NCBI GenBank assembly: GCA_030867685.1
Contig: JAQOWU010000007.1
Span: 1,798,001-1,862,000 of the forward strand
Direction of reading: 5' to 3'
DNA length: 64,000 nucleotides
DNA from: Wickerhamiella versatilis
Taxonomy: Eukaryota
Shown: piece after piece, positions 1 to 64,000 of the stretch
Layout: every line of letters starts with the position of its first letter
Position numbering within the stretch: the first letter of the stretch is position 1
The notes under the pieces: model-generated
Told to the model about the DNA's origin: nothing
Databases searched by the model: none
What the model saw: only the letters and a program-made list of their open reading frames with translations
Position numbers and translations under genes: made by a program

Positions 1-2002
1 GTGCTATACCATCAAACATAGCCCTGACATAGTCCGGCTGAAAGTCACTACCCGAGTTAGCCCCTTTAAGCTGGCGGCTCCAGGCATCAAAATCCATTCT
101 ACGTTTCACTGACGGAGAGTGCTGGTCCGTATTGAGCATAATCACGGCATATGCAAGAATAAATGCCGCATCTGCAGACGCGACATCATTAGAATTGCCC
201 TCTCCACTCATGAATTGTGCTGCAAACTTATCGATAATTAATTCAATCTGCCGAGATTCTCCTGGCAGCCTGAAGGAGCATAAGAAAGAACGGAGAGCCT
301 CATCCATACGCATATTGCTAAAGTCAAACTCTTGAATAAAATACCCAAGAATCTCCTGGTTCGCAGGCTTTGCAAGAAATTGCCCAAGAACTGCCTTGTT
401 AAGACGTCGGCATTCGCGCAAAAATCGACCGATTTCAGGGGGACTGTCATCTTTAACCAATTTCTGCTCAATCATAGCCTTGACACCATCCTTAGGGGAT
501 TTATTAAACGTATCTGCAACAAGTGTCTCACGCTGCTTGCGGTCTATAGACGACAAGTATGGTGGCGGTGTTGACTCTGGCACAAGAATATCATGCCATA
601 CCCGAAGAGCATGCAGAATGGCTTCAAGGCATAATGGTGGCACGGAAGCCGTTGACCACGTTGAACTGTCAGGATAAGCATTTCTACAAAGAAATCCCAA
701 TAGATCGCTTGCTAGGTCTGGTGACGATACATCGCAGTCGTAACTGGCATAAAGACTAGGCCAAAATGCAGGGTTTACTATCGCCATTCTCACAACTGCT
801 TCAACCATTACCTCTCGTAATTCAGGTGTTTTCAATCTTGCTGCACTAGGAAGCTGTGCTGTATCGGTCCCTGGCTCTATAGGTGGTGCTTTTACACAAC
901 GAGGTCGGGCAGGAACGCCCTCGTAAAAACCATCATTAGCGGGGAGGTCCGCAAGGGGGGTAAGGCTTGTGAGGACATATACAAGGACCAGTTCAAATTG
1001 CAATTTAAACTGTTCAGGACAAGTGTTCATAATTACCATTGCAAGGCTAAGCGCTTCAGCCACTAAACTCGGATGTTCTCTTCGCACCAAAAGTGCTATA
1101 TTACGCCATAACTGGTTTCCAATAAGCTCGAGTAATTTTTCATCTTGCCCAATGTTATGTCCCGATACCTCAAAGCAATTTCGGAGTATTTGGAGCACAG
1201 TTATTCGAGTAGCATCTGCCATTACCGCTCGATCCGCGGGGTTGAGCACCAACACCAACACCTTCAAGACTTCATATGTAGTCCTTGGGTCGAACTCGCC
1301 AAATATTATGCGCATGAAACTAATAAGAGTTGCCACTACACATTGACGCAGAGAGCCCCCACGACGTGGCTGGCACGCCAAACTCAAGCACGTTTCTGTA
1401 ATTTCTAGTACTGCCTGGCGGTGAAGTAACCTGATGCATGGGCTATGAATCATACGATCGAGCACAACCATTAGGTGGAGAAGTACCGCATCGTCTTCGC
1501 GGGTATCAGTCCCTTCAAACCTGCAGTGGGTTAAAGAGTGTGCTAAGTCATTGAGAGCTTCTTCAGCATTAATCGAGTCTTTTTTGATAACTCCAAGGGC
1601 AAAAAACTTCTCCAATGCATCTAAAGCGCTACTAGTTATAACCCCTGAGACGACCGGTGATCGAATGACTTCCACAAACGGTTGCACAATCATCAACGCG
1701 TCAAGATCTTTTCCACTTGCAACTGAAAAGCGTAGCTGGCCAAAACGGCGAAGCAGGTCTTGATCTGCGCGCTGTGGACGTGGAGTTCGCAGCTTCTCTC
1801 CGAACTCAGGCTCATCAGAATCGTCCTCGGGCACACCCAGGATAGCTGCAATGCCTGTTTTTACAAGCCGCGTATTATGTCTCATCAAGGCCATAAGTGA
1901 CATGCACTCGGCCATCACCAGAAAGCTGGTGTCGACACTCCTCCGCTCCATGTCTGCCTTGCCTGATGACACACCTGTGACGTATGAGCTTCCCTCTTCC
2001 AT
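1..2002 (-). CDS. GEA2: Sec7-domain Arf guanine-nucleotide exchange factor, Gea1/Gea2/GBF1 type (5' part; runs off the window start; absent from the ORF track)
   Basis: Manual translation of both ends, which are in the same frame. From ATG 2002: MEEGSS...MERRSVDTSFLVMAECMSLMALMRHN (Gea N-terminus). At ~403-110: LGQFLAKPANQEILGYFIQEFDFSNMRMDEALRSFLCSFRLPGESRQIE...AYAVIMLNTDQH (Sec7 domain with Glu finger). The true start may be the second Met near 1951. Confidence 0.9.
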   Translation of the reverse strand, partial: MEEGSSYVTGVSSGKADMERRSVDTSFLVMAECMSLMALMRHNTRLVKTGIAAILGVPEDDSDEPEFGEKLRTPRPQRADQDLLRRFGQLRFSVASGKDLDALMIVQPFVEVIRSPVVSGVITSSALDALEKFFALGVIKKDSINAEEALNDLAHSLTHCRFEGTDTREDDAVLLHLMVVLDRMIHSPCIRLLHRQAVLEITETCLSLACQPRRGGSLRQCVVATLISFMRIIFGEFDPRTTYEVLKVLVLVLNPADRAVMADATRITVLQILRNCFEVSGHNIGQDEKLLELIGNQLWRNIALLVRREHPSLVAEALSLAMVIMNTCPEQFKLQFELVLVYVLTSLTPLADLPANDGFYEGVPARPRCVKAPPIEPGTDTAQLPSAARLKTPELREVMVEAVVRMAIVNPAFWPSLYASYDCDVSSPDLASDLLGFLCRNAYPDSSTWSTASVPPLCLEAILHALRVWHDILVPESTPPPYLSSIDRKQRETLVADTFNKSPKDGVKAMIEQKLVKDDSPPEIGRFLRECRRLNKAVLGQFLAKPANQEILGYFIQEFDFSNMRMDEALRSFLCSFRLPGESRQIELIIDKFAAQFMSGEGNSNDVASADAAFILAYAVIMLNTDQHSPSVKRRMDFDAWSRQLKGANSGSDFQPDYVRAMFDGIA

Positions 2003-2337
2003 CTAGTATTATCCATCATTTTTGAGATAGACACAACTGTATGAATTAGATATTGTCAACCTATTTGCAATTTTTGCATGACTGTATAATCTAAAATTGT
2101 CAGTTTGGCTTTTACTATCTTGGGGCTTTCTCTGAAAATTGGCCCCTAGCAGAAACGAGATCTAACGTTTCCCTGATAAAACACACTACATAAATATAGT
2201 TATAGCTATAATAAAAAAAATAGCAAGCGAATACGTTAGACAGAAATGTAGTCCAGAAAGGTGGCTGCCGAGTGCACCATTCTCTATCACAAGACGACTT
2301 CTGGTAAAAAATATTTGTCAGCCTTTGAAAAAACCAT

Positions 2338-4612
2338 ATGCCAGACCTTACGGCACTATTGGCTCCAGATTCAGGAGGCGAAGAGGAAGACCCTCAGGAC
2401 ATTATTTCTGAATCAGACTCAGACTCCAGGTCAGTAACGAGTATAGAACCAGAGCATGAACAGAACACCGACAATGCTTTTCCAAAACTCGATAGTGAAG
2501 ACGATGAAGTTGAGGTGATTGCAGCCACAAAATCAGCAGGCAAAAAAAGAAGTGGAAATACTTTCAACTCAATGGGGCTCTCGCGGCTCTTACTCTCCAA
2601 CATTCAGCGCAAAGGATTCAAAACGCCCACCCCAATTCAGCGAAAGGCCATCCCTCTCATGCTCGACGGTGAGGATGTGGTGGGTATGGCTAGGACAGGT
2701 TCAGGAAAAACAGCAGCTTTTGTTGTTCCTATGTTGGACCGTCTCAAGACGCATAGTGCTAGGGTAGGTATTCGGGCCCTCATCCTGAGTCCATCCCGTG
2801 AGCTGGCGTTTCAGACCTTGCGTACTGTTCGTGAATTTGGCAGAAAAACAGAGCTGCGGTCCGTACTATTAGTGGGTGGTGACTCAATGGACGATCAGTT
2901 CAGCATGATGCTTGAGAATCCGGACATTGTTATCGCCACACCCGGACGCTTCCTGCACCTTAAGGTTGAAATGCGTCTTGACCTGTCAACAGTTGAGTAT
3001 GTCGTGTTCGATGAGGCAGATCGTCTGTTTGAGATGGGGTTTGCCGAGCAGCTTAATGAGATTTTGTCCAGTCTGCCGGAGACCCGCCAGACCTCGCTGT
3101 TCTCAGCCACATTACCTGCCTCATTGGTTGAATTTACCAAGGCAGGTCTGAGGAATCCTCATCTTGTGAGATTAGATTCGGAACAAAAGATTAGTGAACA
3201 GCTCGAAATGGCGTTTTTCGCTGTTAAGGATGCGGAAAGAGATGCGTCATTGCTTTATTTGCTGGCGTCGGTGATTAAGATACCACCGGCTTCAAAAGAA
3301 CAGAAGGAATATTTGAAAAAGCGCGAAAGTTTCGAATCCATTGAAAAGCGGGAGAAAACCCGTCATGATGGGATACCAACTGCCCAGTCCACTATTGTCT
3401 TTGTGCCGACCAAGCACCATGTCGAATATATAGCGCGGTTGCTCCGGTATGAGGGCTACGCAGTATCATATATATACGGTTCACTTGACCAGGCTGCTCG
3501 TAGGGAGCAGCTTTATTTGTTTAGCGCGGGAAAAACATCGATTCTTGTTGTTACTGATGTCGCAGCCCGTGGTGTTGATATTCCAATGCTTGCAAACGTC
3601 GTAAACTATAACCTACCGACATCACCAAGAGCTTTTGTTCATCGCGTAGGGCGTACAGCTCGCGCGGGTAACACGGGTTGGGCTTATTCTCTGGTTCGTG
3701 ACATGGACCTCGCCTATCTTGCTGACCTTGAGGTATTTTTAGGGAGGAGTGTGAGGCTAGGTGATGCTCCAAACTATACCCAATTCCTCGTGCTTGGAAG
3801 CTTGCCGCGGCCTGGGGTTGAATTCCAGGACGAGCAATTACGAGCTGTCATCGACCGTGATTATGACCTGAGCGAACTCCGTAAGGTAGCTGCCCGTGGT
3901 GAGCGGCTTTGGCAAAAAAGTCGTGAGCCGGCTTCGCGTGAATCTGTGCGCAAAGCGAATGACTGGGTTGAATCTTCGCAGTGGGATGTTCCACATTGCC
4001 TCACGCTAACGAAGGACCAGTCGGCCGAGCAAGCAGCTGAACAGGCCAAGGCTGATTTCCTGTCCCACTTGAACAACCGCAGGTCAAGAGAGACGGTATT
4101 CGAGTTCAAAAAGTCGGGGGCCAGTGATGCGGCGCACATGATGGCCCGCAGGAGAGCCCAACTGGCTCCCATCCAAGAAAAGCATAAACTCAAGCGAGAC
4201 AAAGCTACCATTCCAGTTGGTAGTTCAAAAGATTCTGAGTTCTACATGAGCCATTATGAGCCTACAGAATCTTTACAGGACCGTGGCTACTCTATAACAG
4301 GTTCCGCAGGGTTTGCCGATTTGGCGCGAACTGCAGGATTTAGTGTTGACAATGAGGGTGTTGATTATAGTTCTAAGCAGGTCAAGCGCTGGGACAAGAA
4401 GCATGGTAAATACGTTACAGCAAACTCTGACACCAGGTACATTCGGGATGAAAACGGTCGTAAGATCCCTGCCTCACTAAGAACTGGCCGGTTCGATGCC
4501 NNNNNNNNNNNNNNNNNNNNNNNNNNNNNNNNNNNNNNNNNNNNNNNNNNNNNNNNNNNNNNNNNNNNNNNNNNNNNNNNNNNNNNNNNNNNNNNNNNNN
4601 ACGACGAAATAA
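2338..4612 (+). CDS. DBP10: DEAD-box RNA helicase Dbp10 (60S biogenesis); C-terminal part falls in the N gap
   Basis: Motifs ARTGSGKT, SPSRELA, FDEADRLFEMGF, SAT, HRVGRTARAG and the Dbp10 C-terminal WDKKHGKY...GRKIPASLRTGRFDA. The end is inferred from the duplicate copy at 8511-8849. Confidence 0.93.
4501..4600. other. Assembly gap (100 N)
   Basis: Run of N. Flanks match 8511-8525 and 8837 onward, implying at least 311 bp are missing. Confidence 0.99.
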
Positions 4613-4619
4613 ATTAGAT

Positions 4620-6173
4620 ATAATAATGCAGAATTCTGTGCCATAGGAATAAGACAAATTCAAAGCATAACTTTCTTCTAGCCTCCTGGCGCTCCAGTCC
4701 TAGCTTCGTACCTCCATTAAGCGAGGGTTTGGTTACCACGCGTGGTAGTGTAGCTGCTAAGGATATATCATAGGAAAAAGCGGTGTCAGAGCCACAGAGT
4801 GTTTGGTTTTTCCCCCAAACAAACCTCTAGGTGAAATGCGGCTGGACGCAGAGATTACCACCAGGTTTCATAAGTCAACAAAGACAGTGTAAAAATTTAT
4901 GGGAAAGAAAAGGCGACTTAAACCTAGATAAACTTAAAAGGTTTTGCACTGAACGATGACGGGCAGTCCTGGGCCGGCTAAAAAACTCTAGTTGGTGACA
5001 TTTTCTTGAAAATACAAGGGACTACGACGCTTTAGGCTTACGACAGGGGAATTAGGGAGCCATAGAGGCATTCAGCAATAAATGTCTCAATCCTTACTAT
5101 AGCAAATAGCGCCCGTACCCACAGGTCTTACCAATAGTTATTCTATTCAACTTCAATCGAACCCATAGTTCAAGGGTAGTGATATACGCGGGATGATAAG
5201 GCCTTTTATATAACAGATGGAAATTATTGTGGGGCGCAGTGATTGTGGTAGAGCATCCCCCTGATCTTCGTCTTTGAGAGGAAAGGGGGGAGCGGTAGGG
5301 TGGGGATATAGCTGGTTTTTCCTGTAGGGTATTAATGACGCATATCGCCCTAACCTTAAAGGTTTCAAGACGAGAATTATGATGGGCTCTCACCTATAAC
5401 ACCTATTCAGAAGGGGCAAAATGGCAAAAAGTAGTAATTCTATTGATGATGCATGTAAGGTTACTTATATCAGGTCGCAGAGATGGTATCAATTCCACCC
5501 CCTTTATTACGGGCAGAAACACCCCTTGCCCAACGAAACCAATCCAGTAGAATTAACATATGGTTAACAAACAAAGTGCACCAAAGAATACCGATCTGAA
5601 AGGATTTTGATTATTTGAGAATATTTACCCTAAAAATTTAGAGAGTCTAAATCCTGCTTCCGATGTCTTTCGGCGTAACCACCATCCGATCGAAGGGTTG
5701 GGGTGCGAAAATTCTCCTGAATTGACTTGTGACAAGGTAGTGTGGGGAACATATCAGCGGTGCAAGGTACACATTTGGATCATAAAAAAACAGCTTCCAA
5801 TCCATTAAATTAGGCCCAAATTCTCATGCAAGCGAAAATACAGGTGAATTATACAAAATTTTAACATTGCGTGAAACGCGTAGTAGCCCATGCATATGCA
5901 GGTATTACCAAGGCATTTGTTTTCCTGCGGGGTTTAAGGGTAAGGGTGGCCCTAATTGGGCTCCTAGAGACTCGTAGCGACGATTTGAGGAAGTACAAGA
6001 GAAATAAACGTGAAAATGAGAAAAATTTATACCGGTATCCAGTGTGTTGTCGAAACATCAAGCCTTCGGACGGCAACATATGATGTGGAGAAATGTTAGT
6101 CAGAACGGGTGACATCAGTATGCATGAAGCTCCATGGGTATATAACTAGAATGGCATCGCCCCGCAAAACCTT
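4620..6173 (+). promoter_or_regulatory. Long (~1.5 kb) promoter of the STL1-like gene with STRE-like (AGGGG/CCCCT) and Mig1-like (SYGGGG) boxes and TATATAA; repeated at 8857-10410
   Basis: AGGGG/CCCCT near 5045, 5258, 5284, 5412, 5499, 5523; GTGGGG/GCGGGG near 5229, 5300, 5742, 5927; TATATAA 6139-6145. Function inferred. Confidence 0.45.
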
Positions 6174-8180
6174 ATGGTTCTAGGTATTAATCATACCAAG
6201 CGTGCCGCTAAGCATGTGGCCGAAAATAAGCCACATGCCAGGCGGACAGCCACTATGGGGCTAAGTGGCCGTCCACTACGTTGGACAATTACAGCATGCT
6301 CTGTCACGGCATTCTCATTGTTCGGTTATGACCAGGGTTTGATGGGTTCTATCATCACTGGTCTCCAGTTTGTCGAACAGGAGTTCAAACCTCTCAAATA
6401 CTTTATTGCCAGTGAAGGAGAGACTTGTCCGTACCCGTCAAACCCCGATTACTCTCAGGCAATGACTGGTAACCAGTGGGCAAATATGCTATTAACTGGT
6501 GACCCAGATGCTTCTAATCTCGATGTAGGCGCAGGTGCGAATACATACTATTGTGAAAAGGAATCACGGCAACAGTCGGTTTTACAAGGTGGTGTCACAT
6601 CGTCATATGACGTGGGATGCTTTTTCGGATCAATCTTCGTGTTCTTCTTTGGTGAAAGAATCGGACGCAAGCCGTTGGTTATTCTCGGCTGCTTCATTGT
6701 AATTGTTGGTGTGGTTATTTCCACCGCGTCTTATGGTCATGCCTGGGGTATTGGTCAGTTCATTGTAGGTCGTGCCATTACCGGTGTTGGTAACGGTATG
6801 AATACAGCAACCATTCCTGTCTGGCAGTCTGAGGTATCACGACCCGAAATTCGTGGTCGGTTGGTGAATCTTGAAGGCTCTGTAGTGGCTATTGGCACCA
6901 TGGTTGCGACCTGGTTCGACTACGGCCTCCATTGGATCCGTGGTTCGTCAATTGCCTGGCGATTCCCTGTAGCACTTCAAGCTGTGTTTGCCTTGATTGT
7001 GATTATATGTGTACCCAACCTTCCAGAGTCCCCCCGTTGGCTTGTTTCGAAAGGCAGAATTGAGGAGGCCAGAACAGTCCAAGCAGCTTTGATGTCAATG
7101 GATCCTCATCACGAGATGATTGAAGATGTGATAGCTGTCAATATTGAGGAAGTCAAGAGGCAGGGATCGGCTGCTGATTTGAAGACATTGTTCACCAATG
7201 GTAAGGGTCAATACTTAAACCGTATGTTGATCGGTGCGTCTACACAGTTTTTCCAGCAAATTACCGGATGTAACGCCGCTATCTATTATTCTACTGTCTT
7301 GTTCCAGAAAATGTACGCCGCTAAGGGCAAAACGGACATTCAGAATACTACCGATTTGCCCATTCTTCTTGGTGGTGTATTCGGCTGTGTATATGCTGCA
7401 TTTACCATTCTCAGTTTCATACTCGTAGACTGGGTCGGTAGAAGATGGCTCTTCTTCTGGGGTGCCGCGGGTCAAGCAATTTCGTTCTTCATCTCCATGG
7501 CATGCCTTGCCGCTTCCAGCTCCTATAACAGCAAGAAGGGTAAAGCAACAAATCAACAGGACATTGATAAGTGGACCAACAAGGAAGTTAATAGTATGAA
7601 GGGTGGTATTGTTGGTCTCTACTTATTCATTGCTTGCTTTGGTACTTCCATCCTTGAACTTCCATGGGTGTACCCACCGGAGATCAACCCACTTAAGACA
7701 CGTACCCCTGCAACTGCCCTCTCGACGATGATGAACTGGCTGTGGAATTTCACTGTTGTCATGTTCACCCCAGTCTTTATTGACGAGTCGCAATGGGGTT
7801 GCTACTTGTTCTTTGCTATTATGAATATGCTCTGGTTGCCTGTAATTTATTTCTATTATCCTGAGACCGCTGGACGCAAACTTGAAGAGATTGACCTTAT
7901 TTTCGCTCGTGCGCACGTTGAAGGTAAGTTCCCCTTCATGGTTGCGAGTGAGATGCCAGCACTTAGTGATGAGGAGATTATCCAGGAAGGACGTCGTCTG
8001 GGTCTTGGCCTGGTAGACAACGCTGGTAACCCACTTGATCGCCCTGACGCCAAGGAAGGCTCAGCTGAGGGAAGCGAGAATAAACGTAATTCTACCACTT
8101 CATCTATATCTGCTCTCAGCAACACGGGAGAAGGTAACAATCCAGAGGATTTTAATCCTGGCGCTGCGCAAAACGTCTAA
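6174..8180 (+). CDS. STL1: MFS sugar-porter, Stl1-like glycerol/polyol:H+ symporter (copy 1)
   Basis: LFGYDQGLMG, GNGMNTATIPVWQSE, RGRLVNLEGS, PESPRWL, STQFFQQITGCNAAIYYS, LPWVYPPEINPLKTR, YPETAGRKLEEID are Stl1-subfamily signatures. Confidence 0.88.
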   Translation: MVLGINHTKRAAKHVAENKPHARRTATMGLSGRPLRWTITACSVTAFSLFGYDQGLMGSIITGLQFVEQEFKPLKYFIASEGETCPYPSNPDYSQAMTGNQWANMLLTGDPDASNLDVGAGANTYYCEKESRQQSVLQGGVTSSYDVGCFFGSIFVFFFGERIGRKPLVILGCFIVIVGVVISTASYGHAWGIGQFIVGRAITGVGNGMNTATIPVWQSEVSRPEIRGRLVNLEGSVVAIGTMVATWFDYGLHWIRGSSIAWRFPVALQAVFALIVIICVPNLPESPRWLVSKGRIEEARTVQAALMSMDPHHEMIEDVIAVNIEEVKRQGSAADLKTLFTNGKGQYLNRMLIGASTQFFQQITGCNAAIYYSTVLFQKMYAAKGKTDIQNTTDLPILLGGVFGCVYAAFTILSFILVDWVGRRWLFFWGAAGQAISFFISMACLAASSSYNSKKGKATNQQDIDKWTNKEVNSMKGGIVGLYLFIACFGTSILELPWVYPPEINPLKTRTPATALSTMMNWLWNFTVVMFTPVFIDESQWGCYLFFAIMNMLWLPVIYFYYPETAGRKLEEIDLIFARAHVEGKFPFMVASEMPALSDEEIIQEGRRLGLGLVDNAGNPLDRPDAKEGSAEGSENKRNSTTSSISALSNTGEGNNPEDFNPGAAQNV

Positions 8181-8510
8181 GGTTCTTTGTCGCCGCCGCT
8201 GTCCGATTGATTGATTGATTACCTTAACCTTATTCATATTCCCCTAGCTGGTTAGGCATGATTAATAATTTGTTTTGCTTTTGTAAGAATGTTTTGCGGG
8301 TTTTTCCGCAGGCCTCAAATGACGAGAGAAAGCGGTTTTTTTAAATTTTGTGACAAGTGAGGCCGAAATAACCTCCCTCACATGTCCAAGAAATGTGCTT
8401 TCGACCGTTAGCGGTTTTCGATCTGGCTGTCTAACAGTAGTCACGTGATGCATATGTCATTGTGCATGCTCGGTTGGCATTTTTCCGCACAGGGGGTGTG
8501 AGGAAGTAGT

Positions 8511-8849
8511 GGCCGGTTCGATGCCTGGCAACGCGAACATAAGGTGGCAGCACCTATGGTCGGAAGTATTGAGGAGCCTAACTCAGGAAACATGACGGGT
8601 GCCGGAAGGGATCGACGAGTTCGGAAGTTCCATAGGAAGGAAAAGGCGCCTAAACTGCCTGACAAGGCCCGCGATGACTATAAGAAGCAGAAAGAAAAGT
8701 ATGCTAAAGCAATGGAAAAAGGCGTGCATGTAAAGGGTGCCTCGCAGCCCCGGGGACTGAAGCCGGCCTCCCAGATTGCCAAGGAACGGTCGCTTAAACA
8801 ACAGCGGTGGGAAAAATCAAACCAGCCCACAAAGCGACGACGAAAATAA
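8511..8849 (+). pseudogene. Duplicated 3' fragment of DBP10 (last ~112 codons)
   Basis: Begins with the same GGCCGGTTCGATGCC as 4486-4500 and reads GRFDAWQREHK...KAPKLPDKARDDY...QPTKRRRK*, the basic Dbp10 tail. Confidence 0.9.
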
Positions 8850-10410
8850 ATTAGATATAATAATGCAGAATTCTGTGCCATAGGAATAAGACAAATTCAA
8901 AGCATAACTTTCTTCTAGCCTCCTGGCGCTCCAGTCCTAGCTTCGTACCTCCATTAAGCGAGGGTTTGGTTACCACGCGTGGTAGTGTAGCTGCTAAGGA
9001 TATATCATAGGAAAAAGCGGTGTCAGAGCCACAGAGTGTTTGGTTTTTCCCCCAAACAAACCTCTAGGTGAAATGCGGCTGGACGCAGAGATTACCACCA
9101 GGTTTCATAAGTCAACAAAGACAGTGTAAAAATTTATGGGAAAGAAAAGGCGACTTAAACCTAGATAAACTTAAAAGGTTTTGCACTGAACGATGACGGG
9201 CAGTCCTGGGCCGGCTAAAAAACTCTAGTTGGTGACATTTTCTTGAAAATACAAGGGACTACGACGCTTTAGGCTTACGACAGGGGAATTAGGGAGCCAT
9301 AGAGGCATTCAGCAATAAATGTCTCAATCCTTACTATAGCAAATAGCGCCCGTACCCACAGGTCTTACCAATAGTTATTCTATTCAACTTCAATCGAACC
9401 CATAGTTCAAGGGTAGTGATATACGCGGGATGATAAGGCCTTTTATATAACAGATGGAAATTATTGTGGGGCGCAGTGATTGTGGTAGAGCATCCCCCTG
9501 ATCTTCGTCTTTGAGAGGAAAGGGGGGAGCGGTAGGGTGGGGATATAGCTGGTTTTTCCTGTAGGGTATTAATGACGCATATCGCCCTAACCTTAAAGGT
9601 TTCAAGACGAGAATTATGATGGGCTCTCACCTATAACACCTATTCAGAAGGGGCAAAATGGCAAAAAGTAGTAATTCTATTGATGATGCATGTAAGGTTA
9701 CTTATATCAGGTCGCAGAGATGGTATCAATTCCACCCCCTTTATTACGGGCAGAAACACCCCTTGCCCAACGAAACCAATCCAGTAGAATTAACATATGG
9801 TTAACAAACAAAGTGCACCAAAGAATACCGATCTGAAAGGATTTTGATTATTTGAGAATATTTACCCTAAAAATTTAGAGAGTCTAAATCCTGCTTCCGA
9901 TGTCTTTCGGCGTAACCACCATCCGATCGAAGGGTTGGGGTGCGAAAATTCTCCTGAATTGACTTGTGACAAGGTAGTGTGGGGAACATATCAGCGGTGC
10001 AAGGTACACATTTGGATCATAAAAAAACAGCTTCCAATCCATTAAATTAGGCCCAAATTCTCATGCAAGCGAAAATACAGGTGAATTATACAAAATTTTA
10101 ACATTGCGTGAAACGCGTAGTAGCCCATGCATATGCAGGTATTACCAAGGCATTTGTTTTCCTGCGGGGTTTAAGGGTAAGGGTGGCCCTAATTGGGCTC
10201 CTAGAGACTCGTAGCGACGATTTGAGGAAGTACAAGAGAAATAAACGTGAAAATGAGAAAAATTTATACCGGTATCCAGTGTGTTGTCGAAACATCAAGC
10301 CTTCGGACGGCAACATATGATGTGGAGAAATGTTAGTCAGAACGGGTGACATCAGTATGCATGAAGCTCCATGGGTATATAACTAGAATGGCATCGCCCC
10401 GCAAAACCTT

Positions 10411-12417
10411 ATGGTTCTAGGTATTAATCATACCAAGCGTGCCGCTAAGCATGTGGCCGAAAATAAGCCACATGCCAGGCGGACAGCCACTATGGGGCTA
10501 AGTGGCCGTCCACTACGTTGGACAATTACAGCATGCTCTGTCACGGCATTCTCATTGTTCGGTTATGACCAGGGTTTGATGGGTTCTATCATCACTGGTC
10601 TCCAGTTTGTCGAACAGGAGTTCAAACCTCTCAAATACTTTATTGCCAGTGAAGGAGAGACTTGTCCGTACCCGTCAAACCCCGATTACTCTCAGGCAAT
10701 GACTGGTAACCAGTGGGCAAATATGCTATTAACTGGTGACCCAGATGCTTCTAATCTCGATGTAGGCGCAGGTGCGAATACATACTATTGTGAAAAGGAA
10801 TCACGGCAACAGTCGGTTTTACAAGGTGGTGTCACATCGTCATATGACGTGGGATGCTTTTTCGGATCAATCTTCGTGTTCTTCTTTGGTGAAAGAATCG
10901 GACGCAAGCCGTTGGTTATTCTCGGCTGCTTCATTGTAATTGTTGGTGTGGTTATTTCCACCGCGTCTTATGGTCATGCCTGGGGTATTGGTCAGTTCAT
11001 TGTAGGTCGTGCCATTACCGGTGTTGGTAACGGTATGAATACAGCAACCATTCCTGTCTGGCAGTCTGAGGTATCACGACCCGAAATTCGTGGTCGGTTG
11101 GTGAATCTTGAAGGCTCTGTAGTGGCTATTGGCACCATGGTTGCGACCTGGTTCGACTACGGCCTCCATTGGATCCGTGGTTCGTCAATTGCCTGGCGAT
11201 TCCCTGTAGCACTTCAAGCTGTGTTTGCCTTGATTGTGATTATATGTGTACCCAACCTTCCAGAGTCCCCCCGTTGGCTTGTTTCGAAAGGCAGAATTGA
11301 GGAGGCCAGAACAGTCCAAGCAGCTTTGATGTCAATGGATCCTCATCACGAGATGATTGAAGATGTGATAGCTGTCAATATTGAGGAAGTCAAGAGGCAG
11401 GGATCGGCTGCTGATTTGAAGACATTGTTCACCAATGGTAAGGGTCAATACTTAAACCGTATGTTGATCGGTGCGTCTACACAGTTTTTCCAGCAAATTA
11501 CCGGATGTAACGCCGCTATCTATTATTCTACTGTCTTGTTCCAGAAAATGTACGCCGCTAAGGGCAAAACGGACATTCAGAATACTACCGATTTGCCCAT
11601 TCTTCTTGGTGGTGTATTCGGCTGTGTATATGCTGCATTTACCATTCTCAGTTTCATACTCGTAGACTGGGTCGGTAGAAGATGGCTCTTCTTCTGGGGT
11701 GCCGCGGGTCAAGCAATTTCGTTCTTCATCTCCATGGCATGCCTTGCCGCTTCCAGCTCCTATAACAGCAAGAAGGGTAAAGCAACAAATCAACAGGACA
11801 TTGATAAGTGGACCAACAAGGAAGTTAATAGTATGAAGGGTGGTATTGTTGGTCTCTACTTATTCATTGCTTGCTTTGGTACTTCCATCCTTGAACTTCC
11901 ATGGGTGTACCCACCGGAGATCAACCCACTTAAGACACGTACCCCTGCAACTGCCCTCTCGACGATGATGAACTGGCTGTGGAATTTCACTGTTGTCATG
12001 TTCACCCCAGTCTTTATTGACGAGTCGCAATGGGGTTGCTACTTGTTCTTTGCTATTATGAATATGCTCTGGTTGCCTGTAATTTATTTCTATTATCCTG
12101 AGACCGCTGGACGCAAACTTGAAGAGATTGACCTTATTTTCGCTCGTGCGCACGTTGAAGGTAAGTTCCCCTTCATGGTTGCGAGTGAGATGCCAGCACT
12201 TAGTGATGAGGAGATTATCCAGGAAGGACGTCGTCTGGGTCTTGGCCTGGTAGACAACGCTGGTAACCCACTTGATCGCCCTGACGCCAAGGAAGGCTCA
12301 GCTGAGGGAAGCGAGAATAAACGTAATTCTACCACTTCATCTATATCTGCTCTCAGCAACACGGGAGAAGGTAACAATCCAGAGGATTTTAATCCTGGCG
12401 CTGCGCAAAACGTCTAA
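10411..12417 (+). CDS. STL1: Stl1-like transporter (copy 2, identical protein to 6174-8180)
   Basis: Identical 668-aa translation. Confidence 0.88.
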   Translation: MVLGINHTKRAAKHVAENKPHARRTATMGLSGRPLRWTITACSVTAFSLFGYDQGLMGSIITGLQFVEQEFKPLKYFIASEGETCPYPSNPDYSQAMTGNQWANMLLTGDPDASNLDVGAGANTYYCEKESRQQSVLQGGVTSSYDVGCFFGSIFVFFFGERIGRKPLVILGCFIVIVGVVISTASYGHAWGIGQFIVGRAITGVGNGMNTATIPVWQSEVSRPEIRGRLVNLEGSVVAIGTMVATWFDYGLHWIRGSSIAWRFPVALQAVFALIVIICVPNLPESPRWLVSKGRIEEARTVQAALMSMDPHHEMIEDVIAVNIEEVKRQGSAADLKTLFTNGKGQYLNRMLIGASTQFFQQITGCNAAIYYSTVLFQKMYAAKGKTDIQNTTDLPILLGGVFGCVYAAFTILSFILVDWVGRRWLFFWGAAGQAISFFISMACLAASSSYNSKKGKATNQQDIDKWTNKEVNSMKGGIVGLYLFIACFGTSILELPWVYPPEINPLKTRTPATALSTMMNWLWNFTVVMFTPVFIDESQWGCYLFFAIMNMLWLPVIYFYYPETAGRKLEEIDLIFARAHVEGKFPFMVASEMPALSDEEIIQEGRRLGLGLVDNAGNPLDRPDAKEGSAEGSENKRNSTTSSISALSNTGEGNNPEDFNPGAAQNV

Positions 12418-13184
12418 GGTTCTTTGTCGCCGCCGCTGTCCGATTGATTGATTGATTACCTTAACCTTATTCATATTCCCCTAGCTGGTTAGGCATGATT
12501 AATAATTTGTTTTGCTTTTGTAAGAATGTTTTGCGGGTTTTTCCGCAGGCCTCAAATGACGAGAGAAAGCGGTTTTTTTAAATTTTGTGACAAGTGAGGC
12601 CGAAATAACCTCCCTCACATGTCCAAGAAATGTGCTTTCGACCGTTAGCGGTTTTCGATCTGGCTGTCTAACAGTAGTCACGTGATGCATATGTCATTGT
12701 GCATGCTCGGTTGGCATTTTTCCGCACAGGGGGTGTGAGGAAGTAGTTACGCCAGGAGGACAAGATAATACCAGGAAAGGTCGGAAACTGTTTTTTGAAG
12801 GTACGAGAAATGCTGGGGTCATGCGTGTAGCTCTTGGTCGCCGTAATCTTGATCGCTTCCACTGGGAGTTTTTCTGCAGGATCTGCAGGATATTGTGATT
12901 ATTAGTCCATGGTGGGGAGCTGGTTGTGGCGATTTGCATTCCAAGGTGATCATAGTTAAAGTTTCTCACACTGCCGAATTCCCAGATGCTCCTTGTGATC
13001 CATGCACACTTTTTGCTTCCGTTTTGGTAGGGCAGTCGCGTGAAAATACCTGGTGGGGGAATAGCGCTTTGCAGGTTGTTTACTAAATAGGAACACTTTT
13101 ACATCATCTCACTGGGAAGTGGAGAGTATTTATAAGGCAGCTGGCTGGGTATAAGAACACCTACCTGTTCCGGAAGCGTCTATA

Positions 13185-15185
13185 ATGGTTCTCGGAATCA
13201 ATCATACTCGTCGGGCAGCTACGGCTGTCGCCGACAAGTATGACTTAGAGCGACCACATGCGAAGCGTACAGCCACCATGGGGCTTTCTGGGCGTCCCCT
13301 GCGGTGGACAATGACGGCTTGCTCAGTTACTGCATTTCAACTGTTCGGATATGACCAGGGGTTGATGAGCTCTATCATTACTTCGAAGCAATTTGTGGAT
13401 GAGCAGTTTAGATCTGTGCACTACTATAGTGTCCCCGATGGAACTTCTTCTTGTCCTGTCGAAGACTCTAAGTATGGAAACGGCTATAAGCCTTTCACCC
13501 TCTACAGTGATACTCTTTATTGTACTAGAACAACGCATATGCAGTCAGTATATGAAGGTGCTGTGACGGCTTGCTACGAGATTGGATGTTTTTTCGGCTC
13601 ACTGTTTGTGTTGGCGGTGGGAAATAGAACTGGACGCAAACCGCTGATTGTGCTTGGATGCTTGATCATCGTTATAGGTGGTATCATCTCGTCTGCGGCG
13701 TATAATGATAAGTGGGGGTTTGGTCAGTTTATAATTGGCCGAGTAACTTGTGGTGTTGGTAACGGTATGAATACCGCGACCATTCCTGTTTGGCAGTCTG
13801 AAGTTTCCCGACCAGAGATCCGGGGACGATTGGTGAATCTAGAGGGATCCGTGGTCGCACTTGGTACCATGGTTGCTTACTGGTTGACCTTCGGTCTGCA
13901 TTTCGTGGACACCTCTATTGCGTGGCGTCTTCCTGTAGCTCTTCAGTGTCTATTTGCCATTATCGTGTTTGTTTCCGTGATTTACCTGCCGGAATCACCC
14001 AAGTGGTTGGTAACGCAGGGTCGTATTGAAGAAGCTACTTCCGTTCAGGCGAGTCTCTTGTCGCTTGATGAAAATGATCAAGTTGTGCAGAATATGATCA
14101 CTGCAAGTATCGAGGAGACAGAGCGGGCTGGATCCGAGATGAGGTTCGCCGATCTTCTCAAGCAAGGTAAAGGTCAGTATCTAGCTCGCACTCTGATAGG
14201 TGCATCGAGCCAGTTCTACCAGCAATTTTCGGGATGTAATGCGGCTATTTACTATGCCACTGTGCTGTTTCAGAACATGCTTGCTCGTCAAAATATTCAG
14301 GCCTCACCCGAATCGGTAAACAATAGGAAGATAAATATTCCTATTTTGTTGGGTGCAGTTTTTGCTAGTGTTTATTTCATGTTCACGATACCTAGCTTCA
14401 TATTGGTAGACAAGGTTGGAAGACGTATCATGTTCTTGGTTGGTGCAGCTGGTCAAGCGGGGTCATTCTTTATCACTGTTGGCTGTCTAGCGGCCTCGGA
14501 TCATTCTGAGAGCTCGTCCAAAAAGTCAGGAATTTCGGATGCGATGAAATCTAAGTTGACTAGCAGGTCAGTAAATCAAATGAAGGGTGGTGCTGTAGGG
14601 TTGTTCTTGTTTATTTCATTCTTCGGTCTGTCAATTCTGGAACTGCCTTGGATCTATCCTCCGGAGATTAATCCCATGAAGACGCGAACTGCTGCTACTG
14701 CCGTTTCTACCTGCGCTAACTGGCTAGCCAATTACGCTGTGGTACAGTTCACAACGATCTTTATCAATAGGTCTGACTATGGCTGCTACTTATTCTTCGC
14801 TCTTATTAACCTTACATGGATCCCTCTGATTTTCTTCTGCTATCCTGAGACAGCTGGACGTAAGCTTGAGGAGATGGACATTATTTTCGCTCGTGCTTAC
14901 ATGGAGAACAGATATCCATTTGTTGTTGCAAGTGAGATGCCTTACCTCAGTGATCAGGAGATTAAGGAGGAAGCTATTCGGTTGGATCTTGGTGATGATG
15001 ACACCAAGAACCTCAGGGATGTCGGCTGGGGCTACCATAACAGAAAGCCTAGCCCAGACAGTGGTGAGGAGAGGAAACCAGCGTCATCTGATGGTGCCTC
15101 ATCCATCTCTGCACTGAGCCATGTGACAGAGAACCAGGAAACCCAACCAAGCGAGGCAACTCAGGATGTTTCCCAACAGGTATGA
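13185..15185 (+). CDS. Stl1-like transporter, diverged tandem paralog
   Basis: Same motifs (GYDQG, GNGMNTATIPVWQSE, LPWIYPPEINP) and shared MVLGINHT N-terminus; TATTTATAA at 13127. Confidence 0.88.
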   Translation: MVLGINHTRRAATAVADKYDLERPHAKRTATMGLSGRPLRWTMTACSVTAFQLFGYDQGLMSSIITSKQFVDEQFRSVHYYSVPDGTSSCPVEDSKYGNGYKPFTLYSDTLYCTRTTHMQSVYEGAVTACYEIGCFFGSLFVLAVGNRTGRKPLIVLGCLIIVIGGIISSAAYNDKWGFGQFIIGRVTCGVGNGMNTATIPVWQSEVSRPEIRGRLVNLEGSVVALGTMVAYWLTFGLHFVDTSIAWRLPVALQCLFAIIVFVSVIYLPESPKWLVTQGRIEEATSVQASLLSLDENDQVVQNMITASIEETERAGSEMRFADLLKQGKGQYLARTLIGASSQFYQQFSGCNAAIYYATVLFQNMLARQNIQASPESVNNRKINIPILLGAVFASVYFMFTIPSFILVDKVGRRIMFLVGAAGQAGSFFITVGCLAASDHSESSSKKSGISDAMKSKLTSRSVNQMKGGAVGLFLFISFFGLSILELPWIYPPEINPMKTRTAATAVSTCANWLANYAVVQFTTIFINRSDYGCYLFFALINLTWIPLIFFCYPETAGRKLEEMDIIFARAYMENRYPFVVASEMPYLSDQEIKEEAIRLDLGDDDTKNLRDVGWGYHNRKPSPDSGEERKPASSDGASSISALSHVTENQETQPSEATQDVSQQV

Positions 15186-15349
15186 GTGCTTTAGGAATAC
15201 TTTGATACCTCCCTAATACATTAATGGTTGCTTCTTATTCTATTTAGGGTAGAGAATACGAGAGATTTATATAGTATCTAATCAATCAGAGAATATCCAT
15301 TGTAATAGAATCTGTTGGGTGTGGTGGTGCCGCCGCCATGCCTGATTGA

Positions 15350-15814
15350 TTAAACATTTTCGGAAAAATTGTGACCAAAATGAAGTATGCGCTCATGAAG
15401 AAGAGGCGAGTCACCTGCTGTAGAGGACTGAACGGATTCGCTGTTGTCCCGTTCGAGAAGTTCTTCAATTTCCTCCTGCACGAAGTGAACATAACTGTCC
15501 AGGTCCAGCTCGCCTTTTACGACATAATTAGCTACTACTTTAGCCAATCTTCTAGCGACACTCTGTGATGTAGGCATTTCAACATCTCGAGCAAGTAATG
15601 AGCTGTGCATCTGGCTCCGCGTAGGCAAAGGAGACAGTAGGCGCATACCTGGCCGGCATGGGACTGCCGTACTCGGCGTGGGCATAGGGCCATTCGTTCT
15701 TATTCCAGCATTTAATGGCGTCATCATGCTTGTGCGAGGACTATGAAATCCACGCTGTCTATTTTCCAATTGATCGCGCTGTGCATACATGTCTTCACGA
15801 TGATGGAGCCACAT
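15350..15814 (-). CDS. Hypothetical protein (~154 aa from first ATG; frame open to ~15895)
   Basis: Occupies an otherwise empty interval; helical-looking segment VARRLAKVVANYVVKGELDLDSYVHFVQEEIEELL; no family recognised. Confidence 0.4.
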   Translation of the reverse strand: MWLHHREDMYAQRDQLENRQRGFHSPRTSMMTPLNAGIRTNGPMPTPSTAVPCRPGMRLLSPLPTRSQMHSSLLARDVEMPTSQSVARRLAKVVANYVVKGELDLDSYVHFVQEEIEELLERDNSESVQSSTAGDSPLLHERILHFGHNFSENV

Positions 15815-16220
15815 GACATGTAGTAAGCGTTGTAGAGCAGAGTGGTCCACACCTAACCCTATAAATGCAACAAACTTGAAAAGATAGTGCTGTGCTCAAG
15901 AGACCGGACTTTGGAATAGACATCATTTAAGTTTTTCCAATATTTAGTTCCATTCTCATTGGCATTTCACCTGAATACCTGCCCTAGCAAATTAAGCGTC
16001 CAGTCAATGCCGGGGTGGTGCAAAAAAACACTACATTATAGTATAATAAAACAGCTAGGAACAACGTTGGAAGCAATGCAAAGAAATAACTCAATTACCG
16101 CAAGAACTCTAGCAACAAATGAAACCTTTCTGGCAGGTCCACTTTTGCACCAGAAATGCAGTCTTTGCGCTTAGGTAAGTTTCCGTGGAGAAGTGTCAAC
16201 AAACAGGTTGTTTCCTTTAG

Positions 16221-19200
16221 ATGTCGTTTTTGCGCCGCGGCTCAGGGAATTCTCGTGTTCCAGAGCTTGAGGCACGTGTTTCCACTCTGGAGCGTGAACG
16301 TGGTGGCCTGGAGGAGGAGAACTGGAATCTAAAGGTCGAGCTAGATAGCCTACGGGAATCGGCCAAAACCACAAACTCGGCACGGTCGAAGGCTGGCAGT
16401 GATCGTGCGAAGCTTAAGGATGAATACCAAAATGTCATGGAGTTGCTGGAACTCTCAAGAAACCGGGAGTTGGAGCTCAACTCGCAACTCGAGAAAGCTC
16501 GTGTTCAAAATGCACGCCAGTTGGAATCCAGTCGTCAAGATATCGAGAGCCGAGAAGAGTATATCACGAAAATGGAAGAGGAATTAAGGCAAATTAGCAG
16601 TGCTAATTCTCAAAAGGAAATCAATAGCAAGGTTAGAAATGGACCCACTGACCAACAGACGGTTTCCCGGGTCACCTCAGCTTCCTCAAATGATGATTTC
16701 CAGGATGCTCCTAATACAGAGCCCCAGTCGACACAACTTGAGACTGATAGTCTGCGAGACAGGCTACAGCTTGCTTTGCGCAAAGAGTCCCAGTTAAGGT
16801 CTGCCCTGTTGAAGGAGAAGACAATGACACGCGAACTTCGAAGCCGCTTGCGATATTCTGGCGGCTCAACCCAAGTATCGTCGTCAGACCTAGAATTAGT
16901 GGGACCGGATGATAGCATTGAGAATACTGCCGTCACAGGCGATGCCGCTAGGCAGTCCTTATCTTTTTCTTCAGATGGTGAGGTCCTTGGCGACGTATTT
17001 ATGAGCCGGGCTGATATTGAGGATGCAGCTAAGAAACAAGGATTGGTGGTGCTGAGCCAAGACGAATGGGAGCAATCCCAGCCGCATGCCGGATTTGTGG
17101 TAGCGCCGAAGGACGAGTATGAACTTCTGAAAAACAGAACATCTTCATTAGACGGATTGCGGGATTTAGCTAGCCAATTTGGTGCCAGGGTGCTTTCCGC
17201 TGAGGAAACTCACGAATCGACGAATCCCACAAAAGAAGATCTAGACATGCAGGCCACGGCCATAGATCATCGGCTTGTACCCATTGAGGAGTATGACTCT
17301 CTAATTCACCCAACTTTGGAGAGCTTATCTGAACTTGCCAGTATTCTTAATTACAAGATGGTGCACGAGGACAAACAAGCTAATGATGATGATCTCGGCA
17401 ATATCAGCCAGCTCGCGGCCGCCAAAGGACATTATTTGGTATCCAATGAAGAGTATGCCAACTTTTTGGCCCCTACGCTGCAGCAATTGCAAGATAGAGC
17501 AAAGGCTAGTGGCATGGTGGTGGTACCAGCGGAGAGACATCGTGCACTACAGAATGCATCTGACAGCCTCAAGGCTGCTATGCGCAATTCATCGGTAAAG
17601 AAGCATCATCATCGTCACCAGCATCGCCAGGGTGAAAAATCGCATGTGTTCAGGGATCTGGCAGCGGCACACAAACTTGATTTTGCCTCCGCAGAAAGGC
17701 CAGGGAGCGCCAGATCCTCTTTTGTTTCTGATACTTCAGTGACGCAATCCAGGTCGTCCAGGTCTCAGTCGCGATCTGGATCTTCAGTTTTCAGCGACTA
17801 TGACTTTAATGACCTTGAATCTGTACGGACAGCATCTTTCGAGAAGGGGTACGCATTGATTCCTCTTGATTCACTTGCGGAATTGCAGTCTTCTCACATT
17901 ATACCCTCGCGCCAAGCGGCTCAGCATCGTCACTCACATGACATTTTTGTTGTTCTATCTCCCTCAGATGCAGATCGAGTTCAGCGTGCTTTAGCAAGTG
18001 GTGTTGCATCTTCTAAGGATCCTGCCTATGGTTCTGTTGCTGAAAGGCGTGAACATTTTGAAAGTTTGATCAAAGAGTCAAATTCACCATCGAGATCTCA
18101 GGGCCCTAGCGCACACATAACATCCACACTCTCTAGTTTGGGCTTCAAAGCAATTCATCAAGATGAGTATAGAAGGTTATTGGCTTCTCAGAAAGTCTAT
18201 GAACCCACAAAGGAAGACGTAATTCGTGCGTCCAAGCTGTTTGATTTGGTACCTATACCTTCCGAGGAACACCAACGTCTGGGCGGTTCACCTCTAAAAT
18301 CCTCACCTTCGAAGTGGCGCTCGCAGCCTTCGACACCGCAAAAGGACAGGTCTTCATCATCTATACCTCCAAGTGAAGAACTCAAGGCGGTTCCAGCAGG
18401 TTATCTTGCAACGTTGCAAAAACTTGCTGAAAACCCATCGAAAGAAGATGTGGCTGGAATGGCCCGTGACCTAAATTTGGTGGTGATAGACTCTAATGGT
18501 GCCCCAATCCTGCATGAGAATGAGATTCGTGAGCGTGCAAGTATTCTTGGGATGAGTGCGCCTCCAACGGAAGAGCAAATTATCCAGAGTGCAAAGGAAC
18601 TGGGACTTCCGACAAGTGATTCGGATATTCTAGAAAGAGGAAAAACCTTAGGGTTGTTGGAACCTTCGGATTCTAATATACGCGAGAAGGCATTGCAACT
18701 CGGGCTAGTTGATCCTCCATCTGACGAAGACATCAAACTCAAAGCGAAAGAGTTAGGTCTGATTGAACCTTTGAGCTCAGATGGAATCAAAAAGAATGCA
18801 CTAAAACTTGGTCTTGTTTTCCCGCCATCAGAGTCTGATATAATACAGACGGCACTTAAACTCGGACTTGTGCGTCCTGAAGATGTTAAGACGAAAGCCA
18901 TGAAACAAGGGCTCATTGAGCCGCTTTCACAGGAAGAAATTATACTCACAGCATTGTCACTTGGGTTAATTCATCCACTGTCAGATTCTGAAACTAGAGA
19001 AAAGGCCAAGGACCTAGGGATGGTAGAGAAACCCTCTGATTCTCAGGTCATCAGTCGTGCAATTTCCCTGGGACTAGTTCGACCGGAGGATATAAAGAGT
19101 AAAGCCTTGTCCCTTGGTCTGGTTGAGCCACTAGGAGAACGGGAAATCAAAGACCGAGCAATGGAGCTTGGCCTATCTGAGCCTCTGGGTGATGCTGACT

Positions 19201-22200
19201 TGAAGGCCAAAGCTCAAACTCTTGGTTTGATAGAGCCACCAACAGAATCAGAAATAAAGGAGAAGGCTATATCGTTTGGTCTTATAGAGCCAGCGGCCCT
19301 AAAAGAGAAGGCTCACGCTATAGGTCTCATTGATCCTCTCACTGACTCTGATATTAAGGACAAAGCATTGTCCCTAGGGTTGGTAGAACCATTATCAGAA
19401 AGCGAGATTAAGATGAGAGCTACTATGTTAGGGCTTATACCCCCGGAGAAGTTAAAAGAACGAGCTTTTTCTCTAGGTCTTGTCGAGCCTCATAGTGATT
19501 CTGAAATCAAGGCAAAAGCATCATCGCTTGGAATGATAGAGCCTCTATCAGAAGATGAAATTAAGCAAAGAGCCATTTCATTTGGCTTCATTCAACCAGA
19601 GAAACTAAAGGAAATTGCATACTCCCAAGGATTGATTGAACGGCCTAGCGATTCTGAAATTAAGACCAAGGCATTATCTCTTGGATTGGTGGAGCCTCTT
19701 TCAGATGCTGAAATCAAGAAGAAGGCATTATCACTTGGTTTGATAGAACCCCTCTCAGAAGCTGATATCAAGCAAAAGGCTATTTCATTTGGCTTGATTC
19801 ATCCGGAGAAATTGAGGCAAACTGCATACTCACAAGGATTAATTGACCCACCTAGTGATTCTGAAATCAAAACCAAGGCATTGTCTCTTGGATTAGTGGA
19901 ACCTCTTTCAGATGGTGAAATCAAAGAGAAGGCAATCTCGCTTGGATTGATCGAACCACTCAGCGATTCCGAAATTAAGACCAAGGCTTGCTCTCTTGGA
20001 TTGGTGAAACCTCTTTCAGACGCTGAAATCAATAAGAAGGCGAACTCGCTTGGGCTGTTCAAGCCACCCAGTGATTCTGAAATCAAGGCAAAAGCATTAT
20101 TACTTGGTTTGATAGAGCCTCTATCAGAGGATGACATCAAGCAAAAGGCTATTTCATTTGGTTTCATTCAACCAGAGAAACTAAAGGAAACTGCATATTC
20201 CCAAGGATTAATTGAACGACCTAGCGATTCTGAGATTAAGACCAAGGCATTATCCCTCGGATTGGTGGAGCCTCTTTCAGATGCTGAAATCAAGAAAAAG
20301 GCGAATTCTCTTGGACTGGTCAAACCACCTAGTGATTCTGAAATCAAGACAAAGGCATTATCTCTCGGTTTGATAGAGCCTCTTTTAGAAGCTGATATCA
20401 AGCAAAAGGCTGTCTCATTTGGGTTCATTCAACCAGAAAAGCTGAAGCAAACTGCATACTCACAAGGATTAATTGAACCACCTAGCACTTCTGAAATCAA
20501 GAGCAAGGCGCTCTCTCTTGGTCTAGTGGAACCTCTATCAGATGCTGAAATCAAGAAGAAGGCGGCTTCACTCGGATTGATAGAACCTCTTAATGAATCT
20601 GAAATCAAGAGCAAGGCGGTATCTCTTGGTCTAGTAGAACCTCTATCAGATGCTGAGCTCAAGAAGAAGGCAAGTTCACTTGGTCTAGTGGAACCTCTAT
20701 CAGATGCTGAAATCAAGAAGAAGGCGGCTTCACTTGGACTGATCGAACCTCTCAATGATTCTGAGATCAAGAGCAAGGCGGTATCTCTTGGTCTCGTAGA
20801 ACCTCTATCCGATGCTGAGCTCAAGAAGAAGGCAAGTTCACTTGGTCTAGTGGAACCTCTATCAGATGCTGAAATCAAGAAGAAGGCGACTTCACTTGGA
20901 CTGATCGAACCTCTCAATGATTCTGAAATCAAGAGCAAGGCGGTATCTCTTGGTCTAGTAGAACCTCTATCAGATGCTGAACTCAAGAAGAAGGCGACTT
21001 TACTGGGACTGATAGAACCTCTATCAGATGCTGAAATCAAGGAGAAGGCGACTTCACTTGGACTGATCGACCCTCCTAATGATTCTGAAATCAAAGATAA
21101 GGCTCTAGGTCTTGGGCTGGTCAAGCCGCTAGCAGACGCTGAAATCCGATCTAAGGCGGCTTCACTTGGATTGGTCGAACCACCTAATGATTCTGAAATC
21201 AAAAATAAGGCTCTAAGCCTTGGACTGGTCAAGCCGCTATCAAATTCTGAGATCAAGAAGAAGGCGAAATCACTTGGTCTAGTAAAGCCATTGAATGATT
21301 CTGAAATCAGAGAGAAAGCTCTAGGCCTTGGACTGGTCAAGCCGCTATCAGATGCGGAAATCAAGAAGAAGGCGACTTCACTTGGTCTAGTGGAACCTCT
21401 ATCAGATGCGGAAATCAAGAAGAAGGCGACTTCACTTGGTCTAGTGGAACCTCTATCAGATGCGGAAATCAAGAAGAAGGCGACTTCACTTGGTCTAGTG
21501 GAACCTCTATCAGATGCTGAAATCAAGAAGAAGGCAAATTCTCTTGGTCTTGTGAAACCATTAAATGATTCTGAAATCAAAGATAAGGCTCTAGGTCTTG
21601 GACTGGTCAAGCCGCTATCAGATGCTGAAATCCGATCTAAGGCGGTATCCTTAGGACTGGTTGAACCCCTATCGGATACTGCTATTAAGGATAGGGCGGC
21701 AGCTTTAGGATTGACAGAGCCATTATCGGAGCAAGAAATCAAGTCGAAAGCTCACAGTTTGGGTTTAGTAGAGCCTATAACAGAATCTGAGATCAAAGAA
21801 AAAGCTATAGCCCTTGGATTAGTGCCACCTGAAAGCCTTAAAGAACGGGCGCGATCTATTGGTCTTGTTAAGCAGCCGACTGATGAGGAGGTGAAACAGA
21901 AGGCTCTTTCCTTGGGACTAGTTAAACCACTTTCTCAAGATGGGATCAAGGAAAAAGCTATGTCATTGGGGCTAGTGTCTCCTCCTACTGATTCCGACAT
22001 TAAGCGATCAGCTATGAGCCTGGGAATGATAGAGCCTCTGAATGACGATGAGATCAAGCGTAAAGCTAGAAAGCTAGGCTACGATGCTCCTCTGTCAGAT
22101 GCAGACTTGAAGAAAAAGGCGCTTGCATTGGGGTTGGCTAAGCCATTGAGCGACGATGAGGTCAAGCAGAAGGCTAGAATACTAGGGATGTCTGAAAGTC

Positions 22201-23366
22201 TTACTGATGATGACATTAAGAAGAGAGCGGCCCAACTCGGTTTGGTGGAGCCTTTAACTGAGACAGAACTTGAGAAGAGAGCTCACGAAATAGGCTTAAT
22301 ATATCCCCCGTCGGATTCAGACATCAAGAAGAAGGCAAAATATCTTGGAATGAAAGAAAAGCAGGATGATGATAATGAGCTCAAGAAGGAAGCAACTTCG
22401 AGGCTGGGGTTGGCTGAACCTACGTCCAAGGTTTCTGTTAAGCCTGAGACGGAGCCTTTCTCATTTGAATCACTCAGTAATACCGATATTCTGCATCGCG
22501 CTGAAGAATTGGGACTCGCGCAGCCGCCGACGGATCAGCAAATCGTTAATCGAGCTAAAGCACTTGGATTACGGGAGCCAATGACCGAAGCAGAAATCAT
22601 TGCAAAAGCTGAGTCTATTCGTTCCAGTCAAGCTGCCACTCAATCTGCAAAGGGTCCCCTAACTCCTGACCAGCCTACTGAACCCGCGATGGGACCAGAA
22701 ATTACGGGATCAGGAGCTCGAAGCTCCCGTGCTAGCCCAGGAGCAGAAGCCCCCCCTGCTCGTCGTTGGGTTGTGCGTACTCCCCGTCGTACTCAATCTC
22801 AGAGACCTGCTATGTCTCACAGCGCTTCAACGCAAACCAATCTGAGCTCGATAATAGAGCCTTCTGGGATATCAGTTCGAAGTCCAGCACATTCGCTCCA
22901 GCCTCCTCCAAGATTTGGTCACCATAACTGGGATAGCCAATCCCTTGCAACAGGATCATTGACATTTGATACGGGTGAGGTAGATATTCGCTTAATGGTT
23001 ACGCAATTATTTGTGGGCGAATGTCTCTGGAAGTATACACGTGGATTCTTTATAGAAGGCTTTTCTGGCGGTCGACACAAGCGATATTTCTGGGTCCATC
23101 CTTACACCCTTACACTGTACTGGCAACGTGACAATCCAGCAATATTTGGAGGGCGCGTGGGTAATCCCCGATATGCTGCAATTCTAGGGGTGAGTGAAAC
23201 CGCAGATTATAATCCCGTGCCTGCAGGGCTTTATCATCGCTCGCTGGTTATCGAGGCGGATGACCGTGAGATCAAGTTAACTGCGCCGAATCGCGGACGT
23301 CACCATGTTTGGCTCTATTCTTTGCGCTATCTTCTCGAGAGAGGCAAAAGCGAAAACAAAGCTTAA
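16221..23366 (+). CDS. NUM1: Num1/ApsA/Mcp5-like cortical dynein and mitochondria anchor
   Basis: N-terminal coiled coil, Num1-type repeat remnants (EEYDSLIHPTLESLSELASILNYKMV), C-terminal PH domain GECLWKYTR...RHKRYFWVHPYTLTLYW...PAGLYHRSL. Confidence 0.9.
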   Translation: MSFLRRGSGNSRVPELEARVSTLERERGGLEEENWNLKVELDSLRESAKTTNSARSKAGSDRAKLKDEYQNVMELLELSRNRELELNSQLEKARVQNARQLESSRQDIESREEYITKMEEELRQISSANSQKEINSKVRNGPTDQQTVSRVTSASSNDDFQDAPNTEPQSTQLETDSLRDRLQLALRKESQLRSALLKEKTMTRELRSRLRYSGGSTQVSSSDLELVGPDDSIENTAVTGDAARQSLSFSSDGEVLGDVFMSRADIEDAAKKQGLVVLSQDEWEQSQPHAGFVVAPKDEYELLKNRTSSLDGLRDLASQFGARVLSAEETHESTNPTKEDLDMQATAIDHRLVPIEEYDSLIHPTLESLSELASILNYKMVHEDKQANDDDLGNISQLAAAKGHYLVSNEEYANFLAPTLQQLQDRAKASGMVVVPAERHRALQNASDSLKAAMRNSSVKKHHHRHQHRQGEKSHVFRDLAAAHKLDFASAERPGSARSSFVSDTSVTQSRSSRSQSRSGSSVFSDYDFNDLESVRTASFEKGYALIPLDSLAELQSSHIIPSRQAAQHRHSHDIFVVLSPSDADRVQRALASGVASSKDPAYGSVAERREHFESLIKESNSPSRSQGPSAHITSTLSSLGFKAIHQDEYRRLLASQKVYEPTKEDVIRASKLFDLVPIPSEEHQRLGGSPLKSSPSKWRSQPSTPQKDRSSSSIPPSEELKAVPAGYLATLQKLAENPSKEDVAGMARDLNLVVIDSNGAPILHENEIRERASILGMSAPPTEEQIIQSAKELGLPTSDSDILERGKTLGLLEPSDSNIREKALQLGLVDPPSDEDIKLKAKELGLIEPLSSDGIKKNALKLGLVFPPSESDIIQTALKLGLVRPEDVKTKAMKQGLIEPLSQEEIILTALSLGLIHPLSDSETREKAKDLGMVEKPSDSQVISRAISLGLVRPEDIKSKALSLGLVEPLGEREIKDRAMELGLSEPLGDADLKAKAQTLGLIEPPTESEIKEKAISFGLIEPAALKEKAHAIGLIDPLTDSDIKDKALSLGLVEPLSESEIKMRATMLGLIPPEKLKERAFSLGLVEPHSDSEIKAKASSLGMIEPLSEDEIKQRAISFGFIQPEKLKEIAYSQGLIERPSDSEIKTKALSLGLVEPLSDAEIKKKALSLGLIEPLSEADIKQKAISFGLIHPEKLRQTAYSQGLIDPPSDSEIKTKALSLGLVEPLSDGEIKEKAISLGLIEPLSDSEIKTKACSLGLVKPLSDAEINKKANSLGLFKPPSDSEIKAKALLLGLIEPLSEDDIKQKAISFGFIQPEKLKETAYSQGLIERPSDSEIKTKALSLGLVEPLSDAEIKKKANSLGLVKPPSDSEIKTKALSLGLIEPLLEADIKQKAVSFGFIQPEKLKQTAYSQGLIEPPSTSEIKSKALSLGLVEPLSDAEIKKKAASLGLIEPLNESEIKSKAVSLGLVEPLSDAELKKKASSLGLVEPLSDAEIKKKAASLGLIEPLNDSEIKSKAVSLGLVEPLSDAELKKKASSLGLVEPLSDAEIKKKATSLGLIEPLNDSEIKSKAVSLGLVEPLSDAELKKKATLLGLIEPLSDAEIKEKATSLGLIDPPNDSEIKDKALGLGLVKPLADAEIRSKAASLGLVEPPNDSEIKNKALSLGLVKPLSNSEIKKKAKSLGLVKPLNDSEIREKALGLGLVKPLSDAEIKKKATSLGLVEPLSDAEIKKKATSLGLVEPLSDAEIKKKATSLGLVEPLSDAEIKKKANSLGLVKPLNDSEIKDKALGLGLVKPLSDAEIRSKAVSLGLVEPLSDTAIKDRAAALGLTEPLSEQEIKSKAHSLGLVEPITESEIKEKAIALGLVPPESLKERARSIGLVKQPTDEEVKQKALSLGLVKPLSQDGIKEKAMSLGLVSPPTDSDIKRSAMSLGMIEPLNDDEIKRKARKLGYDAPLSDADLKKKALALGLAKPLSDDEVKQKARILGMSESLTDDDIKKRAAQLGLVEPLTETELEKRAHEIGLIYPPSDSDIKKKAKYLGMKEKQDDDNELKKEATSRLGLAEPTSKVSVKPETEPFSFESLSNTDILHRAEELGLAQPPTDQQIVNRAKALGLREPMTEAEIIAKAESIRSSQAATQSAKGPLTPDQPTEPAMGPEITGSGARSSRASPGAEAPPARRWVVRTPRRTQSQRPAMSHSASTQTNLSSIIEPSGISVRSPAHSLQPPPRFGHHNWDSQSLATGSLTFDTGEVDIRLMVTQLFVGECLWKYTRGFFIEGFSGGRHKRYFWVHPYTLTLYWQRDNPAIFGGRVGNPRYAAILGVSETADYNPVPAGLYHRSLVIEADDREIKLTAPNRGRHHVWLYSLRYLLERGKSENKA
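18516..22616 (+). repeat. Coding minisatellite: ~75 units of 54 bp (18 aa, consensus VEPLSDAEIKKKAxSLGL) including nine 45-bp variants
   Basis: Counted by hand from the translation; three identical 54-bp units at ~21345-21506. Confidence 0.95.
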
Positions 23367-23465
23367 AGATGCCTAATATCACTTTTAGTATAACTTATAG
23401 GAATTATATCATATCCAAAATTTTGAATTTCAAAAAGAACACGCCTTCTTGTATTACTAATACAA

Positions 23466-24239
23466 ATGGTTTCGATTTCGAATGAAGTTGTAGCCATCTT
23501 GGGGGGTGCGGCAGTATCGATACCATACGTGTATCAATTTAACAGCCCGAAGTCACAAGCTAGTGATTTAAGCCCTGCAATATGGATTGGCTGGGTTTTA
23601 GGACTCTTTGGTGTTGCTGCTTATTTTAATTTGCGTCCGAGTCTCTTGAATAGCGGGCAGCATAAACATCACCATAAATTAACAGATTTTCCAGAAGCAC
23701 CAGAAGGCCTATCATGGATAGCTGGTTTAATTGCGCTGTTTTGCTACTGTTGTTTTTTACGAGATACCTGGATCAGAAAACAACCATCTTCATTGAATAT
23801 TTTTGTCTATTCTCTGTTAGGACCACTGCTATGCGGTGTAGTATATTTATTCATGGTATACCTACATGTATTGATCCCGCTAAACAGCAAATATACCGCG
23901 GCATTGGGTATCTCCAGCATTTGTTTAGGAAGCTTTTATCTTCTTGCATGTCCTGCTGCAGCTGCTCACACGTCTACCATAATAATCCTCCGCAATGCCG
24001 GTGTGCACTATCTGACCTTTTTAATTCAATTACTAGGGTATTTTGTATGGATACTTGACCTTCTTCTTGGCTACCAGCACCCTGACTGGTGGGGTATCGC
24101 TCAAATTTTATACTTGTTTAGTGGCAACTTGATATTTGTTTTCATATCACTGATGCCACCATCAAGTTCAGAGCAGAAGTATAGTGTGCTTCCTCTCGCG
24201 AATTTGGGGTCTTCTTCGCGTCTCTCCAGGCCACAATAG
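23466..24239 (+). CDS. Multi-pass membrane protein, possibly a degenerate PQ-loop family member
   Basis: About 7 hydrophobic segments; IPYVYQ..KSQASDLSPAIWIGWVLG and a second half-repeat ..GVHYLTFLIQLLGYFVW resemble PQ-loop spacing, but no literal PQ. Confidence 0.5.
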   Translation: MVSISNEVVAILGGAAVSIPYVYQFNSPKSQASDLSPAIWIGWVLGLFGVAAYFNLRPSLLNSGQHKHHHKLTDFPEAPEGLSWIAGLIALFCYCCFLRDTWIRKQPSSLNIFVYSLLGPLLCGVVYLFMVYLHVLIPLNSKYTAALGISSICLGSFYLLACPAAAAHTSTIIILRNAGVHYLTFLIQLLGYFVWILDLLLGYQHPDWWGIAQILYLFSGNLIFVFISLMPPSSSEQKYSVLPLANLGSSSRLSRPQ

Positions 24240-24324
24240 TATTTCACTTTTGATGGTTCATTGTCCGGCATCAGGAGCAAAAAGACTTTCCAGAACGTGA
24301 AAATATTGGAGATATAGTAGCCAA

Positions 24325-24436
24325 CGCTTATGCTTATGCCTATGCTTATACTATGTCTATTCCTCATGAAAAAAGTTACAGAAATAATTAAGAGCAGTGC
24401 TACTACTACTACAAATAATAATAATACTAATAATAG
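24325..24436. repeat. Microsatellites (CTTATG-like x4-5; TAC/AAT runs)
   Basis: cttatgcttatgcctatgcttata; tactactactacaaataataataatactaataat. Confidence 0.7.
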
Positions 24437-24621
24437 ATATGATGTAAACGATGATGTGCTCCATTTGATCAAACAGTTCCCAATTTCTCAATAGGAATGC
24501 ATGAAGGTGGATGGCTGGGAGTAGAATTAGTCGTATCGATGGAGAGGTCTGACCTAAATTGCACATTATGTTCTCCAGCACCCATATACCCTAGCCCAGC
24601 AGCTGACTCGACACGTCCTAG

Positions 24622-27444
24622 ATGAAGGAGGGGTCGCCTGTTTTTCAAATAAATGGCCTGTGGGTATCTTATGCCCATACGGTATGCGCTGGCTCGGCCT
24701 TTTTACTTGCGCTCATCGTGGGTTGTATTTTCCATTTTGAAAAGATAGTCACTAATGAGTTTTATACTTATCCAGATGAATGGTTCCCATCTGTTTCCGC
24801 GACGATTGGCGACAGGTATCCTGAGCGCTCTGTTTACCAGTTGCTCATAGCCCTAACGAGTGGGCCACGATTTCTGATGGTATTCCTAACTTATTTGATG
24901 GCGAATCGGCCTTCATCTAAGCTTCCCCTGATTTTGTTTGTAGTAGGAGTTGTTCGGACTTTTACCTGTGGTGGTTGGACCTATATCACAAGTACCGATG
25001 ACCACGATTGGCATGATATATTTATGATATCTTATATCGTTCTTACACTTCCTTGGATGGTACTTGCAACGGTGACAAGCCGACCACAGTCAAAGGCGCG
25101 TAAGCACCGACGTATTGTGGGTATAACTTTTTTTTCTATGCTTATACCCTTAATTTACCTATTCATTCAGCACAAAGTCCATCGAGTTGCGGGCGCCTAC
25201 ACAAAATATGCATTCTGCGAATGGTCCCTTATCCTTTTGGACGTAGCATTTGATGCTGGCTCGGCGTATGATTTCTCGAACATCAATATCGTGGTAAAGG
25301 ACCCAGATAATGTTATAAAGAAGCCCACCTCCGTAGAACTGTTGCATAACCCGGCCGTCCTCAAGCAGGGTCCGGGGTACTTCGGCTTTGCTATTTCGTG
25401 TGCCAATTGGTTCGTTTTCTGGTCTGTCCTTACTTCTCTCGGAGTGCTAATCTGGTATTTTCCTCTGTGGTACATGGGTATCAGTGGCTATGAGGCCCTC
25501 CTTTTAGTTTTCCTAGTGATTGTTATTCTTGGCATTGCCCCAGTTCGACGCACTCTGGCCAATTTTCCGCAGCTATCTTGGCTTGGGCAAGCTGTGGGCG
25601 GGGTTGGTGCTTACTGGGTGAAGAGGCCGACGCAGCGAGTATTTTTTGTTGCTGCGGGGTGTGGCTTCGGAGCATTAGCTATCGCAACCGCCTTTTCGAA
25701 CGCAACTCGAGTGAATGCCCGTCCAGGGACAGTGCAAGCTCAATCAGCAGCATTCGTTATTGGATTGTTGCTTTCAGCAACTGCTAAAATGGCCTTCTAC
25801 GGCAACAACCCGATTTGGCCCGTTATGAATGCTGAAACAGGTGGGTTAAATTGCTGGGGTCTAGCCCTCGGGATTGGGGCTGCCTTATGCACCACTCCTA
25901 GCGCTAAGGACTCAGCATATGTGTCTCGTAAGGGAGAGTCCTCCGTTATTGCTGGCGCAGCTGTCGGTACACTGCTTTTCGTTTTGAATACGTACTTAAG
26001 TGACACAAGCTTGCTACCGATTTGGGTCTGGGACGGGTTCCCTGTTAGAGGACCAACACCGGTTCCGTATGGTGCCGTTACGTTGGCCGTGGCCTCTCTT
26101 GGTCTTAGGGTGGGACTAACCCGTAGAAAGGCTGTTTTGTCGAAGCGCTGGATGGTACTTTTTGCGACTGGAATGGGTATCTTATGCCTTACATCTCAAT
26201 GGATAGGATATGCAGGAGGCCTTGTTGTGATATTTTATTCAATCGCTGTGACCCCTGCTCTACTTGAAGCTGCGGGACGACAGCCAGTGGGCCGTACTTG
26301 GAGCGTTGCAATGGTGACTATGTGTGGATTCATGCTGGCCGAGACCTGGGCTGTTGCCTATGCATTTGTACCTGGCGGATTCCTACTGCGTGAGCGCACC
26401 TGGGTGCTCATGGTTTTCGAGGTGCTGCTAATTCTTCTTGGTGTTCTCAACGCACGGAAGATATCAAGCGGTGATAACGTTAAGAAGGCCAAGAATTCTT
26501 TCCAGCCTGCCACTGTAACCGCAGCTCTCCGTAAAGTCACACACGCGTCTAGCATTGGCCTGGTAGTAGTCTTGGTTCTTTCTTCTCTGGCCACTTTCCA
26601 CCGTATGCAACGTACAAAGCCGCAGCCCGTACATGCCAACGAGAAAGCGCTCACCGCTGGCATTTGGACCGTCCATTTTGGGCTTGATAATGACATGTGG
26701 GCAAGTGAAAAGAGAATGTCAGATTTGATCGCTGATGCTGAGCTTGATGTTATTGGTTTATTGGAATCAGACACTCAACGAATCATTGGGGGCCACCGTG
26801 ATATGACACAATACATGGCTGAGGAATTAGGTTTCTATGCTGATTACGGCCCTGGTCCTAATAAGCATACCTGGGGTGCTGCGTTATTGTCGAGATTCCC
26901 AATTCTCAACTCTACACATCATCTAACTCCAAGTCCTTATGGAGAGCTTGCACCTGTGATTCATGCGACGCTTGATGTATATGGGACACCTGTCGATGTA
27001 GTTGTCTTCCACTCTGGTCAGGAGGAAGATCCCGAGGATCGCCGTCTTCAGACAGAATATGTCTCTTCTCTCCTTGCAGCCAGTCCAAGACCAGCTATTC
27101 TGCTTGCCTATCTCGTTACAAAACCGCTAGAAGGCAATTATAATACATGGGTATCAGACTACACGCGAATGCATGACATAGATTCTTCAGATTGGGACCG
27201 CTGGTGCGAATATATTCTCTACAGAGGACTCCGGCGAACGGCATATGCCAGGATCTCTCGGTCCACCATCACAGATACTGAACTTCAAGTTGCCAGATTC
27301 ACACTTGGGGAACCAAATTACGAATCCGGCTTTGTAGATGAGTCTGCAGTGGCTGAAGGTTTGCGAATGCCCAGCTGTTTCCGCAATGGTGGTGTTCGTG
27401 GACACTTCTACCATGTTTTCAATGAACCAAGGTATTTCAGCTAG
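24622..27444 (+). CDS. CWH43: GPI lipid remodelase Cwh43 (Frag1/PGAP2 domain plus C-terminal EEP-like domain)
   Basis: YPDEWFPSVSATIGDRYPERS, YITSTDDHDWHD, AGIWTVHFGLDNDMWASE, HSGQEEDPEDRRLQ. Confidence 0.96.
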   Translation: MKEGSPVFQINGLWVSYAHTVCAGSAFLLALIVGCIFHFEKIVTNEFYTYPDEWFPSVSATIGDRYPERSVYQLLIALTSGPRFLMVFLTYLMANRPSSKLPLILFVVGVVRTFTCGGWTYITSTDDHDWHDIFMISYIVLTLPWMVLATVTSRPQSKARKHRRIVGITFFSMLIPLIYLFIQHKVHRVAGAYTKYAFCEWSLILLDVAFDAGSAYDFSNINIVVKDPDNVIKKPTSVELLHNPAVLKQGPGYFGFAISCANWFVFWSVLTSLGVLIWYFPLWYMGISGYEALLLVFLVIVILGIAPVRRTLANFPQLSWLGQAVGGVGAYWVKRPTQRVFFVAAGCGFGALAIATAFSNATRVNARPGTVQAQSAAFVIGLLLSATAKMAFYGNNPIWPVMNAETGGLNCWGLALGIGAALCTTPSAKDSAYVSRKGESSVIAGAAVGTLLFVLNTYLSDTSLLPIWVWDGFPVRGPTPVPYGAVTLAVASLGLRVGLTRRKAVLSKRWMVLFATGMGILCLTSQWIGYAGGLVVIFYSIAVTPALLEAAGRQPVGRTWSVAMVTMCGFMLAETWAVAYAFVPGGFLLRERTWVLMVFEVLLILLGVLNARKISSGDNVKKAKNSFQPATVTAALRKVTHASSIGLVVVLVLSSLATFHRMQRTKPQPVHANEKALTAGIWTVHFGLDNDMWASEKRMSDLIADAELDVIGLLESDTQRIIGGHRDMTQYMAEELGFYADYGPGPNKHTWGAALLSRFPILNSTHHLTPSPYGELAPVIHATLDVYGTPVDVVVFHSGQEEDPEDRRLQTEYVSSLLAASPRPAILLAYLVTKPLEGNYNTWVSDYTRMHDIDSSDWDRWCEYILYRGLRRTAYARISRSTITDTELQVARFTLGEPNYESGFVDESAVAEGLRMPSCFRNGGVRGHFYHVFNEPRYFS

Positions 27445-27770
27445 TTAACGAGCTCATTCTGCATAAGACCATTTCGTCGCACTCTCCAGCTGTTGGATGG
27501 CGTTTCACCACTAAAAATTAAAGCAAGTTGGCACCCAAAAAAGTTGATACCAAAAGATCGGAAGTGCGCTATTCAGCCACGTTCGATGCTAAAATTGGAA
27601 TAGTTAGCAAAGAAGAAAACTAATTATAAGCCATCACACAGTTTGTTGATCCATATGCATGGAATTATTGCCATTAATCAATTAAGGATCTGAAAAGTAC
27701 TACTTTCTACTAGTGTTTCTTGAGGCGGATCTTTGGTGTTATGTGCGGGTAGGGGTTCCTTTCAGACACA

Positions 27771-29321
27771 ATGTCCCGAGGAAGATATGCCAGGGTGCAA
27801 CAAGATGATATAGACGATGATGAGGATCTGTCATTGATCTTGGGTCAGCCTCTATCGTCGAATTATGTGAGACTGAGTGATCTCGATCCGGAGGGTCATC
27901 CTAGAGTGCCCAACCAGACCAAAACTCGGGCTTTCCGTAGGACCCCTCGGGCCCTCCTTTACTCCTTCCTCACGTTTGTTGGGCTCTTGGTAGTGGTTAC
28001 AACGGGTGCACATCTTTTCGGTCGGAAGATAAGTCGCTATGTGCCGAACAGGCCATTGTCTAACGGTACGCATATGTTCAACGCAACTACCCTTGTGATT
28101 TCGCTTGATGGCTTTCATCCACAGTATATATCAAAAGAGAGGACGCCGAATCTCGATAAAATGGCACGAAATGAATGCGTTGTACCCTACATGATACCAA
28201 GCTTTCCTTCGCAAACTTTTCCTAACCATTGGACGCTTGTAACAGGTCTTTATCCGGCAAACCATGGTATTGTCGGAAATACATTCCTTGACCCTGATCT
28301 TGGAGAGTTCGTTAATACTGATCCAAGCAAATCTCGCAACCCTGGCTTTTGGGGCGGGGAGCCAGCCTGGATAACCGCTCGTAACCAGAGCCGCAGAGTG
28401 GGAGTTCACATGTGGCCCGGATCCGAAGTAGACTGGGCATCAGGTAAACCAGACTATGTTACAAAGTTTAATCGGAGTGAGCCACTCACGACTAAGGCCA
28501 AATCTATCATAGATTGGTTTGATGAAAAGGGAGGCCCACCCGAGCTCATGCTTGCGTACGTGCCACAGGTAGATGTGGCAGGTCATACCTATGGAATTGC
28601 AGGTGACGAAGTGAAGAAGGCAATCAATGAAGTTGATCAATTCATTGGTAGTTTACAAAAAGCATTACAGGTGAGGAATTTAACACATATCGTAAATTTT
28701 GTCGTCGTTTCCGACCACGGAATGGCACCTACATCCGATGAGCGAATATTTATTCTCGATGACCACATTAATATGAACAACGTCACGTCAAAACAGGGAT
28801 GGCCGTTGGCGGGACTCAGGTTCACCGACAGTGTAGCTGAAGAGATGGCCCTCGAGAGCTTACGTGCAAGTAGCCATAAAGGTGTGGACATATTTCCTGC
28901 TGAGAATTTACCAAAAAGATGGCATTTTGGACCTAAAGGCTTCGAGTATAGTTACCGTCTTTCCTCTTTGTATGTTGTGCCCAAAGTAGGGTGGTCTATA
29001 GTGACCCAACAAGAATGGGATGATATGAATCACCACTACGACTTGAAGGGAGTTCATGGGTACGATAATGCAGAAACAACTATGCGGGCACTTTTCGTTG
29101 CCCAAGGACCTGCATTTCCTCCCGGAAGGTATGAACCCTTTATGAACATAGATTTCTACTCTGGAATTTGTCAATCAATAGGTGTGAGACCAAGTGAAAA
29201 TGATGGGTCCTTTAGGCTCATTCGCAAGGAGAAGCCGATGGATTTGCCTTACCCCGAACTACCATTTGGGACAGATTTCATATCAGATTCGTCTATTGCG
29301 GAAATATTCCAAAAACCTTAG
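27771..29321 (+). CDS. NPP1: Nucleotide pyrophosphatase/phosphodiesterase (Npp1/Npp2 family), type II membrane protein
   Basis: ISLDGF, PSFPSQTFPNHWTLVTGLYP, VVSDHGM, GVHGYDN; single N-terminal TM. Confidence 0.9.
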   Translation: MSRGRYARVQQDDIDDDEDLSLILGQPLSSNYVRLSDLDPEGHPRVPNQTKTRAFRRTPRALLYSFLTFVGLLVVVTTGAHLFGRKISRYVPNRPLSNGTHMFNATTLVISLDGFHPQYISKERTPNLDKMARNECVVPYMIPSFPSQTFPNHWTLVTGLYPANHGIVGNTFLDPDLGEFVNTDPSKSRNPGFWGGEPAWITARNQSRRVGVHMWPGSEVDWASGKPDYVTKFNRSEPLTTKAKSIIDWFDEKGGPPELMLAYVPQVDVAGHTYGIAGDEVKKAINEVDQFIGSLQKALQVRNLTHIVNFVVVSDHGMAPTSDERIFILDDHINMNNVTSKQGWPLAGLRFTDSVAEEMALESLRASSHKGVDIFPAENLPKRWHFGPKGFEYSYRLSSLYVVPKVGWSIVTQQEWDDMNHHYDLKGVHGYDNAETTMRALFVAQGPAFPPGRYEPFMNIDFYSGICQSIGVRPSENDGSFRLIRKEKPMDLPYPELPFGTDFISDSSIAEIFQKP

Positions 29322-29396
29322 TTATTTATTTTTATGCAGAAAGTCTAAAATTCTTAATAAAATATCACAAAAAAAACGAGCTGTAGCACTGAACAT

Positions 29397-31049
29397 TTAC
29401 ATTTTTGCGCTGGACATCCAACCAAATTCAAGCTTTTTGTCCTTCGCAGGGTCAATGATGATGTTAAGGACACAGACTCTATTGCTCTCCAGCGCCTTTT
29501 TTGCCGCCGAAGCGACATCGTCCAAGTTGTGGCATAGGAACCCGAGTCCACCTAGTGAGACGGAAAGCAAGTCATAGCGCGTTTCAAGTCCCAGGGCAGT
29601 GGTTGGAAGCGGCTTGTCATTATCAGAGTTATATGCTTTTGGATCAGAGCCATGGTAGACTCCTGAATTGTTCATAACTACTATGATCATGGGCAGTTTA
29701 CTGCGAACAGCCGTCTCGATCTCGACTGCAGAGAACCCGAAAGCAGAATCTCCTTCAATAGCTACCACTGTCGAGGTGGGGTTTGCTACCTTGGCGGCAA
29801 TTGCATACCCAATTCCGACTCCCATAGTTGCATTTGTACCTGCATCAAGTCGAGAGCGGGGTTTTTCCAGGTCAAACGAGGTTCGGGAGATGTCCATGGT
29901 GTTGGCGCCCTCTGATACAAGGATGACGTCTTCAGACTGGAATATTTGGCGTAGCGTGGAAAAAACAGGCTCATACGTCAAAAGATTTCCAACTTTGCTC
30001 TCCTTCTTGCGTGCTTTTTCCTCGTTCATATGGCGTTTACTTTGAATTGCTTCTGGTAACGCGGGTGCTTGCCAGTCCCTGAGGGCTACCCTTATCTGGT
30101 CACACACCAGGCCCACATCGCCCAGTACACCATCAGTGCCACCATTAGTGCCTATTTCTTCGGCAGCAATATCCACTTGCCATATTTTGACACCAGGTTT
30201 AAACTTCGGCTGTTCACCATAATGGAGGATCCAGTTCAGACGCGCACCCAAAACGAGTATGACATCGGCTTTGTGTAGGGCCATTGAACGGGCGGCAGAT
30301 ACGTTTGCAGGGTCACTATCAGGAATAACGCCTTTACCCATGGGTGTGGGGAGAAATGCAAGTCCCGCTTGCTTCTGGAGATCTCGCACAGCTCTCTCCG
30401 CCCTTGCAAAGGCACAACCTTTACCTACAATGAGCAAAGGCCACGCAGCATGTCGCAAGGACTCGGCAACCTCAGAAATCTTGGAAGGATCACCTGCGCT
30501 TCGAGGAGCCCTACCAGGTGCACGCAGTACAGGTATTCTTTTTCCATCTTGCTGGCCTTGAATAAGATCTGCCGGAAGATCAATATAGGTAACACCAGGT
30601 ATGCCAAAGTAAGCCACACGGTAGGCTTGTTCCACCAGGGTGGGTAGTTGTTCAAGGTTTGGAGGCTGCTCGGCAAATTTGGCACCCACATTGCGAAGGA
30701 GTGATATTTGATCAAGTTGTTGAAATGCGCCTTTTCCACGCAAGAGGGTCTCACTAGATCCAGCAAGCAGCAGTAGTGGAAAGCGATTGGCCCGAGCGTT
30801 CTCAACACCCGCCAATGCATGTACCACTCCAGGTCCCCCGACAACTAGCGCTACCCCTGGCTTCCCAGTAATATAACCATATACTGATGCAGCATAAGTG
30901 GCTGCCTGCTCGTTTCGAAATGCGATAAAGCGAATGCCAACTGCTTGACAGGCTTCCGCAACCTCAATTACAGGAATTCCCACTATTCCAAATACGGCTG
31001 AGATTCCAAGCTGCTTTAACGCTGCTGCAATCACTTCCGCCCCCGTCAT
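29397..31049 (-). CDS. PXP1: TPP-dependent 2-hydroxyacyl-CoA lyase / oxalyl-CoA decarboxylase family protein, probably peroxisomal
   Basis: FGIVGIPV, FRNEQAA, RLDAGTNATMGVG, EGDSAFGFS...NN; PTS1-like C-terminal AKM; ATG start at 31049. Confidence 0.9.
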   Translation of the reverse strand: MTGAEVIAAALKQLGISAVFGIVGIPVIEVAEACQAVGIRFIAFRNEQAATYAASVYGYITGKPGVALVVGGPGVVHALAGVENARANRFPLLLLAGSSETLLRGKGAFQQLDQISLLRNVGAKFAEQPPNLEQLPTLVEQAYRVAYFGIPGVTYIDLPADLIQGQQDGKRIPVLRAPGRAPRSAGDPSKISEVAESLRHAAWPLLIVGKGCAFARAERAVRDLQKQAGLAFLPTPMGKGVIPDSDPANVSAARSMALHKADVILVLGARLNWILHYGEQPKFKPGVKIWQVDIAAEEIGTNGGTDGVLGDVGLVCDQIRVALRDWQAPALPEAIQSKRHMNEEKARKKESKVGNLLTYEPVFSTLRQIFQSEDVILVSEGANTMDISRTSFDLEKPRSRLDAGTNATMGVGIGYAIAAKVANPTSTVVAIEGDSAFGFSAVEIETAVRSKLPMIIVVMNNSGVYHGSDPKAYNSDNDKPLPTTALGLETRYDLLSVSLGGLGFLCHNLDDVASAAKKALESNRVCVLNIIIDPAKDKKLEFGWMSSAKM

Positions 31050-31136
31050 TCGCTCTGGGTCGGCCAAACGAGATGGGGTTGATTTCGTAAGAACCCCTCC
31101 TCCGGCTTGGAACCTTTTTCCCGAGTGGCGAGATAG

Positions 31137-31589
31137 ATGTGGCTTCCTGCTGCTATACTTTCGTTATTGAATGTTATAAGCCTTGTTCTGGCAAATGCAG
31201 AAGTCATATCATTTCATCATAATTCGCTGAACTCAGGTGTCGACCCAGTACTTAGCCCAAACTCTAGCTACCAGGGAAGCTTTACTGATGATCTTGATCT
31301 TCGGCTCAGGTTGGTTTCACCACCAGGTAATTATTTTGCACGTGTATGCTGGCCAGCAAGCCATCCAGCAGACCTTTCGGTCTCTTATGAAGATGGGTTA
31401 GTTATTGTAAAGGGTGATCGCAGTGATGTGGTCCCCTTGAACTTGGACAAGCATCCTGGCAGTGTTCCATTCGAAGTTATACTGTCGGAGTCAAAGTTTG
31501 GGATTCCAATGGATGTCATGCCAACCATAGTCGCTGTTACTATTGCCGGTCTTGGTGGGGTTCTTTTCTATACCATATTGGTGAAATAG
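31137..31589 (+). CDS. PGA1: GPI mannosyltransferase II co-subunit Pga1-like
   Basis: Signal peptide ending LANAE, RVCWPASHP motif, C-terminal TM. Confidence 0.7.
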   Translation: MWLPAAILSLLNVISLVLANAEVISFHHNSLNSGVDPVLSPNSSYQGSFTDDLDLRLRLVSPPGNYFARVCWPASHPADLSVSYEDGLVIVKGDRSDVVPLNLDKHPGSVPFEVILSESKFGIPMDVMPTIVAVTIAGLGGVLFYTILVK

Positions 31590-31860
31590 TGTGGTACTGC
31601 CCTAACCTCATGCGCTATCAAGGTTCCATGAAACTGAGCAAAAATGGATAAAATACGGATTAAAATCGCCCCAATGTGGGATTTTCTTCTATTTTATTAT
31701 CGTTTGTCTTGACCATGTGCTGTCAAAACCACCGTTTGTTCCCAATTCCTGCGAAAGTTCTAATTTATCTCTACCCTGCACCACACGAGGATATGGATAT
31801 ATAAGCAGCGCACACCCCCAAACTTAACTTTTCCCTTATCCTTCTCTCCCCTCCCCATAG

Positions 31861-32052
31861 ATGCATTTTTTCTTGTTCACTACCTGCTTGACCATACTTG
31901 GAGGGGTCACTGCGGCCTCAAACTCAACATCAAATCGTACTTCGCCAACCGCTAACAACCCAACTACTGGTACCCGCAATGATGCCGCTCAAAATCTAGC
32001 TTGGAGTGTAGTGTCCCTTGGTGCCATCGGTGCGGCTACTTTATTGCTATGA
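31861..32052 (+). CDS. Small secreted, probably GPI-anchored S/T/N-rich protein (63 aa)
   Basis: Signal peptide, N-glycosylation sequons NST and NRT, omega-like NDA followed by a hydrophobic tail; TATATAA at ~31798. Confidence 0.75.
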   Translation: MHFFLFTTCLTILGGVTAASNSTSNRTSPTANNPTTGTRNDAAQNLAWSVVSLGAIGAATLLL

Positions 32053-32238
32053 TGCTTCTGCCTTGTTCTCGGGCTACTGATAGTCCTGGCATTTTCATAA
32101 TATAATCATTATTCTATACTAGCTCATTAATTATCGCTATAACCTGTAATGCGCCTATTGCGTGCCCAAGATTGTAGCCTTGCGAACGAACCAGCTTGTA
32201 AACTATGATATACGCTTGATAGGTAGATGGAAAGAAGC

Positions 32239-32469
32239 CTAGTCCTCCACTATTTTACAGGATATACCTGAGCATGTAGTCACAGGACGAGAGTGTAGTG
32301 TACCACCCATTGAGACTAGGCTTAAGTTTGTCCAGTCATGAAAAGCTGCCTCAGCACTTTCTCCTGATGCAGATTTATTAGGAAAAATTGGAGATTCAAC
32401 ACTCGGCATATTTGGTGCTGTCAAAAGAAAACTTGACCTGGATTCTCTTGGCGACTTGACTTGGCTCAT
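32239..32469 (-). CDS. Possible small hypothetical protein
   Basis: 76-aa ATG ORF in an intergenic gap; no motif. Confidence 0.2.
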   Translation of the reverse strand: MSQVKSPRESRSSFLLTAPNMPSVESPIFPNKSASGESAEAAFHDWTNLSLVSMGGTLHSRPVTTCSGISCKIVED

Positions 32470-32928
32470 CACCGCTGGTTATTGGTAAACAATCTAAAAA
32501 AGCGCAACATGTGGTTCCAGGGCTAGGGCAAATGATATCACTCGGTGGTTATCTTCCTACACTGCTCAAAGCCAAGATGAAAATAGTGATTGCATTGGTT
32601 AATATCTTGCAGTGAAGAAGATAAGTATATAGATACCAAGTCCCAGCCAAATCAGGGCCTTGTACCCAGAAATAAGAGATGGGTAGGAGTGTCGATATCG
32701 ATTCTGCAATTCGTTAGAGAAAGTCAATCGCACACCATTTTTTAACTTCACTCGACCTGCGCTCCAAGAAATTCATTGAAGGTGTATTGCGATCTTTAAC
32801 TATCAATGAGATGGTCTTTATTGTACTTCTGCCATTGCAGTGAAATAGTTCTCGGCAGAGAACCCTTATCATGCAATATAATGGTTTATTTACGATATAC
32901 AAAATAAGAAAACCCGTGTTTTTGACTA

Positions 32929-34144
32929 ATGTCTTTCTACAAGCCACGACACCAGAAAATAAGCCCAGTTTACACTGGAGATTCTTGCTCACCTAACCCA
33001 CCATCATATAATCCATTCCAAGATAAGCGGTCGATCATTCTCTATCGGAGAGAATACTGCGTCCGTGCGAATATATACACCGGAGAATAGGACATGGTTC
33101 ACAAAAGGTGATGTAATTGCTGGTGTCGTCGTAATAAATATTCGGAGGGAAGTCCCAGTCGGCAAAATTACGGCTACTTTGAAATGCGTGGAGCACAACA
33201 AAGTTAGCCGAATTAAAGTGAAGGAAAGGTTGGGCACAACGGGAACTAGGGAAGTCAGGGTCGATAATGTAGAGAGATACGTGGGCGATCCTGTGCTTGT
33301 TGCAGATATTCGGAATCGCACGCCAGCATCACGAAAGCACGAATTCTATTTTCACGTTTCGATGCCGCACGAAATAAAAGTTATGCCCCCATCGTTCGAT
33401 AATTGGGAGCTCAGTTTTGGGCGGTGGGATTGGTATGGTGTGAATTGGCTTGTGGAGGTAGAGTTTGGTGGGCAAAATACGAAGCGACTTGAACCCGTAT
33501 CACAGAAGCTTCAGGTATTTCCTTTAGGTACTGAGCTCGTGAACAATGTCTACAGCAAAAAAAGTGTGCAAGGGTCTCTGGCGTTGCAGCTGGCGCCGCC
33601 AGCGAACAGGCGGGGCGTTCGCCGAATTCTCAATGTCGCTGAATACGGAAACGCTGTTGTAAAGTTGAATTTGTCGGCACCAAAATTTGCACAGGTAGGG
33701 AAATCTTTGAATGTTACGCTGGGAATAGAGAGTGGGCTCAGCGATGCGTTGCTCCTAGAACGCGTGTCAGTAAGGTTTTGCTCCGCTGCGAAGGCCTCTT
33801 CGGCGGATTGGAGAGGACGTAATGAATACGATGTGATTTTGGCTGAGTGGGAGCCCTATGCAATACTTCCTCAAGGACTATTGGACTTAACGCCCGAATT
33901 CCACCGCAACTTACAAACACCAACGCTCTGGTCCTGTGACTTTTCTACGGATACGCTTTCCGTGACGCACTTCATACGCTGCAATGTCAGAATTAGCGGT
34001 AAATGGTCCCGGCAAGCACACAGAGTGTTAAGTATACGTCAGAAATTAACCGTCGCTCCACCCTTCTTAGCTGTTGGGCAAAAGCCGGAAAAGCAGCCAG
34101 AATATCTACCGAATTATGAGCAAGCCATAGAAGGGCAACCCTGA
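32929..34144 (+). CDS. Alpha-arrestin-like Rsp5 adaptor; 5' end needs an intron or frameshift
   Basis: FTKGDVIAGVVVI arrestin-N start, HEFYFHVSMP..MPPSF, beta-rich body, C-terminal LPNY (L/PPxY). The main frame is open from 32963 without ATG; nearest ATG is 32929 in another frame. Confidence 0.65.
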
Positions 34145-34295
34145 TAGCCGTCTGACATCCCTTGTCGTATCTAATATTTGAAATTCTTGCGTTAAATGCT
34201 CTAATCATCTAGCCTGAAATATACGAAACTAAAAGTCCTACTTAGAGATTTTGTATGCTAATTTAACTTGTTTTTTTTGTTCTTTTTTCCTTGTT

Positions 34296-36887
34296 CTAAC
34301 GACTTGGTGGCCCAAACCAGCCCTGAGCCGGCGGAGACAGAAGTGGTTGGGCACGTGCATCGCCAGTATCATAGGGAACGTTATTACCCCACCAGTTCAC
34401 AACAAATTGATACTTGTATTCCGTGGCAAAGAACATCAGTAGGCCTGCGTAACCAACACCAACGTCAAGCGAATTTGCCAGGATATAAGCATATTTAGAC
34501 CACCATAGGGGATAGATCTTTTTAACACCCCAAAATCCGAGATTCGTGAAGAAGAGACCGAATCCACTAGTCATTAGATTGTTGGGTGCCCAGTTAATTG
34601 CTGTTATCACTGCCATTTCATGTATATGATGAATTAACCAATCGGCCTTTCGCGTGTATCGTGGTAGATACGTTCGTGCAATCCAAAATGGTATTGGGTA
34701 GAAAACACCCACTAGCATACACCACTTTAAACCAGGATACATATTCTGCAACAGAGTCCGGGGCCCAATAAGACCCCACTGAATTCCAGCGTTGAAAAAT
34801 CCTCTGGCTGTTTGGCACGTAAACTTGTCATGGTTTAAGGGATCGCACATATCAGGAACACCCCCCGTCACCTGCCACCACAGGATACACGACTGGACAA
34901 GACAGGATGCCAGCACTGAAAGTGTTTGTGCTATAAAAAGCCCTCTGGGAGCAATTCCGGTATAGTGTGCAGTTACCTGGTTGGTCAGGTAATTAGCGCC
35001 TTGGCTAAAAAAATTTGTAGCGAATACCTTTGAGACCATAAGTGCCTGGGCATTTCCCGGAATAGCATAACCAAGTATTAGCTCGTAGAGAATATTTATC
35101 TCGAACATAATAGTGGTCGTAGAGTATAAGTACCCAAATGGTATGCAGAAAATGACAGAAAGCCCAATACCAAAGAATATTGTCCATATTGGTGTATTCG
35201 TAAAGCTATAAATCTTCAAGCAAGCAATTGCCACGGCTAGCGATATTACAAGAAACCCCAAAAACCAAAGCTCAGGAACCTCCTTATACTTGCGTTGCGC
35301 TCGCGAAAACCGATCATCAAATGTATCCAATGCTTTCCCGGGCGACTTGATCCCCTTTAGAAAGATCTTGCAACCGCCTAGAATTTGATTGGAGTAGTTC
35401 AATCCTGCATAAACGATCATTGCAGGATAAGTCATTAACTGGGCACCATAAGTCACTAAAGTACCCGCGGTCCAAAATGGAGCACTATACGCGCGTAGTT
35501 TCTCCAAATCTAAATTTTTCTGCTGGTTCAGCACATTCGAAACATTGAATGGATTACCTCTGTTGTCATAGAGTGAGTTACCATTAACCGGCAGATAGGA
35601 AGTCCAGGTGACGTTCTTGAACCAAATTATCAAAATGACAACTGCACTGATAAGCATTCCCATCATCTGCATTGATATCGAGAAAACTGGAGTAATGATA
35701 GAATTTGGTCCTATATTGTTCCAATCAAATGTGTTGATGGGGTTAAGCGCTAATCCATTGATGCATCCAAATAGGCCTTGCACAACCGCCCTTTGGGGAG
35801 AAATCCAAGCCGGCCAGTCAAAGTACGACAGAAATTGGGCAAAATAATTAGTTACCCAGTACCATACAAAGGATATACCTGCAGCAGACATAAAAAATTC
35901 CCACCCACGAAGACGCCAGCCATTAATATTTGGTCGTGTTTCTACCTCTGTCAAAGACCGACAAACTGCGATGGAGGGAAGTACACTGTACCAAATGCAT
36001 CTTGTAGGATAAACCAGGAAAACTCTCAATATTCCTGCTATTCCAAAACCCATAAATGCTGAGGATAGAGTCAACATAATAATGTAGGTGAAATTAGCAG
36101 CCTCAGGCATGCCGAAAAAGCGGTCATTGCTTTGAGCCACAATAGCCTTCAAGCTGTATGGGGAGCCAACAGATACTGACATCGTTAGAGTAGCCAACAT
36201 CTGCTCTTTGAATGTCCATGGTCCACGGTTGATCCAAAAGCGGCGCCCGCGCCAAAGGGGGATCGACATTTCTGGGAGCTGAGCCCAAGCTTTCCCTGAA
36301 TACACAATGAGAATAAGAATTGTATTAGAACCAAGTGATATTTGGGGCCATCTATTGGCAAAGAAAGTATCTAAAGCACAACCGGCGCAAGCCCAGGCAA
36401 CTCCGAGAAAGATCACTCTAAAATTCACATAATTTTCTCCATTTTCATCAATAGGGCGTGTAACAGCTCGTACCTCAGGGTAAATTGACCAATCGTGAAT
36501 CAAAAAGGCTTCAAATTTTACGGCATGTTCCCATTCCTGTGCATGCTTCGGGTCCTCGGGACCCTTTATTAACGATTGAAGCTGAAGTAACTTGCCACTG
36601 CTCAAACAAGGGTCGTCTGCATGTTCTTCCAGTGCCCTTTCAAGTATTGCAATTGATTCCTCCAGCGTTCTATCATGCAAATGTTCAGCAATTATTTGAA
36701 GATCATCATCAGTGAGGGAAACGTGCTCATCACGACTGAGATAACGAAGCTCATTTTTCTCATCTTCATACCAATCAGTGGATTCAATGTGTTTCTCAAA
36801 TGGGCTTTTCGTGTCGAACACAGAGGATCCAGAGGATCCACTGGTGTGGCCCTTCTCTGAATGATTATCTTGTTTCGACCATGACAT
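34296..36887 (-). CDS. OPT-family oligopeptide transporter
   Basis: SIYPEVRAV (SPYxEVR-like), GPWTFKEQMLAT, YKEVPELWF, WGLIGP, WWGN. Confidence 0.93.
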   Translation of the reverse strand: MSWSKQDNHSEKGHTSGSSGSSVFDTKSPFEKHIESTDWYEDEKNELRYLSRDEHVSLTDDDLQIIAEHLHDRTLEESIAILERALEEHADDPCLSSGKLLQLQSLIKGPEDPKHAQEWEHAVKFEAFLIHDWSIYPEVRAVTRPIDENGENYVNFRVIFLGVAWACAGCALDTFFANRWPQISLGSNTILILIVYSGKAWAQLPEMSIPLWRGRRFWINRGPWTFKEQMLATLTMSVSVGSPYSLKAIVAQSNDRFFGMPEAANFTYIIMLTLSSAFMGFGIAGILRVFLVYPTRCIWYSVLPSIAVCRSLTEVETRPNINGWRLRGWEFFMSAAGISFVWYWVTNYFAQFLSYFDWPAWISPQRAVVQGLFGCINGLALNPINTFDWNNIGPNSIITPVFSISMQMMGMLISAVVILIIWFKNVTWTSYLPVNGNSLYDNRGNPFNVSNVLNQQKNLDLEKLRAYSAPFWTAGTLVTYGAQLMTYPAMIVYAGLNYSNQILGGCKIFLKGIKSPGKALDTFDDRFSRAQRKYKEVPELWFLGFLVISLAVAIACLKIYSFTNTPIWTIFFGIGLSVIFCIPFGYLYSTTTIMFEINILYELILGYAIPGNAQALMVSKVFATNFFSQGANYLTNQVTAHYTGIAPRGLFIAQTLSVLASCLVQSCILWWQVTGGVPDMCDPLNHDKFTCQTARGFFNAGIQWGLIGPRTLLQNMYPGLKWCMLVGVFYPIPFWIARTYLPRYTRKADWLIHHIHEMAVITAINWAPNNLMTSGFGLFFTNLGFWGVKKIYPLWWSKYAYILANSLDVGVGYAGLLMFFATEYKYQFVVNWWGNNVPYDTGDARAQPLLSPPAQGWFGPPSR

Positions 36888-37162
36888 TTTGGAATGGTAG
36901 GTAAATTTCCCTATAGAGCATTACTCCTTAAAGGACCAGAATAAGCTTCTAGTAGATTAAAATGAAGCATTGATCCTAACCCATTTATGTGATGAAAAGT
37001 GATTTCCAGTTCAGGACCTGCAAGAACAGAAAGTTGCAGTAACTAGATAGCTGCGAATTAAAAGGTGAAAGAATTAAAAGACAATTAAACAATAAAAGTG
37101 TCTTAAAGTGTTGATCGGGACAGTACAATAAGATTAAAGTTCCACTTCATTTCCGACTGGCA

Positions 37163-38473
37163 TTAGCATGGGCACATTCCGAATCCACGAGAAAATCCGG
37201 ATGCATCTCTAATGTTATCAATCCCACAGGCATACATTACAAGTCGCTCGAATCCTAGCCCATAACCTCCATGGGGGAAGCTACCGTATTTACGCAAATC
37301 AAGGTACCAATTCATGGCCGCGATGTCCATACCTAATGTAGACATGTGCTGGCGAAGCTTAAGCTCATCATGTTCACGCAATGAGCCGCCAACAATCTCC
37401 CCTATCTCGGGAAGCAGCACATCGAAGCAAGCTACAGTATTTGGTCCAGAGGGTAGCATATAAAAAGGCTTCTGATCAGAAGGATAATCAGTTACTACAG
37501 TGGGTGCATTCATAATAGTCCCGGCAAGAAACTTTTCGTGCTCGGAATTTAGTCCGTCAGTAGGTCTGTTAGAAACTAAGCCCTTATCGAATGCTTGTTC
37601 AAGAAGATTACAAGCCTCACGGTATTCAACAGCAGCCCATGGCTTCTCCAAAATTCTCCACCGAGATTCAAGTTTGTTGCATGCTTCACTCGTCCTTTTA
37701 GAAGCGAGCAAGTCCTCAGCTTGTCGCCCTCTGGGCACCGCGGACTTAACCTGACGCTCACAAAACCCCCAGAGCTCCTTTAAATTATTAACAAAAGCAA
37801 GCTCTGCCTCAATCATCCAAAACTCGCTTAGATGACGGTTAGTGTCTGATGCTTCTGCCCGAAAAGCTGGAGTTGCATTCCATACGCGGCCCAGGGCTGC
37901 TGCAAAAACTTCGAGATGTAGTTGGCTTGAAACAGTAAGGTATACAGGCTTCCCAAAAAATTCCTCAGAGCCAGCTATTTTAAAAGCCTCGCCAGCGCCT
38001 TCACAATCGCTAGCAGTCAGGATAGGTGAATTTACCTGAACACAATCTTCACTATTGAAAAAATTCGCGAACTGAGTAAGTGCCCAGGATCTGTATCTTA
38101 AGATCTGCTGTGCTTGTCGTGTCTTCCACCGTAACTGAGGCAGTTGACGCAAATACTCCGGTGAGTGGTACTTTTTTTGCAACGGGTAATCACCACCCGC
38201 AGGGCCAACGACTTTAACTTTTTCAGCTTCAAGCTCAACTTTCTGCTTGCCGATACTCTCTTTCAGGGTACCCTCTATCTCAACGCATGCTCCAGTATTG
38301 AGAGTGGGATGTTTCGCAGGATCCAGCACTACAGGAAGAGGACGCGGGGATGATCCATCAGTAAGGTCTGCAAAAGCCACTCTTTTCATCCGGCGTGAAC
38401 TTTCAACCCAACCATTTGCCACTGCTCGAGCGCCCGGGCCGACCTGCTCGAGCACCTTGAGCCGCGGATGCAT
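37163..38473 (-). CDS. SLM5: Mitochondrial asparaginyl-tRNA synthetase
   Basis: SPILTASDCEGAGEAF, YLTVSSQLHLE, FRAEASDTNRHLSEFWMIEAE, PHGGYGLGFER (bacterial-type AsnRS). Confidence 0.93.
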   Translation of the reverse strand: MHPRLKVLEQVGPGARAVANGWVESSRRMKRVAFADLTDGSSPRPLPVVLDPAKHPTLNTGACVEIEGTLKESIGKQKVELEAEKVKVVGPAGGDYPLQKKYHSPEYLRQLPQLRWKTRQAQQILRYRSWALTQFANFFNSEDCVQVNSPILTASDCEGAGEAFKIAGSEEFFGKPVYLTVSSQLHLEVFAAALGRVWNATPAFRAEASDTNRHLSEFWMIEAELAFVNNLKELWGFCERQVKSAVPRGRQAEDLLASKRTSEACNKLESRWRILEKPWAAVEYREACNLLEQAFDKGLVSNRPTDGLNSEHEKFLAGTIMNAPTVVTDYPSDQKPFYMLPSGPNTVACFDVLLPEIGEIVGGSLREHDELKLRQHMSTLGMDIAAMNWYLDLRKYGSFPHGGYGLGFERLVMYACGIDNIRDASGFSRGFGMCPC

Positions 38474-38542
38474 TTTCTTACGTTACTTACACCACCCTCC
38501 AAGGCCCACCCAGGGACCTTACCCTACCCCATTTCGCCACTC

Positions 38543-38827
38543 ATGATGTCTAGTCACTGGGTGCTTGTAGGTTCTTCTGGCTCTGAAAGTGAAGAGCATG
38601 TGGAAAATAGCACTAGTGATGAAGAATCTGATGGGGGTGTTGTTGATAGTGACCTTGATGCACCTCTTGCAGACCTCGTAGCGAAACAACGAAGCTTAAG
38701 CGAGAGTGCTCGTCTCCCACCACCTCCACCACCACCACCATCTCCTTCAAAAGTATATGGTGTGAGCATTGCACTTGTTTTGTTTGGCATTGGGCTTGGC
38801 ATAGGGTTCTATATACGGGAGTTTTGA
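38543..38827 (+). CDS. Small tail-anchored protein (94 aa) with N-terminal WxxV motif, acidic/Ser region and poly-Pro
   Basis: MMSSHWVLVGSSGSESEE...PPPPPPPP...VYGVSIALVLFGIGLGIGFYIREF*; divergent from SLM5 across 69 bp, like other gene pairs here. Confidence 0.7.
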   Translation: MMSSHWVLVGSSGSESEEHVENSTSDEESDGGVVDSDLDAPLADLVAKQRSLSESARLPPPPPPPPSPSKVYGVSIALVLFGIGLGIGFYIREF

Positions 38828-39148
38828 CTCAATTCCGATATTACGAGAACACAATGTGTGTCATTTGATTTTATTTATACTAGAGCCAATTCAATTATTT
38901 GAATATGATATATGGAGTCTACAAGACCTATCAACTATGAGAGTTTTGTATCACTATTTGAGTGCCCTTTTAAACTGTGTAAGAACGCTGAGAAGAAGTA
39001 CGTCTATGCCATCACAATACTTCCTTTTACACCAGAAGATATTTAACGAAACATTTTAGTTTATCTGTGAACTAATGGCGCATGATACTGCCGCCCTGTG
39101 AAACGTTTAGGTCATCAAAGTGCTAGCTCAGTGTTATAGTGATGACAT

Positions 39149-40891
39149 ATGGGGGGAGACAAGAGTGTGACAGGAACTAGTTCACCGACTGAGCCTGCAA
39201 CATCGCAAGATACTGCCTTACCAGAATCCTCTCCTTCTAGTAATAATGGCAATGAAACGGGTATAGCCTCTAGCGATGACGATTTGGGAGATCTTGAGCA
39301 GACACAGCCGGGTAGGCACACCACAGAGGAAGCACTTGAGATGTTTCGACGATTCAATCAGCAAGACACTAAGGCTAAATCGAACTTACCCGAGGAAGTT
39401 CCTGATACCATCCCTATAAAGTCAACAGACGGCTCATCCCAGGACCAGGCACCTGTATCTATAGATGAGGGCCCCGAAACAGCGCGCGATATACCACATT
39501 CACCTGAGCTCACACCAGGGTCGGCAAGCTTGCAGCATAATCCCACATATATAGCTCCACCGAGTCTGCGGCCTCGAAACAGATGGCTTCAAACACCAAC
39601 AAGGCATGCATCAACCAATCTCTCGACCGATTTACTTGGACTAGAGACACAGGACCCAATACCGCCCTCGGAAATATGTATTTTATTGATGGTTAACGAC
39701 AAGTGGATACCACATTTAGTTTCTGTCTCCGCATGGGCTCAGAGGACAGCTGCAACAGTCAAGACACCTGGCGGCTGGTCAAGGTCGTTACCATTAGACC
39801 ATGGTTCTGTTTTTGATCTGGATGTTGGTGATATTGTAAAAGTCGATCGACCGAGGTACAGAAGGTATTCTTGGGAAGTCAAAAGTGGAAATAATAAAGG
39901 CGGATCTGCCTTTCGAACTGCCCAAGGCTTCAGTCATTTTGTTCTTTCCCAGAGACCCAATTCTAAAGAGACAATCACGGTATCTGTGGCAGAAATTTAT
40001 CTCAGCATACCTTTACACCGTAAGTGGCTTGAACGTCATGACCCTGAAACTTTAAGACCAGGTTCATCACCCCCTCACAAAAGACATAGACGCGAGTTTG
40101 CTGGCCCCAAAACTTATACAGACGACCTGAGCGACATTGAAGAGGCTTCTGAGCCTAAGTCAATTGATCTGGCTGAAGAGGACCCCAAAGGGATATTTCA
40201 AGGATGCTTATTTTCACTAACCATGATAAATGATGCCAATATTGAGTCGATTATAAGAAAAAATGGTGGCCGAATCCTTCCTTTCGGTCTAAGTGACATT
40301 GTCAGTGACGAATTATCATCCTATGACTTTGGTGGCGCTCAGTTCATAGCCTGTATCGCTTCTCGCTCCACAAAAACGCCCAAGTTCGTGGAGATGCTGG
40401 CTTGCGCGTGGCCATGCATTACGCCCTCATTCATTTTTGAGTCCGTTGAGGCACAAAGGTTTCTGGATTGGCGCCGCTATGTGCTGCCAGCAGCTCCAGA
40501 TGTTAATTCTGATGTTACCTATTTCTGGGAGAAATGGCATGCAAGTTGGGATTTGAATGACCAGTTTCGAACGCGTACAAAGGTCATAGATATTGGGGTG
40601 CCCGTCTATATCGTGAAACCAGCTATTTCCACTCCCGATGACATGAGTGCACGGTTATTATTTATTGCACGGCTAGTCTTTCCGCATCTGATAGAAAGTC
40701 ATTCTTTGGCGAAAATACCCCATGGGTCGTTGGCAATCGACCTCGGCCGGCGGGATGGCTCTCCGGATTTATTAACAGCGCGAAGTTTAACATCGCAATT
40801 TGGGCTACGCGATTCATGTACTGTGGGCTACGACTGGCTAGTAGCCTCGGTCATTAGTAGACAAGTGGCCTCAGATCTAAAAATGTTATAA
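39149..40891 (+). CDS. RAD9: Rad9/Crb2/53BP1-like checkpoint adaptor (SQ/TQ sites, tandem BRCT), shortened
   Basis: GIFQGCLFSLT...IIRKNGGRIL...TKTPKFVEMLACAWPCITPSFI and terminal YDWLVASVI; TSQD/QTQP/SSQD/ETQD sites. Confidence 0.75.
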   Translation: MGGDKSVTGTSSPTEPATSQDTALPESSPSSNNGNETGIASSDDDLGDLEQTQPGRHTTEEALEMFRRFNQQDTKAKSNLPEEVPDTIPIKSTDGSSQDQAPVSIDEGPETARDIPHSPELTPGSASLQHNPTYIAPPSLRPRNRWLQTPTRHASTNLSTDLLGLETQDPIPPSEICILLMVNDKWIPHLVSVSAWAQRTAATVKTPGGWSRSLPLDHGSVFDLDVGDIVKVDRPRYRRYSWEVKSGNNKGGSAFRTAQGFSHFVLSQRPNSKETITVSVAEIYLSIPLHRKWLERHDPETLRPGSSPPHKRHRREFAGPKTYTDDLSDIEEASEPKSIDLAEEDPKGIFQGCLFSLTMINDANIESIIRKNGGRILPFGLSDIVSDELSSYDFGGAQFIACIASRSTKTPKFVEMLACAWPCITPSFIFESVEAQRFLDWRRYVLPAAPDVNSDVTYFWEKWHASWDLNDQFRTRTKVIDIGVPVYIVKPAISTPDDMSARLLFIARLVFPHLIESHSLAKIPHGSLAIDLGRRDGSPDLLTARSLTSQFGLRDSCTVGYDWLVASVISRQVASDLKML

Positions 40892-40965
40892 CAGTTTCTT
40901 TTTAAGCGAGTTAAAATCGTTTTCTCTTATGTTAATATTAGATCTAACTCAACAAAAAGTTTTAT

Positions 40966-42603
40966 TCAAGGTCTGCAGCGGCCAGAGAACCTAGGATAAA
41001 GAGTACAGTCCCTTACTGTGAAGCGATCACATAGCCAGGCAAGGATACGCTCGAGTCCCAGTCCGTAGCCACCATGCGGGAAAGAGCCATATTTACGCAG
41101 GTCTAGGAACCAGTAGTAAGGTGCTGTATCCATTCCCTCTCGCTTGAAGGCAGCAAGCATTTCGTCCAAATCCCAGGTACGCATGGAACCACCAACCACT
41201 TCACCGACATTAGGCATCAGGACGTCAACAGACTCGGTCACGCGAGGGTCATCCTTGCATTTAGGCATGTAAAAGCTCTTGATCTCCACAGGGAACCGGG
41301 TGAGAAGTATGGGCTCGTTGATGGTGTCCGTCATACGACGCTCCTCAGCTTCGGCGATATCATCACCAAACTCGAAGGGGCGGCCCTCAGGCGTCTTGAT
41401 ACCATGTTCATTCAGCCACTCAAGAGCCTCAATGTATGACATACGCCGGAACGGTACCTTTGGCGCCTTGAAATGAGGATTCAGTTGTTTGACCAATTCA
41501 GATACAATGGGGTCCGCCAAAATCTTGGCTATGACCCCAGTTATAAACTTCTCAATATGGTCAAGCATCTCATCAAAAGTCAGGAATCCCAACTCGGCCT
41601 CCACATGGGTGTACTCGCTTAGGTGACGTCTTGTATGTGACTTCTCGGCGCGGAAAGATTCCTGGATGCAGAACGCATCCCCAATGGCAGGAACACAGGT
41701 CTCGAGATAGAGCTGAGAGCTTTGAGTCAAGAATGCCGGCTCTCCATAGTAGTCGATGTTGAACAATGTCGAACCACCCTCAACCATAGACTGCACCATG
41801 CAGGGGGGAGTTACTTCTATAAGTTCAAGTTCGTGGTAGGTATCACGAATTGCCCGCAGCAATGCTGCCCTGACACGCATCACGGAACTCAACGTATCAC
41901 CACGAAGCGTGAGGTGGCGCAGGTCCAGAAGCAGGGATGGGTCTGCACCTTCTGTGACTCTATTGGTAAACGCATCATCACCGCCGGGTGCACTTCCAAT
42001 GACTTCATAGTAGTCGGCAACGAGTTCGTGTCCTCCTGGGGCGGACTTGCCATCTGGCAGTTCCTTCACAACCCCCTTAACTACAACTGATGTTTCACGG
42101 GTCAGCTGGCTGGTCTGATACGCATTAGCGAGATCTCCAGACAACACACACTGCAATAGTCCGGTACCATCCCTCAAGACAATGAACACGAGCCCTTTTT
42201 GAGAGCGCAGGCGGTGGATCCAGCCATATACTGCAGTCCGCTGGTCACGCTTCTCTTTAAGGTGAGAAATCTTCGCCTTCTTTGCCGCCGGAAGACTCTG
42301 GTCTTCCACAATCTTAATAGACTTTGAAGCCTCTATTTTAGCTGAGTCTTCGGCCTTCTTTTTCTCTGCCAGCTCTTGCTGCTTGGCCGTGGATGCTTGC
42401 TTCTTCACAAGCTGTTCTGCGCCCTTACGGGCCTTTTTCAGAGCACTTGGTGATATGGCATCCCAAGAACCATCTTCTTTGGCCACCTGGATTTCTTCAC
42501 TTTGAGTAGAAAAAATAGCAAATGCTGCCGTCTTGTAAGGTTTTTGCTGAGATCCTGCACCCACCTCATCAACTCCCTTTACGGGATCTACATAGGACGG
42601 CAT
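40966..42603 (-). CDS. DED81: Cytosolic asparaginyl-tRNA synthetase
   Basis: VEGGSTLF, LTQSSQLYLET, FRAEKSHTRRHLSEYTHVEAE, CTLYPRFSGRCRP. Confidence 0.97.
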   Translation of the reverse strand: MPSYVDPVKGVDEVGAGSQQKPYKTAAFAIFSTQSEEIQVAKEDGSWDAISPSALKKARKGAEQLVKKQASTAKQQELAEKKKAEDSAKIEASKSIKIVEDQSLPAAKKAKISHLKEKRDQRTAVYGWIHRLRSQKGLVFIVLRDGTGLLQCVLSGDLANAYQTSQLTRETSVVVKGVVKELPDGKSAPGGHELVADYYEVIGSAPGGDDAFTNRVTEGADPSLLLDLRHLTLRGDTLSSVMRVRAALLRAIRDTYHELELIEVTPPCMVQSMVEGGSTLFNIDYYGEPAFLTQSSQLYLETCVPAIGDAFCIQESFRAEKSHTRRHLSEYTHVEAELGFLTFDEMLDHIEKFITGVIAKILADPIVSELVKQLNPHFKAPKVPFRRMSYIEALEWLNEHGIKTPEGRPFEFGDDIAEAEERRMTDTINEPILLTRFPVEIKSFYMPKCKDDPRVTESVDVLMPNVGEVVGGSMRTWDLDEMLAAFKREGMDTAPYYWFLDLRKYGSFPHGGYGLGLERILAWLCDRFTVRDCTLYPRFSGRCRP

Positions 42604-42670
42604 ATTGAATCAGTCAATATTAGTCACTGGGTGGGTTCGCTTCTATCTACGCTGAGTCACTCAAAGTACC
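42604..42670. promoter_or_regulatory. 67-bp bidirectional promoter with Gcn4/AP-1 site TGAGTCA and near-matches
   Basis: TGAGTCA 42653-42659, TTAGTCA 42620-42626, TGAATCA 42606-42612. Confidence 0.6.
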
Positions 42671-44251
42671 ATGTCTGGAAAAGTTGAAAAAGCCACAAAG
42701 GATATGAGCCTGAAAGACAAGAAGAAGGATCAACAGCCAGCTTTGATTGGAATAACTTCTAAGAAGGAAGAAGACTTTTCCAACTGGTTTCAGCAGATTT
42801 GCTTGAAGAGTGAGCTGCTAGATTTCGGTGATGTCAGTGGCTGCTACGTTCTCCGTCCCCAGTCCTACGCTGTATGGGAGAGTATCCAAGAATTTTTTAA
42901 TGCAAAAATTAAGACTATTGGGGTGCGCAACGCATATTTCCCCATGTTCGTGTCTAACCGAGTATTGGAGAAAGAAAAGGACCATGTGGAGGGTTTTGCG
43001 CCCGAGGTGGCCTGGGTCACCCGTGCAGGGTCTTCTGAGCTTGAAGAGCCAGTTGCACTCCGCCCAACCAGTGAGACTGTGATGTATCCATATTATGCAA
43101 AATGGATTCGATCTCACCGTGACCTACCACTTCGGTTGAACCAGTGGAACAATGTTATCCGCTGGGAATTCAAGCACCCACAGCCGTTTTTGCGTACACG
43201 TGAGTTCCTCTGGCAAGAGGGCCACACCGCCCACCTTACGCGTGAGGGCGCTGAGGAAGAGGTCATGCAAATCCTGGACTTCTATTACAAGATCTATACC
43301 GATCTGCTTGCTGTTCCCATGATAAAGGGACGTAAGACTGATAGTGAAAAGTTTGCCGGATCTTTCTTTTCAATGAGTGTTGAGGGTTATATCCCTGGCA
43401 CGGGACGGGGTATCCAAGGTGCGACCTCGCATTGCCTGGGCCAGAATTTCTCAAAGATGTTCAACATCGTGGTCGAAGACCCGGAGAATCCTGAGCAGAA
43501 GCGGTTTGTTTGGCAGAACTCATGGGGATTCTCCACCCGTAGCATTGGTGTTATGATCATGGTCCACTCTGACAATAAGGGACTTGTTCTGCCGCCCCGT
43601 GTTGCGCAAACTCAGGCGGTAGTGATTCCTGTGGGCCTCACAAAGAACTTGGCGGAAGATAAACGTAAGGCAGTAAACGATGCCTCTAGCGTTATCACGT
43701 CGAAACTTATAGACGCTGGTGTTCGTGTGGATCTCGACGATCGTCTAAACTACAGCCCTGGATTCAAATTCAACGACGCCGAGCTGCATGGTGTCCCTCT
43801 TCAGATTGAAGTTGGTCCGCGTGATGTTGCCAACGAGGTTTGTGTAGTGAAGAGACGTGACGATGGATCTAAAGAAACAGTTAACATAGCAGATGCGTCT
43901 ACCCGCATCCCTGAGATCTTGAATGAGATGCATCACGCCCTCTATAACAAGGCTAAGGATGCTTTTGATGAGGCTGTTATCATGGTGAAGGATGTTGATG
44001 AGATGGCCCCTGAGCTCAATAAGAAGCACCAGCTTCTCGCTCCATTCTGCGGTAAAGAGGCTTGTGAGGACAACATCAAGGATTACACTCAGCGTAAATC
44101 TGCAGGCGAGGTTGTGGACGATAAGGCACCCTCCATGGGCGCCAAGACGCTATGCATACCCTTGGAGCAGCCTCCCCTCGAGCCGAACCAGAAATGTTGT
44201 GGTTGCGATGCGCCAGCCCAGTATTGGACCTTGTTCGGACGCTCCTACTAA
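42671..44251 (+). CDS. Cytosolic prolyl-tRNA synthetase (YHR020W ortholog)
   Basis: EKEKDHVEGFAPEVAWVT, LRPTSETVMYPYYAKW, FLRTREFLWQEGHTAH, QGATSHCLGQNF, C-terminal LFGRSY. Confidence 0.97.
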   Translation: MSGKVEKATKDMSLKDKKKDQQPALIGITSKKEEDFSNWFQQICLKSELLDFGDVSGCYVLRPQSYAVWESIQEFFNAKIKTIGVRNAYFPMFVSNRVLEKEKDHVEGFAPEVAWVTRAGSSELEEPVALRPTSETVMYPYYAKWIRSHRDLPLRLNQWNNVIRWEFKHPQPFLRTREFLWQEGHTAHLTREGAEEEVMQILDFYYKIYTDLLAVPMIKGRKTDSEKFAGSFFSMSVEGYIPGTGRGIQGATSHCLGQNFSKMFNIVVEDPENPEQKRFVWQNSWGFSTRSIGVMIMVHSDNKGLVLPPRVAQTQAVVIPVGLTKNLAEDKRKAVNDASSVITSKLIDAGVRVDLDDRLNYSPGFKFNDAELHGVPLQIEVGPRDVANEVCVVKRRDDGSKETVNIADASTRIPEILNEMHHALYNKAKDAFDEAVIMVKDVDEMAPELNKKHQLLAPFCGKEACEDNIKDYTQRKSAGEVVDDKAPSMGAKTLCIPLEQPPLEPNQKCCGCDAPAQYWTLFGRSY

Positions 44252-44455
44252 ACACGAGGAGAGCACGAGCTGTAAAAGAGGTTCAGCTTCGGTTTATATA
44301 GAAGCCTAAGGTCTTTTAAAAACATAATATGTGGAAACACAGCCTATAGTTGACCTATGTAGTTAGTTCTGGCTTTTCAGAAATTTGATGCAATTGTATT
44401 ACTGGAAAATATGAGAGAAGCGGAAGGGAAGGTTCACGGGGACGGTTATGCATAT

Positions 44456-44878
44456 CTATAGTTCCTCAAGCGCCTGCTTGATTTCCGCATTTCTTTGTTT
44501 AAGCTGGTCAACTAAAGAAATACTCCGTGCAACCTGTTCATTGAAGGTTCCCCGTAGCTCTGGGAGATCTGCATTGGTTCGCGAATTACTTCCAGTAATA
44601 CATAGAAGTCGTGACTGCTGTCCATGATCAAGTGCCTGCACTTGCAAACTGGCATCCACAACTTGCCATTCAGGAGATATTGACCGACAAGACTTTAAAA
44701 GGCGGCCGGTATCGTCAAGATCGCACAATACTGATATGTCCCCATTCTGTCGTTCTAACGCATCCAATTCAGGAGAAAACCCATCATCCTCATAAATATA
44801 GTGTACCTCGGGGTAAATTGTGGTCTTTCCCCCATCGATAGTGTTCTGCAGCACAACAAAGAAGTTCTCTTTTTCCAT
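44456..44878 (-). CDS. ATG31: Autophagy protein Atg31-like
   Basis: IYPEVHYIYEDD and SISPEWQV motifs, C-terminal helix LVDQLKQRNAEIK; divergent from SES1 as in S. cerevisiae (YDR022C/YDR023W). Confidence 0.75.
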   Translation of the reverse strand: MEKENFFVVLQNTIDGGKTTIYPEVHYIYEDDGFSPELDALERQNGDISVLCDLDDTGRLLKSCRSISPEWQVVDASLQVQALDHGQQSRLLCITGSNSRTNADLPELRGTFNEQVARSISLVDQLKQRNAEIKQALEEL

Positions 44879-44970
44879 CTGCACGTTGTAGACTCCCTGA
44901 TTAAATAATTAGTCAGTGCACCTTTCTCGTGGTAGTAGACACTGTGACAAGTTAATATTGACTAATACCT

Positions 44971-46326
44971 ATGCTTGACATTCAGTCATTTATTGAAGAA
45001 AAAGGAGGAAATCCAGAGGCCCTTAAGGCGAGTCAGCGCGCGCGTGGTGATAGCGTCGAGCTTATCGATGAAATTATTGCTGAGTATAAGGGCTGGACCC
45101 GTCTGCGGTTCCAGCTTGACGAGCTTAACAAGAAACAGAATGCATTGCAAAAGCAGATTGGAGCCAAGTTCAAGGCCAAGGAGGACCCCAAGGAGCTTCT
45201 TGCTCAGAAGGAAGAATTAGTCCAGGAAAAGGCCAGAGTTCAGGAGGAAGAGAAGGCCGCGGAAAGTCAAATGCGTGGGAAGGTGAACCTTGTTGGTAAT
45301 ATCGTGCATCCCAGCGTCCCTGTTAGTGACGATGAGGAGAACAACGAGCTCATCCGCACTTGGGCACCTAACGGGGAGGATCCTGCTGAGCGTAAGGTCA
45401 AGCTAAGCCATGACGAGGTCCTGACCCGTCTGAACGGATTCGATCCCGAGCGTGGTCAAAAGATTAACGGTCATCGTGGCTACTTCCTCCGCAACTACGG
45501 TGTGTTCTTGAACAATGCTTTGATTCAATTTGGCTTGGATATCCTTTTCAAGGAGGGATATGTGCCTCTTCAGGCTCCTGTCATGATGAACAAAGACATA
45601 ATGGCCCGGACTGCTCAACTCTCGCAGTTTGACGAGGAGCTCTACAAGGTTTACGATGGTGATGATGAGAAGTATCTTATCGCCACGTCTGAACAGCCTA
45701 TAAGTGCTTACCACTCTGGAGAGTGGTTTGAGAGTCCTGCCGAGCAGCTTCCCGTTCGCTATGCAGGCTACTCATCCTGCTTCCGTCGCGAGGCGGGATC
45801 CCATGGCAAGGATGCTTGGGGTATTTTCCGTGTACACGAGTTCCAGAAAATTGAGCAGTTCTGTCTCACTGAACCGGAAAAATCCTGGGAAGAATTCGAC
45901 GCGATGATCGCCCATGCTGAGCAGTTCTATCAGCAGTTGGAAATCCCATATCGCGTTGTTGCGATCGTCAGTGGTGAACTTAACAATGCTGCTGCAAAGA
46001 AGTATGATCTCGAGGCTTGGTTCCCATTCCAGCAGTCATACAAGGAGCTTGTGTCCTGCTCGAATTGCACGGATTACCAGTCGCGCAACCTCGAAATTCG
46101 TTGTGGTGTTAAGAAGATGAACGAACGGGAAAAGAAGTATGTGCACTGCCTAAATTCCACCCTATGTGCCACGGAGAGAGCCCTTTGCTGCATCCTCGAG
46201 AACTACCAGACAGATGACGGGCTCGTTGTACCCGAGAAGCTGCGTAAGTACATTCCTGGCGAACCTAAATTCCTTCCTTTCGTTGCTGAGCTCAAAAAGG
46301 AGAAGAAGGAGGGCAGTAAAAAATAA
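44971..46326 (+). CDS. SES1: Cytosolic seryl-tRNA synthetase
   Basis: MLDI start, YLIATSEQP, CFRREAGSHGKDAWGIFRVH, ELVSCSNCTDYQSR. Confidence 0.97.
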   Translation: MLDIQSFIEEKGGNPEALKASQRARGDSVELIDEIIAEYKGWTRLRFQLDELNKKQNALQKQIGAKFKAKEDPKELLAQKEELVQEKARVQEEEKAAESQMRGKVNLVGNIVHPSVPVSDDEENNELIRTWAPNGEDPAERKVKLSHDEVLTRLNGFDPERGQKINGHRGYFLRNYGVFLNNALIQFGLDILFKEGYVPLQAPVMMNKDIMARTAQLSQFDEELYKVYDGDDEKYLIATSEQPISAYHSGEWFESPAEQLPVRYAGYSSCFRREAGSHGKDAWGIFRVHEFQKIEQFCLTEPEKSWEEFDAMIAHAEQFYQQLEIPYRVVAIVSGELNNAAAKKYDLEAWFPFQQSYKELVSCSNCTDYQSRNLEIRCGVKKMNEREKKYVHCLNSTLCATERALCCILENYQTDDGLVVPEKLRKYIPGEPKFLPFVAELKKEKKEGSKK

Positions 46327-46570
46327 ACACAGCCTGGGAATTTCCGCTCACCTCATTAATTTGGCTCACAAGTATTATTTTCTTTAGCGTTACTTTCGCA
46401 GCTAATTCTGGCGGAACCTAGATTCACTTAGATAGGACTAATAACCAGCAATTAGTTTATGTCAAGAAACCTTTCCCTAACAACTTTACCGTGATTCAGT
46501 AAGACGACGACACATTGCTTACAACAGCATTTATCGCCCAACCACGTGAGGATAGCATTGGTGGAGTGCC

Positions 46571-47767
46571 ATGGGAGATGAAGGCGTTAGTTACGGAGAG
46601 ATCAGTTTACTGGCGTTGCAGGCCGTAATACAGTCTGTATTTATCTGTCTGATTGGGTACTGGGCAAGCATTGCAGGCTATCTTAGCCGATCAACCCAGA
46701 AGAACCTCAGCACATTGAATGTCCAAATCCTGACTCCAGCACTGATTTTCTCGAAAATGGCGAAATCTCTTAGTGTATCTGCACTGGTGGATGTCGCAGT
46801 CATACCCGCTTTCTATGCTTTGTCTACCGGCGTGGCTTATCTCTGTGGAAGGGGTTTTAGCCGTTGGATGAAACTGCCTAGCAATGAGAACAATTTCGTG
46901 ACTGCTATGGCAGTTTTTGGTAATTCCAATTCGGTTCCTGTATCAACCACTGTAGCCCTGGCCTATTCTCTCCCCATGTTGCGATGGCCCGATATTCCTG
47001 GCGACGATGCAGACAATGTGGCGTCGCGCGGACTATTATACCTGCTAATTTTCCAGCAACTGGGCCAGATGCTTAGATGGTCTTGGGGCTACAATACGCT
47101 GCTGGCCAAACCGCAGCCTGATGAGCCTCCCACAGAAACGATCAATTTGAATGAAAACGACGAGGTGAGAAGGTTCTCCTTTAAAAAATTTGTGACGATG
47201 TTTTTCCGCGAGTTCTATCAATTTATGAACCCTCCTCTCTGGTCAATGCTGGCCGCTATCGTCGTGGCAAGTGTTCCGGCTCTCAAACATGAGATGTACG
47301 AAAAAGATGGGTTTATAGCAATGACGCTGGCTCGTGCAATCCAGAATGTAGGCTCTACAGCAATCCCATTAATTCTTATTGTACTGGGGTCTAATCTGGC
47401 ACCACCTGTGGGTGAAGATGCCCACTTGGATCTTCAGCCGAGTCCACGGTACGCTAAGATCATTACCGCCAGCATGCTTAGCAGAATGATACTCCCCTCG
47501 TTCTTCATGCTTCCAATAATTGCGCTGAGTGTAAAGTATCTTCATATTTCAATCCTCGACGACCCGATATTCCTTGTGGCCAGTTTCTTACTCACTGTAA
47601 GCCCTCCAGCTATTCAGCTTTCCCAGATTTGTCAAATAAACCAGATATTCGAACTTGAAATGGCAGGGGTTCTATTCTGGGGCTATGCTATATTCACGCT
47701 TCCATCCACGATCGTCGTAGTCGTGGCTGCTCTTGAAGTGCTGAATTGGGCGGGTATAGCAAACTAA
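46571..47767 (+). CDS. Auxin-efflux-carrier / PIN-like (PILS) transporter, YBR287W type
   Basis: TPALIFSKMA, FGNSNSVP, QQLGQMLRWSWGYN, FMNPPL, SPPAIQLSQICQIN. Confidence 0.88.
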   Translation: MGDEGVSYGEISLLALQAVIQSVFICLIGYWASIAGYLSRSTQKNLSTLNVQILTPALIFSKMAKSLSVSALVDVAVIPAFYALSTGVAYLCGRGFSRWMKLPSNENNFVTAMAVFGNSNSVPVSTTVALAYSLPMLRWPDIPGDDADNVASRGLLYLLIFQQLGQMLRWSWGYNTLLAKPQPDEPPTETINLNENDEVRRFSFKKFVTMFFREFYQFMNPPLWSMLAAIVVASVPALKHEMYEKDGFIAMTLARAIQNVGSTAIPLILIVLGSNLAPPVGEDAHLDLQPSPRYAKIITASMLSRMILPSFFMLPIIALSVKYLHISILDDPIFLVASFLLTVSPPAIQLSQICQINQIFELEMAGVLFWGYAIFTLPSTIVVVVAALEVLNWAGIAN

Positions 47768-47984
47768 AAGCTACTAGAAAAAATAATGTGAATATTTTAG
47801 ATATAATCATGCCAGCTATCATTAATATTATCATTATCATTATTACTGTTTTATGCATTCACCTCAATATCGCCTTTATTACCACGGACGTAAGGTGCGG
47901 GGAAAGACCTAGCCAGCTTTAAGTTTATTTTCAACCTCAGTTCCAAACTCAGTTTCAAATTCAGTTCCAGCCTCAGTTCTAGCT

Positions 47985-48605
47985 TCAGCTTGCACTCAAT
48001 ATGCGAAGCATTGATTTCATACGGTCCTCAGACATTCCGTATGCAAACGACCGATAATCAATGGGACGGGTGATATCACTTTGTCGCATCCCTGACGTTA
48101 GCGTGGATGAAACGTAGGGATCCTCGGGGCACTCATCAATTTCGGAATATTCTTCAAGCTCTGCAAGGTCATCAAGCCATCCAAGTACATGACGCCCATT
48201 AGGCTGGGGAGGGAGCACCTCGTACATCTGCTCACCATTGGCAGTAATGGCAAAAAATTCCAACGCCTGCACGTAGGCATCCGGAGATAATTTCACGAAC
48301 GCCAAATCGTCAAATATCAAGTGAGCAACCAGGGGTACATGGGTCCTGCCAGCAAACGTAAGCCCGCTCCATAACGCCTTCATGCAAACCGCAACACCAC
48401 CAAGCCTTCGTAAATATAGGCTATGGGGAGGAAGCTGAAACATGGGGTCAACGTACACACTGTAATTAGGGCAGTCCATGTCCGCACAATACACGGAATC
48501 GCAGTGTTTCTGACCCTCTGGTAAAACTTTCACCGGTTCATTCGTTGCACTCTCCGATGGAACCCGTTTCGTTCTTCGAGACGCCTTCTTTCGCGGCTTA
48601 GCCAT
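47985..48605 (-). CDS. Hypothetical protein (206 aa) with basic NLS-like N-terminus and Cys cluster
   Basis: MAKPRKKASRRTKR; HCDSVYCADMDC; no family recognised. Confidence 0.6.
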   Translation of the reverse strand: MAKPRKKASRRTKRVPSESATNEPVKVLPEGQKHCDSVYCADMDCPNYSVYVDPMFQLPPHSLYLRRLGGVAVCMKALWSGLTFAGRTHVPLVAHLIFDDLAFVKLSPDAYVQALEFFAITANGEQMYEVLPPQPNGRHVLGWLDDLAELEEYSEIDECPEDPYVSSTLTSGMRQSDITRPIDYRSFAYGMSEDRMKSMLRILSAS

Positions 48606-49128
48606 AATAACCGAGCTATGTACTAGAATTAGTCATGTAGTTTGGTGCTAAAATTCGAACACCCTGGCTCAGCCAACAGAGACCTTTATCTCCAGGGTAG
48701 AGGCGAATGGCATAATAAATACTTTGCTAATATATTCTTGATTCAGCAAAACTTTCAGCCGGGTTATTTACTCATAAATTAAGCTTTTGCAATTGAATAC
48801 TACAGGGAGCATCCATGAGAACGACTGGATGATAAAATTTTTTATATATGGCCGAAGTAAGCACGTTGCATATCTGTGACTCCTCCTCTCAAGCGATAGG
48901 GGCGCAGGTAATGAATTTCTCCCTGAGTGAGTGGGCACTAGGGTTATGCGTGATGACTGCGTCAGAGATAACACGTAAGCACGAGGGTTATATACAAGCA
49001 GAGTCTCTCGATATTGTCAAATATATTACCTAACTCGTTTTCGCTCTCAGCCGTGCACTGAGAGCCCATTTCGGAACAGACAGGTAATTACTAGACGAGT
49101 CGTCCCAGACCGCTTGTTTCTTTCTTAG

Positions 49129-49762
49129 AGCAGCGGTTTTTGAAGCAGAAGCGCCTTCCCCCAGCGTACTGGTGGTTACAGAAGAAGTTACAGAGTTCTT
49201 ACCCTTTTCTTCCTACGAACCCACTTTTGAACCTTTCGACAAACCGACTTTAGAAGACCAAGACTTTTTTAGCGGGTTTTCTGGATTTTTCGACTTTGAT
49301 TTACAATGCAATTTAATTGGTAACCAGCAACAACAATCCCCTTGTCTTTCAGACAATTCAACAGAATTGAACGATTCTGCATGTGGTAGCCCCCTTGGGC
49401 CTGATTACACGCCTCCAGAATCTGTAGGCGTGCAGGATGTCGATATCTCACCTGTTGTTCCGCTATGGAATCTTCCTCCTGTTGCTCATTGTCCACTACC
49501 GCCGCCGTCGCCAGCATCATCTGCATCTCCACCACAGCCAGCACTACAGCAGGCAGGAAGTCGAATTCCTTGCCAGGTTGGGGCGGTTGTGAAGAAGACG
49601 GATGATAAAGCGCGACAGCGGCGAATGCGCAACACTGAGGCAGCACGAAGAAGCCGTGGACGAAACAAGAAGCGAGTTGACGAACTAGAAACCCTCGTAG
49701 GCCGCCTGATGCATGAAAACCAGAATCTACGTCTCAAGATGGGTGAAAATTACAATATCTAA
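49129..49762 (+). CDS. GCN4: Gcn4/Cpc1-like bZIP transcription factor; start unresolved
   Basis: RRMRNTEAARRSR basic region plus zipper LETLVGRLMHENQNLR; acidic/Phe-rich activation-like N-part. Frame open from 49088; first in-frame ATG only at 49625. Confidence 0.75.
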
Positions 49763-50355
49763 TTTATATATATATTCTATAACCCAAATAAAGTTTACTT
49801 TTTTGTGGAACTTCTGACTGGTGTACAGCAACGTCGGAAAGCGGTGTAGTTGCTATTCAATATGTGGCATTGTGATGAAAGAGACTAATTTACCTTGGAT
49901 GATACGAGTGAGCTGAAGAAGGATAGCTCGCTGATGCTATGAGTATTAATCATCTATTTCATATTAATTGAAGTAGGATTCTAACTTTGGTTCTATTTAA
50001 CTCTCTACTTATTCCATAAAACTAGGTATTTTTCTGCTGGCTTTTTGCTACATCAAATAACAGCTTGGTTTCATCTCCAAGCAAAAAACACCAGACAACT
50101 GGCGATCTGCGTAAATTACCAATAAGTAATAAAACCTTCTTAGTTGTGCATTCGTACCATCTTCTGGATTTCTATCGATACAATTGAGCAAATTCCTTCG
50201 TTACTTTTGGCGAATGAAAATCCACAAATGGGTGAACATTTAAGACTAATTACGGCCAGATCACTCTAAGACCCGTTCTACATGCTTTTTGCACACAGGT
50301 ATCAAACCTTGTCTTAAATTTATATAAAAAGCAAGGACGGATAGATCGAAAAAGT

Positions 50356-51735
50356 ATGTCAACTGCGGATCTTGCTTCGGCTAGCGAAGGGGTTACCCTT
50401 CTGAAGCAGCTCATACCTGTAGTTGCAAGTCATAATAATTACAAGGGAGGTCCATGGTGGCAGAGTGGGATTGCTCCATTCATAAAGTTCTCACAGGAGC
50501 GAGGCCTCGCTGACAAGGACACGCTGAAATTAGTGGTGCCAGCCTTGCCCGGGCTATTTGGTGGATATCCATTTCCCTCTTGGAATCAAGGCGAGGAAGC
50601 AGCGAACGGAGTACTCATTGCTGTATTCTCCATACTTATGGTGGCCAACTTATACATATTCATTCGCAACCGAATCCGGAGCCAGCGATTCTATTTCTCG
50701 GTTGGCGTTGCTTTAGTTTGTGCGATGAAAGTGATTGGATTCGCATGCCGTCTCGCATGGTCACATGATATACTTGCCTTGAATGTGGGGATTGCGTCCG
50801 TTGTCTTCATTCAAGTCGCTCAGCTTGTACTGCTGGCCATGAACCTAGTGCTTGCACATCGCATATTTACTTGGCGACATCCAGAAACTGGAAACTCAAT
50901 TTGGGTGAATATATGCATGATCCAGATATACCTGATCGTATTAGTGGTAATAGCCATGGCAATCTTGGGCCAAGTTTTACCTTACCTATATTTCATGGAC
51001 CATCATCACTACAATATATGCCGCAATGTTGCCAAGGCTGCAGCTGTTTTAAACCTCTACTTCGCATCAATGCCATGCCAATTGCTCGTATTGGCCTATG
51101 CTTTACCTCCAGGCACGGTGATATCCTTGCTTGGGATAAATAAGATCATCCCGCCCGTGCATCAAGCATCCTGGATAAAGAGTGCGGGTATATTTTACTT
51201 TCCGGAACACGACTCACAGGTTTTTGTGAGCCCTCAGCATAAGCACACCATTCGCATTATGCCGTCCCGGGAACCGCCCGGCAAAGGATTTCACAAGGCC
51301 TTCCATGAGCCCATGCATCCCGAGAGTCCCCGTATAGCCGTCGCAGTCATCGCCGTCCTTGTCTCTAGCATTGTCCTTGTAGGAACAACCTGCTTCCGCG
51401 TAGCTGCCGTCTTCCACGGTGAAAATTACGGCACAACTCGCCCTGACAGCTCGGTAGATGTTAGCTACTGGCCCTGGCATCCATATGTCCAATTCATATT
51501 CTACGGTGGGGTAGAGGCTGCAGTCATTATTTGGTATCTGGTGATGCGGGTGGATTTACGCTTCTACATTCCAGAGATAACTGATATAGTGGAAGGGACC
51601 CCCAAGCGAAGGAAAACGACAATGCTAAGCAATGAGTCTAAAACAAGTGAAGAGGATGCAACTTATGAGCTAGAATCGAATATTACCACACTTTCTTCAA
51701 ATTGGGAGAAAAGCCAAAATTTCTTCTTCAATTAG
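50356..51735 (+). CDS. DUF3112/RTA1-like multi-pass membrane protein, paralog A
   Basis: FGGYP, KVIGFACRLAW, NLVLAHRIFTWRHP, RVDLRFYIPE. Confidence 0.75.
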   Translation: MSTADLASASEGVTLLKQLIPVVASHNNYKGGPWWQSGIAPFIKFSQERGLADKDTLKLVVPALPGLFGGYPFPSWNQGEEAANGVLIAVFSILMVANLYIFIRNRIRSQRFYFSVGVALVCAMKVIGFACRLAWSHDILALNVGIASVVFIQVAQLVLLAMNLVLAHRIFTWRHPETGNSIWVNICMIQIYLIVLVVIAMAILGQVLPYLYFMDHHHYNICRNVAKAAAVLNLYFASMPCQLLVLAYALPPGTVISLLGINKIIPPVHQASWIKSAGIFYFPEHDSQVFVSPQHKHTIRIMPSREPPGKGFHKAFHEPMHPESPRIAVAVIAVLVSSIVLVGTTCFRVAAVFHGENYGTTRPDSSVDVSYWPWHPYVQFIFYGGVEAAVIIWYLVMRVDLRFYIPEITDIVEGTPKRRKTTMLSNESKTSEEDATYELESNITTLSSNWEKSQNFFFN

Positions 51736-52549
51736 GGGCACCTTGCCAGTAGAGGACGGATATATTTTTGTATTCATAGAAAGCTAGAGGACCGAGTATA
51801 AATTTTTTTTTATTCTTCCCATAAGATGTGTCGCCGATGATGTACCAATCAATATGCACTTCAAGTTTTACCTTACATATACTAGATGACAAATAGTTCG
51901 TTAAATGGACGGATTGTTGGGAATCTCTTCTTCAATTAATCGAACCCTGCTAGTTACTGGTCAAAAAGCATCAATATTTTAATTTATGGCGTCTATCCTA
52001 TAGATATATAGGATATTATTTTCTGTTCCTCGTATAAAATGAGATTGGGGTTATCGTCACTTAGCTCGATAAGCAACATGTAATCATAGGCGGGGTACGC
52101 GGGGAATTACGACAGGGTTTTGTCGATCTTTGAAATTAAAATTACAGCAAGTATCCTCTGTCAATTCAGCAAAATTCTGATGATTCTTAAACGTTCGAAT
52201 AGCTGGCAGTTATAGTGTATTTTTTTTCGTCTAAGCAATTAAAATTGTCAGAGGATGATTAGAACAAGACGAACCACATACAATATTCCACAGCTTAAAC
52301 ACTCTATCATCCTTAAAATGCAATTATTATCTTTAATTGAATGTTTGAATTGCTCTACTTCATTTGATTCCCAAAATGGTTATGCAAGATGGCCGACAGG
52401 GCAAGTAAGTCACAAAAATGGCTTTAGCCCCAAACCCTTTCTACCCCGCACTGCTGCATGATTTGCGCAAGAGAGTATAAAAGCTTTTTAAAATTCCATT
52501 TAGAATTACATTTAGATACTAGCGACTCGTGGTTCGAATCAGAATTACC

Positions 52550-53920
52550 ATGGAGGGCCTTGGATCAATTACCGATGGTGTCTCTCTGTTCAAGACACTC
52601 ATACCTCTAGTTGCCAAGCAAACTGGTTACAAAGGGGATCCATGGTGGCAGAGTGGCGTCGCAGAATTCATAAAATTTGCGAAAGAGCAGGGACTTGAAT
52701 CTCCGGATACGCTGAAATTAACTGTTCCAGCCATGCCTGGACAATTCGGGGGCTATCCATTTCCATTATACAGCCAAAGTGAGCGGGCAGCGGATGGAGT
52801 ACTCATTGCTGTATTCTTCATCCTCATGGTAGCCCACTTCTACATATTCATTCGCAACCGAATCCGTGGCCAACGGTTCTACTTTTCCTTCGGGGTTGGT
52901 TTCGTTTGCATGATGAAAGTGATAGGATTCTCTTGTCGACTCGCATGGTCTCACGACGTTATGGACTTGAATGTAGGAATTGTTTCTATTGTCTTCATTC
53001 AAGTCGCTCAGCTCATACTGCTAGCAATGAACTTGGTACTTGCGCATCGTATCTTCACATGGCGACATCCAGAAACCGGTAACTCACTTTTTGTCAATAT
53101 ATACATGATACAGATATACTTGTACGTGTTAGTGGTGATAGCCATGGCGATAGTGGGCCAAAGCATACCGTTCCTCTACTTTTTGGATCATCATCATTAC
53201 AACATGTGTCGCAATGTCACAAAGGCTGCTGCTATTCTGAACCTCTTTTTTGCGACGATGCCATGTCAATTGCTGGCTCTGGTCTACATCCTACGTCCAG
53301 GTACGGTCATACCAGCCCTTGGAATAGGTGAGACGATTCCACCTGTGCACCAGGCATCCTGGATAAAGAGTGCGGGTATATTTTACTTTCCGGAACACGA
53401 CTCACAGGTTTTTGTGAGCCCTCAGCATAAGCACACCATTCGCATTATGCCATCCCGGGAGCCGCCCGGCAAAGGATTTCACAAGGCCTTCCATGAGCCC
53501 ATGCATCCTGAGAGTCCCCGTATAATCGTGGCAGTAATCACTGTCCTTGTCTCTAGCATTGTCCTTATAGGAACAACATGCTTCCGCGTAGCCGCCGTCT
53601 TCCACGGTGAAAACTATGGTACGCCCCGCCCAGATGGTACGGTGAAAGTCGGCTACTGGCCTTGGCATCCATATGTCCAATTCGTGTTCTACGGTGGGGT
53701 AGAGGCTGCAGTCATTATTTGGTACCTGGTGATGCGAGTAGATTTACGCTTCTACATTCCAGAGATAACTGATATAGTGGAAGGGACCCCCAAACGAGGA
53801 AAGAGAGCGATGTCAGATGATAGCAGTGGACCAGCTGAGGATGGAACCTATAATTTGGAGGAGAAAACTACAACACGTTCGTCGACGTGGGACAAAAGCC
53901 GGAATTTCTTGTTCAATTGA
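52550..53920 (+). CDS. DUF3112/RTA1-like multi-pass membrane protein, paralog B
   Basis: Colinear with paralog A; ATG at 52550; TATAAAA at ~52476. Confidence 0.75.
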   Translation: MEGLGSITDGVSLFKTLIPLVAKQTGYKGDPWWQSGVAEFIKFAKEQGLESPDTLKLTVPAMPGQFGGYPFPLYSQSERAADGVLIAVFFILMVAHFYIFIRNRIRGQRFYFSFGVGFVCMMKVIGFSCRLAWSHDVMDLNVGIVSIVFIQVAQLILLAMNLVLAHRIFTWRHPETGNSLFVNIYMIQIYLYVLVVIAMAIVGQSIPFLYFLDHHHYNMCRNVTKAAAILNLFFATMPCQLLALVYILRPGTVIPALGIGETIPPVHQASWIKSAGIFYFPEHDSQVFVSPQHKHTIRIMPSREPPGKGFHKAFHEPMHPESPRIIVAVITVLVSSIVLIGTTCFRVAAVFHGENYGTPRPDGTVKVGYWPWHPYVQFVFYGGVEAAVIIWYLVMRVDLRFYIPEITDIVEGTPKRGKRAMSDDSSGPAEDGTYNLEEKTTTRSSTWDKSRNFLFN

Positions 53921-54436
53921 GCTTGTGTCCCAAATTCCTATTGCTATTACTATTCATGTAATCAAACTAGAAGTGAAATATCAAATCGTCAATTTTTTTT
54001 TCTATTTACCTCTTCTCATGAAGGAGAAAATGAAAGAAGCACTCCAAGACAAAGAAACATTTATATTATATAATCAAAGATAGCCGGGGTATTTGGGGGG
54101 TGCATCAATGTCAAACCTTAAATTCCGGAATTTGTTAATTATGATATAGTTAACCACTTGACAAAGACAATAGTATTTATCTTGCTTCAACTTGTGCTTA
54201 ACTCGGCGCAGGTTTTCCGCCTAAGCGGCTAAATATCAGCAGGAGGCTGGTTGCACAGTCAGCATTTCGCAACATCGTTTCGACGGTCAGTCTACCACCC
54301 CTCACCTTTAAACTACTCATTCGTTTTCGACAAGTAGACCGGAATTAAGGTGAGCTAATCTCCCCGGTAATACAAGTCTTACCATCCTTCACTCGCTCAG
54401 ATCATATCAACGTCGGGTCGTACAGTGTTTGTTTAC

Positions 54437-56269
54437 ATGGAGAATCCAGCAACCCCGACGTCTCCTTCAACACCTGTAGACACACCTACAGGTACACCTA
54501 TGTCTGTGCCGCATAATGCGTTGAGTGGAGACTCCTTTTCAGTTTTAAATTCCCCAAAAATGTCTTTATTTGAAATGTCTTCGGTGGTGCCTCCGGGGGC
54601 TCATATACATGAACGAAGAGCCTCCTCACCGAAGGATAGCGCTCGCGTAGGGAAACGATCAAGCCGCACCAACCTTAAACAGCGACATTCGCGGGTAAGT
54701 TTGCGGGAGCCTTCAGCCTCAAGTCGTTCAAAGCAGTCATCGGCGCTACCAGCCGAAGCAAAGAGGTCGGCGAAGATCGAGGCAAGCCCATCGATGCAAT
54801 CGCCTGCCAGGATTCGAGGAGTTCGCGGAAATGTACCGAATACACAGGGTGGTGCTGCTGCTGCTGCTGCCACTGCACTTTTTGGCAAATCCCAGTCTAA
54901 CTTAGCCGCGCCTCCCAAGATCACCACTAATATGACTCCTTTGAAAAAACACACGGTAAATAATGTGGGTCAAGAGTCCCGTGGTCTTTACAATGTGCTC
55001 CGGCCACCACCGTCGCCGGCCAACTACCAGCATCAGCAGCACCAACACCAACACCAGCACCCACATTATCAAGTACAACAGCAAATGAATCTTTCTCAAA
55101 TGCACCAGCAGCCCATGGCCGCTGCTGCTGCCGCTGCTGCTGCCGCAAGCAACACTGCAACTCCTCAGAATAATCAATACCTGCGATCTTCACCGTCGAC
55201 AATATTTGCCGGAGATAAAAGCGCTGGTAGTATAATAATGCCATCCCCAACGCCTGCATCGCGAATGCATTCAAGCTCGGAGCTTGTCTCTGCGGCTAGT
55301 GCATCTAGCCCTGCGAAGGGTGTGTTTCGCCAGACACAGTCCAAAGCTTCGCAGCCACCTAGAATTCAGCCGCGAGAGCCCCAGCCTCGAAGAAGGAAGC
55401 CTGCGAAAATAATCCCGGAGATGAGCTCTGCCATGTCACAATTTCAAGTTGAGCTGCGACCGCAAAGACCCACCAAGCCGGAGAATGGGTGGAACCAGAA
55501 CCTTCCGCAGTCAGTCAACTCGCAACCGCAGCCTCAGAGACGGCTTCAAAATCAACCACCGCAGCCACCTCCGAGCGCGCAGGGACTTCGGCAGCCACGG
55601 CCGCAGCCGCAGCCACAGCCGCAGCCTCCTTCTCATCCTCAACCACCTCAACAGCACCCGTATCAACAGCTCATTTCGCCGTATGGTATTCAACAGCCGC
55701 CTTATGGGCCCCCAATCGCACCTATCCCAGCGTTCGGAATCCCGCCCCCATCGGGCGCTGATATATCGTCAGGTCAGTTATTCCCGCCGGACACGATTCC
55801 TGGGCAACCAAATATGGTCCCGCCGCAGGGCCCCGCTGTGCCTGCTGCACCACCAGCATATACCTATACTCCTCCTCAGTGGTCTACTCCACCTATTAAT
55901 TTATATGCCACACAAGTCACCCCGCCGCCATCACAGGCGTCGCGAACTTCGATCTCGCCGGATTTCCGAGCAGATAGTCCTTTAAGTGATGATACTACTT
56001 GGAATATTGTTAATCCAGCCCAATTTGAGAAACGACAGTCTCCGCCGCGCAAAGAACGTTTGCGACCTTTTAAAGATATACCACCTCCTCGCACGGTAAT
56101 TACCGATGACTTGGACTTGGGTGTGCCAGAACCTACTCCACTTTCAGCATCGGCTGATCCTCCTCCCCCTCCACCTACAATGGACTTCGGTATTGAGTGG
56201 GGAGATCTAGGCGTTGACGAATCGTGGGATCCATTTCTTGGAGTTCTCCAAGAAGAAACTAGCTTTTGA
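54437..56269 (+). CDS. Low-complexity P/Q/S/A-rich protein with acidic-aromatic C-terminus
   Basis: 610-aa ORF, poly-Ala and QH/PQ tracts, many SP/TP sites; no folded domain recognised. Confidence 0.75.
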   Translation: MENPATPTSPSTPVDTPTGTPMSVPHNALSGDSFSVLNSPKMSLFEMSSVVPPGAHIHERRASSPKDSARVGKRSSRTNLKQRHSRVSLREPSASSRSKQSSALPAEAKRSAKIEASPSMQSPARIRGVRGNVPNTQGGAAAAAATALFGKSQSNLAAPPKITTNMTPLKKHTVNNVGQESRGLYNVLRPPPSPANYQHQQHQHQHQHPHYQVQQQMNLSQMHQQPMAAAAAAAAAASNTATPQNNQYLRSSPSTIFAGDKSAGSIIMPSPTPASRMHSSSELVSAASASSPAKGVFRQTQSKASQPPRIQPREPQPRRRKPAKIIPEMSSAMSQFQVELRPQRPTKPENGWNQNLPQSVNSQPQPQRRLQNQPPQPPPSAQGLRQPRPQPQPQPQPPSHPQPPQQHPYQQLISPYGIQQPPYGPPIAPIPAFGIPPPSGADISSGQLFPPDTIPGQPNMVPPQGPAVPAAPPAYTYTPPQWSTPPINLYATQVTPPPSQASRTSISPDFRADSPLSDDTTWNIVNPAQFEKRQSPPRKERLRPFKDIPPPRTVITDDLDLGVPEPTPLSASADPPPPPPTMDFGIEWGDLGVDESWDPFLGVLQEETSF

Positions 56270-56392
56270 TGCACGCGCTCTTGCATTCTATTAACATTTT
56301 TTTATATTTAACTTAAGTCTAGAGTAATGAGTAGCTACAGGACATTCTCTCCAAAAGCCTATTTTCATATGTTGACCCACGGTACCCAGAAC

Positions 56393-56986
56393 TTACTTGC
56401 TACGGTACCATAAGCGGCTGATCTTTTGAGTACGCATCTTCTTTTGAAGCTGGAAAATACCATAGAGCAACGCTTCAGCTGTTGGCGGGCATCCAGGTAC
56501 ATAGACATCGACGGGAACGACCCGATCACAGCCTCTAACCACTGAGTATGAGTAGTGATAATAACCACCTCCATTGGCACAGGAACCCATAGATATAACC
56601 CATCTTGGCTCAGGCATCTGTTCATAAACTTGTCGCAAGGGGGCAGCCATCTTGTTGGTCAAAGTTCCCGCCACAATCATAATGTCAGACTGACGGGGAG
56701 ATGCCCGAAAAATGATACCCATTCGATCCTGATCGTAACGGGGACCTGATGCATGCATCATCTCTACCGCACAGCAGGCGAGACCGAAAGTTACTGGCCA
56801 GAACGAGCCCTGACGGGCCCAGTTTGCGATAGCGTCCATGCTCGTCAAAGCATAGTCAACAGCATTAGGCTTCTGATCCCGCAGCAATGGCTGATCACGC
56901 GGCATTGGAGCCCTTGTTTGCAGAGCACTTGTCGCAGCAGTACGCTGCAACAATCGCGTAGCAGGCTTCAATCCAGGTCGGAGCAT
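56393..56986 (-). CDS. NADH:ubiquinone oxidoreductase PSST subunit (NDUFS7/NUKM)
   Basis: [43 protein letters not shown]; Arg-rich presequence from ATG 56986. Confidence 0.96.
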
Positions 56987-57051
56987 TTGTGCACTTGGGT
57001 GGATTACGCAAGCTGTGATTCGTCGACGAAGGCTGACAGACATCATTAGTG

Positions 57052-57486
57052 ATGGGAGGTCAGTTTCTGTTGATCCAGAATCGGCAAGGCAAGACACGTC
57101 TCGCTAAGTGGTGGGAGCCTACGCCTGAGACAGAGCGACGGAGGCTTAAGCGGGATGTCCATAAGCTTGTCATGTCGCGAGATCAGAGAATCCACTCGAA
57201 TTTTGCCTCTTTCGAGGACAAACTCCTTGTATATCGAAGGTATGCTGGAATATTTTGTTGCATATGCATAAAAAATGATGATAATCAACTATATTTCCTG
57301 GAAGCCCTTCATCTCTTTGTAGAGATCCTTGATACCTTCTTTGGAAACGTATGTGAACTAGACATTGTCTTCCACTTCGCGGAAGTTTATGAGGCACTTG
57401 ATGAGATATTTTTGGCTGGAGAGGTATCCGAGACGTCACGGAAAGTGATTCTTGGAAGAATGGAAACCTTCGAAAGTCAACAATAA
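57052..57486 (+). CDS. APS2: AP-2 adaptor sigma subunit
   Basis: [42 protein letters not shown]. Confidence 0.88.
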
Positions 57487-57648
57487 AAAGTATTATGAGA
57501 CGTAGGTTAACACGTGCGTGTGCCTATAATATTTAATGTAGTTATGGATAAAAAATATCTAACAGGCTTGAGGCCGCATCCATCCTAGCTTTCAAAACTA
57601 TGAGATATCGACATAAATACGTTCAGATCACATTTGATTATATAATAC

Positions 57649-59262
57649 ATGTTTGGCCAAGGGGCCACGGGAGGTGGATTCAGTTTTGGCGCTAAGCCAG
57701 CTGGCCAAACCCAGGGAACTGGCAGCATCTTTGGGCAACCAGCAGCAAATAATTCTCAGGGTGGTCTCTTTGGTAACCAGCAGTCTACAGCCCCGTCCAC
57801 GGGCCTGTTTGGCTCTCAGAACCAGCAGCAGCCAGCTTCTGGTGGGCTGTTTGGCGCTCAGAACCAGCCGAAACCAGGTGGCCTTTTCGGTACGCAAACC
57901 CAGCCACAGCAACCTTCTGGCGGTGGTCTTTTTGGCTCTCAAAACCAGCCAAAACCAGGTGGCCTATTCGGTACGCAGACTCAGCCACAGCAACCTTCTA
58001 GTGGCGGTCTTTTCGGCGCTCAGAACCAACAGCAGCCATCCGGTGGTCTCTTTGGTGCCCAGAATCAGCAACAACCGTCCGGTGGGCTTTTTGGTGCTCA
58101 AAACCAGCAGCAGCCTGCTTCGGGTGGGCTCTTTGGTTCTCAAAACCAACAACAACCTGCTTCGGGTGGGTTATTTGGCAACCAAGATCAGCAGAAACCA
58201 GGTGGTTTGTTTGGCTCGCAGACTCAACAACAGCCGTCTGGCGGCCTCTTTGGCAGTAAACCGCCCCAGCAGCCATCCGGTGGCCTATTCGGCTCTCAAA
58301 ATCAGCAACAGCAGCAGCAACCGTCTGGTGGACTATTTGGCTCTCAAACCCAGCAGAAGCCCGGTGGCTTATTTGGTAGCTCAACGCCAACACAGCCTTC
58401 TACCGGCGGACTGTTTGGAAACCAGACACAGCAACCGTCTGGTGGTCTTTTCGGTAATCAAAATCAGCAGCCATCCGGTGGTCTGTTCGGCTCCCAGAAC
58501 CAGCAACAGCAGCCGTCCGGTGGGCTTTTCGGCTCCCAAAACCAGCAACAGCCTTCTGGTGGTCTTTTCGGTTCGCAGAATCAAACACAACCCTCAGGCG
58601 GCTTATTTGGCTCTCAAAACCAGCAGCAGCCGTCTGGTGGCCTCTTTGGAGCCCAAAATCAACAGCAGCAGGCTCAACAACAGCAGCAAGGTCAGCAGCA
58701 GCAAATCACACCTTTCACGCGTCCTATTGATTTGCCTGAACCCTATCAAAAGGAACTTGAAGCGATTGACACATATATTGCGCAACAAAGTCGGCTCGGT
58801 GAGACTATCCAGGCCTCCATGGATTCCCATCGTGAATTGGTAGAGAGCGTTCCTCGTGATGTTAGTCTTCTTCATCATCGTCTGATATCGGCCAAGGAAA
58901 CATTAAAATTTGATGATGAGCAGCTCCGACTCTTGAAGTCTATCTCGGACACAGGCTTCTCAGATGTGGAACGCTTTCGTGATGTCCTGGCAACTACCTG
59001 GAGCGATCAAGACCGCCGGGTCGATCGCCTCACACCATACTTCCAGCGAAGGCTTAAGGAATGTCATTCGCGCCTCGAGCAGCTTGGAGCGGCAGTTCAT
59101 GATGTCAATCAAGGCATAACTGTTCTAGAGACGAAGACACCGACTCCACCAAACCCATCGACTGTTGTTGGTGCACTTAGAGATGAATACAATTATTTCA
59201 TGAGCTTAAGTGACCGTGTGGCTGAACTACATCAGAATGTTGAACAATTGGGCCGGGGTTGA
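57649..59262 (+). CDS. NUP49: GLFG nucleoporin Nup49
   Basis: Over 20 GGLFG repeats with Q-rich spacers, then ITPFTRPIDLPEPYQKELEAIDTYIAQQ coiled-coil region. Confidence 0.85.
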   Translation: MFGQGATGGGFSFGAKPAGQTQGTGSIFGQPAANNSQGGLFGNQQSTAPSTGLFGSQNQQQPASGGLFGAQNQPKPGGLFGTQTQPQQPSGGGLFGSQNQPKPGGLFGTQTQPQQPSSGGLFGAQNQQQPSGGLFGAQNQQQPSGGLFGAQNQQQPASGGLFGSQNQQQPASGGLFGNQDQQKPGGLFGSQTQQQPSGGLFGSKPPQQPSGGLFGSQNQQQQQQPSGGLFGSQTQQKPGGLFGSSTPTQPSTGGLFGNQTQQPSGGLFGNQNQQPSGGLFGSQNQQQQPSGGLFGSQNQQQPSGGLFGSQNQTQPSGGLFGSQNQQQPSGGLFGAQNQQQQAQQQQQGQQQQITPFTRPIDLPEPYQKELEAIDTYIAQQSRLGETIQASMDSHRELVESVPRDVSLLHHRLISAKETLKFDDEQLRLLKSISDTGFSDVERFRDVLATTWSDQDRRVDRLTPYFQRRLKECHSRLEQLGAAVHDVNQGITVLETKTPTPPNPSTVVGALRDEYNYFMSLSDRVAELHQNVEQLGRG

Positions 59263-59567
59263 AATGACCTCAGATATTTAGTTTATGCGGAACACGGTCA
59301 AGAATGTTATGAGAGAAAAATTTTGAGGATACTGAGATTCATGTTTTTAGCTGGAGTCAATCGCTTTAGACTGTTTGGGCACAGTAGAATAAAAAGCCAC
59401 TATTAATCTAGAAATTTTTTAAAATAGCCTCGAATCATAATCTGACATCTCAGTACATATGACAGAAACTAGTAAATGAAACAAGAAGCGACAGCACATT
59501 ATTTCTAGCTACTTAAAACCACCTCGAGCTTTGCTTTTATGCTATTTTCTTTATCTAACTAGTGAGC

Positions 59568-61004
59568 TCACTTGAGGTAACGGTCGAAAGCAATTGAATA
59601 CGATGCGTTTGTCCATCCAAAGCCTGTTATTTCTGATCCCTGATTACCATATTCTGCTAGCACCTCCTCAGGTTTCTGAGACCCCATTACATTGTATTTC
59701 TCATAAACTTTCCCTGTACGCTCCCATACACCTAGGATAAGATTGGCCCATTTTGTGGCAAGGCGGTGAGCTTCTTCCTTGAATCCATACTTTTCCAATC
59801 CTTCCCAAGCCAAGACTTGATGGGGTGCCCACCCTACAGGCCAATCCCACTGCCATCTAGAATTTTGGACTTTCGATGTACTTGCAAGACCATCAGGGCC
59901 TTCTAGAAGTGGTAAAATGCGGTTCACCAAGCTAGACGCTTGGTCTCGTGATGCAATACCACTCCAAAGAGCCCAGAATACCGTTGCACTAATGCACCTA
60001 GTATTAGCTTTCTTGGTTTCAACATTGTAATCGTAATATACCCCATCTTTAGGATTCCAAAGATAGCGGTCAACAGCTTCCTTACGACGCAGAGCTCTGT
60101 GTAGCCACACATCGGAGCCTGTGAGGGCTTCCAGGTCCATTTCATACTTGAACAATAAGCATTGTAAATCTATAGTGGCTAAATCAGCACACACACCTCG
60201 AAATCTTGTTGTTACATCATGGCCACTTTCCCGGACCGCCCGATCATGTCGAAAAAACTCATCAAGTGAAGGTTCATTGATCTCACCAGAGTTATACTTC
60301 TTGGAGAATTCATCTAGACTCAGGCCATACTTTTTAGCATAAGGCTCCAGAATATCTTCAAACTGGCCTGGTTCAACCTCGGGTGGGATTCCGTTACCGT
60401 ATCCTCCGTACTTTGACAGACCTGTTCGTGGATCATACCGTGGCGGGGAGTGCCACACAGAGAAATATTCGCGAATTGCACAATGTGATCCTTCCTTGTC
60501 ACTACAGCGTGTCAAGAGATCCGTCAATAGTGGTGGCTGGGCCCGCCCAAGATAGTACGACCGATTAGCATTCAGAATTCGCCCATAGTGCTCAATTTCA
60601 AAGCAGAAATGGGAAATAGTGGCATTTGCCAGGTCTTCCTTTCCATCTAACAGCAATCCCCTCGCAATGAAATAAGAGTCCCACCCATAAAGTTCATTAA
60701 ATCTGCAACCAGGAACGACATAGGGAAGCGGTGAGCCATTTGAATCTGTAGCCAGCGCCAATATTCCGGGAGGAATATGACTATCTGTGGTATCCTCAAG
60801 CTCTTTGACCTCTATATCAGCATGAGAGTAGTAGCTCAGCTGCTCTGGGCAACCAGAAGGAACCCAAATGCGCAATGAATCTTTCATTTTAGGGTCTGGA
60901 GCGAATTCCTCCACAGAATCTGTAGTCATTCTCCGAGTAAGTTTATTCCAAAATTTTGGAATATGCCTCCGAAGCTCAGCATGACGGTCTCCATTACTCT
61001 GCAT
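59568..61004 (-). CDS. NTH1: Neutral trehalase (GH37, Nth1 type), catalytic domain only
   Basis: PYVVPGCRFNELYGWDSYF, ILNANRSYYLGRAQPP, DRAVRESGHD, QWDWPVGWAPHQ, AEYGNQG, GFGWTN. Confidence 0.9.
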   Translation of the reverse strand: MQSNGDRHAELRRHIPKFWNKLTRRMTTDSVEEFAPDPKMKDSLRIWVPSGCPEQLSYYSHADIEVKELEDTTDSHIPPGILALATDSNGSPLPYVVPGCRFNELYGWDSYFIARGLLLDGKEDLANATISHFCFEIEHYGRILNANRSYYLGRAQPPLLTDLLTRCSDKEGSHCAIREYFSVWHSPPRYDPRTGLSKYGGYGNGIPPEVEPGQFEDILEPYAKKYGLSLDEFSKKYNSGEINEPSLDEFFRHDRAVRESGHDVTTRFRGVCADLATIDLQCLLFKYEMDLEALTGSDVWLHRALRRKEAVDRYLWNPKDGVYYDYNVETKKANTRCISATVFWALWSGIASRDQASSLVNRILPLLEGPDGLASTSKVQNSRWQWDWPVGWAPHQVLAWEGLEKYGFKEEAHRLATKWANLILGVWERTGKVYEKYNVMGSQKPEEVLAEYGNQGSEITGFGWTNASYSIAFDRYLK

Positions 61005-61050
61005 AGCGCACCGTTACTAAGCAAGAGGTCAGTTAAGGGGCGCCGTCGGC

Positions 61051-62517
61051 ATGTCTCATGAAAGACGGTTAAGGTTGCTGCCGATAGATGTGTCAATGTC
61101 ACCAAAGGATGATGGATCTACGATGAGTCGTAGTCCGGATAGGAAAGGGCCGTCAATATTGATGAATGAAAGTGAAATTTCTTCAGAGCCATTACCTGGG
61201 CGCGATTTTATTCTTCGGCGGAGTCAAAAGAACCGGGAGCGCAGAAATGCAGAGGCCCAGAAGGAGTGCCAGACAGGCTTGGAGGAGCTTCAGCACGACT
61301 TTGCCGACAAGATCAGTGGCGGGAATGTGCCGTTGGCTGATTGGGATTTTTGGGCTCGAGTAGTGGAAGATTACCCTACTGTTGCCAGGAGACAAGCATC
61401 AAGGCTCCGGCGTGAAATCCAGCGTGGGTTTCCTAAGGAGCTTAGAGGCCTCTTGTGGCAAGTCATAGCTTCCTCTAAGAGCCCGGCGCTAGAAGTCATG
61501 TATGCTTCGCTGGTCAAAGAACAAAGCCCATTGGACTCTGCAATATCCAAAGACGTTTGTAGGACACCGCTTACCGAAGAGCATGAGTCTCTGGCTAATG
61601 TTCTTCGTGCATACTCCCTGTTTGATCCCCAGGTGGGTTATACACAGGGAATGGCCTTTGTTGCCGCCCCCCTTCTTCTTAATTTGAAAGAATCTGAAGC
61701 ATTTTGCCTCTTTGTCCAGATCATGAAAGTTTATGAATTCCGCTCTTTTGTGCTTCCCGGAATGCCTGGGCTTCACTTGCGCTTATACCAATTTGACCGA
61801 CTCTGTGAGGACCGGTTCGAAAAATTGCATGTTCATTTAAAACGTGAGGGGGTGCTTCCAAGCATGTATGCCTCTCAGTGGTTTCTCACATTGTATGCCT
61901 ATCGATTTCCTTTGAGTTTAGTGGAACGTATCCTTGATATCGTTATAGCCGAGGGGTTGGAGGCAGTACTAAAATTTGCGCTGGCACTTATTGAATCTGT
62001 GGCCCCACAGGTGATGAAGTTGCGGTTTGATGATCTTCTACCGTTTTTGAAGGAACGTATTTTTGATGAGTTCGCAGAGAATCCAAATGAGCTGGTTGCC
62101 AGAGCGAGCCAAGTGGAGCTGACACCTGCTATACTTGCTAAATACGAGCTCGAGCATAACGAAATCACAAGAATCGAGCGTGAGCGAAATGAGCAACTGG
62201 ATACACTTCGTGCATCAAATGCCATTCTGGTTTCACAGCTGCGCCTTACGGAAACCAGTTTGGAATCTCTCAACATGGAACACATTGAAATTGCCAACAA
62301 AATGGTAGAGACGGGACTTGAGAATGCCAGACTTCGAGAACAGAACGAGCAGCTGCATCACGAGTTGCTGCTTTATCGCGAAGCTGCTGGATCATTGAAA
62401 ACTACAGCTGAGATTCTGCGCGAAAAAAATCAGCTTGAAGAGATTCGCAGTCGCCTGGAATCTCAGATTGCAAGCCTCCAAGACGCCTTGGGTGGCACCA
62501 TAGGGTCACCTAGCTGA
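61051..62517 (+). CDS. GYP5: TBC-domain Rab GAP with C-terminal coiled coil (Gyp5/Evi5-like)
   Basis: DWDFWARVVEDY, ISKDVCRT, GYTQGM, MYASQWFLTLYAYRFP. Confidence 0.85.
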   Translation: MSHERRLRLLPIDVSMSPKDDGSTMSRSPDRKGPSILMNESEISSEPLPGRDFILRRSQKNRERRNAEAQKECQTGLEELQHDFADKISGGNVPLADWDFWARVVEDYPTVARRQASRLRREIQRGFPKELRGLLWQVIASSKSPALEVMYASLVKEQSPLDSAISKDVCRTPLTEEHESLANVLRAYSLFDPQVGYTQGMAFVAAPLLLNLKESEAFCLFVQIMKVYEFRSFVLPGMPGLHLRLYQFDRLCEDRFEKLHVHLKREGVLPSMYASQWFLTLYAYRFPLSLVERILDIVIAEGLEAVLKFALALIESVAPQVMKLRFDDLLPFLKERIFDEFAENPNELVARASQVELTPAILAKYELEHNEITRIERERNEQLDTLRASNAILVSQLRLTETSLESLNMEHIEIANKMVETGLENARLREQNEQLHHELLLYREAAGSLKTTAEILREKNQLEEIRSRLESQIASLQDALGGTIGSPS

Positions 62518-62704
62518 TGCAGGCATCAGTTTTGCATAGCAATTCCGCAGATTCTGCAGCAAAGGGTTTTTTAAATACACAAATACCTTTTAAAATATCT
62601 TACGGGTAATTTTATCCGGGGAGCTCTAGCAGCACAAGTCTAATATTTAAACAACAAAATGTCCATAATTAACCCATCATAGTAGATATTACTAATCGAT
62701 AGGA

Positions 62705-63409
62705 ATGAGGCGGTTCTTCAGCGTCAGTGCACCAGCGGCACGAGAGTTCGCACATGTTGTGCGTAGGCGTTGGAAGCAACCTCGACAGCTACAGGTAGGC
62801 GATCCTGATACTCTTCTGAAGCGCGAGGTATCAGATACTCCACCATATCCATATGGCGAGTCACATATCTACAAGCAGTCTAACCGTGGGCTCTATGGCG
62901 GCAAAATCCCACAATATGGCCACAAAATAAGTGAATGGGGAAATAAGCATGTCCGAGTCTTTCATCCCAATGTCCAGCGTGTATCCCTATGGAGTGATGC
63001 ACTCAAACGAACTTTACGTCTCAAGGTCGTCACAAGCGTCCTTCGTACTATCAATAAGGAAAAAGGTCTCGATAACTACTTGCTTAAAGATACAAGTGCC
63101 CGAATTAAGGAGCTTGGCCCCACGGGGTGGCGTCTTCGCTTCTTGGTACTTAAGAAGATGGAGCTCAACGAGCAATTAAGTCCAAAAGCAATCGGCAACT
63201 TGAGCGACGGAAGCCCATATTATGCTGTAGTAAATGGCCAAGCCGTTTTTGTGGGCAGGTCACGGCTTGTCAAAGAGTTATCACGTGCAGTGGGCAAACC
63301 TCTACGCCAAGTATATGCGGAATATCGCGCGTCGACGCCAGAAGAACTATTAAAAGCATTGGGTGAAAATGGAGTAGATACTAGTCAGTATTTACGAGCA
63401 ATGGAGTAA
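62705..63409 (+). CDS. MRPL24: Mitochondrial ribosomal protein bL28m
   Basis: PPYPYGE..YKQSNRGLYGG, PNV...LWSDAL, VLRTINKEKGLDNYL, RIKELGPTGWRLR. Confidence 0.92.
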   Translation: MRRFFSVSAPAAREFAHVVRRRWKQPRQLQVGDPDTLLKREVSDTPPYPYGESHIYKQSNRGLYGGKIPQYGHKISEWGNKHVRVFHPNVQRVSLWSDALKRTLRLKVVTSVLRTINKEKGLDNYLLKDTSARIKELGPTGWRLRFLVLKKMELNEQLSPKAIGNLSDGSPYYAVVNGQAVFVGRSRLVKELSRAVGKPLRQVYAEYRASTPEELLKALGENGVDTSQYLRAME

Positions 63410-63706
63410 TTGTATATAGAAGAAACAATAGTCGAGTAGTCGGTAATTAAGTTGAGAGATATGTAATTAGGGTGAAAGAGCATTGTGTTGCCTTTCAGAT
63501 AACTATGGAGTATTTGATTGTTCGACTACTCAGTAATTTACCACAGAGTGCCGCTAGCTGCTAATTGTCACTTCTTTATTCATATGACAAATATAGCGTT
63601 GATACTTACTCATATTTATTTCACGTTAGCTAATCATAGGGTACAGGGCGGTTGTGTGTTCATCGAGACTCACCTGCGCGCTGCCGCCGCTATTCGATCA
63701 ACGTCG

Positions 63707-64000
63707 ATGTCTGCCAACAGCGGAATTGCAGTTGGGTTGAACAAGGGCCGTAAGGTCACGCCAAAGCCTGTCCCTAAGAGGGCTTCCCACGCTAAGGGTG
63801 CACTGGCTCCCCGCACCAAGTTTGTGCGTGAGCTGATCAAAGAAGTCACTGGCCTTGCACCCTACGAGCGTCGCTTGGTTGAACTGATCCGCAATGGTCA
63901 GGAAAAGCGGGCGAAGAAGTTGGCCAAGAAGAAGCTTGGTACCCACGGACGTGCTCTTCGCAAGTTTGAGCATATGAACACCGTCATTGCAGAGGCTCGC
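63707..64000 (+). CDS. RPL36: 60S ribosomal protein eL36 (runs off the window end; absent from the ORF track)
   Basis: Manual translation MSANSGIAVGLNKGRKVT...FVRELIKEVTGLAPYERRLVELIRN..EKRAKKLAKKKLGTHGRA; no intron in the CDS. Confidence 0.96.
   Translation, partial: MSANSGIAVGLNKGRKVTPKPVPKRASHAKGALAPRTKFVRELIKEVTGLAPYERRLVELIRNGQEKRAKKLAKKKLGTHGRALRKFEHMNTVIAEAR

Follow-up and report, generated by a model that had tools for sequence, protein, structure and literature searches.

An expressed Gcn4-type bZIP gene without an in-frame AUG ahead of its basic region: probable obligate non-AUG initiation

The bZIP locus and its mRNA

The window, by which we mean the whole 64,000-nt stretch of DNA analyzed, is gene-dense, with 24 uninterrupted ATG open reading frames (ORFs) of at least 250 aa. 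The best named matches of its seryl-tRNA synthetase (SerRS) came from Wickerhamiella sorbophila (79% identity) and Starmerella bacillaris (77% identity), which places the source among the budding yeasts of this clade. Two divergent genes make up the locus described here. The upstream one, an expressed gene on the minus strand (47985-48624), has a 215-codon frame without a Pfam family and a read depth of 20-60. Beyond an untranscribed divergent promoter (48625-49018, depth 0 to ~5), the plus strand carries the bZIP mRNA (49019-49805), which was unspliced, polyadenylated, and ~780 nt long according to the RNA read map. The plus-strand frame is open from 49088 to a TAA at 49760-49762, spanning 224 codons. 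The proposed coding sequence within it (49169-49762, plus strand) would comprise 197 codons from a CTG or 196 codons from a GTG, followed by the TAA. Scanning for ATGs and mapping RNA together gave an AUG-free 5' leader of ~135-150 nt (49019-49168, plus strand), without any AUG upstream ORF (uORF).

The encoded protein has a C-terminal bZIP domain (49601-49732, plus strand; residues 171-214 of the translation from 49091) whose basic region reads RNTEAARRSR and whose zipper is short, at ~3 heptads. Its scores exceeded the Pfam gathering threshold for both bZIP_2 (E 3.7e-11, 43.4 bits against a cut-off of 22.3) and bZIP_1 (E 1.1e-07, 32.2 bits against a cut-off of 27.6), which places it among the bZIP proteins. 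All four solved-structure matches at E up to 0.01 were GCN4 chains, the best being 2dgc_A (E 4.2e-06), and RNTEAARRSR, which holds the N-x2-AA-x2-SR signature, was identical in the GCN4 alignment. An earlier first-pass annotation of this DNA had called the gene Gcn4-like, and these matches bear out that name for the DNA-binding domain only. The other Gcn4/CPC1 trait, a long leader with AUG uORFs, was absent, the leader being short and devoid of ATG. Ahead of the domain lies an acidic, Phe-rich N-terminal region (49175-49320, plus strand; EEVTEFLPF...DFFSGFSGFFDFDL) with motifs common to P0004, a homolog discussed below. We presume from its composition that this region is a putative activation domain. 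From the Gcn4-type domain, we infer that the protein would bind TGACTCA-like sites.

RNA reads from three runs (X21, X22, and X24), which carry the same species label as the run wholly containing the window, were mapped to 48400-50000, together with contigs of the related organism B (X18). The RNA strain was ~3% different from the window. Splice joints were reported at a 5% threshold, and the differences listed leave aside five less-supported ones and comprise, for the organism B contig, eight of nine with a position. X24 is a poly(A) run, and its tag consensus resembles what we take to be the template-switch oligo of SMART-type cDNA. Reads with these tags place the cap site at 49019-49023: tagged 5' ends amounted to 124 reads at 49019 and 19 at 49023, and 80 molecules began at 49023. 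Fragments of X21 and X22 began at 49034-49048, and the organism B contig began at 49034. The 3' ends of the mRNA clustered at 49791-49801, with an AATAAA (49787-49792, plus strand) just ahead of them, and depth dropped below 1 from 49804 on. For the minus-strand neighbor, the reverse complement of the X24 tag marked the mRNA 5' end at 48619-48624. These data directly show the transcript structure of an expressed, intron-less bZIP gene. Instead of the absence of expression against which the first-pass annotation had cautioned, we observed an abundant, polyadenylated mRNA.

The same annotation had listed five short plus-strand ORFs as potential uORFs (48707, MA; 48815, MRTTG; 48829, 16 aa; 48946, 10 aa; and 48848-49033, 61 aa), along with several splice-like strings, and had proposed that splicing might join a uORF to the main ORF. 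The short ORFs exist as strings, but all of them lie upstream of the mRNA in untranscribed promoter DNA, because the cap sites are at 49019-49023 and depth is nearly absent further upstream (at most ~1 over 48724-48993 vs 130-480, both directions summed, over 49048-49101). The splice-like strings GTAAGC, CCTAAC, and GTAATT are likewise present, but those at 48857 and 48975 fall in the promoter outside the transcript, and the proposed intron at 49084-49128 is inside the mRNA and remained unspliced, with unbroken depth across it. No splice joint in 48400-50000 was listed in the three RNA runs or the organism B contigs at the 5% threshold, which argues against the proposed splicing.

An ordinary AUG might be supplied in a condition not sampled by these runs, such as amino-acid starvation, through an upstream start or through splicing, for example by ATG 48946 and two introns (48975-49050 and 49084-49128). 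The strings for such a join exist and it is arithmetically in frame, and starved cells could begin transcription at a different site. Against this stand the missing joints, the depth of at most ~1 over the upstream segment, and the continuous depth across the second intron. The minus-strand mRNA start also leaves only ~395 bp of shared promoter. Excising the 45 nt of 49084-49128 would expose no AUG within the mapped transcript either, given the frame-0 TAA at 49031-49033. Finally, organism B carries a 7-nt insertion directly behind 49166, which would break any frame entering from upstream; its upstream frame encodes an unrelated peptide and its downstream ORF is intact. We consider a conventional start of this kind very unlikely.

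Coding evidence ahead of the first in-frame AUG

When all ATGs in 48600-49800 were scanned, a 353-nt ATG-free gap was found on the plus strand from 48953 to 49306, ranking fourth longest of the window's 1123. At an expectation of about 6.1 ATGs per 350 nt, the Poisson probability of such a gap is ~0.002. The mRNA has no AUG over its first ~287 nt and no in-frame AUG ahead of the basic region. Its first AUG (49306-49323, plus strand) is out of frame and opens five codons (MQFNW) and a stop; four later plus-strand ATGs, at 49381 (2 codons), 49437 (51 codons), 49465 (46 codons), and 49602 (28 codons), are also out of frame, so that five out-of-frame AUGs precede the first in-frame one. The latter (49625-49627, plus strand) encodes the M of RRMRNTEAARRSR, inside the basic region. 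The four leader changes in the RNA strain and the changes in organism B create no ATG. All sequence statements of the first-pass annotation on these points proved correct: a frame open over 49088-49762, no ATG over 48956-49305, a first in-frame ATG at 49625 within the basic region, and in-frame near-cognate codons at CTG 49169 and GTG 49172.

Among the 39 stop-to-stop frames of at least 150 aa in the window, six either had no Met or reached the first one only after more than 40 codons. Four of these six overlap a longer ORF, and the remaining two are the bZIP gene and an arrestin-like gene. The arrestin-like gene was rejected as a second non-AUG case, since a frameshift within a TA run explains it best. 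Pervasive non-AUG use was not seen among these 39 frames across the 64-kb window.

The missing AUG could in principle be an assembly or read error, and a read-level indel hiding an AUG had been raised as a possible refutation. Among the differences listed, positions 49169-49174 were unchanged in all three RNA runs (~180-200 depth each) and in the independent organism B contig. Because the RNA reads keep CUG GUG, neither editing nor sequencing error provides an AUG. In addition, the ORF called from GTG is recorded in six contigs for P0003 and four contigs for P0002, and 17 runs contain half or more of the words of the stretch. An error as the cause of the missing AUG is therefore practically negligible.

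The frame ahead of the first in-frame AUG also shows a coding pattern. When the window was compared with the RNA strain, 12 synonymous and 6 non-synonymous differences fell in the main frame over 49172-49600 (binomial P 1.4e-4, with a synonymous expectation of ~0.24 for single-base differences), and the other two frames gave synonymous to non-synonymous counts of 4:14 and 1:17. For the whole proposed coding sequence, the counts were 13 synonymous to 8 non-synonymous (P 2e-4), with 4:17 and 1:20 in the other frames. Positions 49175-49315 contributed 5 synonymous changes and 1 non-synonymous change. Upstream of 49169, there were 1 synonymous and 3 non-synonymous single-nucleotide differences (P 0.68), too few to mark the coding boundary alone. 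The region ahead of the first in-frame AUG is coding and under purifying selection, contrary to the lack of selection that the first-pass annotation had considered for a pseudogene. Since both haplotypes are without the AUG, selection acted in its absence.

To this comparison, homologs add a second view. A full scan of 1.84 billion representatives returned 25 proteins at E up to 0.001. P0004 (176 aa) was the second-best match (E 8e-33), with 51% identity over the whole ORF. The SerRS tied to the source of P0004 is 94% identical to that of the window, which suggests a sister species in which the gene neighborhood is the same. At the position of M 49625, P0004 has Q and the other five members of family A1 have A; in this alignment, AUG 49625 is not a conserved start. 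In the sister-species protein, the N-terminal region is conserved and the internal M is not. A profile search of the family yielded 8 proteins from 8000 scored candidates, none with a name, and a single-protein word search yielded 1 of 408. Two metagenome scans for the relatives' locus gave 174 and 59 pattern matches, none of which passed tblastn.

These results bear on the reading in which no full-length protein is made, either because an ancestral ATG was recently lost and the gene is decaying or because only a 45-aa bZIP peptide is produced from AUG 49625. That AUG is the first in frame, and a 45-aa peptide begun there would lose only a minor part of the basic region and still include the zipper. 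The start in the sister species could be a true ATG, and the bZIP gene evolves fast (51% identity vs 94% for the neighboring SerRS). However, the synonymous excess in the N-terminal part arose between two haplotypes already without the ATG, and each of the four versions compared (window, RNA strain, organism B, and P0004) retains an intact ORF. The five out-of-frame AUGs ahead of 49625, the replacement of its M by Q or A in the relatives, and the abundance of the polyadenylated mRNA further weigh against this reading, to which we give little chance.

Candidate initiation codons and the leader

Between the stop at 49085-49087 and an ATT at 49316, the only in-frame near-cognate codons are CTG 49169 and GTG 49172. 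The ATT reads AAT in the RNA strain. The CTG-GTG pair (49169-49174, plus strand), the only in-frame near-cognates before the conserved region, is proposed as tandem non-AUG initiation codons; among the differences listed, it was invariant across three haplotypes. The predicted N-termini of all eight A1 family members align at this point (49169-49175), and an acidic, aromatic motif common to them comes next. The initial M of P0002, P0003, and P0004 is the product of prokaryote-type gene callers reading GTG or TTG as Met and is no evidence of initiation. That the callers are of this type follows because P0003 corresponds to the ORF of the window itself, its M being GTG 49172, and because several members of the family cluster begin where their relatives have Leu or Val codons.

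The sequence contexts of the two codons were compared. In the window, CTG 49169 lies in the context gtaCTGg, which places G at both -3 and +4, and the CTG of organism B has C at -3. GTG 49172 has C at -3. The Kozak consensus is weak across 23 window ORFs, with A at -3 in only 8 of 23, so context arguments carry little weight. In S. cerevisiae reporters with the ALA1 context, CTG and GTG reach ~50% and ~20% of ATG, respectively, when the context is favorable, as given in the available part of the source (PMC2909995). A hairpin downstream of the start that might boost non-AUG initiation was considered and rejected (z -0.49; 56 of 200 shuffles folded at least as well).

The leader is itself noteworthy. 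Over 49019-49139, no difference was found among those listed for the three RNA runs and the organism B contig, compared with ~9% synonymous divergence in the coding sequence. This segment contains a cap-proximal stem-loop (49025-49088, plus strand) with outer arms ATTACCT/AGGTAAT and an inner 8-bp stem formed by GCTCTCAG and CTGAGAGC. The stem-loop folds at -19.8 kcal/mol (z -2.90), and none of 200 shuffles folded equally well. Covariation was absent, the sequence being invariant. Folding of the whole region 49019-49320 gave z -1.21.

Translation might instead begin at a different unconventional site. It could use a codon that is not near-cognate, internal ribosome entry, or a near-cognate codon in another frame followed by a frameshift. 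The invariance of 49019-49139 among the differences listed, together with folding better than 200 of 200 shuffles, may indicate a special element, and ACG 49095 is in frame with the ORF in organism B. On the other side, Rfam gave no match over 48900-49900 at E up to 1, the upstream peptide is wholly different between the window and organism B, and the N-termini of the family align at 49169-49175. We regard a start of this kind as highly improbable.

Without AUG uORFs, GCN4-type delayed reinitiation cannot operate on the bZIP mRNA. The departure from canonical GCN4 control anticipated by the first-pass annotation was supported in this respect by the mapped mRNA, which has no AUG uORF. Obligate non-AUG initiation in the absence of GCN4-type uORF control is, in our judgment, the probable explanation of the locus. 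The non-AUG route had been offered earlier as one of two possibilities; it is supported indirectly by the missing AUG, the selection on the frame, and the start-position evidence, from which we infer initiation itself. Judged from the reading frame and its alignments, CUG 49169 and GUG 49172 are the most likely initiation codons. Scanning 43S complexes would initiate with Met-tRNAi at this tandem pair, and the product would be a protein of ~196 aa that joins an acidic, Phe-rich N-terminal region to a Gcn4-type bZIP domain at the C-terminus. The high abundance of the mRNA could offset the poor efficiency of near-cognate starts.

A broader evolutionary reading is more doubtful. The lineage may have replaced uORF reinitiation by the obligate tandem CUG-GUG, with output set by start-codon stringency and modulated by the stem-loop at 49025-49088. 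Stringency would here reflect the eIF1/eIF5 balance and eIF2 status, and stress would raise output through relaxed start selection. Among the relatives, the start that gene callers assign to P0005 is a Leu codon one residue downstream of the one they assign to P0028, and NCBI models the W. sorbophila homolog at only 106 aa, vs 211-241 aa in its relatives. These gene-caller hints suggest start-codon turnover across the family. If such turnover is real, the trait may be common to several Wickerhamiella/Starmerella species.

Relation to known systems

GCN4 is the standard example of translation governed by uORFs, and budding yeast is regarded as strict in AUG selection. If obligate non-AUG initiation holds for the bZIP gene, it would offer a natural Saccharomycotina test bed for the efficiency and regulation of near-cognate initiation. 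It would also reveal an annotation blind spot, in which AUG-only gene models truncate or miss such genes, and the W. sorbophila homolog, modeled at 106 aa, may be a case in point. Starmerella bombicola, a yeast that SerRS similarity assigns to the clade of the window, has two Gcn4-like bZIP genes, GME5 ('Gcl') and GME483, according to the available part of the source (PMC8959766). A search of open-access papers and bioRxiv found no non-AUG-only Gcn4-type gene in the Wickerhamiella/Starmerella clade.

S. cerevisiae ALA1 uses two adjacent ACG codons, and the CTG-GTG here would likewise be an adjacent pair. ALA1 (ACG) and GRS1 (TTG) are alike in that budding-yeast scanning ribosomes start at near-cognate codons, with CTG and GTG also working, as described in the available part of the source (PMC2909995). 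These genes differ from the bZIP gene in that their non-AUG start gives a minor mitochondrial isoform and a downstream AUG gives the main protein, whereas the bZIP gene has no AUG-initiated functional isoform. Metazoan proteins made only from non-AUG codons exist, such as EIF4G2/DAP5 from GUG, and the isoforms of C/EBP alpha and beta arise from CUG, AUG, and internal AUG codons. EIF4G2/DAP5 shares with the bZIP gene a main ORF that would depend wholly on a near-cognate start. C/EBP likewise has a bZIP mRNA, and here too a long form from a weak upstream start and a DNA-binding-only form from an in-frame downstream AUG could coexist. Because AUG 49625 is absent in the sister species, conservation of a short isoform like that of C/EBP is unlikely. 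Both metazoan examples belong to another kingdom and another family.

The closest comparison is with S. cerevisiae GCN4 and Neurospora crassa cpc-1. The bZIP gene shares with them RNTEAARRSR and the placement of the bZIP domain at the C-terminus, behind an acidic, hydrophobic N-terminal region, and, as described in the available part of the source, cpc-1 also uses in-frame near-cognate codons (PMC5487733). In contrast, GCN4 and cpc-1 have long leaders (>700 nt in cpc-1), AUG uORFs, and an AUG main start, whereas the leader here is ~150 nt and has none of these uORFs, and the functional protein would be without any AUG start; the zipper here is also short. The available part of the Ivanov et al. 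2017 paper describes the Saccharomycotina GCN4 homologs examined there as being without potential for near-cognate extensions, and the non-AUG starts of cpc-1 as only adding N-terminal extensions upstream of an AUG, beside uORF control (PMC5487733). What would be new relative to cpc-1 is a functional protein that can be made solely from a non-AUG start, in the absence of uORF control.

Cap-proximal stem-loop and constancy of the bZIP leader

Folding against shuffled sequences identified a cap-proximal stem-loop in the leader of the Gcn4-type bZIP mRNA (49025-49088, plus strand), with a folding energy of -19.8 kcal/mol and a z-score of -2.9; equally good folds were obtained in 0 of 200 shuffles. 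The CCTAAC and GTAATT strings, which the first-pass annotation had read as splice signals, form the arms of this stem-loop. Across the three haplotypes compared (the window, the strain of the RNA runs and the related organism B), no difference was listed in leader positions 49019-49139. The haplotype comparison covered the adjoining out-of-frame triplet as well (49140-49142, plus strand), where the window has TTG, organism B has TTC and the RNA strain has ATC. ATG occurred at this position in none of the observed haplotypes, and a mutational path via the TTC of organism B would bypass it. This single case is consistent with selection against an upstream out-of-frame AUG.

ATG-free frames and other genes in the window

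At 1170 nt, the window's longest run without an ATG (57649-58819, plus strand) falls in the low-complexity coding sequence of an FG-repeat nucleoporin gene. An arrestin-like gene (32929-34144, plus strand) was recognized by a Pfam Arrestin_N match (E 3.7e-07) to residues 37-149 of frame 32963-34141, which has no in-frame ATG before 33362. In a different frame, the ATG at 32929 starts a 53-codon ORF that carries a PPSY motif and overlaps with the main frame as far as 33088. Across a TA run at about 33070-33080, both frames read I-Y-T, suggesting a frameshift. It may be a programmed shift, the mark of a pseudogene, or the product of an indel or an assembly error.

Elsewhere, three aminoacyl-tRNA synthetase genes adjoin one another (40966-46326): AsnRS (40966-42603, minus strand), ProRS (42671-44251) and SerRS (44971-46326). 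Tandem paralogs occupy two regions, 2-15185 with four ORFs of about 667 aa each (2-2002, minus strand; 6174-8180; 10411-12417; 13185-15185) and 50356-53920 with two DUF3112 membrane-protein genes (50356-51735 and 52550-53920).

Start codons among bZIP relatives

Start positions were compared among the database proteins P0039, P0010, P0040 and P0008, from W. sorbophila and relatives. The W. sorbophila homolog is modelled by NCBI (PRT53201.1) at 106 aa, beginning at an internal Met. Its relatives, called from Logan contigs, have 211-241 aa, with an N-terminus aligning with that of the window's bZIP protein. The start of a further related protein, P0005, is the Leu codon next after the start of P0028. 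In this bZIP family, loss or turnover of start codons may be frequent.
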